A program made the position numbers and the translations under genes. Below, in pieces: positions 1 to 64,000 of a DNA stretch of 64,000 nucleotides. The stretch lies in assembly GCA_963796275.1 (NCBI GenBank), contig CAWCKY010000004.1, forward strand, positions 384,001 to 448,000, in the 5' to 3' direction. The notes under the pieces are model-generated. The model was not told where the DNA came from and ran no database searches. It saw only the letters and a list, made by a program, of their open reading frames with translations. This DNA comes from an uncultured Acidobacteriota bacterium (lineage in GTDB: Bacteria; Acidobacteriota; Blastocatellia; RBC074). How positions within the stretch are numbered: position 1 is the stretch's first letter; every line of letters starts with the position of its first letter.

Positions 1-2
1 AA

Positions 3-272
3 GCCGACGGCAGTCCTTCCGATTCGAAAGCCAAGCAGAAGAAGGAGACGATCAATGGGCTCAGCGTTTCGACCGTCGATTTGACCGGAACATTTAAGGG
101 TGGCGGGATGGCGATGGGACAACCCACGGCCAAGAAACCCGGCTATCGCTTGCTCGGAGCGATAGTGGAGACGCCGCAGGGCGAGATCTTTTTCAAACTA
201 ACCGGGCCGGAAAAGACCGTCAACGCGGCACAACCTGAATTCCAGTCGCTGATCAAATCGATCAAGGATTAA
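3..272 (+). CDS. 3' end of a conserved hypothetical protein (truncated by the window edge)
   Basis: The frame is open from base 3 ([31 protein letters not shown]...[22 protein letters not shown]) to TAA at 272. Confidence 0.7.
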
Positions 273-277
273 TTTGC

Positions 278-356
278 AGTACGGGAGCGTAAACGACCTC
301 TGCCTCGATAAGTCGGTCGCTTAGCGAGCTTCAGGTCGCTTACGCTCCCCCGTACT
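278..356. repeat. REP-like imperfect inverted repeat between convergent genes
   Basis: Arms agtacgggagcgtaaacgacct (278-299) and aggtcgcttacgctcccccgtact (333-356). Confidence 0.75.
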
Positions 357-379
357 CTGTTCTGCTATTACTTTCTCTT

Positions 380-748
380 CTACTTTTTCGCGCTTTTCGT
401 CGATTTCGGCCCAAAAGAGCGGACATATCTGACCATCGAATTGACTTGCGCGGGTGAGAGCACCTCTTTGAACGCGGGCATCACACCTTTACCGTTGCGA
501 ATCCCTTCTGCTATCGCCTTATTGGTGTTCTCCGACTGCCACTTTCCATCGGTGAAATCGGGCGGTTGGAGTGTTTCGAGACCCTTACCATCCCCGAGGT
601 GACAGTTTGCGCAATGTTTTTTATAAACCTCATTCACACCATTTTTACTCTTGCCCGTCTGGACGGAAGCGACTGTTTCCCCCCACGAGGCAGAAAGAAA
701 TATTGCAGCAACGATCAGAACTATGGTGAGTGAGAGTGGTTTCCTCAT
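380..748 (-). CDS. Exported monoheme c-type cytochrome (class I)
   Basis: Signal peptide, CANCH heme-binding motif, distal Met in GVMPAF. Confidence 0.9.
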   Translation of the reverse strand: MRKPLSLTIVLIVAAIFLSASWGETVASVQTGKSKNGVNEVYKKHCANCHLGDGKGLETLQPPDFTDGKWQSENTNKAIAEGIRNGKGVMPAFKEVLSPAQVNSMVRYVRSFGPKSTKSAKK

Positions 749-894
749 TGGTAACTAAATTTTCTCCTTCAATACTTGATAAGATTTGCGCCGGCGTTTG
801 GTAAAATCCGTAAAAATTCCGGCACATCTGTTTTAATCCATTGTCGATCTACGAAATGCTAAATCTTCCTTGCGCATTAAATCAAGCGTTCTAC

Positions 895-2268
895 TTACTC
901 GGGCAACTCATCCTTTTGCGGCTCGGGCAGGAAGAAGCTCAGTATCAAACCCAAGCCGTAAACAAGAAATGCAACGGCGGCGGCGCCATAAGCCAGATGC
1001 ATTGCAGGTGTCGTGCCGGGCATCACAGCCGCGATTTGAGTCGTCAATAATGCCGCGGATGTTCCGACCATGCGCCCGCCGATATTTGCCGCGAAACTCT
1101 CGCCGGTTCCGCGTAGATGCGTGGGATAGACGCGCGGCAGATAGTTTCCCCAAAAACTCAACTGCGCAATAGTCAGCATCCCCGCAAAAAATATTCCCCA
1201 TTTCAGCAACGCGAGATTGCTCACCGCCGGGAAAATAAAGACGAGCGGAATCAGGATCAATCCCGGAATCTGGAAAATACGGATCAGGTTGCGACGCGAT
1301 GCGATTCGAATGGCGAGAAAGGCGAGCAGGAACCTTCCGACCAATCCGCCAAGCTCCTGTATTGACTGGACGCCTGCGACGACCGCCTGCCGCTCGGGCC
1401 TCGACAGGCCTTGAACTTCGGGGAGCCCGGGCACGATCTGCGGAAGTTGCTGGATCGCACCGAACGCCGCGGCGAGACTGCACGCAAACATGGCAGCTGT
1501 GACCAAAGTCGTTTTGCGAAATGCGGGCCTAAAGATCTCAGCTAAGCTCGGCCGCTTCAAAGTGCCGGCCGCCTTCTTTTCCTGCCAGACCGGCGACTCA
1601 GGCAGGAATGGCCGGATGATGATCAAGGGTATGGCGGGGATCAGCCCTGAGATCAGCAGGTAACGCCATTGTTCTTGCCCGCCGTGAATCATGGGCAGCG
1701 AGTCTATGTTTTTAGCGATCAAAAACGCGACTCCACTCACCATGACACCGCCGAGAGAGGAGAAGGCCTGTGTATAGCCGAGGACGGACTCGCGCTGTCT
1801 CGGATTCTGGAATAGCTCGGCAAGCCATGCTACTGCCGCGACGAACTCGACGCAGACGCCGATAAACGTCGTGCTGCGCAGGAAGAGCAGGACGGGGAGT
1901 GAGGTGGCAAAACCGGCCGCAAATGCCGATATTGCATAGACCAATATGCTCCACGTCAATACGCGGCGCCGACCGAATCGATCTGTCAAATATCCGCCGA
2001 GCAACCCGAAGACGCCTCCGGCCACCGCCGGCACATAAAAGAAGAGGTCCCTCCATTGCGTGTACTCGGGGCTGCCGAATTGCAAGCCTCCGATCGACTC
2101 GAGAGCCGGACGGATGATCAGCGGAAGCATCAACAACTCATAAGTATCGAATGCGAAGCCGATAACGGCGATGATACAGATGAGCCATTGGATCGAGGTT
2201 AAGCGCGGGTTTTTTTCAATTGATGAATACGATAATTTTGCCATGAGATGATGGTAATTTGTTATCAC
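895..2268 (-). CDS. MFS transporter
   Basis: MFS motif A (GYLTDRFGRRRVL), about 12 hydrophobic segments, YPTHLRGTG in the C-terminal half. Confidence 0.92.
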   Translation of the reverse strand: MITNYHHLMAKLSYSSIEKNPRLTSIQWLICIIAVIGFAFDTYELLMLPLIIRPALESIGGLQFGSPEYTQWRDLFFYVPAVAGGVFGLLGGYLTDRFGRRRVLTWSILVYAISAFAAGFATSLPVLLFLRSTTFIGVCVEFVAAVAWLAELFQNPRQRESVLGYTQAFSSLGGVMVSGVAFLIAKNIDSLPMIHGGQEQWRYLLISGLIPAIPLIIIRPFLPESPVWQEKKAAGTLKRPSLAEIFRPAFRKTTLVTAAMFACSLAAAFGAIQQLPQIVPGLPEVQGLSRPERQAVVAGVQSIQELGGLVGRFLLAFLAIRIASRRNLIRIFQIPGLILIPLVFIFPAVSNLALLKWGIFFAGMLTIAQLSFWGNYLPRVYPTHLRGTGESFAANIGGRMVGTSAALLTTQIAAVMPGTTPAMHLAYGAAAVAFLVYGLGLILSFFLPEPQKDELPE

Positions 2269-2458
2269 CTAAATCAGAGTACGACATCATTGAGACACCA
2301 GGTTGAGCGACGGATTTGTGCCGGGTACGACGAATTTGATACAGATAAATCCGTATATCTACGTCGCAACTGTAAAAATCCGCAGTTAATCCTGGCATCC
2401 CAATCTCGATATGAATCGATTCAGGAGAATCTAGCGTAGAAAGCCGGCCAGATCAAAG

Positions 2459-4078
2459 CTAATGAGAGCTCGATTCGGGAAAATAGCGGTTCAGTGTCTT
2501 CTCATCCGGCTTCTTAGTAATCAGTGAAACGAAGTACATCAACATGGCTGAAACTATGACCATCGGCACTACCGGTAAAAACCCGAAGACGGCGGTACCA
2601 CCAGGCGTGCGCTCTAGGACTGGGATGCCGCCAACCGACCAGGCAACTCCCGGGGCTGTCACGATGGTTTGAAACAAAGCGACCGCGATCACGCTTCCTG
2701 CTGCCCACAGCGCGCAAGCCAGCGCGCCCCACTTCGTGCTGCGTCTCCAGAAGAGCGCGCCTACCAGCAGCGGCATCAATGCCGAATAGCCCGAGAACGC
2801 GTACTGCACCGCCAGATCGAAAATCGGCTGCGGGAATTCAAGCGCTATGGCATAGGCGATGAGCGTGAGCACGATGACGAAGATGCGACCGGTGACGACC
2901 TGCGCCATTTCTCCGAATCTCTCTTTACCCTCGTAAAAAGCGAAGACGTCTTCGGAGAACATGGTTGAGAGCGCCAGTATCTGCGAATCGCTCGCCATCA
3001 CCGCAGCCATAATCGCGGCACCGAGCAGTCCTGCCAGCCAGAGAGGCGCATAATGCTCGAGCAAACGCAGCAGGACATCGTCACCCGCAGCTTTTGCGCG
3101 CAGCTCGTTTTTCTGCTCCGGCGTGAGCGCAGGCCCCTGCGCCGCCAACTCCTGCCGGGATTCGAGTTTTGTCTGGATGGCTGGGACTTCGCTGGCGCGA
3201 TTCGCCACCACCCCCAGGAAGACAGCGGGCAACCAGATCGCCAGCATGCAGAGCGGGTAGAGGATCACCGTGCGCTTGAAATGCTGGATGCGCTGGGCCG
3301 TCAGACAGAATATGATGATGTGCGGGAAGTTGATCGATGAAAGGGGGATGAATGTATAGCTGAAAAAAAATAGCGGCGAGATCCGTTCGCGCGTGAGCAG
3401 CGTTGCGGTCGAAGGCTTCGATAAGAGCTCGTCAACCGCGCTGCCGAATCCTCCCATACCTACGCCGATAACTATCAGGGCGATCGCACCGAAGATCAAA
3501 AACAAAATCGTTTGGAAAGCGTTGACCCATGCCGTCCCTCGCATTCCGCCGAAGAAGACATAGGTCATTACCACCATGGCCACTATTGCCCCGCCGATCC
3601 AGAATGGAATCTGTCCGCCGCTGATTGCGTAAAGCGCAGTCCCACCACCCATGACGCCGATGATGATGTAAGGTACCAGCATCGCCGCCTGCACGACGAA
3701 GATCACGGTGCCGATGTGGCCGCATTCCCAGCGGTCGCGGAAAAGCTGAACCGGTGTAATGAAGCCGTGGCGTTTTCCCATCGCCCAGACGCGCGTCCCG
3801 ATCAAGAACAAAGACAGGGGCACGATCAATGCCGATGACGATGCCATCAATCCAAAGGTGACGATGCCATTCGAGAAGGCATGTCCCGACGATCCCAGAA
3901 TCGCAAAGGCCGTCATATTCGTCCCGAACAGCGAGAGAAGAAAGACCGCCTGTCCCAGCGAGCGATTGGCCAGAAAGTAATCTTCCGCCGGATGCTCTCC
4001 GATCTTACGCCGGAAAGCGAAGACGCCGATGTAGATGACAATGGCCAGATAAGCGAAGACGAAAAGCGTGGGGATCAA
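2459..4078 (-). CDS. Sodium:solute symporter (SSS family)
   Basis: [23 protein letters not shown] and [13 protein letters not shown] motifs; many TM segments. Confidence 0.93.
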
Positions 4079-4464
4079 TCGCAGCCCTCCGGTCTGAAAG
4101 AGTGAGGGCGTGAAGACAAAAAGATAAGTGGACGTTGAGACGAAGAGGGAGTGGGAGTATATGCCAGAATTGATGCTTCTCCTTGTTTCGTTGCTACCTT
4201 ATCCCCCTGCTCATTTGTTACGGTTGTTCCGTACCCTTGCCCACCCGACTCCCCGCCTTCTCCCGTTTCGAGATGCGAAGGCCATGCAAATTTCACCAGA
4301 AGATACATCAAGAGCGACACGGCGATCGTGTAGCAGATGTGATAGAAGAGCCCGATCGGTAAAAACCCGAATACGATTGGTGTTGTTTCCCGCCAATACC
4401 AAAAGTCCTGGTGCAGCATATAAAGTGCGACCACTAAAAAAACCAGCGAAAGTCGTTTCATCAT
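4075..4464 (-). CDS. DUF3311-like small membrane partner of the SSS transporter
   Basis: LHQDFWYW...[12 protein letters not shown] pattern; 4-bp overlap with the SSS start; low-complexity C-terminal extension. Confidence 0.8.
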
Positions 4465-4714
4465 TTTTGGATATGAATATTGTATACCGCCAAGCCGTCA
4501 GGAGGCTTCTCTTTCTCAATTGCCCCCTGCGTCCTCGCGCCTTCACGTAAAATCTTCCTCGAATGTTATAGTAACCGGGAGTCAAAACGCGGCGTACTAT
4601 CCCATGTCAATCGTAAAAATTGCAACCATAGTCCGCGATTGTTAGAATTCATCGTGCCCGCTAAATGCTATCTGTAATATCAGTATCGAAAATTCTTCTA
4701 CAAAAAAATTAACA

Positions 4715-7700
4715 ATGATGACGATATCGAGAATAATCTGCGCTTCCCTTCTTTTCGTATTCTCCCTAACATACAACTCCTTTGCACAAACAACGAGCAG
4801 GATCACGGGAACCGTTCATGACCAGGCAGGCGCGGTCGTCGCGGGTGCCGATGTCACGGCAAAGAACGTAGAAACCAATTTCACTCGAAGTGCTGTAAGC
4901 GATGCCGAAGGTCGTTATAGCTTTCCGGAAATGCGCGTCGGCCGGTATGAGGTCAAGGCCGAGAAATCGGGCTTCAAGCCGGCCATATCCACAGACATCA
5001 ACCTTACGATCGGTGAAACAGCAGTCATAAATTTGTCGATGGAGCTGATCATCCGCGAGGCGGTGGAGATCACAGAACAATCGATTCAAGTCAATACGAC
5101 GAGCGCGGAGCTCAGCTATCTGGTGGGCGAACGCGCGATCCGCGAACTGCCGCTCAACGGACGCAACTACACCGATCTCGCGCTTCTCCAACCAGGGGTA
5201 ACCGCCTTTCAACAACGTGACGGCGGTTCCGTGGTAGCGCATGGTCAGGGCATGACTATCAACGGACAAGACATCCGTTCGAACGTTTACTTACTGGACG
5301 GCACCCTGCTCAATGATTTCACGAACGGGCCGGCGGGCAGCGCGGCCAGCACCGCGCTAGGCACGGAAACGATCCGCGAATTTCGCGTGGAAGCAAACTC
5401 ATACTCCGCGGAATTCGGGCGCAACTATGGCGGTCAGATCAACGCCATAAGTAAATCGGGGACCAACCAGTATCACGGCACGCTCTATCATTTTCTCCGC
5501 AATGACAATTTCGATGCGCGAAATTTTTTCGACCGCGAGCCGGTAGGCAAACCTGAATTCAAACGGAATCAATTTGGCGGGACGTTAGGCGGGCCGATCA
5601 ATCGCGACAAGACCTTCTTCTTCGGGGGCGCCGAATTTTTGCGCGAGCGTTTAGGGCGTTCGATCCTGACGACAGTACCCGATCAGAAGGCAAGACAGGG
5701 TATTCTGACATCGAGAAATCCCGACGGGACAATCGTCGATTCGACCGTCGGCGTAAATTCCGGCGTCCAGCCTTATCTGAGCGCATTCCCATTACCGAAC
5801 GGCGCGCCGCTCAACGGCGGGATAGGCAACCTGGCCCAATACTTTTTCAACTTCGGTCAAAGGCTCGATCAGGAATACTTGCAGGGAAGAGTGGATCACA
5901 AGTTGTCGGACGATCAACAGGTATTCGGACGATACACATTTGATAACGCCGAGCAATTCCTGCCGACGGATTTTCCGCAGTTCCCGCGCTCTTACTTTTC
6001 GCGCAATCAGTTCGCGACGGCCGAGCATCTCTGGGTCCTTTCGCCACAGACGATCAACACCGCGCGCTTCGGCTTCAGCCGGACGCGCCTCGGACAGAAT
6101 GTACAGTCGACCATCGATCTCCCGCCTTTCGTCCCGGGCAGGCTGGTCGGCGATATCGATATCGGGGGCATCCCCCGCTTCGGCCCGCAGAGCTCCGCCA
6201 ATCTCAGGCTGACGCAAAATGTTTTCAGTTTCAACGAGCAACTCGCTCACACGCGCGGCAAACATCTGCTCAAGTTCGGCGGCCTCATCGAGCGATATCA
6301 GGACAATATGGTCAACCCGACGTTCTCGCTCGGGATCTACAACTTTCCCGATATTCGATCGTTTCTTGAGAACCGCCCGAACAGATTTATCGGCCTGACG
6401 CCCGATTCGCAGCCCGATCGTTACTGGCGATTCACGCTCCTCGGCTTCTACGCCCAGGACGATTTCAAAATCAGCCCGCGACTGACTTTAAATATGGGCC
6501 TCCGGTACGAATTCACCACCATGCCCTCAGAGATCTACGGGCGGGATATCTCACTTCCCAATCTGAGCGACCGTGAGGTCACGCCTGGGAAGCTATCTCA
6601 AAATCCGACCTACAAAAATATTTCACCGCGCCTCGGTTTCGCCTGGGATGTATTCGGAGACGGCAAGACCAGTTTGCGCGGGGGATACGGGTGGTACTTC
6701 AATACGAACAATCAACAAAACCTGATCGTGACCGTGACCAATCCTCCGGCTACCCCGCGCCCTGTCATTCCCAACCCGACATTCCCGAACCCGCCGTTCA
6801 ATCGCCCCAGCGTTCTATCCATACGCCCAATCGAATGGGATGTGAAGAATCCGAATATTCACGTATTCAACTTGAACGTACAGCGCCAGCTCTGGTTCGA
6901 TATGGTGATGACGGTCGGATATGCCGGTTCGCGCGGTGTGCATCTTCTGCGCAACACGGATGCGAATACCGTCGCGCCGATTCGGTTGGATGATGGAACT
7001 TTTTTCTATACGGGAACTGCAACCCGTCCCAACACGGCTTTCAGTACAATAGAGCTCAAGCAGAGCGATGGCAATTCCTGGTACAACGCGTTGATTTTCG
7101 AATTGCGTAAACGGTTCGGCAAAGGCATCGACTTTCAGTCGTCCTATACTTTCTCGCGGAGCATCGACACAACCCAGTCATCGACTTTTTTCTCCGATGC
7201 GACCAATGCAACCGTATCGGCCCTTCCCGAACCTCCCGGTTTGCAATACAACAAAGGTCTCGCCGATTTCCACGCGCAGCACAATTGGGTATTCAACTTC
7301 ACCTGGGAGCTTCCTTTCGCCAAGAATCTTAAGGGAGCATCGGGAGCACTGTTTGGCGGCTGGAATCTGATCGGCATCGGTCAAATGCGAAGCGGCAACC
7401 CGCTGACGATCTTCCTCGCGAACAACCGCTCGCAGTCGCAGTGGAATCCGTCATCAGGACCGGGATTGGGATTCGATCGTCCCAGTTTAGCTCCGGGCTA
7501 TACATACGAGAGCGCGATCATCGGCAAGCCCGAAAACTATTTCGATGAGAACGCTTTCGTTTTGCAGCCATCGGGCACGCTCGGCAATATCGGCCGCAAT
7601 GCCTTCATCGGGCCGAACCTGAGATCGTTCGACCTGGCGGCGGTGAAGAATACAAAATGGTCTAAACTGGGTGAGAATACGGCGATACAATTTCGCGTCG

Positions 7701-7930
7701 AATCATTCAATCTATTCAATCGAGCCAATTTCGGCACACCCGGATTGCAGGTCTTCGCCGGCTCCCCGTTCAGAAACGCGGGACCGCTGCCATCGTCAAT
7801 GAATCAGGAGCCGCCGCTCGCCCCCGGACAGCCGGCGCCCGCTGCGGCGTCGTTGTCCTCATTCGGCCTGGTCCGCTCGACAGTGACCTCGGCGAGGCAG
7901 ATTCAGTTGGGGCTGCGCGTGACGTTCTAG
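4715..7930 (+). CDS. TonB-dependent receptor, Oar-like, with N-terminal carboxypeptidase regulatory-like domain
   Basis: Signal peptide, [35 protein letters not shown]-terminal [12 protein letters not shown]. Confidence 0.93.
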
Positions 7931-7983
7931 AAAAAGTAGGCGTCAGGCAATTCGTTTAAGAGGTCAGGCGAAAATTTGGAGGT

Positions 7984-8072
7984 ATTTTCAGTTTACATTT
8001 GTCATTTTAGATTTGTCATTTTACATTTCATTTTACATTTATGCGGCTTCTTCAACGACAAATCTAAAATGA
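7984..8072. repeat. Short-period (about 7-bp) repeat array with an inverted partner
   Basis: catttgtcattttagatttgtcattttacatttcattttacattt, then gacaaatctaaaatga (reverse complement of tcattttagatttgtc). Confidence 0.6.
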
Positions 8073-8139
8073 TTGGATTGTTGCCACAGTTTAAGCGAAA
8101 CTGCGAACTGCCTTCTGCCTATGTTCCGAGGATACTGCA

Positions 8140-9573
8140 ATGATTTATGTGCGATTATCGCTTCTGTTTTACATCATTCTGTTTGTGGGCGCCCTCGCTT
8201 TTGCGGGCGATGAATGGATGCGGTTTCGCGGCCCGAATGGAACGGGGCTTTCTACATCTACGAATCTGCCCGTTGAATTTGGCCCTGAGAAGAATGTCGT
8301 TTGGAAGACGCCATTGCCGCCGGGTCATTCATCGCCGGTATTGACCCGCAATCGCATCTTCGTGACTGCCGTAGAAGATGACAGGCTTTTTGTCATCGGG
8401 CTCGATCGCAGTACCGGAAAAATCCTATGGAAAAAAGAGGCGCCGCGTCCGCGCAAAGACCGTATCCAAAAGCCGAATAACCCCGCAGCTCCGAGCCCGG
8501 TCACTGACGGAGAAAACGTCTACGCATTCTTTCAGGACTTCGGGATGATCGCTTTCGATCCCGATGGGAAAGAGCGGTGGCGTCTACCGATGGGCCCATT
8601 CACGATAAATTACGGCTTTGGCGCTTCACCCATCATCGTCGACGACAAAATCATCCTGCCCTCCGATCAGGACACCGCTTCATACCTGATCGCAATAGAT
8701 AAGAACACGGGCAGAGTGAAGTGGAAGGCAGATCGGCCAGGTGTTATCTCCGGCTACTCGACGCCGGCCATTTACCAGCCGAAGAACGGCACGCCGCAGA
8801 TAATCATCACCGAATCGTTTCAGTTGTCCGCATACTCGCCCAAGGACGGCAAGCTTCTTTGGCTAGTGCGTGGGCTGGCCTGTGAGATGAAATCGGTCCC
8901 ATCGTTCGGAGATGACGTCCTTTATATAAACGGGTGGGGGTTTCCCGACAATCAACCGGGGCTGCAGATCTACCTTCCGTCAACTGAAGAAGTAATGGCC
9001 AAACACGATGCTGACAAGAACGGCAAAATATCACCCGAAGAGCTGCCAAATGAGAAATTGAAACGCAAGGCATATTTCAGCACTTTCGATATCGATCAGG
9101 ATGGCCAATTGAATGCTCGCGAATGGGAGATATGCCGCGCGATGATGTCTGCGGAAAACGGCCTGCTCTCGATAAAACTCGGCGGGCGAGGCGATATGAC
9201 GGCAAGCGCGATTCGCTGGAAGTATCAAAAACCTGTGCCGCAAGTTCCGTCGACGTTGCTTTATCAGGGCGCGTTGTTTATGGTCAACGACAGCGGCATT
9301 CTGATCTCATTCAATCCCGCAACAGGCGACGTGATCAAACAGGGCCGATTGAAAGGGGCGATCGACAAATACTTCGCCTCTCCGGTGGGCGCAGACGGCA
9401 AGCTATATCTGATCAGTCAGGACGGAACGGTGTCGGTCGTAAAGGCTGCGGGCGAATGGGAAGTCCTGGCAGTCAATGCGCTCGGCGATGAAGTTTTCGC
9501 CACACCGGCGATCGCTGATGGAAATCTCTACATCCGCACGCAGAGCGCGCTCTATTGTTTCGCAAAACGGTAG
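8140..9573 (+). CDS. Exported PQQ-like (BamB-type) beta-propeller protein with inserted EF-hand pair
   Basis: WMRFRGPNGTG start, repeated W/SSP blades, EF-hand-like DADKNGKISPEEL and DIDQDGQLNAREW. Confidence 0.88.
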   Translation: MIYVRLSLLFYIILFVGALAFAGDEWMRFRGPNGTGLSTSTNLPVEFGPEKNVVWKTPLPPGHSSPVLTRNRIFVTAVEDDRLFVIGLDRSTGKILWKKEAPRPRKDRIQKPNNPAAPSPVTDGENVYAFFQDFGMIAFDPDGKERWRLPMGPFTINYGFGASPIIVDDKIILPSDQDTASYLIAIDKNTGRVKWKADRPGVISGYSTPAIYQPKNGTPQIIITESFQLSAYSPKDGKLLWLVRGLACEMKSVPSFGDDVLYINGWGFPDNQPGLQIYLPSTEEVMAKHDADKNGKISPEELPNEKLKRKAYFSTFDIDQDGQLNAREWEICRAMMSAENGLLSIKLGGRGDMTASAIRWKYQKPVPQVPSTLLYQGALFMVNDSGILISFNPATGDVIKQGRLKGAIDKYFASPVGADGKLYLISQDGTVSVVKAAGEWEVLAVNALGDEVFATPAIADGNLYIRTQSALYCFAKR

Positions 9574-9699
9574 TCGATTGTCGGTTGGCGGTTATCGGTA
9601 GTAGGTAGTAGCAGTCGGTTGTCTATCTGATTTCTGCATGAATCTCTGCACTGCGCACTTCCGAACTAACCGACAACTGACAACCGATTACCGACTACC
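9573..9699. repeat. Inverted heptamer array (GTCGGTT / AACCGAC family)
   Basis: gtcgattgtcggttggcggttatcggtagtaggtag ... aactaaccgacaactgacaaccgattaccgactacc. Confidence 0.7.
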
Positions 9700-9718
9700 C
9701 ATTTTAAGGAGGCGGCGC

Positions 9719-11185
9719 TTGACGCAAAAAAAGCGTTTTATCATTGCTATCGTATCTACCGCGTTAACCATCTCTCTATTTCTGCCGGTTGCGACTGCCG
9801 AGGATTGGATGCAATTTCGCGGTCCCAACGCATCCGGGGTCTCGAACGATACGGGTTTGCCGACTCAATTTGGCCCCGATCAGAACGTCATCTGGAAGAC
9901 GCAGCTTCCGCCCGGCCACTCTTCACCCGTCCTGACGCAGAACCGCATCTTCATCACCGCTCATGAAAATAACAAATTGTTGGTCATCTGCCTCGATCGC
10001 GCGAACGGAAAGATCATCTGGCGGCGTGAAGTGCCGAGGCAACGATCACAGGAGCTTCACAAGTCGAACGATCCCGCCTCACCGAGCCCCGTGACCGACG
10101 GTCAACACGTATATGCCTTCTTCACCGACTTCGGTTTGATCTCATTCGATGCCGTTGGCAGGGAGCGATGGCGCCTGCCGCTGGGGCCGTTCAATAACCC
10201 CTTCGGCATGGGCACGTCGCCGATCCTCGCCGAGGATAAATTACTGCTCAACTGCGATTCCGAAACTGATTCATTCTTCATCGCAGTGGATAAAAACACG
10301 GGCAAATTGAAATGGCGAGTAGAGCGCACTGAAGCGACGCGCGGATTTGCAACTCCCGTCCTCTTCCGGCCGGCCAAAGGCTCACTGCAGGTCCTCGTCG
10401 CCGGGTCGTTGCGACTCTCCGCCTACGAGGTGGCATCCGGGAAAGAGATATGGTGGATTCGCGGTTTGACGTGGCAGATCAAACCAACGCCCATCTTCGG
10501 ACGCGACAGTCTCTATATTCTCGGCTGGGCGGGCGGCGCCGATCCGGGCCAGCAAGAAGATGTGCCGCCGTTCGAGGAGGTTTTGCAGAAACTCGACGCC
10601 AACAAGGACAGCAAGCTTACGCAGGAAGAGCTGGTAGACCCGCGAATGAAGAAAGATTGGGGCAATCTCGATCTCGACCACGATGGTTTCATGAACGACC
10701 GCGACTGGCGCGTTTACCGCGGTAAGCGAACGGTGCAGAATGGAATGCTCGCCTATCGCCTGGACAATCAAAAAGAGATGCGCGGCGATCTGACGGAATC
10801 GAATTTCCTCTGGCGTTATCAAAAATCATTGCCGAATGTCCCGTCGCCGCTGTTCTATCGAGATGTAGTCTATCTCCTCAAAGAGGGCGGAATATTGACC
10901 GCGCTCGATCCGAAGACCGGAGCAGTGCTCAAGCAGGACCGCTTGCGCGAAGCCCCCGGTGACTACTACGCTTCACCTGTCGGTGCGGACGGCAAGGTCT
11001 TCACGATCAGCCAGGAGGGTAAGGTGACTGTGCTCAAGGCGGGCGGCGAGTTGGAGATACTGGCGGTGAACGATCTGGACGATCTCTGCAATGCCACACC
11101 CGCTATATCCGGCGGGCGTATCTATCTGCGAACGCGCAATACTCTCTATTGTTTCGGTAAAAACGAAGAGGCAAGCAACAACTAA
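9719..11185 (+). CDS. Second exported PQQ-like beta-propeller protein with EF-hand pair (paralogue)
   Basis: WMQFRGPNASG; DANKDSKLTQEEL and DLDHDGFMNDRDW. Start moved to TTG 9719, which follows an AAGGAGG RBS. Confidence 0.88.
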   Translation: MTQKKRFIIAIVSTALTISLFLPVATAEDWMQFRGPNASGVSNDTGLPTQFGPDQNVIWKTQLPPGHSSPVLTQNRIFITAHENNKLLVICLDRANGKIIWRREVPRQRSQELHKSNDPASPSPVTDGQHVYAFFTDFGLISFDAVGRERWRLPLGPFNNPFGMGTSPILAEDKLLLNCDSETDSFFIAVDKNTGKLKWRVERTEATRGFATPVLFRPAKGSLQVLVAGSLRLSAYEVASGKEIWWIRGLTWQIKPTPIFGRDSLYILGWAGGADPGQQEDVPPFEEVLQKLDANKDSKLTQEELVDPRMKKDWGNLDLDHDGFMNDRDWRVYRGKRTVQNGMLAYRLDNQKEMRGDLTESNFLWRYQKSLPNVPSPLFYRDVVYLLKEGGILTALDPKTGAVLKQDRLREAPGDYYASPVGADGKVFTISQEGKVTVLKAGGELEILAVNDLDDLCNATPAISGGRIYLRTRNTLYCFGKNEEASNN

Positions 11186-11196
11186 CATAAATTTCT

Positions 11197-11679
11197 ATGA
11201 TTATTAAGGAGCAGAAAAAATCCATGCTTTGGGTAGTTTTCGTAATCGGTGCGGTCTTGTCCTGGGGCGTCTACGGCGTATTGCTGCATCAAGGTCAAGT
11301 TCAGCTGAAGAATCCGCTTCGCGCATTGCTTTGTGTCGGAGTAGCCTACTTCTTGATCGGAGTCGTAGTTCCATTGGGAGCATTGGCTTCCCAAAATCTA
11401 TTGAGCTCAGAAGGCTTCAACTTTTCAGGCACGATGACCGCGACTGTCGCGGGCGCGCTGGGCGCCATCGGCGCAGTCTGCATCATCTGGGCATTCAAGT
11501 CAGGGGGGCTGCCGACTTACGTAATGCCACTGGTTTTCGGCGGCGCGCCGTTGGTCAATGTGATGGTTACGATGGTCCTTCACCCGCCCAAGTCCTCGAT
11601 CAATCCCCTGCTCTTTGTCGGTTTCATACTGGTGGCAATCGGGGCGAGTCTGGTTTTGTATTTCAGGCCACAATCTTGA
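11197..11679 (+). CDS. Small integral membrane protein (EamA/DMT-like half)
   Basis: About five hydrophobic helices; SWGVYG and GGLPTYVMPLVFGGAPLVN motifs. Confidence 0.7.
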   Translation: MIIKEQKKSMLWVVFVIGAVLSWGVYGVLLHQGQVQLKNPLRALLCVGVAYFLIGVVVPLGALASQNLLSSEGFNFSGTMTATVAGALGAIGAVCIIWAFKSGGLPTYVMPLVFGGAPLVNVMVTMVLHPPKSSINPLLFVGFILVAIGASLVLYFRPQS

Positions 11680-11744
11680 GGGAGGGTGTTCGATCAGGAT
11701 CCGCCGGTTGACGAGGAGTGTATAATCATGGTGGAGATAAACCA

Positions 11745-12641
11745 ATGGTTACAGCGAACAGGTCGATTGATGAACGCAGGTTGGCTGGTGATTCTCATGA
11801 GAGATCATCCAAGATCATCGATAAAAGGCTCGAGTGGGAAGGCGTCAGGGTCGGTCACTATCGTCTGCGGCCGGGAGAGATGTCACCGCGGAGCCATAAG
11901 ACCCATCATATCTTCGTCCCTCTGGCCGGATCGGTAACCATAGAAGGAGAGATGGAGAATGGAACGACGATGATCCGGCACCCCGGCGTAGGTCAGATCG
12001 GCGTGACGCCTGCCGGAGTGCGCTATTCGGCAACCTGGCAGGAAGAGTTGGAATATGTATTAGTTACCCTCAGCCAGGACTTCATCTCGCGTGCTACGAT
12101 AGATTTCCAAGCCAACAAAGAAGCCAAGATCGTTCCAGCCTGCGGGCCTAAGGACGCTTTGATTCGTTCCATCGGACAGGCATTGGCGGCAGAAATGGAT
12201 TCGGGGCAGCCGAACGGTAAGCTCTATGCCGAATCTCTGGTTAACGTGCTGGCGGTTCATCTGCTTCGCCACTATTCGACCGACAGTGTGGTGGCGGATC
12301 TTCAATTTGGAGGACTGCCTGCGCACAAGCTCAGACGTGTGACCGAATTCATCGATGGAAATCTTGAAAATGACCTATCACTGGCCGAAATCGCGCAAGC
12401 TGCCGACCTAAGCCCTTACCACTTCGCGCGATCATTCAAACAAACCACCGGCATGACGCCGATCCAATTCCTCATGCAGCGAAGGGTTGAATATGCCAAA
12501 TTCATGCTCACCGAAAGCGAATTGCCGATAGTCGAGGTCGGATTAAACGCGGGCTTCAAGAACCAGAGCCACTTCACCACGCTCTTCCGAAAATTCACGA
12601 CGATGACGCCGAAGGCATATCGCAATGCGATGCTGCGGTGA
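11745..12641 (+). CDS. AraC-family transcriptional regulator
   Basis: C-terminal double HTH (LSLAEIAQAADLSPYHFARSFK...GFKNQSHFTTLFRK..MTPKAYR). ATG 11745 follows GGAG. Confidence 0.93.
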   Translation: MVTANRSIDERRLAGDSHERSSKIIDKRLEWEGVRVGHYRLRPGEMSPRSHKTHHIFVPLAGSVTIEGEMENGTTMIRHPGVGQIGVTPAGVRYSATWQEELEYVLVTLSQDFISRATIDFQANKEAKIVPACGPKDALIRSIGQALAAEMDSGQPNGKLYAESLVNVLAVHLLRHYSTDSVVADLQFGGLPAHKLRRVTEFIDGNLENDLSLAEIAQAADLSPYHFARSFKQTTGMTPIQFLMQRRVEYAKFMLTESELPIVEVGLNAGFKNQSHFTTLFRKFTTMTPKAYRNAMLR

Positions 12642-12699
12642 GGGCAATAATCATCGGTCATTGATAATTGGTTGAGCCGCGATTCTTCAATTCCAAATG

Positions 12700-12861
12700 T
12701 TAAATTCTGACCGTAATTCGCCATTCCCGCCCAGCCCCCGGCGCGGCGACGATCTCCACATCCAGAAACTTTTTGATGATCTCGATGTTGGTCGTAGTAT
12801 GGCGCGAGGCCGGAAGGGTGGTGAATGAGCCGCCGCCGGCCATCGCCATCGGCACGAGCAT
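12700..12861 (-). pseudogene. rtcA: 3' remnant of RNA 3'-terminal phosphate cyclase
   Basis: Hand translation MLVPMAMAGGGSFTTLPASRHTTTNIEIIKKFLDVEIVAAPGAGREWRITVRI* resembles the RtcA C-terminus (E. coli LPMALAGAGEF...SCHLLTNIAVVERFL, recalled). Same strand as rtcB, about 1.9 kb downstream of it. Confidence 0.82.
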
Positions 12862-13123
12862 TGGTAGGCCCCGGTCGTCGCTTTATCACGCTACCCCTCA
12901 GCGCGACCGATTTCCGGTCTTCCCGGTCTAGGTTTCGCCATCGACAGGCAGGCTCACCGACCTTACCCGGCCGAATCGAGTTGGTTATCCTACGGACTGA
13001 TCGTTCACCTCCTGTTGCTCCCCACCTCGCCTCGTGGCGACGCAGTTACATTCGGTTACAGGCCGGAGAGCGTATGCCTGGAGAGGACTTTCACCTCACT
13101 GATCAACGCGCTTTCAGGCGCAC
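12862..13123 (-). mobile_element. Group II intron 5' fragment (domain I only; no RT ORF, no domain V/VI)
   Basis: The minus strand begins GTGCGCC (group II 5' consensus GUGYG), followed by GAGGTGAAAGTCCTC, GTAACTGCGTCGCC, GGGGAGCAAC and AACTCGATTCGGCCG, which resemble bacterial intron domain I. Confidence 0.8.
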
Positions 13124-13128
13124 CTATC

Positions 13129-13227
13129 GCCCACTTCGTGGGCTAGCTATCATTTTCGACATCGTACCCAGGGTTCCGCGCAAATGCGCTCCACCTGGGC
13201 TTTATTCTTACGCCCGTTTCACGGGCT
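13129..13227. repeat. REP-like hairpin cluster (intron landing site)
   Basis: gcccac-ttc-gtgggc (13129-13143), cccagg...cctggg (13167-13199), gcccgt-ttc-acgggc (13212-13226). Confidence 0.72.
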
Positions 13228-13553
13228 GATATAGGCTAGACAAATTCCGGAGGGGGTGGCTGAATAAAAAGCATAGCACAATCCTCATCAGATCGTGCTG
13301 CACATTCAACCGATGATCTATGACATCACCCCGAGATGTGGGGGCCCCGTAGCATTCTCAATGCTGAAGTACAAGCTTTCAGATTGGCAGTTTGATGAAC
13401 CCGCCCGATGGGACGGGCATTTAGCCTTTGACAGCTTGCTCCATTAGAAGGCCGGGGCCATAAGATAAAGGGTTGAATGATGACGGTTTCACTGCTACTC
13501 TCTGGCCCTCACATTACTGCATTCAATAACAATTCAGAAGGAGTAAAAGACCA

Positions 13554-14732
13554 GTGAAAAACGCCTTTGATGACTTTTTCTATCCATATGCCGCAAAGTT
13601 GTCAATGATGCTTTGCCTCGCGATAACTATCTCCGGGCAAAACTTCGGGCAGAATCCAACTACACCAAGCCAGCCGGTCGCTCCCGCGCAGCCGGTCGAA
13701 TTGAAAGCGCCGGACGGTTTCAAAGTCTCGGTCTTCGCCTCCGACCTCGCCAGCGCGCGGTTAATGGCGGTCAGTCCCGACGGCGTCCTCTATGTCGCAC
13801 GCCAAACGAAAGGCGATGTCGTCGCCCTCCCCGATCTGAATAAGGACGGCCGCGCCGACAAAATGGATATCATCGCCAGCGGCCTGACTCGCCCTCACAG
13901 TCTGGCTTTCCACAAAGGATACCTCTATATCGCGACCAACCCTGCTGTCTTTCGTCTCAAGTACACGGCCGGTAAGACGGACCAAACACCAGAAAAGGTG
14001 GTCGATCTGCCGGTATCGACCACGTCGCATTGGACGCGCACCATCGGTTTCGGTCCCGATGGCAAGATGTACGTCGCGATCGGCTCATCGTGCAACGTCT
14101 GTGAAGAAGAGGACGCCCGCCGTACGACTATCATGCAATACAATGCCGATGGCAGCGGCGGACGGGCCTATGCCAAAGGGCTTCGCAATGCGATTGGTTT
14201 CGATTGGGACCCCCAAACCCGCGCGATGTGGGCGGACGATATGGGGCAGGACAGACTCGGCGAAGAGAAGCCTGCCGATGAGATCAACCGTATCGAAGAC
14301 GGCAAGCATTACGGCTGGCCGTACTTCATCGAGAAGAACGAACCGAATCCAGACCTGAAAGACCCGAAAGGCTCGCTCAAGCCTGAGCAAGCGACGCCGC
14401 CCGCATTGGCATTGCAGCCACATGCGTCGCCGATCGATCTGCGCTTCTACAAAGGCAACAAATTTCCCGCGGCATATCGCAACGCGATGTTTGTCGCGCT
14501 GCACGGCTCCGCCCCGGCAAATCGCAAAGAGAAGATCGGCTACAAAGTCGTGCGCGTCGTGGTGAAAGACGGGCGCGCCACGGGCGTTGAAGACTTCGTC
14601 ACCGGCTGGTTGAAAGACGGCCAGGTGCTCGGGCGCCCGGCCGGCATGATTACGGGGGCAGACGGCGCGTTATACATATCCGACGACAACAAAGGTTTTA
14701 TCTATCGAGTGAGTTACGAAGGGAAGAAGTGA
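13554..14732 (+). CDS. PQQ-dependent glucose/sorbosone dehydrogenase family protein
   Basis: GFKVSVFA, HWTRTIGFGPDGKMYVAIGSSCN, GLRNAIG, YGWPY, GRPAG, GALYISDD motifs; signal peptide. Confidence 0.9.
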   Translation: MKNAFDDFFYPYAAKLSMMLCLAITISGQNFGQNPTTPSQPVAPAQPVELKAPDGFKVSVFASDLASARLMAVSPDGVLYVARQTKGDVVALPDLNKDGRADKMDIIASGLTRPHSLAFHKGYLYIATNPAVFRLKYTAGKTDQTPEKVVDLPVSTTSHWTRTIGFGPDGKMYVAIGSSCNVCEEEDARRTTIMQYNADGSGGRAYAKGLRNAIGFDWDPQTRAMWADDMGQDRLGEEKPADEINRIEDGKHYGWPYFIEKNEPNPDLKDPKGSLKPEQATPPALALQPHASPIDLRFYKGNKFPAAYRNAMFVALHGSAPANRKEKIGYKVVRVVVKDGRATGVEDFVTGWLKDGQVLGRPAGMITGADGALYISDDNKGFIYRVSYEGKK

Positions 14733-14748
14733 TCTCTCTTCATTTTCT

Positions 14749-15978
14749 TCATCCCTTCACACAGACCACCTGCCGCAACGTGTGTGCGATCTCGACCAGA
14801 TCGCTTTGAGCGGCCATGACGTCCTCGATGTTTTTGTATGCCGCCGGCGTCTCGTCGATCACGTCCTCGTCCTTGCGGCATTCGATGCCAGCGGTCGCGG
14901 CTTCGTGATCGGCCGTAGTAAAACGGCGCTTTGCCTCGTTGCGCGACATCGCGCGGCCCGCGCCGTGCGAGCAGCTCATGAAGCTTTCGGGATTGCCCAA
15001 ACCGCGCACGATGTACGAGCGCGCGCCCATCGAGCCGGGAATGATACCCATATCGCCGGTACGCGCGCGCACCGCGCCTTTGCGCGTGACGAAGACCTCT
15101 TCGCCGTAATGTTCCTCGATCGCGACATAGTTGTGATGACAGTTGACCGCGGTCTCGGTCAACTCGAACTTGGGGACTTCGCCTGAGCTCGCGATCGCAT
15201 CAACGATCTGCTCCATCATCAGCTTGCGGTTGTACAGCGCGAACTCCTGGGCCCAGTGGACAGCCTCGACATAATCGTCGAAATGCTCAGTGCCCTCGTT
15301 GAAATACGCGAGGTCTTTGTCGGGGAGGTTTGCGATGTGCTGCCGCATATCATTCTTCGCCATCTCGATGAAGAACGTGCCGATGCGATTGCCCACGCCG
15401 CGCGAGCCGCTGTGAAGCATGAACCAGACCTGATCGTTCTCGTCCAGGCAAACCTCGATGAAGTGATTGCCGGTGCCGAGCGTGCCCAGATGGTTGACGT
15501 TATTGCCGCGATCGAGCTTCGGATACTTCTCGACGATCGCCTTGTAGCCGATCTGAAGCTGCCGCCATACACCCTGCTGGCGGCGCGGGATATCGCTCCA
15601 GGCGCCCTTGTCGCGCCTGCCGCCGTTGTCGGTCCTACCGTGCGGCACGGCCTTCTCGATCGCGCGGCGGATATTGCGCAGGTTGTCCGGCAGATGATTC
15701 GCGTTCAAAGTAGTCTGCACAGCCATCATCCCGCAACCAATATCGACCCCAACAGCTGCCGGAATGATCGCGCCTTTGGTCGGAATGACGCTTCCCACGG
15801 TGGCGCCGATACCCCAATGAACGTCGGGCATCGCGGCAACCCACTTATAGACGAATGGGAGATGGGCGACGTTCAAAAGCTGCTTCTTTGCTTCGTCCTC
15901 CAACTTTACGCCTTTCGTCCAGGCCTTGATCGTAACGCCCGTACCAACTTCGATAAGGTTATATTTGGTATTGCTCAT
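14749..15978 (-). CDS. rtcB: RNA 2',3'-cyclic phosphate ligase RtcB
   Basis: MPDVHWG, VGVDIGCG, GTLGTGNHFIE, HSGSRG, HHNY, TRKGA, SCSHGAGR, DETPAAYK all intact. Confidence 0.97.
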   Translation of the reverse strand: MSNTKYNLIEVGTGVTIKAWTKGVKLEDEAKKQLLNVAHLPFVYKWVAAMPDVHWGIGATVGSVIPTKGAIIPAAVGVDIGCGMMAVQTTLNANHLPDNLRNIRRAIEKAVPHGRTDNGGRRDKGAWSDIPRRQQGVWRQLQIGYKAIVEKYPKLDRGNNVNHLGTLGTGNHFIEVCLDENDQVWFMLHSGSRGVGNRIGTFFIEMAKNDMRQHIANLPDKDLAYFNEGTEHFDDYVEAVHWAQEFALYNRKLMMEQIVDAIASSGEVPKFELTETAVNCHHNYVAIEEHYGEEVFVTRKGAVRARTGDMGIIPGSMGARSYIVRGLGNPESFMSCSHGAGRAMSRNEAKRRFTTADHEAATAGIECRKDEDVIDETPAAYKNIEDVMAAQSDLVEIAHTLRQVVCVKG

Positions 15979-16153
15979 AAGTTCTATTCTCTCGTATTGA
16001 TCATTTCTCTAGTCAGCCCATTCAGATCAGCGGCAAATCCAACTTGCCTCTTCTCATATCTTCCCAAGCCAGTCGCGTCTCGTCAAAATGGTCGTTAACG
16101 ACAGCCGGCATCTGCCGAACTGATAATTTTAACCCTATTTCAAACTTTTCGGA

Positions 16154-16260
16154 TCATTCCCTAAAAGTAATAATCATGCGGTAGCCATCAAAACGCCCGC
16201 TGCGCATGCAGCACTTCTTGAAACCGGCGACCGGAACCGAGCCTGGATCGTCGCCGCCCA
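16154..16260 (-). pseudogene. Degenerate SEC-C motif gene remnant
   Basis: Across frames it reads GGDDP..GSGRRF / FKKCCMRSGRFDG / HDYYF*, similar to GRNDPCPCGSGRxFKKCC; the CPC is lost. Confidence 0.5.
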
Positions 16261-16515
16261 CAGTTCTATTGGACAGGCTGCGCAAGTATCTGGCGAGATT
16301 CGGCCTGCAATGGGGCCAGCTCTCTTGATCGCTCAAACTCGATATGCTACGGTTCGACAAGATTCATCTCGAAAGGTCGCAACGCATTTGCTCAAACCAG
16401 TCGATATTCGAATAGATGAAACCCGAGTTTAGCGACGGCGTCATCTGAGATATCAATATTGAATTTTGAGGTCTCGATGACTCTCTCGCCAACTCTCGAG
16501 GTTTGCGGAGGAGAT

Positions 16516-18234
16516 GTGCAGAGGAAAAACTCTCTGACCAAAAAGGTTTACGACGTGATCATCATCGGCTCCGGCGCATCCGGCGGGATGGCGGCGAAAG
16601 AGCTGACCGAACGCGGCTTCGAAGTGCTTGTGCTCGAAGCGGGACCGCCCATCGATCCGTTGCGCGATTTCGCGATGAACAAATTCGCCTATGAATCGAT
16701 GTACAGAGGGTTCGGCCCGCCGGGCTGGAAGCAGCGCGAGCAGTGGATGCAGGATACAGCAGGCGAATTCAGCCGCCACTTCTACATCAAAGACACGGAA
16801 CACCCCTACACTACCGACCCGGGGAAACCTTTCCTCTGGGTACGCGCACGCATCGTCGGAGGAAAGACGCTCCATTGGGGGAGGTTGTCTTGGCGGTTCT
16901 CTGATCTCGATTTCAAGGCTGCAAGCAAAGACGGGTTCGATGCCGACTGGCCGATCGAATACAAAGAGATCGAGCCATACTATGACAAAGCGGAGGAATG
17001 GATCGGGGTGAGCGGCAACAGGGATGGCCTCTGGTGGCAGCCCGATGGAAAATATCTTCCGCCGATGGGATTCAATTGCGGTGAACTGCGATTGAAGAAT
17101 GGCGCGGGGAAACTGGGCATCAAGTTGATTCAGGCGCGCGTCGCGATGCTGACGGCGGTCAAGCCGCACCACTCCAAATACGGGCGCGCGCGGTGCCATT
17201 ATTGCGGAAGTTGCGGCAACGGCTGCTCCGTCGGCGCAATGTTCAATTCGCTGTCATCGACTCTGCCGGCGGCCAGGGAGACGGGGCGCATGACTCTGCG
17301 GCCCAATTCGATCGTCCGCCAGATCCAGGTGGATCCGCAAACAGGCAGAGCGAGCGGAGTGGCCGTGGTCGATCGCGTCACTCGTCAGGAACTCGAGTTT
17401 TCCGGCAAAGTGATCATCGTCGCGGCATCGACGCTCGAGTCGACGCGCATACTCCTCAATTCGAAATCGCGGCAGCACCCCAACGGGTTGGGTAATTCGT
17501 CAGGTGCGCTCGGGCATTACCTGGTCGATCATTTCGGAGGGACCGGAGCGGCCGGACTCTTTCCGATGTTCGCCGGACGCGACACGCTGAACGAAGACGG
17601 GAAGTCATCGGGCATCTTCGTTCCGCGATTCCGCAACCTCGATCAGGCGACCAAACAAGCGAGATTCATTCGCGGGTATGGATTTGAAGGCGGATCGGCC
17701 ATCGGCGCATTTCCGGGCGTCGCGCGTAGATATGCGGGGATCGGCAGCGAATTTAAAAAACAGGTCCGCCGCTGGTACGTGACTACCGTAGGCCTCACCA
17801 CGCGCGCTCATATGCTATCGCGCTACGAAAATTTCGTCGAAATCGATCCCGACGGCGTGGTCGATGCCTGGGGCATCCCGGTCCTTAAGGTTCACATTCA
17901 ACATTCGGACAACGAACGCGAGATGGGCAAAGACGCCTCCGAGATGGCCGAAGCCATATTACGCGAGGCCGGAGCGCAGGAGATCAGCGTCTTCCGCCAA
18001 TTGACCGTTCCGGGTCGCATCATTCACGAGCTCGGCACGGCACGAATGGGCAGCGACCCCAGGAAATCGGTTCTGAACAGATACAACCAGATGCACGACG
18101 TCAAAAACGTCTTCGTGACCGATGGCGCGGCGTTCGTAGGCGCGGCCAATCAAAACCCGACGTTGACGATCCTGGCGCTAACTATGCGCGCCTGTGAATA
18201 CATGGCTGAAGGCCTGAAACGCGGGGACTTGTAG
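16516..18234 (+). CDS. GMC-family FAD oxidoreductase with Cys-rich Fe-S motif
   Basis: [51 protein letters not shown] 16516 follows GGAGGA. Confidence 0.93.
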
Positions 18235-18264
18235 CAATGGATAATTGATAATGGATATTCGATA

Positions 18265-18858
18265 ATGTTCAGACAAACCAAATCCGTCAAAAAATTAGCC
18301 AGGCTGTATTCCATCCACGCATTGCCTTCGGGGCGCGATTTCTCCGGAGTGATCGAGTCCGGGAGGGCCAAATATCAATTCACTTTCTCGCCCCAAACCG
18401 CGGCGATCGTCGATCGTAAGCTGGTTCTGGCGGGAAGCGTCACGGTGATGGCGCCGAAAGGTGGAAAGCGATCTATCGATAAAGTTCAGGCGACGCTGCT
18501 CGCTACTCAGGGCAGCGCCGGTCCGCCGCCTCCCGCGCCGCGCTCTATCGCTCCTCCGGCCAGACCTGCCATGACGAGCGTTTCGCTTCCGGTTACCGAG
18601 GCGACCGGGGATTTCAGCTCGATCGGAGTTATCTATTTCAAATTATCGGGTCTGGAGGGGAAGGCAACCGGCCTGCCGTTCGATCTCAGCAATACCCAGC
18701 TCAACGCGCGCCTCTATTCGACATCCGAGGTCGAGCGTGATCTGAACTGGCTCTATTCCGCGCTGGTCAGAGCGACTCTGGCTGAAACTCCGGACGAAAA
18801 AATCGCCTCGATCTATTTAGATGAAATCAATCGCATTTTGAAGGATACTGAGAGATAG
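18265..18858 (+). CDS. Hypothetical protein
   Basis: 197-aa ORF co-oriented 30 bp after the GMC gene; Pro-rich central linker; no family recognised. Confidence 0.65.
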   Translation: MFRQTKSVKKLARLYSIHALPSGRDFSGVIESGRAKYQFTFSPQTAAIVDRKLVLAGSVTVMAPKGGKRSIDKVQATLLATQGSAGPPPPAPRSIAPPARPAMTSVSLPVTEATGDFSSIGVIYFKLSGLEGKATGLPFDLSNTQLNARLYSTSEVERDLNWLYSALVRATLAETPDEKIASIYLDEINRILKDTER

Positions 18859-18923
18859 CGGAAGCGCGTGCGAGAGGCAACCTAGCCACAAATCTCAAAA
18901 TAATCGGCGAGGAGGATTAACCA

Positions 18924-19376
18924 ATGAGAATCCTACTAGCTGTTGACGGCTCTGATTGCAGCAAAGCTGCAGTGCAGGCTGTCGCCGAGCGCCCATGGCC
19001 AGCAGGAAGCCAAATCAAAATACTTTCTGTTGTCGAACCGCAATATGTCCCGTCAACCGACGCATGGGTACTGCCGGAGAACTACTATCTCGAAATCGAC
19101 CAGGCTGCCCGCGATCTGGCGCAATCGGCGATCGCCTATGCCGTCGAGCAGATCAAAACCAGCGATGTCGCAAATTTGACGATCTGCACCGAAGTGAAGG
19201 ATGGACTGGCGAAAGATATCATCCTTGAAGAGGCCGATAAGTGGCGCGCCGAACTCGTCCTGCTCGGGTGTCACGATTACAAAGGGCTGAAAAAATTTCT
19301 GCTCGGCTCGGTCTCACACGCGGTGGCCGCACACGCACATTGCTCGGTCGAAATCGTACGGCATCGGGAAAATTGA
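18924..19376 (+). CDS. Universal stress protein (UspA family)
   Basis: MRILLAVDGS start, FLLGSVSHAVAAHAHCSVEIVR end, GAGGAGG RBS. Confidence 0.92.
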   Translation: MRILLAVDGSDCSKAAVQAVAERPWPAGSQIKILSVVEPQYVPSTDAWVLPENYYLEIDQAARDLAQSAIAYAVEQIKTSDVANLTICTEVKDGLAKDIILEEADKWRAELVLLGCHDYKGLKKFLLGSVSHAVAAHAHCSVEIVRHREN

Positions 19377-19452
19377 TAATGGATAATTCGGATAGACTGG
19401 TGCAGCCAACGATACGAATTATCAATTATCCATTATCAATTATCGATTATCC
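19371..19452. repeat. Inverted heptamer array (ATAATTG / CAATTAT family)
   Basis: aattgataatggataattcg ... cgaattatcaattatccattatcaattatcgattatcc; the same family occurs at 18236-18266 and 26091-26153. Confidence 0.75.
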
Positions 19453-19515
19453 TGCAATTGATTATTATGCCCGGTTGACCGATACTCCGGCGCAATACTA
19501 AGTCCAATACGGAAG

Positions 19516-20847
19516 GTGCAAATGGATCAACAGATTGCTGAAAAAGTAGTTCAACCGTCGTATGCAGCGACGCTCGACCAGCCCACACGCGCGCGCTATT
19601 GGGTCATCTTCTTTGCCGTCACGCTGGCAGTCATCACATACATCGATCGCGTCTGCATCTCACAAGCAGCGCCATATATCTCGGCGGATCTGGGACTGAC
19701 TAAAGACCAGATGGGATTGGCCTTCTCGGCCTTCGGCATTGCCTATGCTCTTTTCGAGATACCCGGCGGCTGGCTGGGGGACCGATTCGGGGCGCGTAAG
19801 GTGTTGATGCGCGTCGTTGTCTGGTGGTCGCTCTTCACCGCCGCGACCGGCTGGGTCTGGAACTATCCTTCTCTGCTGGTGACCCGTTTCTTATTCGGCG
19901 CTGGCGAGGCGGGATGTTTCCCCAATATCACCAAGGCTTTCATGTGCTGGCTGCCGAAGTCCGAACGCGTACGAGCGCAGGGCATTATGTGGCTGAGCGC
20001 ACGCTGGGGAGGCGCCTTCACCCCTCTCCTCGTAGCTATCATACTGACTCAGCTCTCATGGCGGTGGTCATTCTTAATTTTCGGGTTTCTCGGCATCATC
20101 TGGGCATTCTTCTTTTACCGATGGTTTCGCGACAACCCGCACAAACACCACAGCGTCAACGAGGCAGAGAAAGCGATCCTTCCGTCTCAGGAAACCGTAA
20201 TGGCTTCCCACGGGAATCCCCCTTGGGCGAAATTTCTGCAATCCAGGACTGTCTGGCTGCTCTGGGCACAATACATTTTCCTCTCTTACGGTTGGTATTT
20301 CTACATCACCTGGTTGCCGACCTATCTCAAAGAGGCGCGCGGCACGTCAATGGAGATGGGCGCGCTGCTGGCCATTCTACCTTTATTTTTTGGCGGAATA
20401 GGGTCGATGTTCAGCGGCTATCTCTCGACCTATCTGGAAAATCGTACCGGTAATGTCAAGTTGGTGCGTCGCTGGCTCGCGGGTATCGGTTTCTTCGGGG
20501 CAGCAGTACTTATATCTCTCTCGGTCAACATCGAGAATCCCTTGATGGCGATGATCGCTATGGGTATGGCCAGCTTCTCAAACGATCTGGCGATGCCGCC
20601 GAGCTGGGCCGCCTGCATGGACGTCGGAGGCAAATATGCCGGCACCCTATCGGGAAGTATGAATATGATGGGAAACCTGGGCGGAGCAATTGGACCGGCA
20701 GTGGTGGGTTACATCCTTCAATCGACCAATGACAATTGGGCCCTGACCTTCTACATCGCCGCCGCCGTCTATTTTATGGGGATATTCTGCTGGATGTTTA
20801 TCGACCCGGTCACGCCGATCGAAGATGAAACCCCGGCTGCAAGTTGA
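19516..20847 (+). CDS. MFS transporter, ACS (sugar-acid/anion) family
   Basis: ITYIDRVCIS, EIPGGWLGDRFGARK, RFLFGAGEAGCFP, WLPTYL motifs. Confidence 0.92.
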   Translation: MQMDQQIAEKVVQPSYAATLDQPTRARYWVIFFAVTLAVITYIDRVCISQAAPYISADLGLTKDQMGLAFSAFGIAYALFEIPGGWLGDRFGARKVLMRVVVWWSLFTAATGWVWNYPSLLVTRFLFGAGEAGCFPNITKAFMCWLPKSERVRAQGIMWLSARWGGAFTPLLVAIILTQLSWRWSFLIFGFLGIIWAFFFYRWFRDNPHKHHSVNEAEKAILPSQETVMASHGNPPWAKFLQSRTVWLLWAQYIFLSYGWYFYITWLPTYLKEARGTSMEMGALLAILPLFFGGIGSMFSGYLSTYLENRTGNVKLVRRWLAGIGFFGAAVLISLSVNIENPLMAMIAMGMASFSNDLAMPPSWAACMDVGGKYAGTLSGSMNMMGNLGGAIGPAVVGYILQSTNDNWALTFYIAAAVYFMGIFCWMFIDPVTPIEDETPAAS

Positions 20848-20871
20848 CAAACTACTGACCCCCAATATAAT
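20844..20871 (+). promoter_or_regulatory. Sigma70-type promoter for the yceD-rpmF-plsX-fab operon
   Basis: TTGACA (20844-20849), 16 bp, TATAAT (20866-20871); 27 bp upstream of yceD. Confidence 0.7.
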
Positions 20872-20898
20872 TAGTCCCTTTGCGCTTCTGAGGGAAAG

Positions 20899-21369
20899 AT
20901 GATTATATCGCTGGTGCGCCTGCCTGTTGACGGGCTGAACTTCGAGCATCAATATCAGGCGGGCGAGCTCGATACTCGCAATTTTGATTTTGAAGTGCAG
21001 GAACCCCCACTGGTCACCGGACGAGTGAACCGCGTCGGAATGGATATGCGGTTGCGGGGGGACCTAGTGGCGGCGCTCGCGGTTCCCTGTGCCCGATGTT
21101 TGAAACAAGTGCCAATCCGCGTCGCTATTCCTTTCGACCTTCTTTATGCCTCCGAGGATCCGAGTGGAAGCAGGACGGGAGAGATCGAGCTGCACGCGCG
21201 GGATCTGGACTTTTCCGTTTATGAGAGAGATGAGATCGATCTCGACGCAATGGTATTGGAACAAATCGAATTGGATCTGCCGAACCGCGCGCTCTGTCGC
21301 GATGATTGCCTCGGATTGTGCCCGCAGTGCGGCATCGACCTGAATATCGACAAATGCAGTTGTCAATAA
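20899..21369 (+). CDS. yceD: YceD/DUF177 family protein
   Basis: CARCL and LCRDDCLGLCPQCG motifs; canonical position upstream of rpmF. Confidence 0.9.
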   Translation: MIISLVRLPVDGLNFEHQYQAGELDTRNFDFEVQEPPLVTGRVNRVGMDMRLRGDLVAALAVPCARCLKQVPIRVAIPFDLLYASEDPSGSRTGEIELHARDLDFSVYERDEIDLDAMVLEQIELDLPNRALCRDDCLGLCPQCGIDLNIDKCSCQ

Positions 21370-21393
21370 TTGTTATAAATTTGGAGCTTTATT

Positions 21394-21573
21394 ATGCCTA
21401 ATCCTAAAAGACGTCACTCAAAATCGCGCAGTCGCAAGCGGCGCTCGCACGATGGGCTCAAGCCGGCTAATCTGACCGCCTGTGCCAATTGCGGCTACAT
21501 GAAACTTCCGCATCGCGTATGCAACCATTGTGGTTACTATCACGGACGCATGGTTATCAAAAAAGAAATATAA
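21394..21573 (+). CDS. rpmF: 50S ribosomal protein L32 (zinc-ribbon form); missing from the ORF track (59 aa)
   Basis: Hand translation MPNPKRRHSKSRSRKRRSHDGLKPANLTACANCGYMKLPHRVCNHCGYYHGRMVIKKEI*. Confidence 0.97.
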   Translation: MPNPKRRHSKSRSRKRRSHDGLKPANLTACANCGYMKLPHRVCNHCGYYHGRMVIKKEI

Positions 21574-21606
21574 TTTGAGATATTGATCAGAGAAAGAAGG
21601 TCTACC

Positions 21607-21663
21607 GATTGCGAGCTGCGGATGCATAATCTGCGATCCGCCATCTAGAATCGGCAATCCGCA
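21607..21663. repeat. Inverted heptamer array (GATTGCG / AATCCGC family)
   Basis: gattgcgagctgcggatg ... aatctgcgatccgccatctagaatcggcaatccgc; the same family occurs at 36648-36782. Confidence 0.6.
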
Positions 21664-21677
21664 AACGCCCTTCCCAA

Positions 21678-22703
21678 ATGCTCACCACCATAGCCGTTGA
21701 CGCCATGGGTGGGGACAATGCCCCCGCCATCGAGGTTAAAGGCGCGATTGAGGCAGCGCACGACCTACGCGCTCGCATACTTCTCGTCGGGCAAGAAGAG
21801 CGAATCCGCGCGGAATTGGAACGGCAGGGCGTTCCCAATCCCCGCAAACAACGCCTGCATATCGAAATCGTCGATGCGAGAGAAGTAATCACGATGCACG
21901 ATCCCGTGGTCCAGGCCGTACGCCGGAAACGAGATTCTTCAATTCGCGTCGCAGCCCGCCTGGTTCGCGAAGGCAGGGCACACGGCATGGTGAGCGCGGG
22001 CAACACCGGCGCGGTGATGGCGACCGCCAAGCTCATGCTCGGCACCCTTCCTTCAGTAGATCGCCCTGCGCTCGCGGGCATCTTCCCTACTCTCAAAGGC
22101 GCGGGAACTGTGCTGCTCGACGTGGGAGCCAATGCCGAATGCAAGCCGGAGCATCTCAAACAGTTCGCGATCATGGGATCGATCTATTCCCGCTCAATCC
22201 TCGGGGTGCGCCATCCCAAAGTTGGGTTAATGAGCATCGGCGAGGAGGACCTCAAAGGAAATGAGTTGACCAAAGAAACCCTGAATCTTTTGAGAACCGC
22301 GCCCATCAATTTTATCGGCAACGTGGAAGGACGTGATATGTTCACCGGAGATGTCGACGTGATAGTCTCCGATGGCTTTACGGGCAATGTCATTTTGAAA
22401 ACGAGCGAAGGACTGGTTGAAGCGATCATGGGCCTGCTCAAAACGGAACTCGGACAAACGATTCTGACACAGATCGGGGCCATGCTTTCACTCAACGCAT
22501 TCCGCAGCGTCAAGAAACGGCTGGATTATTCGGAGTTCGGCGGAGCGCCTCTGCTGGGCTGCAAACAGATCTGCGTCATCTGTCACGGCAGCTCCAATCC
22601 GAAAGCGATCCGCAATGCGATTCGCGTCGCCCGCGAGTTCTATAAAGGCAAATTGAGCGAACGCATCGAGAGCGATCTGAGTCAAATGGCAGTGAACGGT
22701 TGA
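21678..22703 (+). CDS. plsX: Phosphate acyltransferase PlsX
   Basis: IAVDAMGGDNAP, SAGNTGA, LDVGAN, GNVEG, DGFTGN, GGAPLLG. Confidence 0.97.
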   Translation: MLTTIAVDAMGGDNAPAIEVKGAIEAAHDLRARILLVGQEERIRAELERQGVPNPRKQRLHIEIVDAREVITMHDPVVQAVRRKRDSSIRVAARLVREGRAHGMVSAGNTGAVMATAKLMLGTLPSVDRPALAGIFPTLKGAGTVLLDVGANAECKPEHLKQFAIMGSIYSRSILGVRHPKVGLMSIGEEDLKGNELTKETLNLLRTAPINFIGNVEGRDMFTGDVDVIVSDGFTGNVILKTSEGLVEAIMGLLKTELGQTILTQIGAMLSLNAFRSVKKRLDYSEFGGAPLLGCKQICVICHGSSNPKAIRNAIRVAREFYKGKLSERIESDLSQMAVNG

Positions 22704-22704
22704 T

Positions 22705-22778
22705 AGTTTTCAGTTTTCAGCTTTCAGCGAGAACTGGAAGCTCCACCTACCGACTGAAAACTGAAAACTGAAAACTGA
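22705..22778. repeat. Inverted heptamer array (AGTTTTC / GAAAACT family)
   Basis: agttttcagttttcagctttcag ... ctgaaaactgaaaactgaaaactg; the same family occurs at 24755-24827. Confidence 0.8.
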
Positions 22779-22784
22779 ATTTCT

Positions 22785-23708
22785 ATGGGTAAAATCGCAT
22801 TCGTTTTCCCCGGTCAAGGCTCGCAGCATGCGGGGATGGGGCGTGATCTGGCGGAGAACTATCCGCCGGCCCGGGCCGTGTTCGACGAAGCGGACGAAGC
22901 ACTCGGCTTCGAGTTGAGCGGGCTCTGCTTCAACGGCCCCGAAGAGGAACTGCAACTTACCGCAAATACGCAGCCCGCGATTCTGACCGTATCGGTGGCC
23001 GCATTCCGCGTGTTGGCAGCGAAAGGCGTCACCCCCGATTTCGTTGCCGGCCACAGTTTAGGCGAATATTCCGCGCTGGTCGCGGCGGGTTCTTTGAGTT
23101 TGTCCGATGCCGTTCGCCTCGTTCGCCGTCGGGGCGAATTGATGCAGGATGCCGTGCCGGTAGGCGTCGGCGCTATGGCTGCGATCCTGGGGATCGATGC
23201 CGTTAAGGTGACGGAAGCATGCGCCATCGCCTCCGGCGATCAGATCTGCGCGCCGGCCAATTTCAATACGCCGTCGCAGACAGTCCTCGCCGGACACAAG
23301 GAAGCGGTTGAACGGGCGATAGAAGAGTGCAAGGCGCGAGGGGCAAAGCGCGCAATGATGCTGAAGGTAAGCGCACCGTTTCATTCCGCCCTGATGATGC
23401 CAGCGCAAGAAAAAATGGCGGGACCGCTGCGAGAGACGACATTCAACGACCTGTCGATCCCGTTAATAAATAACGTAGACGCAGCGCTCGTAACCAGCGG
23501 CTCCGTGGCATGCGAGGCCCTCATACGCCAGATTTCCACCCCGGTACGCTGGACTGATATTATTCTCAAAATGTTCGAGCACGATGTTGGCACTTTCGTT
23601 GAAGTCGGCCATGGCAAAGTATTGGCAGGACTAGTCAAATCAATCGCAAAAGAAGCAGAAAAAGAGATCAGGTTGCTCACTGTGGAAGAACAGCTATGTT
23701 TAGTTTGA
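22785..23708 (+). CDS. fabD: Malonyl-CoA:ACP transacylase
   Basis: FPGQGSQ, AGHSLGEY, VSAPFHS. Confidence 0.97.
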   Translation: MGKIAFVFPGQGSQHAGMGRDLAENYPPARAVFDEADEALGFELSGLCFNGPEEELQLTANTQPAILTVSVAAFRVLAAKGVTPDFVAGHSLGEYSALVAAGSLSLSDAVRLVRRRGELMQDAVPVGVGAMAAILGIDAVKVTEACAIASGDQICAPANFNTPSQTVLAGHKEAVERAIEECKARGAKRAMMLKVSAPFHSALMMPAQEKMAGPLRETTFNDLSIPLINNVDAALVTSGSVACEALIRQISTPVRWTDIILKMFEHDVGTFVEVGHGKVLAGLVKSIAKEAEKEIRLLTVEEQLCLV

Positions 23709-24439
23709 ACGGACAAATCGCACTGGTAACCGGCGGATCGCAGGGCATCGGCCGCGCCACCGCATTGCTGTTGGGCAAGCTCGGCGCAGATGTGGCCGTC
23801 ATGGCCCGTTCGCTCGATAGATGCCAGGCGACCGCTGATGAGATTCGAGCTGGCGGCCGACGCGCTGTCGCGCTACGCGCCGACCTGGCCAATCTTGATG
23901 AGATCAAGGGCGGGGTTGAAAAGGTCGCCAAGGAGCTGGGGCCGATCAGCATTCTCGTCAATAACGCGGCGATTACGCGCGACGGATTGATGTTGCGGAT
24001 GAAGCGCGAGGACTGGCAGGACGTGATAGACACAAATCTGACCGGCGTCTTCCTGCTAACCCAACAAGTTTTACCAATGATGACGAAGGCGCGCCGCGGC
24101 CGCATCATCAATCTCACTTCGGTCGTTGCCCAGGCGGGCAATGTCGGTCAGATCAATTACATTTCGGCAAAAGCGGGAATCATCGGATTCACGAAGGCGA
24201 TTGCGCGCGAATACGCTTCGCGCAATATCACGGTCAATGCTATCTCACCCGGTTTTATCGAAACACCAATGACGGCGGTTCTGAATGAAGCGGCGCGCAA
24301 CGCGATGCTTGAACAGATACCGTTGAAACGTGCCGGAACAGATGTCGATGTAGCTAACGCTGTTGCATTTCTCGCCTCGGATGAGGCAGGCTATATCACT
24401 GGTCAGGTGCTGAATATTAATGGTGGAATGTACATGTGA
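23696..24439 (+). CDS. fabG: 3-oxoacyl-ACP reductase
   Basis: [35 protein letters not shown]. Confidence 0.96.
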
Positions 24440-24485
24440 TAGCAGGCGTTTTGAACATAATCTAAATCATTATTTGGAGGAACTC

Positions 24486-24725
24486 ATGGCAGAATCAATT
24501 GAGGAAAAGGTAAAACAGATTATCGTGGATGAACTGGGCGTGGACGAAACAGAAGTGACGCCGAATGCCCGTTTCATCGACGACCTGGGGGCGGATTCGC
24601 TCGATACGGTCGAGCTGGTGATGCGTTTCGAGGAGGAGTTCGGGATCGAAATTCCTGATGAGGAGGCCGAGAAGATACAGAGCGTACGCGATGCGATCGC
24701 TTATATTGACGAACATAAAAAGTAA
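24486..24725 (+). CDS. acpP: Acyl carrier protein
   Basis: [14 protein letters not shown] motif; ATG 24486 follows GGAGG. Confidence 0.97.
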
Positions 24726-24845
24726 TTACCCCCGCAAAGCCCTGATACGATGAAAGATTTCAGTTTTCAGTTTTCAGTCGGGTAGTCTCGATCGATAACT
24801 GCAAACTGTGGACTGGAAACTGAAAATTATTTTCTGAGGAGGGAT

Positions 24846-26096
24846 GTGAACAACCATATGATCAAGAAGCGCGTGGTAGTCACGGGCATGGGTTTGGTCA
24901 GCCCCCTCGGCAATACAACCGAGGAAACCTGGGATGGATTGATTGCCGGCCGAAGCGGCGTTGATTACATCACGCGCTTTGACACAAGCCGGCATAAAGT
25001 CAGATTCGCTGCTGAGACGAGGGGGTTCGATCCGCTCAAATTCGTCGAGAAGAAGGAGCTCAAGAAGATGGATTATTTCATCTTCTTTGCTATCGCTGCT
25101 GCGAAAGAGGCGCTCGATGATTCCTCGCTGAAGATTACCCCCGATAACGCGGAAGAGATCGGAGTCTACATCGGGAGCGGCATCGGCGGGTTCGGCGTTT
25201 TCGAACGCGAGCACAAGACGATGCTGGAAGATGGCCCGGATCGCATCTCGCCCTTCTTTATTCCGGCATCGATCATCAATCTCGCCTCGGGTTATGTATC
25301 GATCTATTCCGGAGCGAAGGGCCCAAACTCAGCGACAGCGACCGCATGTAGCTCAGGCGCTCATGCTCTAGGCGACAGTTTCAAAATCATCCAGCGGGGA
25401 GATGCGGTGGCAATGATCTGTGGCGGATCGGAAGGCGCCATCACCCCCATGTCGGTCGGCGGTTTCGGCGCGATGCGCGCGCTCTCGACACGGAATGACG
25501 ATCCGTCGCGAGCTTCACGCCCGTTCGACAAAGCCCGCGATGGGTTCGTCATCGGTGAAGGAGCCGGGATACTGGTCCTCGAGGAACTCGAGCACGCCAA
25601 AGCGCGCGGTGCCAAAATATATGCGGAGATTGTGGGTTACGCGATGACCAGCGATGCCTTCCATATCACTATGCCCGATATCAACGGCCCTCGCCGCGTC
25701 ATGCTCAAAGTGATCAAAGATGCGGGAATCGATCCGAATGAAGTTGATTACATCAATGTCCACGGGACATCGACACCGGCGGGTGATGTTAACGAGACCA
25801 ACGCGATCAAAAGCGCCTTCGGCGACCACGCCTATAAACTCGCAGCCAGTTCAACCAAATCGATGACGGGACATTTGCTCGGAGGCGCCGGCGGACTCGA
25901 AGGGGGAATCACTGCCCTCGCAGTACAACGGCAGATACTACCGCCGACCATCAACTATGATATTCCCGACCCCGAATGCGATCTCGATTATGTGCCGAAT
26001 CAGGCGCGCGCTGCGAAGGTTCGATACGCTTTGTCGAACAGCTTCGGTTTTGGCGGGACCAACGCAGCCCTCCTCTTCAGACGATACGATGAATAA
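24846..26096 (+). CDS. fabF: 3-oxoacyl-ACP synthase II
   Basis: RVVVTGMG, TACSSG, HGTST, GHLLGG, NSFGFGGTN. Confidence 0.97.
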   Translation: MNNHMIKKRVVVTGMGLVSPLGNTTEETWDGLIAGRSGVDYITRFDTSRHKVRFAAETRGFDPLKFVEKKELKKMDYFIFFAIAAAKEALDDSSLKITPDNAEEIGVYIGSGIGGFGVFEREHKTMLEDGPDRISPFFIPASIINLASGYVSIYSGAKGPNSATATACSSGAHALGDSFKIIQRGDAVAMICGGSEGAITPMSVGGFGAMRALSTRNDDPSRASRPFDKARDGFVIGEGAGILVLEELEHAKARGAKIYAEIVGYAMTSDAFHITMPDINGPRRVMLKVIKDAGIDPNEVDYINVHGTSTPAGDVNETNAIKSAFGDHAYKLAASSTKSMTGHLLGGAGGLEGGITALAVQRQILPPTINYDIPDPECDLDYVPNQARAAKVRYALSNSFGFGGTNAALLFRRYDE

Positions 26097-26149
26097 TTGA
26101 TAATTCGTATAAGCTACGCCAACAATTTATACGAACTATCAATTATCAA

Positions 26150-27244
26150 TTATTCCGGATCTTTTCCCACATCTGCTTTTTCCATCTTCGCGGTATAGCC
26201 AAGCCGCGTGCGTGCGATCAATTTTCGGTTGTCCTTGGACTTGACGGAGACCCTGACTGAGCGGTAACTGCCATCTTTCCTCTCATTGGTCGGATAATAA
26301 TTGATGGTGTATTGCGAGCGGAGGTCTTTGCTTATCTGGGCCGAGATGGCATCCATCTCTTTGACATCTTGCGGAAAGAAGGCGCGACCGCCCGACTCGT
26401 CGGCCAGCCGAGTGAGCAAAGCTCGGGCTTTCAGGTTGGAATCCACACTGAGTGCGCTGCTCGACTCTTCATCGGGGATGAAACCGATGAAATAGACCTG
26501 AGCTTCACTCTCTTTTATCGCGGACATCACCTCGTTCTCTCTCGATAAGCTGTTTCTCTCGACTCCGTCGCTGATGACAATCAGAGCTTTGCGCCTCAGT
26601 TTGCCGGTCTTGGTGACATACTCGGATGTGTTGATGACGGCGTCCAGCATCGCCGTGCCACCATCCGGCACAAGCGCACTCAAAGCAGTTTCCAGTTTTT
26701 TCTTGTCGGTGGTGAATGATTGAACCAGTTCGGTCCGATACTGAAATTGTGCAACGAAGCCCTCGTCATCAGGCTTCATCTCTTTGAGCAGATCCCGGAC
26801 GGAGGCCGTCACCGACTCAAGTTTAGAGCGCATGCTCCCCGACGCATCTAGAACCAGGCCGAAGCTGATCGGCGTCTCCTCACGGTTCACCGACTCGATT
26901 ACCTGAGGGATCTTGTCCTCGAGAACCGTGAAGTTCTCTTTGTCCAGATCGTAGACCGGCGTGTTGGTCTGATCGATGACAGTCACGTCGAGCTGAACCA
27001 GCCCCGTGTCGATTTTGACGATCTCGTCGCTGAGATCGATCGGTTGATCGTCTATCTTCGCGGGCGGACGAGATTCCAGATTTTTGGGCGGTATGATCTT
27101 GAATGATTGCGTGGGCAATTGAGGAGCCGGTTTCGGCTTCGGCTTATCCTGCTTCTGCGCGGAAACCCGGACAATTGTAGAGAGAATAAAGAGGCACACC
27201 AATAAAATAAATCCTGACCTAAAAAATAACCTGTAGTTACCCAT
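26150..27244 (-). CDS. Exported VWA-domain protein (acidobacterial VWFA-like)
   Basis: Signal peptide, MIDAS DASGSM...GGT..D...ISDG, LRSQYTINYYPTN, RTRLGY. Confidence 0.88.
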   Translation of the reverse strand: MGNYRLFFRSGFILLVCLFILSTIVRVSAQKQDKPKPKPAPQLPTQSFKIIPPKNLESRPPAKIDDQPIDLSDEIVKIDTGLVQLDVTVIDQTNTPVYDLDKENFTVLEDKIPQVIESVNREETPISFGLVLDASGSMRSKLESVTASVRDLLKEMKPDDEGFVAQFQYRTELVQSFTTDKKKLETALSALVPDGGTAMLDAVINTSEYVTKTGKLRRKALIVISDGVERNSLSRENEVMSAIKESEAQVYFIGFIPDEESSSALSVDSNLKARALLTRLADESGGRAFFPQDVKEMDAISAQISKDLRSQYTINYYPTNERKDGSYRSVRVSVKSKDNRKLIARTRLGYTAKMEKADVGKDPE

Positions 27245-27484
27245 CGATAATCCTCTATTTATTTAGCCGGGATGAAGCCGGCTACAGAATTAGGAGGGAA
27301 GAATGAGACATTATACATGGAATTAGTTTGAATGAGCGCTCGCCGAAGTTTTATATAAAAAAAATAATGTTAGTGTATCGGGAAGTATCGACACAAAAAC
27401 ACAAAAGTGACACAAATGAAATTCAAATAGACACAGATGAGACATCGCTCGAGGCTATTCATCACTCTCGTCTCGCATGGTGTA

Positions 27485-28156
27485 TCACTGGGTCTCTGCG
27501 CGTTGCGGGAACAATCTCAACAGCGCCCACTCTATCCCCCACAACGTTATCCCGATAACTGAGGTCGATATCACCCAGTACAACCAATAGCTGCTGACCG
27601 TATCCTGCCAGATATCGTAGACGCGATGAGCCGTGTTGATATTGAACTCCGGCGGCGTGACGAATCGGCAAATGAACTGCACAAGTATGAACGAAATAAG
27701 AGCGGCCAGCCATGACTGCGATTGCGCGCGCACTTTTGCGATCGCCAATAACCCGACGACCGTCCCGCCCAAATGAGACGCGATCGAGACCGGCGTGACG
27801 ATATTGATCAAGTACATGTCGATAATCCACGGGGGGAGGCCGAAGATAAGCAAGAGCACAGACAGGCGAATTATCAGAGGGTTGGCGAGAAATAATCCGG
27901 CAGCCAAGAACAAGTTAGCCAGATGACACATCCACAACATCTGGCTCGCCTGGCCGAGCTGCTGATAGGCGACAAAACGCGCAACAAACAATATAAGGGG
28001 AAGCCAACCCAGTGACCTGAACCAGTAGGATTTCCAATCGGGGTATACGGGACCACCGGGGCCAGCCGGGCAATCAAGTTGTTCCCTGCCCTCACTTATC
28101 TTCATTGCTTGATTCTCCATCAAATTTTGTTGAATAATGGCGCGGAATTCCACCAC
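27485..28156 (-). CDS. Hypothetical integral membrane protein
   Basis: About six hydrophobic segments with WMCH, SH and N-x-N polar motifs; the true start is uncertain. Confidence 0.7.
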   Translation of the reverse strand: MVEFRAIIQQNLMENQAMKISEGREQLDCPAGPGGPVYPDWKSYWFRSLGWLPLILFVARFVAYQQLGQASQMLWMCHLANLFLAAGLFLANPLIIRLSVLLLIFGLPPWIIDMYLINIVTPVSIASHLGGTVVGLLAIAKVRAQSQSWLAALISFILVQFICRFVTPPEFNINTAHRVYDIWQDTVSSYWLYWVISTSVIGITLWGIEWALLRLFPQRAETQ

Positions 28157-28287
28157 TTACACCCAATCGGACGCAAATAGTTTTACGCTCGGCGAAAGCG
28201 TTGGTTATAATACTAATCATCCGGCACACATCTCACGTGTCCCGAATCTCAAGCGCAAAGGCAGGCGCATATGTGGAGTTGCATGAG

Positions 28288-30573
28288 ATGGATCAATTTA
28301 TTCAGTTATTCTTCAAGCACAAGTGGTCAACTTTTGCCAAAGGGGAGCTTAGCTTTGCCAATCGCCCATCGTGGCTTTTGACGATCCTCGTCGCACTCGC
28401 CATCGTGCTGCTCGTCTACTTCCTTTATATTCGACCCGCTTATCGCATCAACTCTCGCATGAAATGGGGATTGATAGCTCTGCGGGCGACTCTGATGGCA
28501 TTACTTCTGATACTGATCATGCGTCCGGTCGTGGTGGTGCCTTCGGTCATTCCCAAGAGCACCAGCGTTGCGGTTCTCGCCGATGATTCGCGCAGCATGC
28601 AACTCGAGGATGAAAACAACCGTTCGCGCATGGCGGCCGCCCGAGAGATACTCGCTCCGGCTCATCAGTTCACGCGGGAGCTCGATGCGAAATTCAAAGT
28701 CAATCTCTATGGCTTCTCGACGACAGCGGTGAAGATCAAGGATGCTGCCGAATTGAAGGCCATGGGAGCGGCAACCGATCTATCAGGCGCTCTCGACGAG
28801 GCGGTTCAGGATTCCAGCGGTGCTGCGTTATCGGCCATCGTTGTGGTCAGCGATGGCGGCTCAAATACTCCGAAAGACCTGGGAGCGGAATTGCGTGAAC
28901 TGCGCGCGAAAAATATCCCCGTCTTCACCATCGGCGTCGGCAATCCCGATCGCTTCAAAGACGCCGAGATGGCGCGCGTCACGACGCCGCGCCGGGTATT
29001 GACCGGCTCGGCTGTTAGCGCTGATGTGCTGGTTCGCTTGAGCGGTTACCCCAGTAGCAAGGTAGCGCTGGCCGTGACCGAAGACGGGCGGGCGATCAAA
29101 ACACAACAGTTCGATGTCAAGGGAGGCGAATCGCAAACAGTGACGGTCGAGTTCACGCCGACATCTCCCGGTCCGCATCGTTATTCATTTGAAATCAAGC
29201 CGCTCGACGGCGAAACAACGGTGGAGAATAACGCGCAGGACGCTCTGATCGAGGTGACAAAAGATAACCCGAAAATCCTCTATATAGAAGGCGAGCCGCG
29301 CTGGGAATACGGTTTCTTACGCAAGTCTTTAGTCAAGAACGAGAAGAATCTGGTGCTGGTCTCCGTCAATCGCACAGCTGACGGCAAGTTCTATCGCCAG
29401 GGCGTCGAGAGCGGCGCGGAACTGACCAAAGGCTTCCCCGCCTCGATCGAAGAGTTGTTCGCTTATCAAGGCCTGATCATCGGGAGTATCGAGGCAAATT
29501 TCTTCACTTTCGACCAACTTAAATATATCGAGCAGTTCGCCGCCAAACGCGGAGGCGGAGTGCTGGCTATCGGAGGCGCCCGCTCTTTCGACGCCGGTAA
29601 GTATGCGAATTCACCGGTCGCCGATATGCTGCCGCTGACCCTGAATGACCAGATCGAAGAGCCCGAGATGCATATCGCATCGAACTATAAAGCGGTGCTT
29701 ACGCCGCGCGGCCGCGTTCATGCGGTCACCCGGCTCAATGAAGACCGCAACCTGAGTGCGAAGGCATGGGACGAACTGCCGCCGATCTCCATTCCCGAGA
29801 TAATCAATCAGACGAAACCCGGCGCGACCGTCATTCTCGAAGCGCGCAGCATCAATGACCGGACGCGCGTCGTCCCGCTGCTGGCTGAAGAGCGGTACGG
29901 GCGCGGTCGAACTCTGGCACTGACGACCAATGATACCTGGCGCTGGCGAATGGAGCAGGATTCAAAGAATACTTCGCACGAGAATTTCTGGAGGCAATTG
30001 CTGCGTTACCTGGTCTCCACTACGCCGAACCAATACGAGATTGCGTCTGAACGCGACGTATACGCGACCGCCGATATCATCAACCTGCGCGGCGATGTGA
30101 ATGATAATAAGTTCGATGCGGTCACTGACGCGCAGGTGACAGCGCGCATCACCAAACCGCAGGGAAGCACAGTCGAGATTCCCCTTGAGATCAATTACAA
30201 CGAAAAGGGCAGCGACTACCGCAACGAACTCACGGCCGATGAAAATGGGCTGTATCGCGTGGAAATGACGGCGCGCCGAGGCGGAACGACACTGGGGACA
30301 GCCGAATCTACCTTCTATGTCACCGATCGGACGCGCGAATTTCATGACGCCGCGCAGAACGTGGAGTTGCTCAAGCGCGTCGCCGCCGAGACCGGCGGCC
30401 AATATTTTCCGCTCAATCAGGCGAGCGATCTGCTCGATGAGATCACCATGCTCGAAGGCAAGAATTCCGAGCGTGTCAGCAAAGACCTGTGGGATATGCC
30501 GGTCAATTTTTTATTGCTCGTAGGATTGGCGAGCGCCGAGTGGTTTCTCCGTAAGCGCAAGGGATTGGCGTAG
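28288..30573 (+). CDS. Membrane-anchored VWA + Ig-like + GATase1-like protein
   Basis: N-terminal TMs, DDSRSM MIDAS, VSDG, ILYIEGEPRWEY, GRGR...TWRWRM, C-terminal TM ending EWFLRKRKGLA. ATG 28288 follows GGAG. Confidence 0.85.
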   Translation: MDQFIQLFFKHKWSTFAKGELSFANRPSWLLTILVALAIVLLVYFLYIRPAYRINSRMKWGLIALRATLMALLLILIMRPVVVVPSVIPKSTSVAVLADDSRSMQLEDENNRSRMAAAREILAPAHQFTRELDAKFKVNLYGFSTTAVKIKDAAELKAMGAATDLSGALDEAVQDSSGAALSAIVVVSDGGSNTPKDLGAELRELRAKNIPVFTIGVGNPDRFKDAEMARVTTPRRVLTGSAVSADVLVRLSGYPSSKVALAVTEDGRAIKTQQFDVKGGESQTVTVEFTPTSPGPHRYSFEIKPLDGETTVENNAQDALIEVTKDNPKILYIEGEPRWEYGFLRKSLVKNEKNLVLVSVNRTADGKFYRQGVESGAELTKGFPASIEELFAYQGLIIGSIEANFFTFDQLKYIEQFAAKRGGGVLAIGGARSFDAGKYANSPVADMLPLTLNDQIEEPEMHIASNYKAVLTPRGRVHAVTRLNEDRNLSAKAWDELPPISIPEIINQTKPGATVILEARSINDRTRVVPLLAEERYGRGRTLALTTNDTWRWRMEQDSKNTSHENFWRQLLRYLVSTTPNQYEIASERDVYATADIINLRGDVNDNKFDAVTDAQVTARITKPQGSTVEIPLEINYNEKGSDYRNELTADENGLYRVEMTARRGGTTLGTAESTFYVTDRTREFHDAAQNVELLKRVAAETGGQYFPLNQASDLLDEITMLEGKNSERVSKDLWDMPVNFLLLVGLASAEWFLRKRKGLA

Positions 30574-30664
30574 CGAAGTTCCTCAATATGTTATTAAGAG
30601 TCATAGTAGAGCTGCATTAGCGGCGATCGAGCCTGGCTCAAACCGCTGCCGGCGCGGCTTTGAA

Positions 30665-31762
30665 ATGCGAATATTGTCAATGTTAACAATTGTAATGCGT
30701 AATTTAGCCACGACATTTTTGCTCTCGGTCCTGTTAGGCGTAACAGCGTGCGCGCAGGATGTCCCTATCGTGCCGGAAGGGCAACAGAAAAAGAAACAAA
30801 CGGAGGAGACGAAAGCGGACGCCCCTGTTGCAGCAGTCACGCCGCGAATGCCGGCGGATAAAAATAAATTCGCGATCATCATCAGCGGAATCAGCGGCGA
30901 AGAGATTTACGCGAAAAACTTCGGCGAATGGACCGTCAAATTGCGCAAATCTCTGACCGAGAGTATGGGCTTCGCTGAGGATCAGGTTATCGTCTTCGCC
31001 GAGAAGCCGGCGGGCAAAGAGCAGCGCGCCTCGGCCGAGACGGTCAAACAAATTTTCGCAACCCTACAAGGGGCGATGAAGAGCGACAGTCAAATCTTCG
31101 TCTTTTTTATAGGCCACGGCAGTTATACCGATAAGATCGCCAAATTCAACCTGATCGGCCCGGACCTGGCGGCCAGCGATTACGCACAGATGATCGCCAA
31201 GCTGCCCGCGCGCAACATCGTCGTCGTCAATACGGCGAGCTCGAGCGGCGAGTTTATCAAACCGCTTTCGGGCAAGGGGCGCGTGATTGTGACGGCGACG
31301 CGCAGCGGGACAGAAACTAACGCCACTCGCTTCGCCGAATACTTCATCGACGCTCTGGGTAACAACGAAGCGGACTCCGACAAGAACGGCCGCGTCTCGG
31401 TGCTAGAAGCATTCGATTACGCGAGCAAACTTACGAATGAGTCGTATGTAAAAGCGGGAAAGATAGTGACCGAACATTCCTTGATCGACGACAACGGAGA
31501 TGGCGCTGGACACCCGAAGGCGGAAGCCGGCGACGGGACGCTGGCCCGAACGGTCTATTTCGATTCAATCCCGCAGATGCAGGCGGGCGGCGACGCCGAA
31601 CTTGCGCAACTTTTTTCCGAGCGGATGCGGCTTGAAGGCGAAATCGGCCAACTAAAGGGCCGCAAAGAGCAAATGAAACCGGAAGAATACGAGTCCGAGC
31701 TTGAAAAATTGTTGGTCGAACTCGCGAAAATCAATCAGAAAATCAAGGCAAAGCAGAAGTGA
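30665..31762 (+). CDS. Exported caspase/peptidase C13-like fold protein with C-terminal coiled coil
   Basis: FAIIISG, FVFFIGHGS, VVNTASSSG, VIVTAT, ADSDKNGRVSVLEAFDY. Confidence 0.72.
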   Translation: MRILSMLTIVMRNLATTFLLSVLLGVTACAQDVPIVPEGQQKKKQTEETKADAPVAAVTPRMPADKNKFAIIISGISGEEIYAKNFGEWTVKLRKSLTESMGFAEDQVIVFAEKPAGKEQRASAETVKQIFATLQGAMKSDSQIFVFFIGHGSYTDKIAKFNLIGPDLAASDYAQMIAKLPARNIVVVNTASSSGEFIKPLSGKGRVIVTATRSGTETNATRFAEYFIDALGNNEADSDKNGRVSVLEAFDYASKLTNESYVKAGKIVTEHSLIDDNGDGAGHPKAEAGDGTLARTVYFDSIPQMQAGGDAELAQLFSERMRLEGEIGQLKGRKEQMKPEEYESELEKLLVELAKINQKIKAKQK

Positions 31763-31778
31763 GAGCTATCGGTAACGT

Positions 31779-34472
31779 GTGATTTGTGACCTTTACTGTG
31801 ACTCTTCCCGGTCAAAAATAAAATATATGCTGGCAAACAAATCGAGAATCGATTCGCGTTTTTTTCCGATACTTCCCCTGGTCTGCCTCATCTTCCTTCT
31901 GCTCATCTCCTGCGCCGCCGCGCAAAACCACACCATCGAGACCGCTCAAGAAGAGCTGCAGCAGGGAAAATATGAGGCTGCCATTACGTCGTTCAACCGC
32001 CTGTTGCAGGCCAACCCGAACGACGCGGCTGCGCAAAAGGGACTGCTGCAGGCGTATCTTGAAACCGGCCGATACGCCGAAGCCGAACGCGATGCTAAGA
32101 AGTTCGCCGGCTCAAAAGCGAACGAGCCCCTGATGAGGCTAATGCTGGGCGAGGTCTATGCCATCACCGGCCGCTATCCCGAGGCCGTCGCCGAATTCGA
32201 AGGCGCGCGCAAATCGGCCGATGCGCCGACCAAACTGCGAGCGGAACTTCGTCGCGGAGAGGTGCTCAGGCTCACGGGTAAAGAGGAAGCCGCGGTGGAG
32301 GCATTCAAGACCATCGACGTGCATTTCGAAGCGAACGAAGCCGATACCGCCGAAGAGCTGACTATCCACGCGCGCGCCCTGACGAATCTCGAAAAATTCC
32401 ACGACGCCAACGAAGTCTATCTCGAAGCCATTGAGCTCGACGAGGCATATCTCGATGCGCATCTCGGCGGAGGGGAACTTTACACGGCCAAGTACAACTA
32501 TGCCGACGCCGCCAAATTCTTCGATGACGCGGCCAAGGTCAATTCCAATAACGCGCGGCTTCATCTCGATATCGCGGCCAACCGGCGGATAGAGGGTGGC
32601 GAGAAAATGAACGCGCCGCTGACGGAAGCGCTCAAGATCAACCCGAACTATGTCGAGGCCAGGATATTCGCTGCCACCATCGATCTGGAGGCTGAGCGCT
32701 TCCCTTCCGCGTCCAAGCATCTGGACGAGGCTCTCAAGGTCAATCCGAATGCGCCGGACGCTCACGCCTTACGGGCGGCGATGTTCTGGCTGCAGGAGCG
32801 CAAGAGCGATCTGGACAACGAAATCAAGGCCACGCTGGCGATCAACCCGCGCTACGGAATGCTCTACGAAGTGCTGGCGCATTTCGCGACCCAGGTGCGC
32901 CGGTACAATGAGGGGGTCGTATTTCTACGCGAAGCGATCAGGCTTTCACCCAGATTGTGGTCATCACATCTCGCGCTGGGCATAGGTTTGCTGCGGCTGG
33001 GCCAGATGGATGAGGGGCGGGCCGAGCTGGAGCTGGCATTCAAAGGCGATCCTTTCAACTTGTGGGCGAAGAACACGCTCGACCTGCTCGATACGATGAA
33101 GGATTACCGCACGACCAGGCGGGGTGATTTCATCCTGACGGCGGCGGCCAAAGAGAATGACGTGCTGAGCAACTACGCCGGCAATCTTCTCGACGAAGCA
33201 CAGCGAAAACTATCGGCGAAATACAAGTTCACGCCTCGCCCTCCCATCTCGGTCGAGATATTTCCGAACCATGCCGATTTCGAAGTGCGCGTGCTGGGGT
33301 TGACGGGCCTGGGCGCTCTCGGCGTCTGTTTCGGCCAGGTCATCGCGCAGGATTCCCCATCGGCGCGGCCCGGCGAGTTCAACTGGGGCAGCACGCTCTG
33401 GCACGAATACATGCACGTCATCACCCTGCAGATCACCGATCACCTGATTCCGCGCTGGTTCTCCGAAGGCCTCTCGGTCTTCGAGGAGCACAATGCGCGG
33501 CCCGGGTGGGGAGACGACTGGAACTCGGGGCTCATCAAGGCCCTGGCCGATGGCGAGTGGTTCAAGATCGCCGACCTGGACAATGGATTCATCCGCCCGA
33601 AGCGGCCGAACGATGTGCCGCTGGCCTACTTCGAAGCCTCGCAGGTCTGCCACTTCATCAACGACCGCTACGGGTTCAATGCGATCCTCGAGATGCTTCG
33701 CGGTTATCGCGAGAAGAAGAAGACGCCGGAAATTCTCCGGCAGGTTTTGCAACTTTCGGAAGCCGATTTCGACCGCGAGTTCAATAAATATACGCGCGAC
33801 CAGGTCGACAAATACATCAAAACGCTCGAATCCGGATTTAAAGCGACGGCCTCAGCACGGCCCTCAAAGGAAGAGGTCTTCACGAAGGCCGCCGCGAGCC
33901 CTGATGATTTCGCTATAAATTTCCGCGCGGGGTTGATCTATTACAGCGACAAGAACTACGACAAGGCGATCACACATTTGAAACGGTCGATCGAACTGTT
34001 TCCATACCAGGGCGGTGAGGCCAATGCCTACGAGCCGCTCGCCGAGATGTACGAGAAGCGCGGCGACAAGGCCGCCGCCGCCGAGATGCTCGAAGCGTTG
34101 ATAAAGGTCGACGAGGAGAACTATGAAGCCTTGAAGAAGCTCGCCCAACTCAAAATGGACCTGGGTGACAAAGCGCGGGCTCTCGAAGTTCTGCACCTGA
34201 GTTTTTACGTCAATCCGTTCGAGCATGCCGCGCATACGATGGCGGGAAACCTGCATCTCGAACGCAATGAAGCGGAGGCGGCCGTTCGCGAATTCCAGGT
34301 CGCGCTCGGCGCTAATCCCCCCAATGTCGCGGAAGCGCATTACAACATCGCCCGCGCCTACCTCGCTGCCGGTAAAAACAGTGACGCGAAACGATCCGTG
34401 CTGCGGGCGCTGGAGACCGCCCCCGGATTCGAAAAGGCTCAGGAGCTTTTATTGAAACTTACGAATCAATAA
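31779..34472 (+). CDS. TPR-repeat protein with central zincin (peptidase MA-like) domain
   Basis: TPR arrays on both sides of WHEYMH...IPRWFSEGLS (HExxH plus downstream Glu); N-terminal hydrophobic segment. Confidence 0.87.
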   Translation: MICDLYCDSSRSKIKYMLANKSRIDSRFFPILPLVCLIFLLLISCAAAQNHTIETAQEELQQGKYEAAITSFNRLLQANPNDAAAQKGLLQAYLETGRYAEAERDAKKFAGSKANEPLMRLMLGEVYAITGRYPEAVAEFEGARKSADAPTKLRAELRRGEVLRLTGKEEAAVEAFKTIDVHFEANEADTAEELTIHARALTNLEKFHDANEVYLEAIELDEAYLDAHLGGGELYTAKYNYADAAKFFDDAAKVNSNNARLHLDIAANRRIEGGEKMNAPLTEALKINPNYVEARIFAATIDLEAERFPSASKHLDEALKVNPNAPDAHALRAAMFWLQERKSDLDNEIKATLAINPRYGMLYEVLAHFATQVRRYNEGVVFLREAIRLSPRLWSSHLALGIGLLRLGQMDEGRAELELAFKGDPFNLWAKNTLDLLDTMKDYRTTRRGDFILTAAAKENDVLSNYAGNLLDEAQRKLSAKYKFTPRPPISVEIFPNHADFEVRVLGLTGLGALGVCFGQVIAQDSPSARPGEFNWGSTLWHEYMHVITLQITDHLIPRWFSEGLSVFEEHNARPGWGDDWNSGLIKALADGEWFKIADLDNGFIRPKRPNDVPLAYFEASQVCHFINDRYGFNAILEMLRGYREKKKTPEILRQVLQLSEADFDREFNKYTRDQVDKYIKTLESGFKATASARPSKEEVFTKAAASPDDFAINFRAGLIYYSDKNYDKAITHLKRSIELFPYQGGEANAYEPLAEMYEKRGDKAAAAEMLEALIKVDEENYEALKKLAQLKMDLGDKARALEVLHLSFYVNPFEHAAHTMAGNLHLERNEAEAAVREFQVALGANPPNVAEAHYNIARAYLAAGKNSDAKRSVLRALETAPGFEKAQELLLKLTNQ

Positions 34473-34506
34473 AAGGGTAGATATAATTATGGGTGTATAA
34501 CTCTTC

Positions 34507-34740
34507 AGCCCGCTTCATCGGGGCTTTCCCGCGGAGCAAAAAATAGGTTACGAAGACTGGTGGCTCGGGTAGCGCCATCACTGAGAGAGCGATTAAGCGT
34601 CCCTGCAGTCTGGCCCTGGCCACAAGTGATCGAGAGACGGCTTTAAAGGGCCTGAGTGGGGAACAGGTTGAGTTATCCATCGACACCGGACGTCGAACGG
34701 TTGCCTGTTTGCCCGGCGGGCCCCCCCGATGAAGCTGGCT
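34507..34740 (+). ncRNA. Candidate ~234-nt rod-like structured RNA or REPIN/MITE-like element
   Basis: Nested pairings found by hand: agcccgcttcatcggg/cccgatgaagctggct, aaataggt/gcctgttt, ctggtg/caccgg, gggtagc/gttatcc, tccctgc/gtgggga, ggccct/agggcc. Confidence 0.5.
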
Positions 34741-34761
34741 AAGATGTTACAATGGAGCATT

Positions 34762-35604
34762 ATGAAAAAGCGTAAGCTAACCATCTCCATCATCGCGATC
34801 TGTTTGCTCGCCGGCTTGGCGCTGGGGCAGCGCCCGCACCGGAAAAAACCGACGATGGACCTACCCTCCGTATCGGAGGGCGGTATTCCGAAAGCTGATG
34901 AGAACCTTTCGGGACGATTCACGTTCGTGCGGGTTCGGTTCGATATGAGCCTGTATGCATCCGCATATCGCTACAGCAACATGCTCGGTGATAATGGTCC
35001 GCCATGGTCGCACGATTACCCGGTCGCGGGCCGCCACCTGATGAAGATAATGGCCGAGTTATCGGAGATCGACGCCAATCTCGATATCAATGAACCGATC
35101 GTAACATTCGATGATCCGGCGCTCTTCAAATTCCCCTTCGCATACCTCTGCGAGGTGGGGTTTATGGAACTGAACGACCAGGAGATTCAGGGATGGCGCG
35201 AATATTTACTGCGCGGCGGTTTCCTGATGGTCGATGATTTCCGCGCTCAATACGATTTTCAAAATTTTCAAGAACACGTCAAAAGAGCATTCCCCGAATA
35301 TCAACTAAAGAAGCTCGATATTTCGCACCCTATTTTCAATTGCTTCTTCTCGATCAAAACATTGGAGCTCAACCCGGTTTACGGCCGCGGCACATACTAC
35401 GACAACGTCGGCGGCGGCCAATACTTATTACCTGAATTCTGGGGGTTGGAAGACGAGACGGGCCGTCTGATGATGATCGCCAATCATAACTATGACGTGA
35501 GCGATTACTGGCAGTTCTCGGACAACCCCTTCAGCCCGATCGAGGAGACGAACGAGGCATACAAGTTTGGCGTGAATTACATAATCTATGCGCTAACGCA
35601 CTAA
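34762..35604 (+). CDS. DUF4159 domain protein
   Basis: FTFVRVRF, WSHDYP, FPFAY, EYLLRGGFLMVDDF, FGVNYIIYALTH; signal peptide. Confidence 0.85.
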   Translation: MKKRKLTISIIAICLLAGLALGQRPHRKKPTMDLPSVSEGGIPKADENLSGRFTFVRVRFDMSLYASAYRYSNMLGDNGPPWSHDYPVAGRHLMKIMAELSEIDANLDINEPIVTFDDPALFKFPFAYLCEVGFMELNDQEIQGWREYLLRGGFLMVDDFRAQYDFQNFQEHVKRAFPEYQLKKLDISHPIFNCFFSIKTLELNPVYGRGTYYDNVGGGQYLLPEFWGLEDETGRLMMIANHNYDVSDYWQFSDNPFSPIEETNEAYKFGVNYIIYALTH

Positions 35605-35628
35605 TCTCAATCTAACAAGGGGACCATA

Positions 35629-36648
35629 ATGGCTGTAGACACTCAAGTGATCCGTGACGAGGAAGTGTTGGAAAAACTTACCGCCGCGCGCGCGAGCATA
35701 TTACGCGAAATTCGCAAGGCGATCGTGGGACAGGATGAGGTGGTGGAACAAGTCCTGATCTCGCTTTTCGTCGGCGGACATTCGATCATCACCGGCGTGC
35801 CCGGGCTCGCCAAAACCTTGCTGGTGCGGACGATCGCCAACGTGCTCGATCTCTCGTTCAAGCGGATCCAATTCACGCCGGACCTCATGCCAGCCGATAT
35901 CACAGGGACTGAGATCATCGAAGAGGACCGCGCGACGGGAAAACGCGCTCTGGAATTCATCCACGGGCCTATCTTCGCCAACATCATCCTGGCTGACGAA
36001 ATCAACCGCACTCCGCCGAAGACTCAGGCGGCCCTGCTCGAAGCGATGCAGGAGGGCAACGTGACCGTACAGGGCGAGACCTATCCGCTTCCCAAGCCCT
36101 TCTTCGTGCTCGCGACGCAGAATCCGATCGAAATGGAAGGCACCTATCCGCTGCCGGAAGCGCAGCTCGATCGTTTTATGTTCAATGTCCGCATCGGATA
36201 TCTGCCGGAAGAGGATGAAGTGGAGGTGGTCAAGATGACTACTTCGCCGCAGGACCTGAGGTTCGAACGACTGATGTCGGCCGAAGAGATCATCGCTTTC
36301 CAGAGACTTGTGCGTAAAGTCCCATCGGCCGATTCCGTCACGCGCTATGCGGTGAATCTGGTCAGCACGAGCCGGCCGGGCACCGAACGGGCGCCGGATT
36401 TTATCAACCGCTGGGTGACCTGGGGCGGTTCATTGAGGGCATCACAATATCTCATCCTGGCGGGCAAGGCGCGAGCCATTCTGCACGGGCGTTATAACGT
36501 CTCGTGTGAAGACATTCGCGCATTGGCTCAGCCCGTTTTGCGCCATCGCATCCTGCTCAATTTCCAGGCTGAATCCGAGAAGGTGGATTCGGATCACGTG
36601 ATCAGAAGGTTGATAGAAACGGTTCCCGAACCCAAGTCGGGGCTTTAA
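35629..36648 (+). CDS. moxR: MoxR-family AAA+ ATPase
   Basis: GVPGLAKT (Walker A), RIQFTPDLMPADITG, LADEINR, ATQNPIE, LPEAQLDRF. Confidence 0.96.
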   Translation: MAVDTQVIRDEEVLEKLTAARASILREIRKAIVGQDEVVEQVLISLFVGGHSIITGVPGLAKTLLVRTIANVLDLSFKRIQFTPDLMPADITGTEIIEEDRATGKRALEFIHGPIFANIILADEINRTPPKTQAALLEAMQEGNVTVQGETYPLPKPFFVLATQNPIEMEGTYPLPEAQLDRFMFNVRIGYLPEEDEVEVVKMTTSPQDLRFERLMSAEEIIAFQRLVRKVPSADSVTRYAVNLVSTSRPGTERAPDFINRWVTWGGSLRASQYLILAGKARAILHGRYNVSCEDIRALAQPVLRHRILLNFQAESEKVDSDHVIRRLIETVPEPKSGL

Positions 36649-36732
36649 TTGCGGACTGCGATTGCGGATTTTCGGAACGATTTCCCATTCAATCCGCAAT
36701 CTGCGCGTTATCTGAGGCACAAGTAAGTAGAG

Positions 36733-37665
36733 ATGAAACTTACCAATCAACCATCCGCGATTCGCAACGGGCAATCCGCAGTCAGTCTGCGGTTCCTTTC
36801 CCCCGATGTACTGGCGCGCATCAGTTCGCTCGAGTTGCTCGCTCGCAGCGTCGTCGAGGGCTTTATCTCGGGATTGCATCGGTCGCCGTTCACCGGCTTC
36901 TCTACCGAATTCGCCGAGTATCGGCAGTATATGCCCGGAGATGATCTGCGCTACCTGGATTGGAAATTGTTGGGGCGCACCGACCGCTATTACATCAAGA
37001 AATACCGGGCCGACACCAACGCGCAGTGCCATATCCTGATCGATGCCAGCGCATCGATGCGGTATACCACGGGATCGATCACCAAACTCCAGTATGCGCA
37101 ATATCTCGGCTCCTCGCTCGCTTACCTCTCCAATAAACAGCAGGACGCGGTCGGATTTATCGCATTCGATCAGGAGATCCGCACGCACGTGCCGGCGCAC
37201 AACCGCACCGGGCAAATGCGCACGATCTTCGGGCGGATGGAGCAACTCGAGGCGGGCAATGAGACCAATTTGTCGAAAATGCTCCACCAGGCTGCCGAGA
37301 GAATTACGCGTCGCGGCATCATCATCGTGATCTCCGATTTTTACGATGAGCCGGCAGCGATCGTCAGCGCGCTCCAGCACCTGCGGTTCAAAGGCAACGA
37401 TGTCATCGTCTTTCACGTGCTCGACAAGAATGAGTTGGATTTTGAATTCACCGAGCCGGTCCTCCTGGAAGATGCGGAGAGCGAAGAGCAGATTCACGTA
37501 ATGCCCGATGTGTTGGGTGAAGGTTATCGCAACACCATTCGCGCGCACATCGATCAGCTGCGCGACGGCGCATCGATAAACAGGATCGATTACGAATTGC
37601 TGACAACCGACAAGCCGCTTGATTTCGCGTTGTTCTCGTTTTTGGCTAAAAGGGCGAAACAGTAG
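36733..37665 (+). CDS. DUF58 (VWA-like) protein
   Basis: GLHRSP..G.STEFAEYRQYMPGDDLRYLDWK, DASASM, ISDF. Confidence 0.93.
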   Translation: MKLTNQPSAIRNGQSAVSLRFLSPDVLARISSLELLARSVVEGFISGLHRSPFTGFSTEFAEYRQYMPGDDLRYLDWKLLGRTDRYYIKKYRADTNAQCHILIDASASMRYTTGSITKLQYAQYLGSSLAYLSNKQQDAVGFIAFDQEIRTHVPAHNRTGQMRTIFGRMEQLEAGNETNLSKMLHQAAERITRRGIIIVISDFYDEPAAIVSALQHLRFKGNDVIVFHVLDKNELDFEFTEPVLLEDAESEEQIHVMPDVLGEGYRNTIRAHIDQLRDGASINRIDYELLTTDKPLDFALFSFLAKRAKQ

Positions 37666-37753
37666 GAAACCAATAGGGCGAGAAGCGGCGAAACGCAAAA
37701 ATCCTTTTTGCACCTTTTTGCTGCTTGCCCTTTTTTGTTTCCGCCATTAAAAA

Positions 37754-39797
37754 ATGTCATTTCTAAATCCACTATTCCTGCTCGGGCTTGCGGCCATCGC
37801 CGCGCCGGTCATCGTACATCTGGTGCGGCGCACGAAAGCTCCGCGCGTCGAGTTCCCTTCCCTCATGTTCGTGCGGCGCGTCCCGCAGCGTACGATTCGC
37901 AAACGTCAATTTCAGAACCTGCTGTTGCTCCTGCTGCGGTGCGCGGCGTTCCTCCTGCTGGTACTCGCCTTCGTGCGCCCCTACTTCGGCAGCGGTCAGG
38001 CCGAGAGCGCCGGGCAGCGCGCAAACATCATCCTGCTCGATTCGTCATTCAGTATGCGCTATGACAACCGCTTCGATCGGGCAAAAGAGCGAGCCCGGGA
38101 GACCATCGATCAATTCGGCGGCGGAGATCGCACGGCGCTCGTAACTTTCGGGCAGGGCTATGAAGTTCAAAACAGATTCACGACTGACATCGGCCAGTTG
38201 AAATCCGTGCTCGCTAACCTTCAACCCGGCTCCGGCAGTACCGACTACATCCAGGCGATCCGGGCTGCTGAAGGAATGTTCAAAGAGGCGGGGGCCGGCA
38301 TCAAGAACATAATCTTGATCTCGGATTTTCAGGCCAGCGGGCGTAATGCGTCCGAGGCGGCCTATCGTCTGGACAAAGCTATAAAGCTCACGACCATAGA
38401 TACTGGGCGAACCTGAATCACCCAACCTGGCGATCCCGGAAGTAGTGGTTCAACCGCTGATCTACCAGCCGAAATACACGGAGCGCCTCACGGCGCGCAT
38501 CGCGAACTTCAGCGAGGCGGCTAAGGATGCCGTACGCGTCGAATTTCAGCTGAACGACCGCACCGTCGAGAAGCGCGAGATTAAGATTCCCGCGCGCGAT
38601 GCGACTACTGTCGAGTTCACCGGGTTCAATCTCAACGAAGGAGACAACCGCGCGACGATCCAGGTCGATGGCGACAATTTCTCCTTCGATAATCGCCGCT
38701 ACTTCACTCTGCGCCGCACCGACCAGCTGAAAGCGCTGGTGATAGAGTCTGCGACGCGCGGCCGCAGTGAGAGCTTTTACCTGCGCAACGCCTTGATGAC
38801 AGGCGAGAACCTGCCCTTCAACGTGGAGAGCAAGACGGCCGGCGCGGTCAATCCTACCGAGATCGCGAACTATCGGGTGATCATTCTCAATGACCCGGGA
38901 AGCGTCTCTCAAGCCATGGCGGCTCAGCTCACCAGGTTCATCGAGGGCGGCGGCGGACTCATCATCTCGGCGGGACCGCACACTGATCCGTCCGCATTCA
39001 ACCAGACATTTCAGAACATTGCGCCGGCTAAACTCGAGGAGGCGGTGCAATTGCGCGGCGATTACGTCTCTATGAGCGAGATCAAAACCGATCATCCGAT
39101 CTTCGAGGTCTTCCGGCAGAGCGGGCGGCTATCGGCGGCGCGCGTCTTCGGGTATCACCGGGCAACCTCGAGCGAACAGGCATCTGTGCTCGCCCGCTTT
39201 GAGAACGGCAACCCGGCCCTGATCGAATCGTCGCACGGAAGCGGCAGGGTCCTGCTCTTCACCTCGACTTTCGACGCGAGCTGGAACGACCTGCCATTGA
39301 CCCCGATCTATCTCCCGCTCGTGCGGCAGATGACGCGGTATCTGGGTGAGCACGAAGAAGCGGCTTCGAACCTGCTCGGAGAGACCTTCACAGTCGCAGC
39401 GGCGAAGGACGGCTCGCTTCCTTCGATCGACGATCCGAGCGGCGACCGCGTAACCGACCGCAAACAGATGGCGACGGGAGAATTGATAGTCAACGCGAGC
39501 GAGCCGGGATTTTATCATCTGCGTTATTCCGGCAATTCAAAGTACGCGGCGGTAAACCTCGACGGCAAAGAATCGGATTTAGCGAAACTCAGTGTGGACG
39601 AGTTCGTCGCCTCCGTCACCGGCACCGATCCGGCTGCAGCACAGGCCGCCAGCGTCACCGGCGGTGAAAAGTTGAGCAATGATGAGGTAGAATCGCGCCA
39701 GCGCGTCTGGTGGATTTTGCTGATTGCGGCATTCCTGTTGTTCGTAGCGGAGGGCATTCTTGCGCGGCGAATAAAAATGTCGAGGGTGATCGGCTGA
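37754..39797 (+). pseudogene. BatA/VWA double-TM protein split by a +1 frameshift (ORFs 37754-38416 and 38445-39797)
   Basis: MSFLNPLFLLGL..PVIVHL..FPSLMF (BatA N-terminus), DSSFSM MIDAS. Removing one G of GGG at 38405-38407 gives continuous TIDTGEPESPNLAIPEVVVQP. Could be a sequencing error. Confidence 0.78.
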
Positions 39798-39971
39798 AAG
39801 GGCAGGGCATGTGAAGATCGAATGAGTTATGATTATGCAGAAGAGAGTTTCCCCACAAAAAGCAAAAGTATTTCCAAAGACACAAACATCTTCGTTCTCT
39901 GTGCTCTTTGAGTTATTTCTGTTTCATCGTGGTGAATCTAACGGGTGGGTCGTCAAATCGCGAGGAAAATT

Positions 39972-42900
39972 ATGAATTATCTAGATAATCAAGTCTTCCA
40001 GATCATTCGTGCGGTGCGCAAGCGCCGTAATCTGCTCACCGTGTTACGCGGAGGTGCGATTACGCTCGCGATTTCAGCGGTTCTTTTGATCCTCAGCGGC
40101 TTCGCGGCATACCGCTATCGTTACAATACCGGCGCGCTCGTCTCGCTACGCATAGCCGCGCTTCTGGGTGTGATCGCCGCGGTATATTTCTTCCTCGTTC
40201 GCCCGCTGCGCCGCAAAATCAGCGATACGCGGATCGCGCGCTTCGTCGAAGAGAAACACTCCGGCATCGGCGATCGGCTCGTCAGCGCCGTGGAGTTCTC
40301 CGACGAAGAACAACGCTCGCTCTTTTCGCCATCCATTATCGAGCGCCTGATCGGCGATGCCGACCGGCACGCGCGCGACGTCAACGTTGACGAGGTCATC
40401 CCGCGTAAACGTTTCTGGCGACTGGGAGGCGCGGGAGCCGCGTGCATAGCTCTCTTCCTCTTCGCATTGATCTTCGGACCGGAAGAACTGAAGAGCGGAA
40501 TATTACAACTGGTCGCTCCGGCCAGCCCGGCGGCCGCATCGAATGCCCTCCGCCTCGATATCAAACCAGGAACCGCGCGCGTACCCAAAGGCTCGGATCA
40601 GAGGATCAGCGCTTCGCTCATAAACTTCCAGGCGGAACAGACCACCGTCTTTACGCGCAAAGCGGGCGGCGCGAGCGACCAGTGGGTCGGACAGCCGATG
40701 GAGCCCGCGAAGAACAACAACGAGTTCCAACTCTTCATTTTTAACATTCAGGAAGACACCGAGTACTTCTGCGAATCCGGAGGCGTACGCTCAGAGGTTT
40801 ATAAGCTTACGGTCGCAGACCTGCCGTTCGTCAAACGCATCGATCAAACGCAGTTTGCCCCCAGCTACACAGGCATGCGGCCCAAGATCATCGAGGATGC
40901 TCCGGATATCGCAGCACTCGCCGGCACGAACGTCAAACTCACCGCGAAGCTTTCAATCAAAGCGAAGGGCGCCCGGATCGTGCTTGCCGACGGAAAGAAA
41001 GTAGAGATGGAGCTGGCTGGCGAAAGCGATTTCGCCGGCACGATTTCGGTGACCAAGAACACCAGTTATCACATCGAGCTCACCAGCGTCGATGGAGATG
41101 TTTATAACGGCTCTAACGAATATGACATCAGCGTTCTCGAAGATCGTCCCCCGACGGTGACTTTCGATAAGCCCGGCCGCGATATGCGGGCGACGAGCGT
41201 GGAGGAGGTCTTCACGCAGGCCAAGGCTGAAGATGACTATGGCGTCGTCTCGCTCGACCTCCATTTTTCGGTCAACGGAGGCGAAGAGAAGAAGGTCGAT
41301 CTGCAGAAGTTGCGCGGCAACTCAGCGCGTACGCTCTCGGGCGCCCACACCTTTTTCCTGGAAGAATACGGCCTCGAGCCAGGAGACCTGATCTCGTACT
41401 ATGCCAGGGCTCGCGATGCGCGGAATGAGACCACCAGCGACATTTATTTCATCGAAGTCAAACCATTTCAGAAAGAGTTCAAACAATCACAACAGGGAGG
41501 CGGTGGCGGTGAAGGTGAAGATCAGGGGCAGGGATTGACCAGGCGGCAGAAGCAGGTCGTGGCCGCAACTTTTCGCGTGAATCGCGATGAGCCGACCTAT
41601 TCGGAGCAGGAGAAGACCGAGAACTACACCACGGTCACGCTCTCTCAGGAAAAATTGCACCAGGACGCGACTGCGCTGATCGACCGCATAAAACGCCGGA
41701 TGGGCGATCAGATCAGCCAGGAGCCGCAATTCGTGAAGCTCGTCGATTATCTGACCGAGGCGGCGAAGTCGATGGCGCCCGCAGTCACCGAACTGAAAGC
41801 GCGGAAAGGTAAAGATGCTATCGTGCACGAGCAAAAGGCGTTACAGCAGCTGATGCGCGCTGACGCTATCTTCCGCGAGATGGAGATCGCCATCAGCCAG
41901 GATGGGCAGGGCAACAGCTCCGAAGCCCAGGAGCTGGCCGATCTCTTCGAACTCGAAATGGATAAGATGAAGAACCAGTACGAGACGCTCAAGCGCGAGC
42001 AACAGCAGAAGTCTCAAAAGCAGGATGATGAGACCAAGCGCAAACTCGAAGAGCTCTCACAACGGATGCAGCGCGAGCTCGAGCAGCAGCAGCAGCGCAT
42101 GCAGAGCGCGCGCAACGGCGGCGGCGGCGGTGGCGGCCGCGACCAGCAACAGATGATCGACGAAGCCCGCAAGGCGGCGCGCGAACTCGAGCGGCTGTCG
42201 CGCGAGCGGCGCGACCCGCAGATGATGGACCTGAGCAATAAGCTCAACCAGGCGGCTGACGAAATGCAGCGCTCCCAGAATGCCGCGCGCAACAATAATC
42301 AACAGGAAGCGCTATCCCGCAATTTGCGAGCTCAGCAACAGATTGACGAGGCGACCCGCCGCCTCAACCAATTGCAGAAGTCCCAAGGCAACCAATCGAT
42401 CCAGGGCCTGCGCCAGCGCGCCTCCAACGCGGCGGCTCAGCAACAGGAGATCGCGAAACAGGTCGAAGATGTCGCCCGTCGCAGCCGCGCCGGGGATCAG
42501 TCGGCCGGCCAATCGAAGCAACAACTTTCAGAACGCAAGGATGAATTGGCCAACGAAGTGAACAATCTCGAAAGAGACATCGATCAAACTGCGCGCGGGC
42601 TCGGCCAGGAACAACAGGAGGCGGCTAACCGGTTGCGTGATGCGGCCACCTCGATCCGGCAAAACCGCGTGGCCGACCGCATCCGAGGTACGCGGAAGAT
42701 GGTGGATAGCAATGCGTTCGACGCCGCTCAAGCGGGAGACAGAGAGATTCAACAGAACCTCGATAATGTCGCCCAGCAACTGCAAGAGGCCGATAAGATG
42801 GCTCAGCGTAAGGGACAACAGGGCGGCGAGGCGGATCCTCTCGATAAAGCCAGCCAGCTGGCTAATAACATTGAATCGATGCGGCGCCGGCTCAACTCTG

Positions 42901-43679
42901 ATTCCCAGCGTGGCGAGGGCAACCAGCAGGGCCGCGCCAATCAGAATCAGCAAAATCAGCAAAATCAACAGGGTCAGGGCCAGCAGGATCAACAGGGCCA
43001 GCAGGGGCAACAGGGCCAGCAAGGGCAACAGGGACAGCAGGGGCAACAGGGCCAGCAGGGGCAACAGGGGCAACAGGGCCAGCAGGGGCAACAGGGGCAA
43101 CAGGGCCAGCAGGGACAACAGGGCCAGCAGGGACAGCAGGGACAACAGGGACAGCAAGGGCAACAGGGCCAGGGTCAGGGTCAGGGTCAGGGTCAACGAG
43201 GAAATCAGTCAAACGGGCAAAACCGTGGCCAGAGCGATCAGGGTGAAGGGCAAGGCTCTCAACGATCGGAAGGATCACCTAACCCGCAGAATCACCAAAA
43301 TCCGGGTGGCGGCGGGCCTATTCGTGGCGTCCAGCTTGATAAGCAGTTCAAGGCTGAGCTTAACCAGTATCTGCGCGATGCCGAAGATTTGCGCCGCAAC
43401 CTTCCCCGTGACCGCGATCTCACGCGCAACCTCGACCAGGCGATCCAGGCATTGAAGCAGGCCGGCGAATTTATCGGGCGCGATGATAATCGCACCGCGG
43501 CATTATTGAAAACTCAGGTAGTCGATCCTCTCCGCAGCATTGAAATGGAACTGAGCAAACGTCTGCAAGCTAAGCTCGGTAAGAACAATCTGAGGCTGTC
43601 GGACGAAGGAGCCGCCCCGGAGCGTTATCGTAAGCTGGTCGACGAGTACTACAAACGCCTATCTTCAGGCTCGAAATAA
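39972..43679 (+). CDS. DUF4175-like membrane-anchored Ig/coiled-coil protein with Gln/Gly-rich tail
   Basis: Three N-terminal TMs, [16 protein letters not shown], long Q/E/R coiled coil, terminal [15 protein letters not shown]. Confidence 0.82.
42990..43193 (+). repeat. Coding tandem repeat (QQG)20 followed by (QG)4
   Basis: Twenty 9-bp CARCARGGN units counted from 42990 to 43169, then cagggt x4. Confidence 0.92.
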
Positions 43680-43714
43680 ATACTCGCAGTTATAATAAGG
43701 ATATAATTGCAACC

Positions 43715-43758
43715 GAACATGATTATCGACTAACTTATGTTAATCGATAATCATGTTC
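43715..43758 (+). terminator. Long hairpin after the MoxR/VWA operon
   Basis: gaacatgattatcgactaac-ttat-gttaatcgataatcatgttc; 20-bp arms with one mismatch; no clear U tract. Confidence 0.55.
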
Positions 43759-44209
43759 CCAGCCTGAATAGCCTCATTTCTTTAATTATTTTTACTAACA
43801 ACAACCTATACACTCGCCAGGAACTTATTATCCACTAATAACCATCATTACCGATGCTACCCTCATTTATATCTAATATTAATTCGACGTACGAACGATA
43901 TCTATCCTATTGATGTTTGTTCCAACTTCGTATAGCCTTTCTTTGGATCTTCAATGATCGGCTGTAGCTAAGTTACATATATTATAGATAAACATTAACA
44001 TAAACTATCATTGAACGATCTGCCCTATTCCTCACCTAATGACTGATGGTTAGATCACTTTGGTAGCCAGTTTGTGAGATATCTATCGCAGGCGGGCTTC
44101 TATATCTCAATGGTTTTAAACGAACCTAGAGAAAGTGATGTGTCTCGTTCTCTCTATCAGTCGCTTTAGGGTTTCTCCCATCTTTTTCAAGGACGCCACT
44201 TTTTAACTT

Positions 44210-44261
44210 GTGTGTCGGCAGCAAATCCGTTGCCGTGTTGGGATACTTATCCCACTCACAC
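44210..44261 (+). promoter_or_regulatory. Candidate structured 5'-leader RNA, copy 1
   Basis: GTGTG..CGGCAGC-aaatcc-GTTGCCG..GGGAT-actt-ATCCC..CACAC; covaries with the copy at 45737-45787. Confidence 0.55.
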
Positions 44262-44320
44262 TTTTCATAAAACGTTCCTTGCCATCAGGTGTAGGAAGAC
44301 AATCAGGAGAGAACAAGACA

Positions 44321-45268
44321 GTGAAAAAGTTAACGACAATATCATTCTTTGCGCTGGCGCTTGCTGCTTCATTGGCCTTAGGTCTTATGGGCAATCATTC
44401 TGCCGACGCCAAAGTCAACTCATCAACTACATCAGCTGCGAGCATCAGTGCTCAGATGTCGGGTGTGCCGATTTTCGCTTTGGGCGCCCGCAATAACACG
44501 CTTTATCTACTCTCAGGTTCGACTTTTAACAGGATAGGCGCTATCAGCCCGGTTAACGGGACTGTGGTTGAGTGCGATTTTCGTACCGCTAACAACCAGC
44601 TTATGTGTGTGACGAACGCAGGTAGCTTCTATTCGGTTAATACGGCTAATGCCCAGGCTACTTTAGTGGCTAACCTGTCACCAAATAACCCCACTGCTCA
44701 GCTATTGGATATCAATCCAGTGGCCGATGCATTCAGGTGGGTAGGAACGAACGAAACTAACCTTGCTATCGTCAAAAACGCAGCAGGCGTCTTCAATACG
44801 GTAGCGACCCAAACATCCTTCGCTTATGTCGCGGGCGATGTACGCGCAGGCACGAATCCGAATCTGGTCGCGGGCTCATATGACAATAACCTGAATGGCC
44901 TGGCGACTACCACCTTCTTCATATTCGATTCCGGCACCAACCAGGCGGTCACGATCGCAGACAGGACTGCCACGGGGAGTTCGAATACTGGCGGAGGCCG
45001 GTTGGTAACTATTGGTAGTGTGATCGACCAGGATGGTCCGATAGACATCACCGCTGATTCTGGTTCAGACATCAAAACCTTTGCAAACCTGGGCAATCTA
45101 AATATTGCTGCATTACTTACCACTGGTAGACTCAGTTTCATATTTACCGCCCAGGTTCCAAATATCGTAACGCCCGGACAGACACAGAATCTCGGTGCCT
45201 TCAGTCAAGGCGTTGTCGGTAGTGATGGTAACAATAATTGGTCGGATGTCATGATCCCAATCCAATAA
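44321..45268 (+). CDS. Exported DUF4394-like protein, copy 1
   Basis: GTG follows AGGAG; signal peptide; CDFRTANNQL, DINPVADAFR, AYVAGD, NPNLVAGSY. Confidence 0.78.
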   Translation: MKKLTTISFFALALAASLALGLMGNHSADAKVNSSTTSAASISAQMSGVPIFALGARNNTLYLLSGSTFNRIGAISPVNGTVVECDFRTANNQLMCVTNAGSFYSVNTANAQATLVANLSPNNPTAQLLDINPVADAFRWVGTNETNLAIVKNAAGVFNTVATQTSFAYVAGDVRAGTNPNLVAGSYDNNLNGLATTTFFIFDSGTNQAVTIADRTATGSSNTGGGRLVTIGSVIDQDGPIDITADSGSDIKTFANLGNLNIAALLTTGRLSFIFTAQVPNIVTPGQTQNLGAFSQGVVGSDGNNNWSDVMIPIQ

Positions 45269-45315
45269 CAACCATTTGCTGGGTCAACTGCGACACAGTG
45301 AATAAATACATCCTT

Positions 45316-45368
45316 TTCTCGAACATTCCATCCGCAAAGCATAACTTTACGGATGGAATGTTCGAGAA
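45316..45368 (+). terminator. 3' hairpin of DUF4394 copy 1
   Basis: Perfect 19-bp arms ttctcgaacattccatccg / cggatggaatgttcgagaa. Confidence 0.65.
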
Positions 45369-45736
45369 GGTTAATGCAAAGACAGTAGCAATCAGTTCAG
45401 TAAAGAGTAACAACCCGCGCCTGAAACAAAGCCAATATCCTTAAATCCAGTCTATTTTAAAATACTAACCTACCATAAAGAATGGCTTCCTGCTTGATAT
45501 TTAATTCAATATTGTTTAAGCTTTCTACGGATCTACTAATGCATAGCTTCACAATTATAGAGTCCCAATAACAAAGTTACCGTTGAAAGCTATCATTGTA
45601 AGATCCGCCCTTTCCTCACCTAATAACAATATATAGGTTTTGGATTTTGCCTATTGCTTCGTGCCCTTTCGTGGACTGAATTACCGGTCCATTTCGTAGC
45701 CTACAGAACGCCTACTAGAACGCCTTCAAACAATTA

Positions 45737-45787
45737 GTGTGGCGGTAGCACCCGGTTACCGTTAGGAGATGTTTATCTCATTCACAC
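45737..45787 (+). promoter_or_regulatory. Candidate structured 5'-leader RNA, copy 2
   Basis: GTGTG..CGGTAGC-acccg-GTTACCG..GAGAT-gttt-ATCTC..CACAC. Confidence 0.55.
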
Positions 45788-45836
45788 TTATATATACTCG
45801 ATAACCAATCCTTATTTAGGAAAAATCAGGAGCGAT

Positions 45837-46820
45837 ATGACCAAGAAGAAGCTAACGACATTTACATTAATTGCGCTGGCGCTTGCTGTCTCATTGACGT
45901 TCGGTCTTATGGGCAATCATTCTGCCAAAGCTAAAACCACCCCAAACACATCGGCTGTGACAGCAGCATTGTTTCCGAGCCTCAGTGCACAGGTTCCAGG
46001 GCTAAATATTCAGTACTACGCGCTTGCTAACAACAGCTTATATGTCCTGTCAGGCACGACCTTTAACAGGATTAATACCATCAGCAATATCGGTAATGAC
46101 ACGATAATCGGAATCGATTTTCGCCCGCTTGACGGTCAGCTTTATGCATTGTCGAACAACAGCAGGCTCTATACGATAAATCCTGCTAATGCTGTTGCTA
46201 CCCTTGTGAGCACCGTGGCGCCTACCGGTGGCGTTGGCAACTCATCGTTGTTTGATTTCAATCCGGTCGTCGATGCAATAAGAATTATTGGATCAAATGA
46301 TCAAAACTTCGCTGTAGTCAAAGGCGCAAACGGTATCCTCAATACTGTGGCACAACAAACCAGTGTGGCTTATGCCGCGGGTGATGTTTTCGCTGGCACC
46401 AACCCGAACATTGTCGGAGCAGCATATACCAGTAACTTCAATGGTGCGACGGCTACCCTCTTTTATGCATTGGATTCTAACACCAACAAAGTTGTAACGA
46501 TCGCGAACAGAGTTAATGGGAGCTCTGCCACTGGCGGAGGTCAATTGCAAACCATCGGCACTTTGTTTGTTAACGGCCTTGCTATGGACTTCAACGATAC
46601 AGCTGACATGGACATTGTCACCTTTCGAGCAGCAGGAAACCTCGATGTTGGCATTGGGTTAAATGGAAACAGCCTCTTTACAACGTTCTTTATTCAGGTC
46701 AGCCAGACTCTACCTCTTGGCACACAGCAGAATCTTGGTGCCAACGGGATGACTGTAAATTTCAGTACTGGTCCAAACACCATACCCAGTGATGTTGCCG
46801 CTGCCATACCACTACAATAA
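45837..46820 (+). CDS. Exported DUF4394 protein, copy 2
   Basis: IIGIDFRPLDGQLYAL, LYTINP, FDFNPVVDAIRI, NPNIVGAAYT; signal peptide nearly identical to copy 1. Confidence 0.85.
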   Translation: MTKKKLTTFTLIALALAVSLTFGLMGNHSAKAKTTPNTSAVTAALFPSLSAQVPGLNIQYYALANNSLYVLSGTTFNRINTISNIGNDTIIGIDFRPLDGQLYALSNNSRLYTINPANAVATLVSTVAPTGGVGNSSLFDFNPVVDAIRIIGSNDQNFAVVKGANGILNTVAQQTSVAYAAGDVFAGTNPNIVGAAYTSNFNGATATLFYALDSNTNKVVTIANRVNGSSATGGGQLQTIGTLFVNGLAMDFNDTADMDIVTFRAAGNLDVGIGLNGNSLFTTFFIQVSQTLPLGTQQNLGANGMTVNFSTGPNTIPSDVAAAIPLQ

Positions 46821-46863
46821 TAATCATTGGTGCGATCAATAGCGATGTAGTGAATAACACTGG

Positions 46864-46921
46864 CCCACTCGAAAATTCCTTCTAGCTTGTAATGTTTCGC
46901 TGGATGGAATTTTTGAGTGGG
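46864..46921 (+). terminator. 3' hairpin of DUF4394 copy 2
   Basis: cccactcgaaaattccttctagc ... gctggatggaatttttgagtggg; homologous to 45316-45368. Confidence 0.6.
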
Positions 46922-46945
46922 ATTGACACAAGAGACAGGAACAAA

Positions 46946-47022
46946 CAGTACCGCGAGCGGGGGCGTGCGAGTCTTCATCAAAGAACATTTGAGGTGATAT
47001 CACGCGCTACCGCACGCGGTGC
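46946..47022. repeat. REP-like inverted repeat between convergent genes
   Basis: gtaccgcgagcgggggcgtg ... cacgcgctaccgcacgcggtgc. Confidence 0.55.
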
Positions 47023-47031
47023 AAACCGCTT

Positions 47032-48804
47032 CTAAAATTTCAAAATATGGTCTGTCACACGCTGGCAAGGCTTCAATTCAATCTCATTCTTCTTCGCTTC
47101 AGCTTCTTTTCGTAATTTCGCGCGTTCACCGCTGTCCCTGGCGAGAGGCAGGGTTTGTCGATCAATAATCTCTTCATCCGAAACGATACGCGTCAACAAC
47201 CAGTATCTCCCCGGCGCCAGGTTTTTGAAGGTAAATGTTCTATCGCCGCCAATCAGAGTTTCACCGTATCGCAACACGTCATCGGCTGCCGTTGTCTCAG
47301 CCGGAACCAGATGAATCCGAAGCCGGCTAGGTATCTGCGGCCCTTCCGCTTCGGCGACGACTTTGCCGCGCAGGCTTGCAGCGCCTTCCGCCACTGTCAC
47401 GGTTATACCTGTCAGATTCTCCCCGGCTCTGATCGCGATGCCCGAACGGTTGACATCGAGATCGCCGGCTAACCTGGATACTGCCCCGGTCCGTCGCGCA
47501 GGCGCTGCGGATTTGGTTGTGATCGATTTAACGTACCAGTTTCCACTCGGCAATGAAGGTTCAAGCCGATATCGTCCCGGCATTAAATACCGAACTGTGA
47601 AATCACCTGTATCGCTGACTCCCGTATCGGACAGCGAGAACTGAATGGATTGATCGATGCCCTGCTCCTTATCATCGCGCCGAGGGGATAACAGAATTTC
47701 TTCTATCACATTTTTGTTCTTATCCGCGCAAGCGCTCTGTGATTTTTCGAGGGCGACTCGACCGCTTATCGAAGCCATCGGCGCCATCTTCAGCTCGATC
47801 CCGGTGACATCAGCTCCCTTCACCGTCACACGGCGAGGCAAGGATGACAATTGCTCTTCGTTGCCTCCCCCTCGACGCGCCATGATTTCATATTCACCAT
47901 CATCCACCCCTAAAATCGCAAAACCGTTTTCGCTTTCGCCGCTTCGAGCCGAGGATGACCCTGAAAATGTCCCCGTAGCCGTATTGAAGAGCGTAATGCC
48001 CGCAAGCATATATGGCGTGGACGAGTCACCGCCCCCGGTTACAGTCCCGCTGATGACATGCCCACGCTCGTCGCGTAAGCGAATGTCGATGCCCATCGCT
48101 TCACTTCCGTTCGAGACTGTCACCTCGGAAGCCGTATCTCGTGTAGATGACGGGTGGTATGTTGTGGCCGACTGAGTATCTCCGACAGCCCGGCAATAAA
48201 CAATGTAGGTGCCGGGCGCCAGGCCGTATAGACGGTAGATACCGCGATCATCCGTCATGCGGGTTCGACCGCCAGTGGATTGGCGTACCTTGAAGCCCTC
48301 GGCATCGCGCACCATTAACGCGCTGATATAAACACCGGTAATCGGTTCTCCATCCGTAGTTATTACCTTACCCGTGATCACTCCGCCCTTGATCAGAGTG
48401 AGGGTGGCGCTCTCACCGATCCGATAAACGCGCCTCTCGCGTCTCTCGGTTGCTGGAGGAGGCTGCACGGCATATCCTCCCGTTCGGAAAATATTGACCT
48501 GGTAGGGGCGAGGAGAGAGTCCCATAAAACGAAAATTTCCATTCTCATCCGTAGTCACACTACGAGCCACGCTACCCAATGCACCTTGACCCGTACTCAC
48601 CGGGTAAAGACTGACACTCATATTCGGCGCTCCATTGCCGTCTTCCGTCACGACCCGGCCGGTGATCTCGCCCGTTCGCCCCGCCTGCACCGTTTGTCGC
48701 GTTTGCCCCATTTGCCACGTTTGCTGGGCGTTGCTCGGATAGAATGTGGCAATCAGCAGGAGAGCTATCGAGGCAGCGCGGCGCCAGCAAATTACGATAT
48801 TCAT
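47032..48804 (-). CDS. Exported multi-domain carboxypeptidase regulatory-like (prealbumin-fold repeat) protein
   Basis: Signal peptide; repeated ITGRV..TDENGNFRF, GGVITGKV..TDDRGIYRLYGLAPG, LAPGRY modules. Confidence 0.83.
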   Translation of the reverse strand: MNIVICWRRAASIALLLIATFYPSNAQQTWQMGQTRQTVQAGRTGEITGRVVTEDGNGAPNMSVSLYPVSTGQGALGSVARSVTTDENGNFRFMGLSPRPYQVNIFRTGGYAVQPPPATERRERRVYRIGESATLTLIKGGVITGKVITTDGEPITGVYISALMVRDAEGFKVRQSTGGRTRMTDDRGIYRLYGLAPGTYIVYCRAVGDTQSATTYHPSSTRDTASEVTVSNGSEAMGIDIRLRDERGHVISGTVTGGGDSSTPYMLAGITLFNTATGTFSGSSSARSGESENGFAILGVDDGEYEIMARRGGGNEEQLSSLPRRVTVKGADVTGIELKMAPMASISGRVALEKSQSACADKNKNVIEEILLSPRRDDKEQGIDQSIQFSLSDTGVSDTGDFTVRYLMPGRYRLEPSLPSGNWYVKSITTKSAAPARRTGAVSRLAGDLDVNRSGIAIRAGENLTGITVTVAEGAASLRGKVVAEAEGPQIPSRLRIHLVPAETTAADDVLRYGETLIGGDRTFTFKNLAPGRYWLLTRIVSDEEIIDRQTLPLARDSGERAKLRKEAEAKKNEIELKPCQRVTDHILKF

Positions 48805-50516
48805 TGATTGCCCTCCTGCTGGCCGAGATCGATCATGAAAGTGATGGATGTCTGGTTATTGTTGGAGACAACGACCTTCTGTTTGGCTTGACTGAACGCC
48901 CTCGAAAGCCGGGCCTGGGCATCAGGTTGCGACACACCGGGATAAAATTGCGGGGTCACGTGCAATTCATATTCCCCAGAACCCAGATTTCCAATGACGA
49001 AACGCCCGCCTTGATCTACCTCTCCTCTCGGCAGATATCTTCCCTGAATCTGTTCCGCCAGGTGACGAGCGTTTACGTACATCCTCAAGTTCCTGGGCAG
49101 AGTCCCATTTACGATCTTCACTTCTCCGCGAATCTCATAAATGCTATGGATAAGGACGACGCGTACGTTCGATAGATTCTCTCCCGGGCCGACTGTGATT
49201 CCTTCTGGATGAGACGCTCCGTTATGCTCGAGACGAAGCATGGTAAACTGGCTCATCAAGCCATCGGTTCTAAAATAGGGTGAGACTAATACTTTCCCAG
49301 GGTTCAGTCCCTTGACGACGAAGCTGCCATCCGGACCTACCTTGACAGCACCAGGGCCCGGCCCACTCGCCCCTTCCGATCTACTATAGAAATAGAGCTG
49401 GAGGTGCGACAGTTTCGCCAACACCGCCGGATCATTTGCGCCTTCGATCACGACGGAACCGCTAAGAGTACTGCCCTGCTTTATTCTCACCTCAATGCCA
49501 TGCGCGTCGCTGTCGACAACATCGCAAGAGGCTGGTTCGCTGTAGAAATCATCGCCCTGGTTGCCGCGCGCGAAGATAGCATATTTACCCTTAACAATAC
49601 CCTGCAACCGAAATTCCCCTTTTGCATCTGTGGGTTCGCCATTACCGGACCACGATTGTACTGTGCGACCATCCGGTGAAATAGTACCGCAGTAAAGCCG
49701 GACTCCCGAGACAGGCTGCCCCGTCCCGCCGTCCACGACCCGCCCAAATATGGCGTATGACTTTTTCGCGTCACCGAGAACAATGTCGACTCCGGTAGAT
49801 TCAGAACCTTCGCCGACCTCGAGCACCTTCGCCTGCGCTTGATCGGTAACATCCGGGTGGTAAGTCCTTGGATAAAGGCTTTGACTAGGCCTCGGTGAGG
49901 AACTTTCAGGCGAATTCCCCGCTCTAACCAGATATCGTCCCTCCGGCAGTCCGTAGATGCGATAGATGCCGCGATCATCCGTATCGCTCATGCCGTAGGT
50001 ATTAATATGGAAATATTGCGGCTTCCCGCTCTCATCGATCCTCATCAACTCAACTTGCTCTTCAACTAACGGGCGGCCACTCGAATCGGTTATGGATCCT
50101 GTAATCACACCGCCGCGTTTAAGTTCGATATCGATGTTCTCAATGGTTTCGTTATCGCCGACGTTAAGTATCCTACCACTCATCCCTTGATATGCCGGAT
50201 TTCCTTCGGATAAGACGTACGCGGCCGCGGCCGCGCTCACCGAATAACGACCGGACGCCACACCGGTTATGCGGAAAATCCCATTCGCATCGGTCTTGGC
50301 GCGCGGCGCTGTAGCCGTATCCGATGACGTAACCAATGGGCGCTGCTCGCGTAATGTTACAGTAACACCACGCATCGGCTCTTCTTTTACGGTAACCCGG
50401 CCTGAGACTGTGGAAGTACCGGCCTTTGTCTCTTTCGATTGGGCGTGTGCGGTAAAGCTAAGGGGAAAACAACAGAGAGTTGCCAGAGCAAAGGCTGTGA
50501 GTATGAGCTTTGACAT
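48801..50516 (-). CDS. Exported carboxypeptidase regulatory-like repeat protein (paralogue)
   Basis: Signal peptide; VSGRV..TDANGIFRITG, GGVITG..TDDRGIYRIYGLPEGRY, TYHP; 4-bp overlap with the next gene. Confidence 0.83.
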   Translation of the reverse strand: MSKLILTAFALATLCCFPLSFTAHAQSKETKAGTSTVSGRVTVKEEPMRGVTVTLREQRPLVTSSDTATAPRAKTDANGIFRITGVASGRYSVSAAAAAYVLSEGNPAYQGMSGRILNVGDNETIENIDIELKRGGVITGSITDSSGRPLVEEQVELMRIDESGKPQYFHINTYGMSDTDDRGIYRIYGLPEGRYLVRAGNSPESSSPRPSQSLYPRTYHPDVTDQAQAKVLEVGEGSESTGVDIVLGDAKKSYAIFGRVVDGGTGQPVSGVRLYCGTISPDGRTVQSWSGNGEPTDAKGEFRLQGIVKGKYAIFARGNQGDDFYSEPASCDVVDSDAHGIEVRIKQGSTLSGSVVIEGANDPAVLAKLSHLQLYFYSRSEGASGPGPGAVKVGPDGSFVVKGLNPGKVLVSPYFRTDGLMSQFTMLRLEHNGASHPEGITVGPGENLSNVRVVLIHSIYEIRGEVKIVNGTLPRNLRMYVNARHLAEQIQGRYLPRGEVDQGGRFVIGNLGSGEYELHVTPQFYPGVSQPDAQARLSRAFSQAKQKVVVSNNNQTSITFMIDLGQQEGNQ

Positions 50517-51113
50517 GCTTCCTCCAAAACCCAGGCCGAAGGTCCAGGTGGAATGTTGGTTGTTTCGTTTTCAAAATTGCTGGCCGTTCAAAATCAGGAG
50601 TTTTCCTCACGCGAGGCCACCAAGATGTCAAGAGAACATTCAAAAAGAAGAACGAAGAACCTTATGGACTTTGCGTCCCGGCGTGAGATTTTCGCTTCTC
50701 CGTCGCATCCGCGGTGAATACCGTCGTCACTGAAAATCGCATCGAAATCATATGCACACTGGGGTGCTATTGCAACTGCATGCACAATCCATCTAAGGTT
50801 TGCGCTAAAGAGATATTTCCTTTTTTCGACTTCTCTCCTACAATAGCGACCGCTCTGATTGGTAAACGAAGATATATCCTTACCATCAATTGGCCACCCC
50901 AAAGCCGATATTCGAAGCAATTGATGACCGGAGCATTCTGTAGATGAAGTCAGTTACATTAATGGTGTCGTCTGCGATCTGATGTTTACGGAAGTCGTCA
51001 CTTGCAATTCATCAAGTCGCTGACTACCTCTGTAATCGCTCGGCGCGTCATCTCCGTGGTCTCAAATGATGTGAATCCCTTATCCTTACCACATTACAAC
51101 TAAAGGAGTTCTT

Positions 51114-54100
51114 GTGCGATCCCCAAAGTACCTCTTTCGTTTTATTATCGGAATGTCGTTGTTAAGCTACATTCTCTCTTTTGACTGCACTTTGAGCGTA
51201 TCCTCTCTGGCACAATCAAAGGATGACGATGCCATTCGCGGACTGGTCAAGAAAATATTCGAGTTATACCAAGAGAAAGCCACCGATAAGCTTCTCTCAC
51301 TCTGGAACGAGAAATCTCCTCTTCTGATCGAGAACAAAAAAGCCCTGCAAAGGGAATTTGCCGCATACGAGCAGATTATTGTGAAGGGGTTTGACATTCG
51401 TCAGATGAAGATCGTTGGCGATAAGGCAACGCTGCGGGTGGTGGCTGAGATGGCACTCACCAGATCCAATTTGGTAAAACCGATTGAAACTTTAGATAAG
51501 AAGAACCTGACGATTGAGCTGGTAGCCCAGGACGGAGGTTGGAAACTATGGAAATTTATCTTGAGCGAGGAAGAACTGTCTGCGGCTATCGTTGAAGCAA
51601 AGTCAGATGAAGAGCGGAAGGTCTTGATGAAGAGAGAGCCAGAATTGATCACCTCCGACCTCGCATCCGCTCTCCTTCGCCGGAATCTTGATGTTGAAAC
51701 TCTCTATCAAAAGGGATACCAACACGCACTCGCCATCAATCGGATCGCATATGAGCTTGCAGAATTGAATGCTGACCAATATGTCATGGCAAATGTACTA
51801 ATAAATATAGCTACCATATATGGTTGGATAGGAGCACCTGAAAAATCTCCTGACTTGGCGTTAGAGAATTTACGAAAAAGTTTGAAGATTGGAGAGGTGA
51901 ACGGATTTAAAAAGATTATCGGCATTTCGCTGAGCAACTCTGCAATGTTATATCAAACCCTAGGCGAGCTTTCCCCGGCCACTGATTTTTATCTGAGAAG
52001 CCTCAAACTGTTTGAGGAACGGAGAGACCCCATAGCGATTATCCCGACCTTGAATAACCTGGGTATTATCTATGATCTACAAGGCAATTCAGCCAAGGCT
52101 CTGGAATTTCACTTGAGATCACTGAAGATGTCGGAAACCCGACTCGAGTCCGGATCGGATTGGGCAAATTTATCGAGGGCGCTTGGAAATATTGGCAGTG
52201 TTTTCATGGCCCAAGGAAACGATGACCAGGCGTTGTCATATTGCCAAAAAGCGTATGAAGCCGCGGAAAAAGCGAGGACGCTGGGAGATTCTTCCGCCAG
52301 TTATCTCAAATCCAAACTGTTAGAATCCATTGCCAAAATTTATCTGAAGCAAGGCGACCACTCATTATCGATGGATTATTACCAGAAAAGCCTGAAGCTG
52401 GCGGAAGAGCTTGGAAATACACTGATAGATCTTAAAGACAGTTCAATTTCATCACTCAAAACGAGCATTGGCGACGTTTTCTCAGCACAAAATAATCTGT
52501 CTCAAGCCATCGAAAACTATAAGGAAGCAATTCTGATGGCTGCAAAATCAAGAAATAAAACTATGATGCCGTACCCTCTATTTCGCCTGGGTGAGATTTA
52601 TCTCTTACGCGGGGATTATCGCGAGGCTTTAGCCTATGCTGAGCGAGCTATCAGTGCTGCAGAAGAAAGCGGCGTTCCCAGTTATTCGCGTGACGCTCTA
52701 GTAACAGCGGCTAGAGTCTATCAGAAGCTCGGCCAACCTGAGGAAGCCCGCCAAACATTAGTCAGGGCAATTGATGTTACCGAGCGGTCGCGCGAGCAGT
52801 TTGCCGGAAGCGAAATCGACCGCCAGCGTTCCTACGAGAAATTCGTGACTCCGTATCAGGTTATGATCGATTTCCAAGCCGAACGAAAACAATTCAGGGA
52901 AGCCTTCTCCTATGCGCAGCGAGCGAAAAGTCGCACTCTCCTGGAACTACTACAAAACGGCCGAGTCAACATTGACAAATCGTCGTCTCCCGCGAAGCGG
53001 GAGCAGGAGCTACCACTAACCCGCAAGATCATTTCTCTCAACCGTCAAGTCACCGATGAGAAACTGAAATCTCAACCAGATTTAAAACGACTGGCTGAGG
53101 TCGAAGAGCAGTTGAAAAAAGCCCGCTCAGAGTTCGAAGCTTTCCGCACTACACTTTATGCCACACATCCCGAGCTTAAAGTTCAGCGCGGCGAGATTCG
53201 ACCGATATCCTTTGACGACGTCGCGGGCCTCATTCCAGACTCTAAGGCAGCACTGTTAGATTTCATCGTCACCGACGAGAACGTCCACCTCTTCCTCTTG
53301 ACCAAAGATGCTTCCGCGCAACCGGCCCTGAATACTTATACCATCAAGATCGAGCGCAAAGCGCTGGCAGAGAAGGTCGACCGCTTCCGGCGCCGAATGG
53401 AAAACCGAGACTACGACTTCCAGGCCCTCTCCAGGGAACTCTATGACTTGTTGATCAAACCGGCGCAGAAACAACTGCAGAACAAAACCAATCTCATTAT
53501 CTCTCCCGACAATGTGCTATGGGACTTGCCATTCCAGGCTTTGCTCTCTCCGGAGCTACGCTATTTGATTGAAGACACCGCAATCTCATATGCTCCTTCC
53601 CTCTCGGTGCTGAGAGAGATGCGGCTCGCGAGCAAAAAGAGACCGGCGCCAGCCAAAACCTCGTTACTGGCTCTGGGCAACCCGGCGCTGGGACAGCGGA
53701 GCCGTGAATTGGTAAAGTTTGTCAAAATGGATTCAGAGTTACAGCCATTGCCTGAGGCGGCTGATCAAGTCCGGGCTTTGGAGCGTTTGTACGGGAAGAC
53801 GCTAAGCAATGTGTACACGGGCACAGCTGCACGAGAAGAACTGGTCAAGGAGCAATCGGCCCGCTATCGCATCCTGCATCTGGCGGCTCACGGCATCTTC
53901 AACGACGTCAGCCCGATGTACTCGCACATCCTGCTGTCTCAAACTCCCGGAAAGGACGAAGAAGACGGGCTGCTGGAAGCCTGGGAGATGATGAACCTCG
54001 ATTTGAATGCCGACCTGGTGGTGCTCTCCGCCTGTGAGACGGCGCGCGGGCGAGTGGGAGCGGGCGAAGGTGTGATCGGGATGACGTGGGCGTTATTCGT

Positions 54101-54329
54101 GGCGGGATGTCCGAGGACCGTGGTCAGTCAATGGAAGGTAGAAGCATCGAGCACGACGGCCTTGATGCTAGAGTTCCACAAGAGATTCAAGACGAGACTC
54201 GAGCATCAGAAATCAGCTGTTTCTACCGCGGAGGCGATGAGGCAGGCTGCCTTGAAAGTGATGAAGAACCCGGAATACGTGCATCCATTCTATTGGGGCG
54301 GATTTGTCGTCGTCGGCGATGGCAATTGA
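51114..54329 (+). CDS. Signal peptide + NTF2-like + TPR + CHAT (caspase-like) protease, copy 1
   Basis: TPR array, IISPDNVLWDLPFQAL, catalytic HLAAHG and VLSACET, HPFYWGGF. Confidence 0.92.
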   Translation: MRSPKYLFRFIIGMSLLSYILSFDCTLSVSSLAQSKDDDAIRGLVKKIFELYQEKATDKLLSLWNEKSPLLIENKKALQREFAAYEQIIVKGFDIRQMKIVGDKATLRVVAEMALTRSNLVKPIETLDKKNLTIELVAQDGGWKLWKFILSEEELSAAIVEAKSDEERKVLMKREPELITSDLASALLRRNLDVETLYQKGYQHALAINRIAYELAELNADQYVMANVLINIATIYGWIGAPEKSPDLALENLRKSLKIGEVNGFKKIIGISLSNSAMLYQTLGELSPATDFYLRSLKLFEERRDPIAIIPTLNNLGIIYDLQGNSAKALEFHLRSLKMSETRLESGSDWANLSRALGNIGSVFMAQGNDDQALSYCQKAYEAAEKARTLGDSSASYLKSKLLESIAKIYLKQGDHSLSMDYYQKSLKLAEELGNTLIDLKDSSISSLKTSIGDVFSAQNNLSQAIENYKEAILMAAKSRNKTMMPYPLFRLGEIYLLRGDYREALAYAERAISAAEESGVPSYSRDALVTAARVYQKLGQPEEARQTLVRAIDVTERSREQFAGSEIDRQRSYEKFVTPYQVMIDFQAERKQFREAFSYAQRAKSRTLLELLQNGRVNIDKSSSPAKREQELPLTRKIISLNRQVTDEKLKSQPDLKRLAEVEEQLKKARSEFEAFRTTLYATHPELKVQRGEIRPISFDDVAGLIPDSKAALLDFIVTDENVHLFLLTKDASAQPALNTYTIKIERKALAEKVDRFRRRMENRDYDFQALSRELYDLLIKPAQKQLQNKTNLIISPDNVLWDLPFQALLSPELRYLIEDTAISYAPSLSVLREMRLASKKRPAPAKTSLLALGNPALGQRSRELVKFVKMDSELQPLPEAADQVRALERLYGKTLSNVYTGTAAREELVKEQSARYRILHLAAHGIFNDVSPMYSHILLSQTPGKDEEDGLLEAWEMMNLDLNADLVVLSACETARGRVGAGEGVIGMTWALFVAGCPRTVVSQWKVEASSTTALMLEFHKRFKTRLEHQKSAVSTAEAMRQAALKVMKNPEYVHPFYWGGFVVVGDGN

Positions 54330-54364
54330 ATAAAAAGACTGATGCAATGCGGAGATAGGTTTTC

Positions 54365-54729
54365 GTTTATGTTCGAAACGAAGCAAGGCAAATTCGTGCA
54401 TCGGGCTATCAATTCTAAAGTAGGGCGAGACTGAAACTTTCCCGGGCTCAGCCCCTTGTCGATGAAGCTGCCATCCGGACGTACCTTGACAGCACCGCGG
54501 CCCGGTCCACTCACCCCTTCCGAATTGATATAGAAATATTGCGGGCTTCCCGCTCTCATTGAACCTCATCAAATCCACTTGCTCTTCAAGTAACGGGCGG
54601 CCACTCGAATCAGTAATGGATACTGTAATCACGCCGCCGCGTTTCAGTTCGATGTCAATGTTCTCAATGGTTTCGTTGTCGCCGACGTTAAGCATCCTGC
54701 CACGCGTCTCTGAGTTTTAGCTTTGACAT
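54365..54729 (-). pseudogene. Internally deleted copy of the 48801-50516 gene
   Basis: MSKL start (54729) joined to LNVGDNETIENIDIELKRGGVIT..DSSGRPL, then to SEG.SGPG.GAVKV.PDGSF; the upstream DNA also repeats about 50500-50760. Confidence 0.88.
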
Positions 54730-55170
54730 GCTTTCTCCAAATCCCAGGTCGAAGCGCCAGGTGGAATGTTGGTAGTTTAGTTTTCAGCGTTTCTAGATAC
54801 TGGCTGCGCAAGATCAGGAATTTTCCTCACGCAAAGCCGCTAAGACGCAAGGAGATGATGCAATGACAGAACCTAGAATCTGAGAGACTTGCGGCCTGAC
54901 GTGAGATTTTCCTTCTCTGTTGCGTCCGCTGTGAATACCGTTGTCTCTGAAACCGGACCGAATCATATGCACACGCTAATCGGATCGCAACCGCAAGCTC
55001 ATATTAACTTGGGTTCGATCTTAAGAAAATATTTCTTTTTTTTATCTTCTCGCCTACAATTCGACCGTTGAGACTGTCTGATGTTCTCCGCAAAGACGCA
55101 GTCTGTCATTTCTTCGGTCTCAAATAGGCCGCATTATTGTCCTTACACATTACAACAGGATAAATCCCCA

Positions 55171-58100
55171 GTGCGAACCCCTAAACACCTCTCACGTTTT
55201 ATCACCGGAATGTCGTTATTGAGCTGTCTTCTCTGTTTTGACTGCGCCTTGGGTCTATCCTCCCTGGCACAATCGCGGGATGACGAAGCCATTCTCAGTC
55301 TGGTCGGGAGACTCTTCGAATCATATCAACAAGAAGACCTCGACAAGTTGACCTCATTGTGGAGCGAAAAATCTTCTTTCCTATCCGAGAACAAAAAAGC
55401 CTTGCGTGAGGAATTCACCGCATACGAGAAGATTGCTGTGAAAAGTTTCGACATACGTCGGATGAAGATCGATGGCGATAAGGCGACCCTGCGAGTGGTA
55501 TCTGAGATGGCGCTTACCAGGGCTAATATGGTGAAGGCCATTGAAAAGATAGAGAAGAAAACCCGAACGATCGAGTTGGTCAACGAGAGTGGAACTTGGA
55601 AGGTATGGAAATTCATCGCCGGCGAGGAAGAACTGGCTGCCGCGATCATTGCTGCGAAGACAGATGAAGAGCGGAAGGCCTTGCTGGAAAGAGAACCAGA
55701 ATTGATTACTTCCGACCTCGCCGATTATCTCATTCGTCGGAATTATCCTATCATTGGTGATAACAAGAACTACCAAAACGCGCTCGCGATCAATCAATTG
55801 GCCAGAAAACTCGGAGAACAAACCGGTGAGCCTTGGGTAATAGCAAACGCGCTGATGAATGCAGGATACATCCATGGTTGGATAGGCACCCCAGAGAAAT
55901 CACATGAAATGGCACTTCAGTATTTCCTAAAAAGTTTGAAGATAGGGGAAGAGTTTGGATATAAAGAGCTCACTGCCAGTTCATTGGTTCGTGCTGCAGT
56001 GATCTATCATCTTCTAAGCGAATATTCGCAAGCCACAGAATATTATCATAGGGGACTCAAACTGGCTGAAGAATTGGGAGACCTCAAGTTGATGGGTCAA
56101 GCGATGAATAACCTGTCAATCATCTATCGCGAAAACGGTAATTACGCCAAAGGCCTGTGGTTTCTGTTGAAATGCCTGCAGCTACTTGAAAACCAACTCA
56201 ACTCCGATCCGAATTGGGAACTTCTGTCAAGAGTCCTGACAAATATAGGCAGGATTTTCGCGTCCCAAGGTAACGTTGAGCAGGCTTTGGCTTATTACCA
56301 AAGGGGACTTGAAATGGCAGAAAAAGGAATTAAGTCGGGAGATACTAGGGCTAGGTTTAGTAAGGAACCTGTGCTATCACTCATTGGTCAAGTCTATCTG
56401 GAACAGGGCAACCTATCCTTAGCTAAAGAATATTTTCAGAAAAGTCAGAGGCTGTTGGAAGAGGGTGTAGATCCTTTAATTCCTACAGATATCGCCGTTT
56501 TCTGGGCCAAGGAGAGCATTGGAGAAGTTTTGGCAGCGGAAAATAATATCCTTCAAGCAATCGCTACCTATCAGGAAGCTCTTCAGCTGGCGGAAAAATA
56601 TAGATATAAGGAGGGGATGTCGAGCGCCTCACTGAGTTTGGGAAAGTTGCACCTATCGCGTGGAGATTATCACGAGGCATTGACCTATGCTGAACGAGTC
56701 GTCGAGGCTGCCGAAGAAACCACCCAATCTGTCTATCGTGCTCTGGAAATAGCCGCTAAAGCCTATCTGAAGCTCAACCGACTGGAAGAGGCACATCAGA
56801 CGTTGGTCAGAGCTATTGATATCACTGAGCAGTTACGCGAGCATTTGGCCGGTGGTGAACTCGACCGCCAACGTTCGTTTGAAGGCGCCGTGAGTCCATA
56901 TCAAACAATGATCGATCTCCAGATCGATCAAAAACAATTTACAGAAGCCTTCTCTTATGCTCAACGCGCAAAAGGACGCACTCTCCTGGAACTATTGCAG
57001 AACGGACGCGTCAATATTGATAAATCAGCGTCTGCAGCGGAGCGTGAACAAGAACAACAACTAAGCCGAAAGATCACTTCACTCAACAGTCAAATCACCA
57101 GTGAGAAACTGAAGTCTCAACCCGATGAAAAACTCCTGGGCAGCTTTGAAGAAGAGTTGAAAAAGTCCCGCTTGGAGTTCGATGCATTCCAAACCGCCCT
57201 CTACGCTGCCCATCCTGAACTCAAAGTCCAGCGCGGAGAGATTCGACCGGTCTCCATTTCCGATGCAGGAGACCTCATTCCCAATTCCAAAACCGCATTA
57301 CTGGATTTCATCGTCACAAACGAGAATGTCCATCTCTTCGTAGTGACCAAGGACTCATCCGCTCAACCAATCCTGAACACCTACACCGTCAAGATCGAAC
57401 GCAAATTGCTGACTGAGAAGTCCGAGCGCTTCCGTCGCCGAATGGAGAACCGAGACTACGATTTCCAGGAGCTCTCCAAGGAGCTCTATAACTTATTGCT
57501 CAAACCGGCTCAGAAGCAACTGCAGAACAAAACCAACCTGATCATCTCTCCCGATAACGTTCTGTGGAACTTGCCATTCCAGGTATTGCTATCTCCGAAC
57601 CTACGTTATCTGGTCGAAGACGCCGCGATCTCATATGTGCCATCGCTCTCCGTGCTTAGAGAGATGCAGCTTGGGCGAAAAAAGAATCAAACTCCGGCAA
57701 AGGCATTATTACTGGCTCTGGGAAACCCGGACCTGGGAAAACAGAGTATAGAAACAGCCAAGTTCGTGAAGATGGACGCGGAATTGCAGCCATTGCCCGA
57801 GGCGGCGACTCAAGTCCGCTCCCTGGGCCGTTTGTACGGGAAGACGCTAAGCAATGTGTACACGGGCACAGACGCACGAGAAGAACTGGTCAAGGAACAA
57901 TCGGCCCGCTATCGCATCCTGCATCTGGCGGCTCACGGCATCTTCAACGACATCAGCCCGATGTATTCGCACATCCTGCTGTCTCAAACTCCCGGAAAGG
58001 ACGGAGAAGACGGGCTGCTGGAAGCCTGGGAGATGATGAACCTCGATTTGAATGCCGACCTGGTGGTGCTCTCCGCCTGTGAGACTGCGCGCGGGCGAGT

Positions 58101-58374
58101 GGGAGCGGGCGAAGGAGTGATCGGGATGACGTGGGCGTTATTCGTGGCGGGATGTCCGAGGACGGTGGTCAGCCAGTGGAAGGTAGAAGCGTCGAGCACG
58201 ACGGCCTTGATGCTAGAGTTCCACAAGAGGTTCAAGACGAGACTCGAACATCAGAAATCAGCTGTTTCTACGGCGGAGGCGATGAGGCAGGCTGCCTTGA
58301 AAGTGATGAAGAACCCGGAATATGTGCATCCATTCTATTGGGGCGGATTTGTCGTCGTCGGCGATGGCAACTGA
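55171..58374 (+). CDS. Signal peptide + NTF2-like + TPR + CHAT protease, copy 2
   Basis: GTG 55171 (MRTPKHL) aligns with the copy 1 start; the HLAAHG / LSACET dyad is intact. Confidence 0.92.
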   Translation: MRTPKHLSRFITGMSLLSCLLCFDCALGLSSLAQSRDDEAILSLVGRLFESYQQEDLDKLTSLWSEKSSFLSENKKALREEFTAYEKIAVKSFDIRRMKIDGDKATLRVVSEMALTRANMVKAIEKIEKKTRTIELVNESGTWKVWKFIAGEEELAAAIIAAKTDEERKALLEREPELITSDLADYLIRRNYPIIGDNKNYQNALAINQLARKLGEQTGEPWVIANALMNAGYIHGWIGTPEKSHEMALQYFLKSLKIGEEFGYKELTASSLVRAAVIYHLLSEYSQATEYYHRGLKLAEELGDLKLMGQAMNNLSIIYRENGNYAKGLWFLLKCLQLLENQLNSDPNWELLSRVLTNIGRIFASQGNVEQALAYYQRGLEMAEKGIKSGDTRARFSKEPVLSLIGQVYLEQGNLSLAKEYFQKSQRLLEEGVDPLIPTDIAVFWAKESIGEVLAAENNILQAIATYQEALQLAEKYRYKEGMSSASLSLGKLHLSRGDYHEALTYAERVVEAAEETTQSVYRALEIAAKAYLKLNRLEEAHQTLVRAIDITEQLREHLAGGELDRQRSFEGAVSPYQTMIDLQIDQKQFTEAFSYAQRAKGRTLLELLQNGRVNIDKSASAAEREQEQQLSRKITSLNSQITSEKLKSQPDEKLLGSFEEELKKSRLEFDAFQTALYAAHPELKVQRGEIRPVSISDAGDLIPNSKTALLDFIVTNENVHLFVVTKDSSAQPILNTYTVKIERKLLTEKSERFRRRMENRDYDFQELSKELYNLLLKPAQKQLQNKTNLIISPDNVLWNLPFQVLLSPNLRYLVEDAAISYVPSLSVLREMQLGRKKNQTPAKALLLALGNPDLGKQSIETAKFVKMDAELQPLPEAATQVRSLGRLYGKTLSNVYTGTDAREELVKEQSARYRILHLAAHGIFNDISPMYSHILLSQTPGKDGEDGLLEAWEMMNLDLNADLVVLSACETARGRVGAGEGVIGMTWALFVAGCPRTVVSQWKVEASSTTALMLEFHKRFKTRLEHQKSAVSTAEAMRQAALKVMKNPEYVHPFYWGGFVVVGDGN

Positions 58375-58456
58375 ATAAAGACTGATGCGATGCGGAGATA
58401 GGTTTCGTTCTCTTTTTATGCTCCCGATCCGCCCAGCACTTGCATCAAAAACCCAC

Positions 58457-58485
58457 TTGACGCATCCTTCACAGCCGAATAGAAT
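58457..58485 (+). promoter_or_regulatory. Sigma70-type promoter for the ABC operon
   Basis: TTGACG, 17 bp, TAGAAT; a gcagatcatt direct repeat follows at about 58512-58531. Confidence 0.6.
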
Positions 58486-58568
58486 TTTTCACTTACATTA
58501 GCCCCCCTGAGGCAGATCATTGCAGATCATTTCAGGTTCGATTCATTTCAAATCAATCGGAGGCAATC

Positions 58569-59600
58569 TTGATTGAAGTCGAGCATCTGACAAAGAGCTA
58601 CGGACAGGCACGCGCCGTCAATGATATCTCATTCCAGGTTGAAAAAGGTGAGATACTGGGCTTTCTCGGCCCCAACGGCGCCGGAAAGACCACTACAATG
58701 CGCGTTTTAACCGGCTATCTTCCGGCAACCAGCGGGACTGCCCGCATCGCCGGTTATGACGTATTCGAACAATCGATGGAGGTCCGCAAACGCATCGGCT
58801 ATCTGCCGGAGACTCCTCCGCTCTATACCGACATGTCGGTCGGGGACTACCTGGCATTCGTCGCACGGATCAAAGGTGTACCCTCGGGCGATATCAACCG
58901 CCGGATGGAAGAGGCGATGCGGATGGCCAACATCACGGACAAGCGATACGAACTTATCAAACGTCTATCACGCGGCTATAAACAGCGCGTCGGCATAGCG
59001 CAGGCGATAGTTCACAACCCCGATGTCGTCATCCTCGACGAGCCCACCGTCGGCCTCGATCCTAACCAGATCAAAGAGGTACGCCACCTGATCAAGGGTC
59101 TCGCCGGGGAGCATACGATCATCCTTTCGACGCATATCCTCCCTGAGGTCGAGATGACCTGTGACCGCGTCGTGATTATCAACAAGGGCAGGATCGTCGC
59201 GGTCGATACGACGGAGAATTTGACCACTCAAATCAAGGGTGGCGAACGCGTACAGGTCAAGATCAGGGGCCCTCAAGAGAAAATTCGCAATACGCTCGAA
59301 AAGATCGACGCCGTAAAACATGTAGATCTGAGTCCGTCGGATGACTCGGATGTGGTGGGCGCGATGATCGAAAGCGAACAGGGCACGGATTTACGCCCGC
59401 AGATCGCCGCCCGCATAGTAAGCAGCGGTCTCGACCTGCTCGAACTGCGCGCCGTCAAACTGAGTCTTGAAGATATCTTCATGCAATTGACGACCGAGGA
59501 GAAGTCGGTTGTCGAGTCCGACTCCAGACCGGGAGCGAGAGAAGCCGAGCCTCCGACAGAAGGCGAGTCCCTCACTGAGGTCGCCCGCGCCGACGCCTGA
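58569..59600 (+). CDS. ABC transporter ATP-binding protein (GldA-like)
   Basis: GPNGAGKTT, LSRGYKQRVG, ILDEPTVGLDP, STHIL. Confidence 0.93.
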   Translation: MIEVEHLTKSYGQARAVNDISFQVEKGEILGFLGPNGAGKTTTMRVLTGYLPATSGTARIAGYDVFEQSMEVRKRIGYLPETPPLYTDMSVGDYLAFVARIKGVPSGDINRRMEEAMRMANITDKRYELIKRLSRGYKQRVGIAQAIVHNPDVVILDEPTVGLDPNQIKEVRHLIKGLAGEHTIILSTHILPEVEMTCDRVVIINKGRIVAVDTTENLTTQIKGGERVQVKIRGPQEKIRNTLEKIDAVKHVDLSPSDDSDVVGAMIESEQGTDLRPQIAARIVSSGLDLLELRAVKLSLEDIFMQLTTEEKSVVESDSRPGAREAEPPTEGESLTEVARADA

Positions 59601-59639
59601 GCTCCCGCCGCAATCCGCAACTGAAAGGGTTTCTATGAT

Positions 59640-60428
59640 ATGAAAGGAATTCTAGCTATCTACCGCCGCGAGATGAACAGTTATTTCGTCTCGCCTATAG
59701 CCTATATTGTTATTGGCTTTTTCCTGGTGATCACCGGATATTTCTTCTACGTTTATCTAACGGTTTATATGGAGCAAGCCTTCATGGCGCAGATGCGCGC
59801 CCAGCGCATGGGCGCCCCGCCCGATATGGATGTCCCTGGGATGGTTATACGTAGTTTCACCGGAGTCATCGCTTTCGTCCAGCTCTTCCTCGTGCCCATG
59901 CTGACCATGGGCGTATATGCTGAAGAACGTAAACGCGGCACGATGGAGATGCTCATGACTTCGCCGATCTCCGAGCTCCAAATAGTGGTCGGCAAATATC
60001 TAGCCTCGCTCGTGCTCCTCGTCGTGATGCTTGTACCGACATTGATCTACTTCGTCGTCATGTCGCGTTACAGCGAGCCTGCCATGCCCTGGCGGATAGT
60101 CCTCTCGAGTTATCTCGGCGTCTTCCTGCTCGGGGCGGTGCTGATTGCTCTCGGATCTTTCATCTCGTCGCTGACGGAGAACCAGATCATCGCGGGAGTA
60201 TCTACGTTCGTTATCTTCCTGTTGCTCTGGGTGATCGATATCGGATTTCGCAGTGCGAGCACGACGACCGGGGAAATCTTCAAATATCTTTCAATCCTCC
60301 AGCATTACGATTCATTTTCGCAGGGCGTGATCGATACATCGAGCATAATCTTCTATGTCTCGTTCACCCTGTTAGGTCTCTTCTTGACGCTGCGCGCGCT
60401 GGATTCAATGAGATGGAGGAGAGCTTAG
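59640..60428 (+). CDS. ABC-2 permease (GldF-like)
   Basis: REMNSYFVSPIAY, AEERKRGTMEMLMTSP, SSLTENQIIA. Confidence 0.9.
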   Translation: MKGILAIYRREMNSYFVSPIAYIVIGFFLVITGYFFYVYLTVYMEQAFMAQMRAQRMGAPPDMDVPGMVIRSFTGVIAFVQLFLVPMLTMGVYAEERKRGTMEMLMTSPISELQIVVGKYLASLVLLVVMLVPTLIYFVVMSRYSEPAMPWRIVLSSYLGVFLLGAVLIALGSFISSLTENQIIAGVSTFVIFLLLWVIDIGFRSASTTTGEIFKYLSILQHYDSFSQGVIDTSSIIFYVSFTLLGLFLTLRALDSMRWRRA

Positions 60429-60435
60429 GACAGTT

Positions 60436-61953
60436 ATGAACATCAATCTCAAGGAAATCAGCAAGTTCGCAGGAATCATCGGAGCCGCGCTGCTCATCGG
60501 AGGCTACGTCCGATATAATATCCAGGAGCTCTGGTCCTGGCTCAACCTCTCGCTCGTCATCGCGGGAGCGGTGTTGCTTTTAGCCGCCCTCGTCATCAAT
60601 TTCAGATCGATCATCGTTTTCTTCGGCGGACGCTCCGGCAGATTGGGAGCCAACACAGCCTTATTATCCATCGCCGTGTTAACGATTCTCGTCCTTCTCA
60701 ACTTCATGGGCTATCGCCATCACAAACGCTTCGATCTGACCGAGGAAAAACTCTACACCGTATCGGAGCAATCGAAGAAGATTCTCAGCGGTCTGCAGAA
60801 GGACGTAAAGGTCATCAAATTCGATAAAGCGGACGACCAGAGGCTGAGCGACGCCATGACGGAGTTCAAATATGTAACTCCGCGCATCAGCTATGAACGT
60901 ATCGATCCGCAACAAAGGCCGGAGCTGGCCAACAAATATAAAATTCAACGTCTGGGAGAAACGCTCATCGTCTCGGGCGAACGCACCGAACGGCCGCAGA
61001 ATACCGGCGAACAGGATTTGATCAATGCGATCCTGAAAGTCACACGCGACACGCTCAAGACCATCTGTTTCGTTGAAGGCCACGGCGAAAAGAGCCACGC
61101 CGGTAACGAAGCCGATGGTTACAGCGCGGTCGATAAGGGGATGAAGGACGAGAATTATGAAACGAAGTCGGTTAATCTCGTCACCTCGAATCAAGTGCCT
61201 TCGGAATGCTCGGTCCTGATACTAGCCGGTCCGAAAAAAGCGTTGTTCCCGCAGGAAGCAGCGATGATCGGCAAGTACCTCGACGATGGCGGAAAGGCTC
61301 TGGTGATGATCGACCCTGATACCGATCCCGGCCTCGGCGATGTATTCAAGGCATGGAACATCGAGGTTGGCAACAACACGGTTATCGATGCGAGCGGCGT
61401 AGGCAGATTGTTCGGCACAGGTCCCGACACTCCGCTCGTCGGCAATTATGGGAATCACCCGATAACAAAGGACATGACCCGAACGGGCACTTTCTTTCGA
61501 TTAGCTCGCTCGGTTAAAACCGGCGCGTCTCCTGGCGGAGAGATAGTCGGCACTGACCTTCTCAACACATCCGAAGCGAGCTGGGGTGAGGTCGAACTGA
61601 AGGGCGATAAGGTTACCTTTGACCAGGGCAAAGACACGAAAGGACCGATCAGCCTGGGCGTCTCGGCAAGCAAGAAGATCGGTGACAAGGAGGCGCGTTT
61701 CGTCGTTATCGGGGATTCTGACTTCGCCTCGAACGGTTACGTCAGGCTCGCAGGCAACGCCGATCTCTTTCTCAACACAGTCAATTGGCTTGCACAAGAT
61801 GAAGATTTAATTTCGATCCGCCCGAAATCGGCAACCAATCGGAGCGTGACCATGACGCAAAGTCAACAAAGCACATTCTTCTGGCTTACCGTGGTATTTA
61901 TGCCACTGGCCGTCATCGGTTCCGGCACTTATGTTTGGTGGAAACGGAGATAA
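60436..61953 (+). CDS. GldG-like ABC auxiliary component
   Basis: RFDLTEEKLYTVS, FVEGHGE, VVIGDSDF, N.DLFLNTVNWL, C-terminal TM ending WWKRR. Confidence 0.88.
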   Translation: MNINLKEISKFAGIIGAALLIGGYVRYNIQELWSWLNLSLVIAGAVLLLAALVINFRSIIVFFGGRSGRLGANTALLSIAVLTILVLLNFMGYRHHKRFDLTEEKLYTVSEQSKKILSGLQKDVKVIKFDKADDQRLSDAMTEFKYVTPRISYERIDPQQRPELANKYKIQRLGETLIVSGERTERPQNTGEQDLINAILKVTRDTLKTICFVEGHGEKSHAGNEADGYSAVDKGMKDENYETKSVNLVTSNQVPSECSVLILAGPKKALFPQEAAMIGKYLDDGGKALVMIDPDTDPGLGDVFKAWNIEVGNNTVIDASGVGRLFGTGPDTPLVGNYGNHPITKDMTRTGTFFRLARSVKTGASPGGEIVGTDLLNTSEASWGEVELKGDKVTFDQGKDTKGPISLGVSASKKIGDKEARFVVIGDSDFASNGYVRLAGNADLFLNTVNWLAQDEDLISIRPKSATNRSVTMTQSQQSTFFWLTVVFMPLAVIGSGTYVWWKRR

Positions 61954-62013
61954 TATCGGGAGTCCGGAGTCTGAACATCCAATGAGTCCGGACTCTTCCC
62001 TAGATATAAAATT

Positions 62014-63342
62014 ATGAAACGAAACACTCTGATCCTACTTCTGGTTGCTATTGTCGGCGGAGCGGCCGTTTATTACCTCGAGGTGAAGCCGGGCAAGCCG
62101 CGCGATGAAGTGGCCGAGACCTCCAAACCCGCCTTCAATTTCAAACGCGAAGAAATCAATGCGATAACACTGACCCGCGGCAGCGAAAAACCTGTCAACT
62201 TCGAGCTGCAGAACAATAAGTGGTTGGTAAAACAACCCATCGAAGCGCCGGCTGATGAATCGGCAATGAACGGTATCATCGGCGACCTGGTCAGCGCGCG
62301 GATCGACCGGGATTTCCCGGGCGACGACCTGAAAGCATACGGGCTGGCGGAGCCGGCGGTAAAACTCGAAATAAAACTCAAGAACGGTCAGACCCACCGG
62401 CTCGATCTGGGATCGAAAGACCCGATCGGATCATTCGCTTACGCAAAGATCGATGGCGCGCAGAACGTCGCCCTCATTTCCAGTACCGTACTGACGAATA
62501 CCGATAAATCACTCAACGATCTGCGCGACCGTTCGGTGCTCGCCGCGACTCAATACGAACTCGGCTCCGTCAAAATCACGAATGAGAGTGGAACCTACGA
62601 GCTGGAGAAGAAAGATTCAGACTGGATGATCAAAAGCCCCTTCACCGGCATTGCCGAGGAGACTGAAGTAACGAATCTGCTCAGCGATGTTACATCAGCC
62701 AAGGCGGTCGAGATCGCCAGCGAATCGATCGATGATCCAGCGAAATATGGCCTCGACAAACCGAAGCTGACTTTTACCGCCCGGCTCATGGCCGGGGGCG
62801 AACGCACCGTCAGCCTCGGCTCAAAGGTCGACGACAAGTCATATTACGCGACGACGTCGGACCGCCCGCAGCTTTTCCAAGTAGATACAGCCTTCCACCG
62901 CGCGTTGAGTACCAAGGTCACGACCTTGCGCAGCAAGAGCATCGTCAAGATCGACCGAAACGATCTGACTCGCGTCCAGGTCAAAAACCCGAATGTGACG
63001 ATCGTCGCTGAAAAGAACAGCGAAGGAAAATGGCTGGTGAAAGAGCCCGTCGACCAAAAGGACAAAGAAGCTTACTCTTTTAAGCTGATCGACCCGATCG
63101 AGGCGAAGGCGACTGAGGTGATCGACAGGGCGACCGGCGCCATCGCAGCCAAGCTCGCTAAGCCTGAAGTAGAAGTCCGTCTGACAGGTAAGAACGGCAT
63201 CACGATCGTGATCAAAATATCATCGGCCGACGGCGAGAATGTATATGTCCGGGTAGATGGACGACCGGAAGTTTACAAGGTCGGTAAAACCATGCTCGAG
63301 AGTTTGAGCTTCAAGATTGAAGAGGCAATTTCACGAACATGA
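62014..63342 (+). CDS. DUF4340 domain protein
   Basis: N-terminal anchor; repeated W....P / YGL..P modules; typical position after a gldG-like gene. Confidence 0.8.
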   Translation: MKRNTLILLLVAIVGGAAVYYLEVKPGKPRDEVAETSKPAFNFKREEINAITLTRGSEKPVNFELQNNKWLVKQPIEAPADESAMNGIIGDLVSARIDRDFPGDDLKAYGLAEPAVKLEIKLKNGQTHRLDLGSKDPIGSFAYAKIDGAQNVALISSTVLTNTDKSLNDLRDRSVLAATQYELGSVKITNESGTYELEKKDSDWMIKSPFTGIAEETEVTNLLSDVTSAKAVEIASESIDDPAKYGLDKPKLTFTARLMAGGERTVSLGSKVDDKSYYATTSDRPQLFQVDTAFHRALSTKVTTLRSKSIVKIDRNDLTRVQVKNPNVTIVAEKNSEGKWLVKEPVDQKDKEAYSFKLIDPIEAKATEVIDRATGAIAAKLAKPEVEVRLTGKNGITIVIKISSADGENVYVRVDGRPEVYKVGKTMLESLSFKIEEAISRT

Positions 63343-63905
63343 GTAGCCAAGGAGAGAAAGAGCACCAGAGGTATGAGGTTGCAACCATGGCAGGTGGGTG
63401 CTTCTGGTGTCTGGAGGCGGTCTTCGATCAATTGATTGGGGTTATAGGGGTCGAGTCGGGCTATACGGGAGGGCACGTGCTCAATCCCAATTATCGCATG
63501 GTATGCACCGGGGAGACGGGTCACGCCGAAGTGGTTCAGATCACCTTCGATCCGAGCGTGATATCATTCAAAGAGCTGCTACAGGTCTTCTTCACAATCC
63601 ATGATCCCACTACCCTAAATCGCCAGGGCGCAGATGTCGGCACACAATACCGTTCGGCTATCTTCTATCATACTCCCGAACAGAAAGAAGTCGCGGAAGA
63701 GGTGGTCGCCGAAATAGCTGCCGCAAAGGTATGGGATGATCCGATAGTTACCGAGATAACCCGGCTACCCGATTTTTATCCGGCTGAGGAGTACCACCGG
63801 GATTACTTTGTGCGTAATCCCAATCAGCCTTACTGCCAGGTAGTGATAGCGCCTAAAGTATCAAAACTCCGTAAGCATTTCCTCGACAAACTCAAAACCC
63901 GGTAA
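63339..63905 (+). CDS. msrA: Peptide methionine sulfoxide reductase A
   Basis: AGGCFWC, SGYTGG, GHAEVV, HDPTTLNRQGAD, AEEYH, PYC. Confidence 0.97.
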   Translation: MSSQGEKEHQRYEVATMAGGCFWCLEAVFDQLIGVIGVESGYTGGHVLNPNYRMVCTGETGHAEVVQITFDPSVISFKELLQVFFTIHDPTTLNRQGADVGTQYRSAIFYHTPEQKEVAEEVVAEIAAAKVWDDPIVTEITRLPDFYPAEEYHRDYFVRNPNQPYCQVVIAPKVSKLRKHFLDKLKTR

Positions 63906-63911
63906 AGAGAG

Positions 63912-63959
63912 ATGACGAAACAAGCGGATGCCTTCTTATCATCCCGTTTGTTTCGTCAT
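63912..63959 (+). terminator. Hairpin after msrA
   Basis: atgacgaaacaagcggatg ... catcccgtttgtttcgtcat, followed by T-rich sequence. Confidence 0.6.
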
Positions 63960-64000
63960 TTCGATTGTTTCGCTTTCCACTCTCCTTCACAGTCGATTCA

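Follow-up and report, generated by a model that had tools for sequence, protein, structure and literature searches.

Do the two DUF4394 genes found side by side in an uncultured Acidobacteriota bacterium share a structured leader RNA, and what could such an element do for them? A sequence-only reading of the window (the whole stretch of DNA analysed here, 64,000 nucleotides long) had proposed a candidate new cis-regulatory RNA with three stems before both genes. The structural part of this proposal stands, on the pairing kept among 11 distinct sequences and the lack of any Rfam match, whereas the word regulatory found no support. The motif is a real, narrowly distributed and new candidate cis-acting leader RNA. 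In soil, Acidobacteriota rank among the most abundant bacteria and, to our knowledge, few of their regulatory RNAs have been described. A leader RNA under structural selection offers a handle both on Acidobacteriota regulatory RNA and on DUF4394 function, and the motif flags a set of exported beta-propeller genes as candidates for post-transcriptional control. Because its range is narrow and its mechanism only a candidate, we regard it as a solid entry for the catalogue and the bench rather than as a surprise in kind.

A three-stem motif before two DUF4394 genes

A copy of the motif precedes each gene, ending 59 nt (copy 1, GTG at 44321) and 49 nt (copy 2, ATG at 45837) before the start codon. 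Sequence and folding bear out the positions and the three stems that the sequence-only reading had given (Table 1). The motif is a three-way junction of about 52 nt in which P1 closes P2 and P3, the junction strands being 1, 4 and 3 nt long. This junction is the minimum-energy fold of both copies, at -22.1 kcal/mol for copy 1 (z-score -4.7) and -20.4 kcal/mol for copy 2 (z-score -3.0), and none of 200 shuffles matched either fold energy. The reverse strands are less stable (-19.2 and -14.0 kcal/mol for copies 1 and 2, respectively). The two copies differ by 1 nt in the length of the P2 loop, and the double changes reported between them, C-G to U-A in P2 and G-C to A-U in P3, are indeed present.

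Table 1. Positions of the motif copies, their stems and neighbouring features in the window.
Feature	Position	Strand	Sequence, evidence or remark
Motif copy 1	44210..44261	+	sequence; minimum-energy fold; model R1, 96.2 bits; pair counts on 11 sequences
Copy 1, P1	44210-44214/44257-44261		GTGTG/CACAC
Copy 1, P2	44216-44222/44229-44235		CGGCAGC/GTTGCCG, one G-U; loop 44223-28
Copy 1, P3	44240-44244/44249-44253		GGGAT/ATCCC; loop 44245-48
Copy 1, junction strands	44215, 44236-39, 44254-56
Motif copy 2	45737..45787	+	sequence; minimum-energy fold; model R1, 87.7 bits
Copy 2, P1	45737-45741/45783-45787
Copy 2, P2	45743-45749/45755-45761		CGGTAGC/GTTACCG
Copy 2, P3	45766-45770/45775-45779		GAGAT/ATCTC
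Possible P4 hairpin, copy 1	44275..44297	+	folding; TTCCT 44275-79 with AGGAA 44293-97
Possible P4 hairpin, copy 2	45809..45821	+	folding; TCCT 45809-12 with AGGA 45818-21
Shine-Dalgarno and start, paralogue 1	44305..44323	+	sequence; AGGAG 44305-09, GTG 44321-23
Shine-Dalgarno and start, paralogue 2	45828..45839	+	sequence, ORF list; AGGAG 45828-32, ATG
Conserved upstream block, leader 1	44005..44043	+	TATCAT -10-like hexamer 44006-11; CCTCACC box
Conserved upstream block, leader 2	45590..45627	+	conserved between the two copies
DUF4394 paralogue 1, 315 aa	44321..45268	+	Pfam PF14339, E 2.7e-25
DUF4394 paralogue 2, 327 aa, predicted beta-propeller	45837..46820	+	Pfam PF14339, E 2e-43

The window DUF4394 genes are tandem paralogues. 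The product of paralogue 1 begins with a signal-peptide-like helix. An AlphaFold2 model of paralogue 2 (mean pLDDT 76.7) is all-beta beyond residue 57, and its best Foldseek matches are YWTD/Kelch-type propellers at a TM of about 0.4, a level that suggests the fold class only, a generic beta-propeller, and so gives no clue to the signal. A full-text literature search on the name 'DUF4394' and a search for 'Blastocatellia' with 'riboswitch' found nothing.

The sequence-only reading did not recognise the motif as a known riboswitch, and a cmscan of 43600-46000 against Rfam 15 (4227 models, both strands, E up to 10) left both copies unmatched. The ten matches listed elsewhere in this interval lay far below threshold: eight spurious miRNA-family matches on a hairpin at 45306-45375, the Afu_198 snoRNA and tmRNA. 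Comparative genomics has yielded orphan structured leader motifs that Rfam lists as candidate cis-regulatory elements without a known function. The present motif resembles them in its short conserved fold, its fixed distance upstream of one gene family, its pair-preserving substitutions, its narrow taxonomic range and the lack of a known ligand or partner, but it matches no Rfam 15 model and is associated with DUF4394 genes. The junction of hammerhead ribozymes has a conserved core, CUGANGA and GAAA with a UH cleavage site; these core motifs are absent from the 1/4/3-nt junction strands, and there is no Rfam match to this ribozyme either.

Homologues and the conservation of pairing

The sequence-only reading rested on two copies; searches with covariance models, among them R1, built from these two, added 13 further copies. 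In the bacterium's own 9.46-Mb genome the only significant R1 matches are the two window copies (third match, E 4.35), and across 87 genomes of the order R1 and R2 gave one significant match each in G062 and G057, so that the motif occurs in 3 of the 87. Two members of the family are recorded as Blastocatellia, in line with the Acidobacteriota affiliation that had been expected. Besides the 2 copies in related genomes, 11 complete copies were found in soil-type metagenome contigs, some of which probably derive from populations already represented by the two assembled genomes. Each additional copy lies about 47 nt 5' of an orthologue of paralogue 1, and position is fixed throughout, all 15 copies standing 40-60 nt ahead of the start of either window paralogue or of an orthologue. 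The motif is present at every one of the 12 metagenome loci encoding a protein with 61-69% identity to paralogue 1, at one of them cut by the contig end; the other 68 DUF4394-related loci gave no model match. The element thus travels with one DUF4394 gene subfamily, and its range is narrow.

For pair and column statistics the 15 copies were reduced to 11 distinct sequences, which are close kin, ten of them from one lineage, within which the leaders have diverged about as much as third codon positions. Homologues that break the pairing, named beforehand as evidence against the RNA, did not appear: 184 of the 187 stem cells pair (158 Watson-Crick and 26 G-U), the remaining 3 being A-C, and RNAalifold returns the identical three helices. 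When each leader was folded from the motif to the start codon, the junction was the minimum-energy fold in 9 of 11, L050 and L053 being the exceptions. L050-L052 have A-C mismatches in P2 and P3, and P1 of L053 pairs only with a 2-nt register shift.

The type of variation separates stems from loops. Exchanges between purine and pyrimidine occur in none of the 34 stem columns vs 11 of the 18 loop and junction columns (Fisher p 5e-7). Thirteen of the stem columns vary, exclusively by transitions and many via G-U, whereas 14 of the loop and junction columns vary and 4 are invariant, J2/3 and both loops being freely variable. At least 17 stem substitutions were counted by hand, a standard pair being kept in 14, and they include three double changes (C-G to U-A, A-U to G-C through G-U, and G-C to A-U). 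When the deep lineages, namely paralogue 1, paralogue 2 and the orthologue lineage, were compared, identity was 79-94% in stems, 62-80% at first and second codon positions, 43-57% at third positions and 35-59% in loops and junctions. Columns are mostly invariant and the double changes are confined to 2 pairs; shuffle controls of the pair counts were not significant, the paired percentage being reached by 81 and the covariation score by 79 of 500 shuffles. Kissing of loops L2 and L3, judged by eye, is possible in some copies and not kept in others.

Taken together, the contrast of stems with loops and third positions, the pairing itself and the transition-only variation argue that selection acts on an RNA structure of the sense strand rather than on palindromes in the DNA. 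The substitutions accordingly indicate a fold maintained by selection, with an RNA-like pattern specific to the sense strand: the 26 G-U cells stand against 3 A-C cells, and folding is more stable on the sense than on the antisense strand.

A coding explanation was also considered, as the GTG at the start of the motif opens a mechanical 352-aa ORF (44210-45268). This GTG is in the gene frame in copy 1 and L015, and out of frame in copy 2 and L055; this varying relation, together with the 1-nt indel in the P2 loop, led us to reject it.

Surroundings of the motif and leaders of distant paralogues

Outside the motif the intergenic regions of the two copies have mostly diverged, the exceptions being the Shine-Dalgarno region and a 39-nt block some 170-200 nt upstream, which is the sole long conserved stretch 5' of the motif between the two copies. 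This block may be a promoter or operator, or the 5' end of the leader. A CCTCACC-type box occurs in 34 of 61 DUF4394 leaders vs 10.8% of 5000 random 300-mers, and in the orthologue lineage conservation continues about 430 nt further upstream of the motif. Downstream, the GTG start of paralogue 1 aligns with the second ATG of its orthologues. The predicted accessibility of the Shine-Dalgarno sequence ranges from 0.04 to 0.74 in the leaders vs 0.38 as the median of 200 control genes; these values look ordinary and do not support masking. No terminator-like site was found 3' of the motif.

A further hairpin, P4, could form between the motif and the Shine-Dalgarno sequence, with arms that in copy 1 resemble anti-SD and SD sequences. 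In the orthologue lineage the arms read TTACT/AGTAA, an A-U to C-G double change, which points weakly to a conserved helix; its pairing (52 of 57 cells, copy 2 being counted as unpaired since MAFFT placed it out of register) is within the range of shuffles (146 of 500 reach it).

Consensus promoter scans gave nothing above shuffles, and no conserved pair of sigma-70, ECF-type or sigma-54-type elements was seen by eye in the leaders. The TGGCAC-N5-TTGA form was not found there, the TGACC..TTGAA stretches being without GG and 1 nt short. A promoter-like ATAACA-17-TATCAT at 45568-45596 is not evidence in itself, with 2 sites in the region vs 5.1 expected from shuffles. In L055 a weak TCGAAA-16-TATATT (9 of 12 positions) ends 5 nt before P1, one of 2 sites vs 1.2 expected. 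All copies have an A/T-rich, TTAAC-like stretch directly 5' of P1, and all have a -10-like CATAAA/TATATA 3' of the motif, which makes a transcription start downstream of the motif conceivable and counts against a leader.

More distant DUF4394 paralogues of the same family carry a related leader, described by model R3. It occupies the same position before paralogous genes as the three-stem motif, and its blocks follow one another as they do there: the P2-like hairpin CGGCAG..CTGCCG comes first, then a GG-rich stretch and then GYCTCRTTCAY, with a CCTCACC-type box upstream. In contrast to the motif, its TTCAYYC pairs downstream with GAATGR and not upstream with GTGTG, so that no three-way junction forms. 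One conserved block thus seems to have changed its pairing partner among paralogue leaders. Homology between the two is only suggestive: R3 finds the motif in the right register at 10-11 bits only (E 1.3-3.1) and leaves the two window copies unmatched, and R2 with filters off gave 0 matches at 25 paralogue loci. In these leaders the loop of the P2-like hairpin is conserved in sequence, and 74% of the hairpin's cells pair, which exceeds neither shuffles (59 of 500 get as high) nor a +3 slide (70%). An alternative hairpin in these leaders, P2' (CCUA/UAGG), found no support, with 73.7% of cells paired and 248 of 500 shuffles reaching this value.

On a sample of the class, R3 gave one weak match outside the family (E 0.0016). 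A wide IUPAC pattern of P2 plus block matched 81 of 87 genomes, and its reversed control also matched widely; at least five were upstream of DUF4394 genes among the matches listed (69 further matches), and the pattern lacked the specificity to be useful. The pattern TTCATTC..GAATGG has 18 strict and 35 looser matches in the own genome. Its recurrent form proved to be coding sequence (..FIQSGEW.. near protein C-termini, the flanks being translated by eye) and not RNA, and one match only, C6:1312716, lies before a DUF4394 gene.

What the leader element may be

The explanation that we favour, with reservations, is a cis-acting structured element of the sense strand in the 5' leader of messages from one DUF4394 subfamily, which encodes secreted beta-propellers of Blastocatellia. 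Such an element would probably affect its messages after transcription. Four other explanations have to be weighed against it. That the copies have no function of their own, being duplicated intergenic DNA of shared descent that folds by chance, would agree with the window genes being tandem paralogues, with orthologue copies that are close kin and whose leaders diverge near the synonymous rate, and with the non-significant shuffle controls of the pair counts. It is nevertheless highly improbable, since stems have kept far more identity than loops and third positions while the remaining leader is unalignable, since transversion-type variation is confined to loop and junction columns, and since no shuffle of either copy folds equally well. 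The sequence-only reading had itself raised palindromic DNA operators. Nested inverted repeats that serve as sites of dimeric regulators or overlap a promoter, the RNA fold being a by-product, would suit stems that are conserved in sequence rather than freely covarying, the -10-like hexamer 3' of the motif, and the P2-like hairpin of the related leaders with its conserved loop and unremarkable pairing. A DNA element fits poorly, however, and we hold it to be very unlikely: the 26 G-U cells would be G-T in DNA and persist throughout a lineage; P3 of the largest lineage, GGGAT/GTCTC, is a palindrome at only 3 of 5 positions (2 G-T among 5 pairs in 8 of 11 sequences); an operator would not usually consist of three nested palindromes enclosed by a 5-bp repeat 42 nt apart; and G-U is tolerated over A-C in a strand-specific way that the symmetry of DNA would not predict.

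Two further explanations accept the RNA and give it another task. A riboswitch, in which a metabolite or ion bound in the three-way junction alters DUF4394 translation, is suggested by size and topology, by strongly conserved stems and by downstream SD-like and anti-SD-like strands that could act as an expression platform; the lack of an Rfam match would make it a new class. Aptamers of the purine and glutamine (glnA RNA) classes likewise have a P1 closing two hairpins, about 50-70 nt, in a 5' leader. Unlike them, the motif has junction strands of 1/4/3 nt with a variable J2/3, no conserved loop-loop contact or pocket nucleotides, no Rfam match to these families and a gene context that is not metabolic. 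The positions that would form a pocket are unconserved, no loop-loop pairing is consistent among copies by eye, there is neither a terminator 3' of the motif nor unusual masking of the Shine-Dalgarno sequence, the genes encode secreted propellers without a link to metabolism or transport, and the distribution (3 of 87 genomes) is very narrow; a riboswitch is therefore distinctly unlikely. A 5'-terminal stabiliser, without sensing, would place the transcription start a few bases before P1 and let the compact junction guard the message for an abundant secreted protein against 5'-end-dependent decay. The mRNAs of S-layer and outer-membrane proteins are known to have long structured leaders, and stabilising stem-loops of the ompA type sit at the extreme 5' end of transcripts for abundant envelope or S-layer proteins. 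The motif shares with the latter the leader of an exported-protein gene and helices conserved rather than loops, and both the L055 promoter-like site and the TTAAC-like stretch would suit a start close to P1. Yet that site is weak and hardly exceeds expectation, its -35 hexamer is absent by eye from the two window copies, and the 39-nt block and the extended conservation of the orthologue lineage suggest a longer leader, with conserved sequence well upstream of the motif. The fold is also a branched junction and not a simple hairpin, and selection on pure shape would permit compensatory transversions, of which none was observed. We consider a stabiliser of this kind unlikely.

For the favoured cis-acting leader element, the mechanism that we propose would have no metabolite-binding pocket. 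The junction would be one state of a strand-exchange switch, or the platform of a trans-acting factor, and would set translation or mRNA half-life. The stem strands are far more conserved in sequence than pairing alone would demand. P3 joins an SD-like purine strand (GGGAU/GAGAU) to an anti-SD-like pyrimidine strand (AUCCC/GUCUC), P4 would provide a second pair of this kind between the motif and the true Shine-Dalgarno sequence, and a far-upstream pyrimidine box (CCUCACC / UCCCAC) could pair with the purine strand of P3. Strands obliged to two partners would account for a tolerance limited to transitions. Few changes underlie P4 and the pairing with the far-upstream box, the latter being read by eye. 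Within the leader explanation, control by strand exchange or by a factor is a possibility that we hold tentatively, and an element whose shape governs stability or processing is a more doubtful one.

In a broader version, in our view unlikely, the junction would be the ligand- or protein-sensing domain of a translational switch of a new class, which would control a whole regulon of exported proteins in Blastocatellia. The motif would then be one topological variant of a larger homologous leader family in which GYCUCRUUCAY has its pairing partner upstream in one lineage and downstream in others, and whose members would stand before most DUF4394 paralogues as well as at least one gene for a secreted alpha/beta-hydrolase. 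The related leaders of the distant paralogues may in any case show structured leaders evolving alongside a gene family.

Fold and pairing of the three-stem leader

Examination of the DNA before the two tandem DUF4394 genes (paralogues 1 and 2) revealed both copies of the three-stem motif, a three-way junction of about 52 nt in which P1 encloses P2 and P3, with the coordinates, stems and two double changes that the sequence-only reading had described. Folded alone, copy 1 (-22.1 kcal/mol, z -4.7) and copy 2 (-20.4 kcal/mol, z -3.0) each give the three-helix junction, with 0 of 200 shuffles as good in either case, and the antisense strands of both fold more poorly than the sense strands. The sequence-only reading had not recognised a known riboswitch, and Rfam 15, searched at E up to 10, has no match on the motif. 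Elsewhere the intergenic sequences before the two genes are diverged, with the exception of the SD region and of a 39-nt block, nearly identical between the leaders, that lies some 170-200 nt upstream. Judged from its sequence, this block may be a promoter/operator or a conserved leader 5' end; if it holds the promoter, the leaders would be about 230-300 nt long, with the motif well inside. Scans for consensus promoters were uninformative, with no signal above shuffles.

Motif copies, adjoining genes and conserved upstream blocks (window positions)
Feature	Position	Strand	Basis
Three-stem motif copy 1	44210-44261	+	sequence, fold
Three-stem motif copy 2	45737-45787	+	sequence, fold
Paralogue 1, DUF4394, GTG start	44321-45268	+	Pfam
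Paralogue 2, DUF4394	45837-46820	+	Pfam
Conserved 39-nt block, leader 1, TATCAT hexamer and CCTCACC box	44005-44043		two-copy comparison
Conserved block, leader 2, TATCAT hexamer and CCTCACC box	45590-45627		two-copy comparison

Across 11 distinct sequences, standard pairs fill 184 of 187 stem cells (158 Watson-Crick and 26 G-U), and RNAalifold returns the same three helices. The other three cells are A-C and lie in tip sequences, L050-L052 (P2, P3) and L053 (P1), the last of which regains five pairs by a 2-nt register shift. Shuffle controls were not significant (81/500 for percent paired, 79/500 for covariation) because 21 of the 34 stem columns are invariant; sliding the partner lowers pairing to 23-55%, but the structure had been derived from the tested sequences themselves. 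More telling is the kind of variation: all 13 variable stem columns show transitions only, and purine/pyrimidine mixing, which affects 11 of the 18 columns in loops and junctions, occurs in none of the stem columns (Fisher p 5e-7). By hand count there were at least 17 stem substitutions, 14 of them pair-keeping (binomial p 0.006 against one half), with double changes that include C-G to U-A and, via G-U, A-U to G-C and G-C to A-U. Covariation support is limited, the sequences being few and closely related.

Within the orthologue lineage, that is, the paralogue 1 orthologues of the related genomes G062 and G057 and of metagenome contigs, high flank identity proves nothing, since leaders diverge about like third codon positions (0.86-0.92 vs 0.87-0.93 in most pairs). 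In the deep comparisons, made between the orthologues and the two paralogues, motif stems are 79-94% identical, first and second codon positions 62-80%, third positions 43-57% and motif loops 35-59%; selection therefore constrains the stems more tightly than the protein, which is not true of the intervening loops. The 26-to-3 ratio of G-U to A-C cells, together with the constant placement ahead of a + strand gene, points to a sense-strand RNA as the selected entity. A coding explanation fails, as the frame relative to the gene varies among copies and the P2 loop varies in length by one base.

Distribution and related leaders

In the source assembly (9.46 Mb, 7 contigs), where the window is C4:384001-448000 and which has ten DUF4394 domain matches in eight genes, the covariance-model search with both window copies (R1) gave those copies as the sole significant matches. 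Among 151 related genomes, R1 found a single copy in G062 and another in G057; a weak match in G035 lies inside a coding region and was discarded. A four-sequence model (R2) gave the same four significant matches over the 87 genomes of the order; order and family coincide in this set. Only G062 and G057 among these 87 have close orthologues, and the two other genomes of the source genus (87% and 73% complete) are without orthologue and motif. A protein-guided scan of metagenome contigs yielded 80 loci. The motif occupies the same position in all 12 that encode a protein with 61-69% identity to paralogue 1 (11 complete, one cut by the contig end); the remaining 68 gave no motif match, nor did R2 with filters off at 25 loci of more distant paralogues. 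The total is 15 copies with 11 distinct sequences, which are not independent, since some contigs probably come from populations already represented by the two assembled genomes.

Conservation in the orthologue lineage extends over all of the roughly 490 nt upstream of the gene, of which an internal 150-200 nt is absent from L056 and L057. L049-L059 carry a second hairpin some 55 nt before the motif, CCACAAGCU..AGUUUGUGG (e.g. L049:1320-1355), with pair-preserving changes among orthologue leaders.

Upstream regions of distant paralogues (35-48% identity) have ordered blocks in common with the motif: a P2-like hairpin CGGCAG..CTGCCG, a GG-rich stretch and GYCTCRTTCAY, which corresponds to the P3 3' strand, J3/1 (the strand from P3 to P1) and the P1 3' strand. 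Of 61 non-redundant leaders (82 with duplicates; six from the motif-bearing subfamily), 20 have this pattern and 34 a CCTCACC-type box, against 3.7% and 10.8% of 5000 random 300-mers from the source genome. Read by eye, the TTCAYYC part pairs in these leaders with a downstream GAATGR, with G-U and compensatory variants, so that the partner of the shared block seems to differ between them and the motif. The P2-like hairpin found no support beyond shuffles.

Model R3, built from 19 such leaders (e.g. L028, L039, L043, L023 and L145; alignment A10), gave 20 matches with E at most 0.01, spread over 14 of the 87 genomes, 19 of them 61-151 nt upstream of a DUF4394 match on the same strand; 15 are training sequences. 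Four of the five new matches precede DUF4394 genes; one of these four, and one DUF4394 match, rest on G004, an unpublished genome. The fifth (G062:C357:7333-7396, equal to L162:134-197) lies before the gene of an alpha/beta-hydrolase whose N-terminus is hydrophobic and signal-peptide-like. Outside the family, R3 gave one weak match in a class-wide sample. A weak match in the window (40116-40205, +; 17.5 bits, E 0.032) falls inside the DUF4175 coding region and was taken as chance. Alignment of R3 to the motif is in register but scores only 10-11 bits, and neither window copy is among its matches; homology of the two leader types is suggestive only.

Possible function and competing explanations

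With no Rfam match, and nothing in the full-text literature searched on DUF4394 or pairing Blastocatellia with a riboswitch, the motif is counted as a new orphan structured leader motif, a kind already known; it is real and testable, with a narrow range and a candidate role only. As to that role, we infer, by a slight preference, a cis-acting structured leader RNA. The stems' sequence conservation exceeds pairing needs: they contain no transversion-type compensation though neutral sites are saturated, which suggests a second constraint on each strand. P3 pairs an SD-like with an anti-SD-like strand, and P4, a possible hairpin between the motif and the true SD sequence, may form a second such pair; in P4 a double change replaces A-U by C-G between lineages, and 52 of 57 cells pair, with no excess over shuffles. 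In every lineage, a far-upstream box appears by eye able to pair with the P3 purine strand, a pairing that two one-sided changes preserve and two end-pair changes disrupt. Linked in a chain, SD-like and anti-SD-like strands that exchange partners would act as a translational switch, against which counts the ordinary predicted SD accessibility. The leader-RNA reading is therefore put only a little above even, and strand exchange or factor binding is its most likely, unproven, sub-case.

A role as a 5'-end stabiliser is unlikely. That the motif is a riboswitch is a little harder still to credit, since loops and junction strands vary freely and no loop-loop contact is kept, which argues against a metabolite pocket; the model of paralogue 2 (mean pLDDT 76.7), all-beta behind an N-terminal helix, best matches six-bladed YWTD/Kelch-type propellers at a low TM of about 0.4, giving a fold class only and no hint of a signal. 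A DNA site, the palindromic operator considered in the sequence-only reading, is the least probable of these, main-lineage P3 as DNA being only a 3-of-5 palindrome.

Neighbourhood and possible mobility

At 45315-45369 (+), 47 nt past the paralogue 1 stop, there is a nearly perfect stem some 20 bp long (-37.7 kcal/mol, z -8.9). It has no U-tract after it, is the source of spurious Rfam miRNA matches, and may divide the two transcription units as a terminator-like or 3'-end stabilising hairpin.

The orthologue leader-plus-gene unit has differing neighbourhoods in L055, L014, L015 and L057; the ORF before it in L055 and L014 resembles what we take to be an IS1-type transposase, and that after it in L015 presumably IS605 OrfB. 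The unit may move between sites. The stretch 34729-43679 (+), ahead of the DUF4394 pair, encodes DUF4159, a MoxR-type AAA ATPase, DUF58/VWA, BatA/VWA, an unassigned 450-aa ORF and a 1244-aa DUF4175 protein, presumably a Bat/MoxR-type cluster. Just downstream come two neighbouring proteins in which CarboxypepD_reg domains are repeated (47032-50516, -), then a pair of TPR-CHAT paralogues, each about 1100 aa long (51114-58374, +). The recurrent TTCATTCAGTCCGGGGAATGG (e.g. C1:1221272, C3:625031, C6:1194118) was rejected as an RNA motif, as it encodes ..FIQSGEW.. (translated by eye). Its sites lie near the C-terminus of long proteins of the source genome; the two in-window genes that carry it encode the CHAT-TPR proteins, and our guess is that the other TTCATTCAGTCCGGGGAATGG-bearing proteins are also CHAT.
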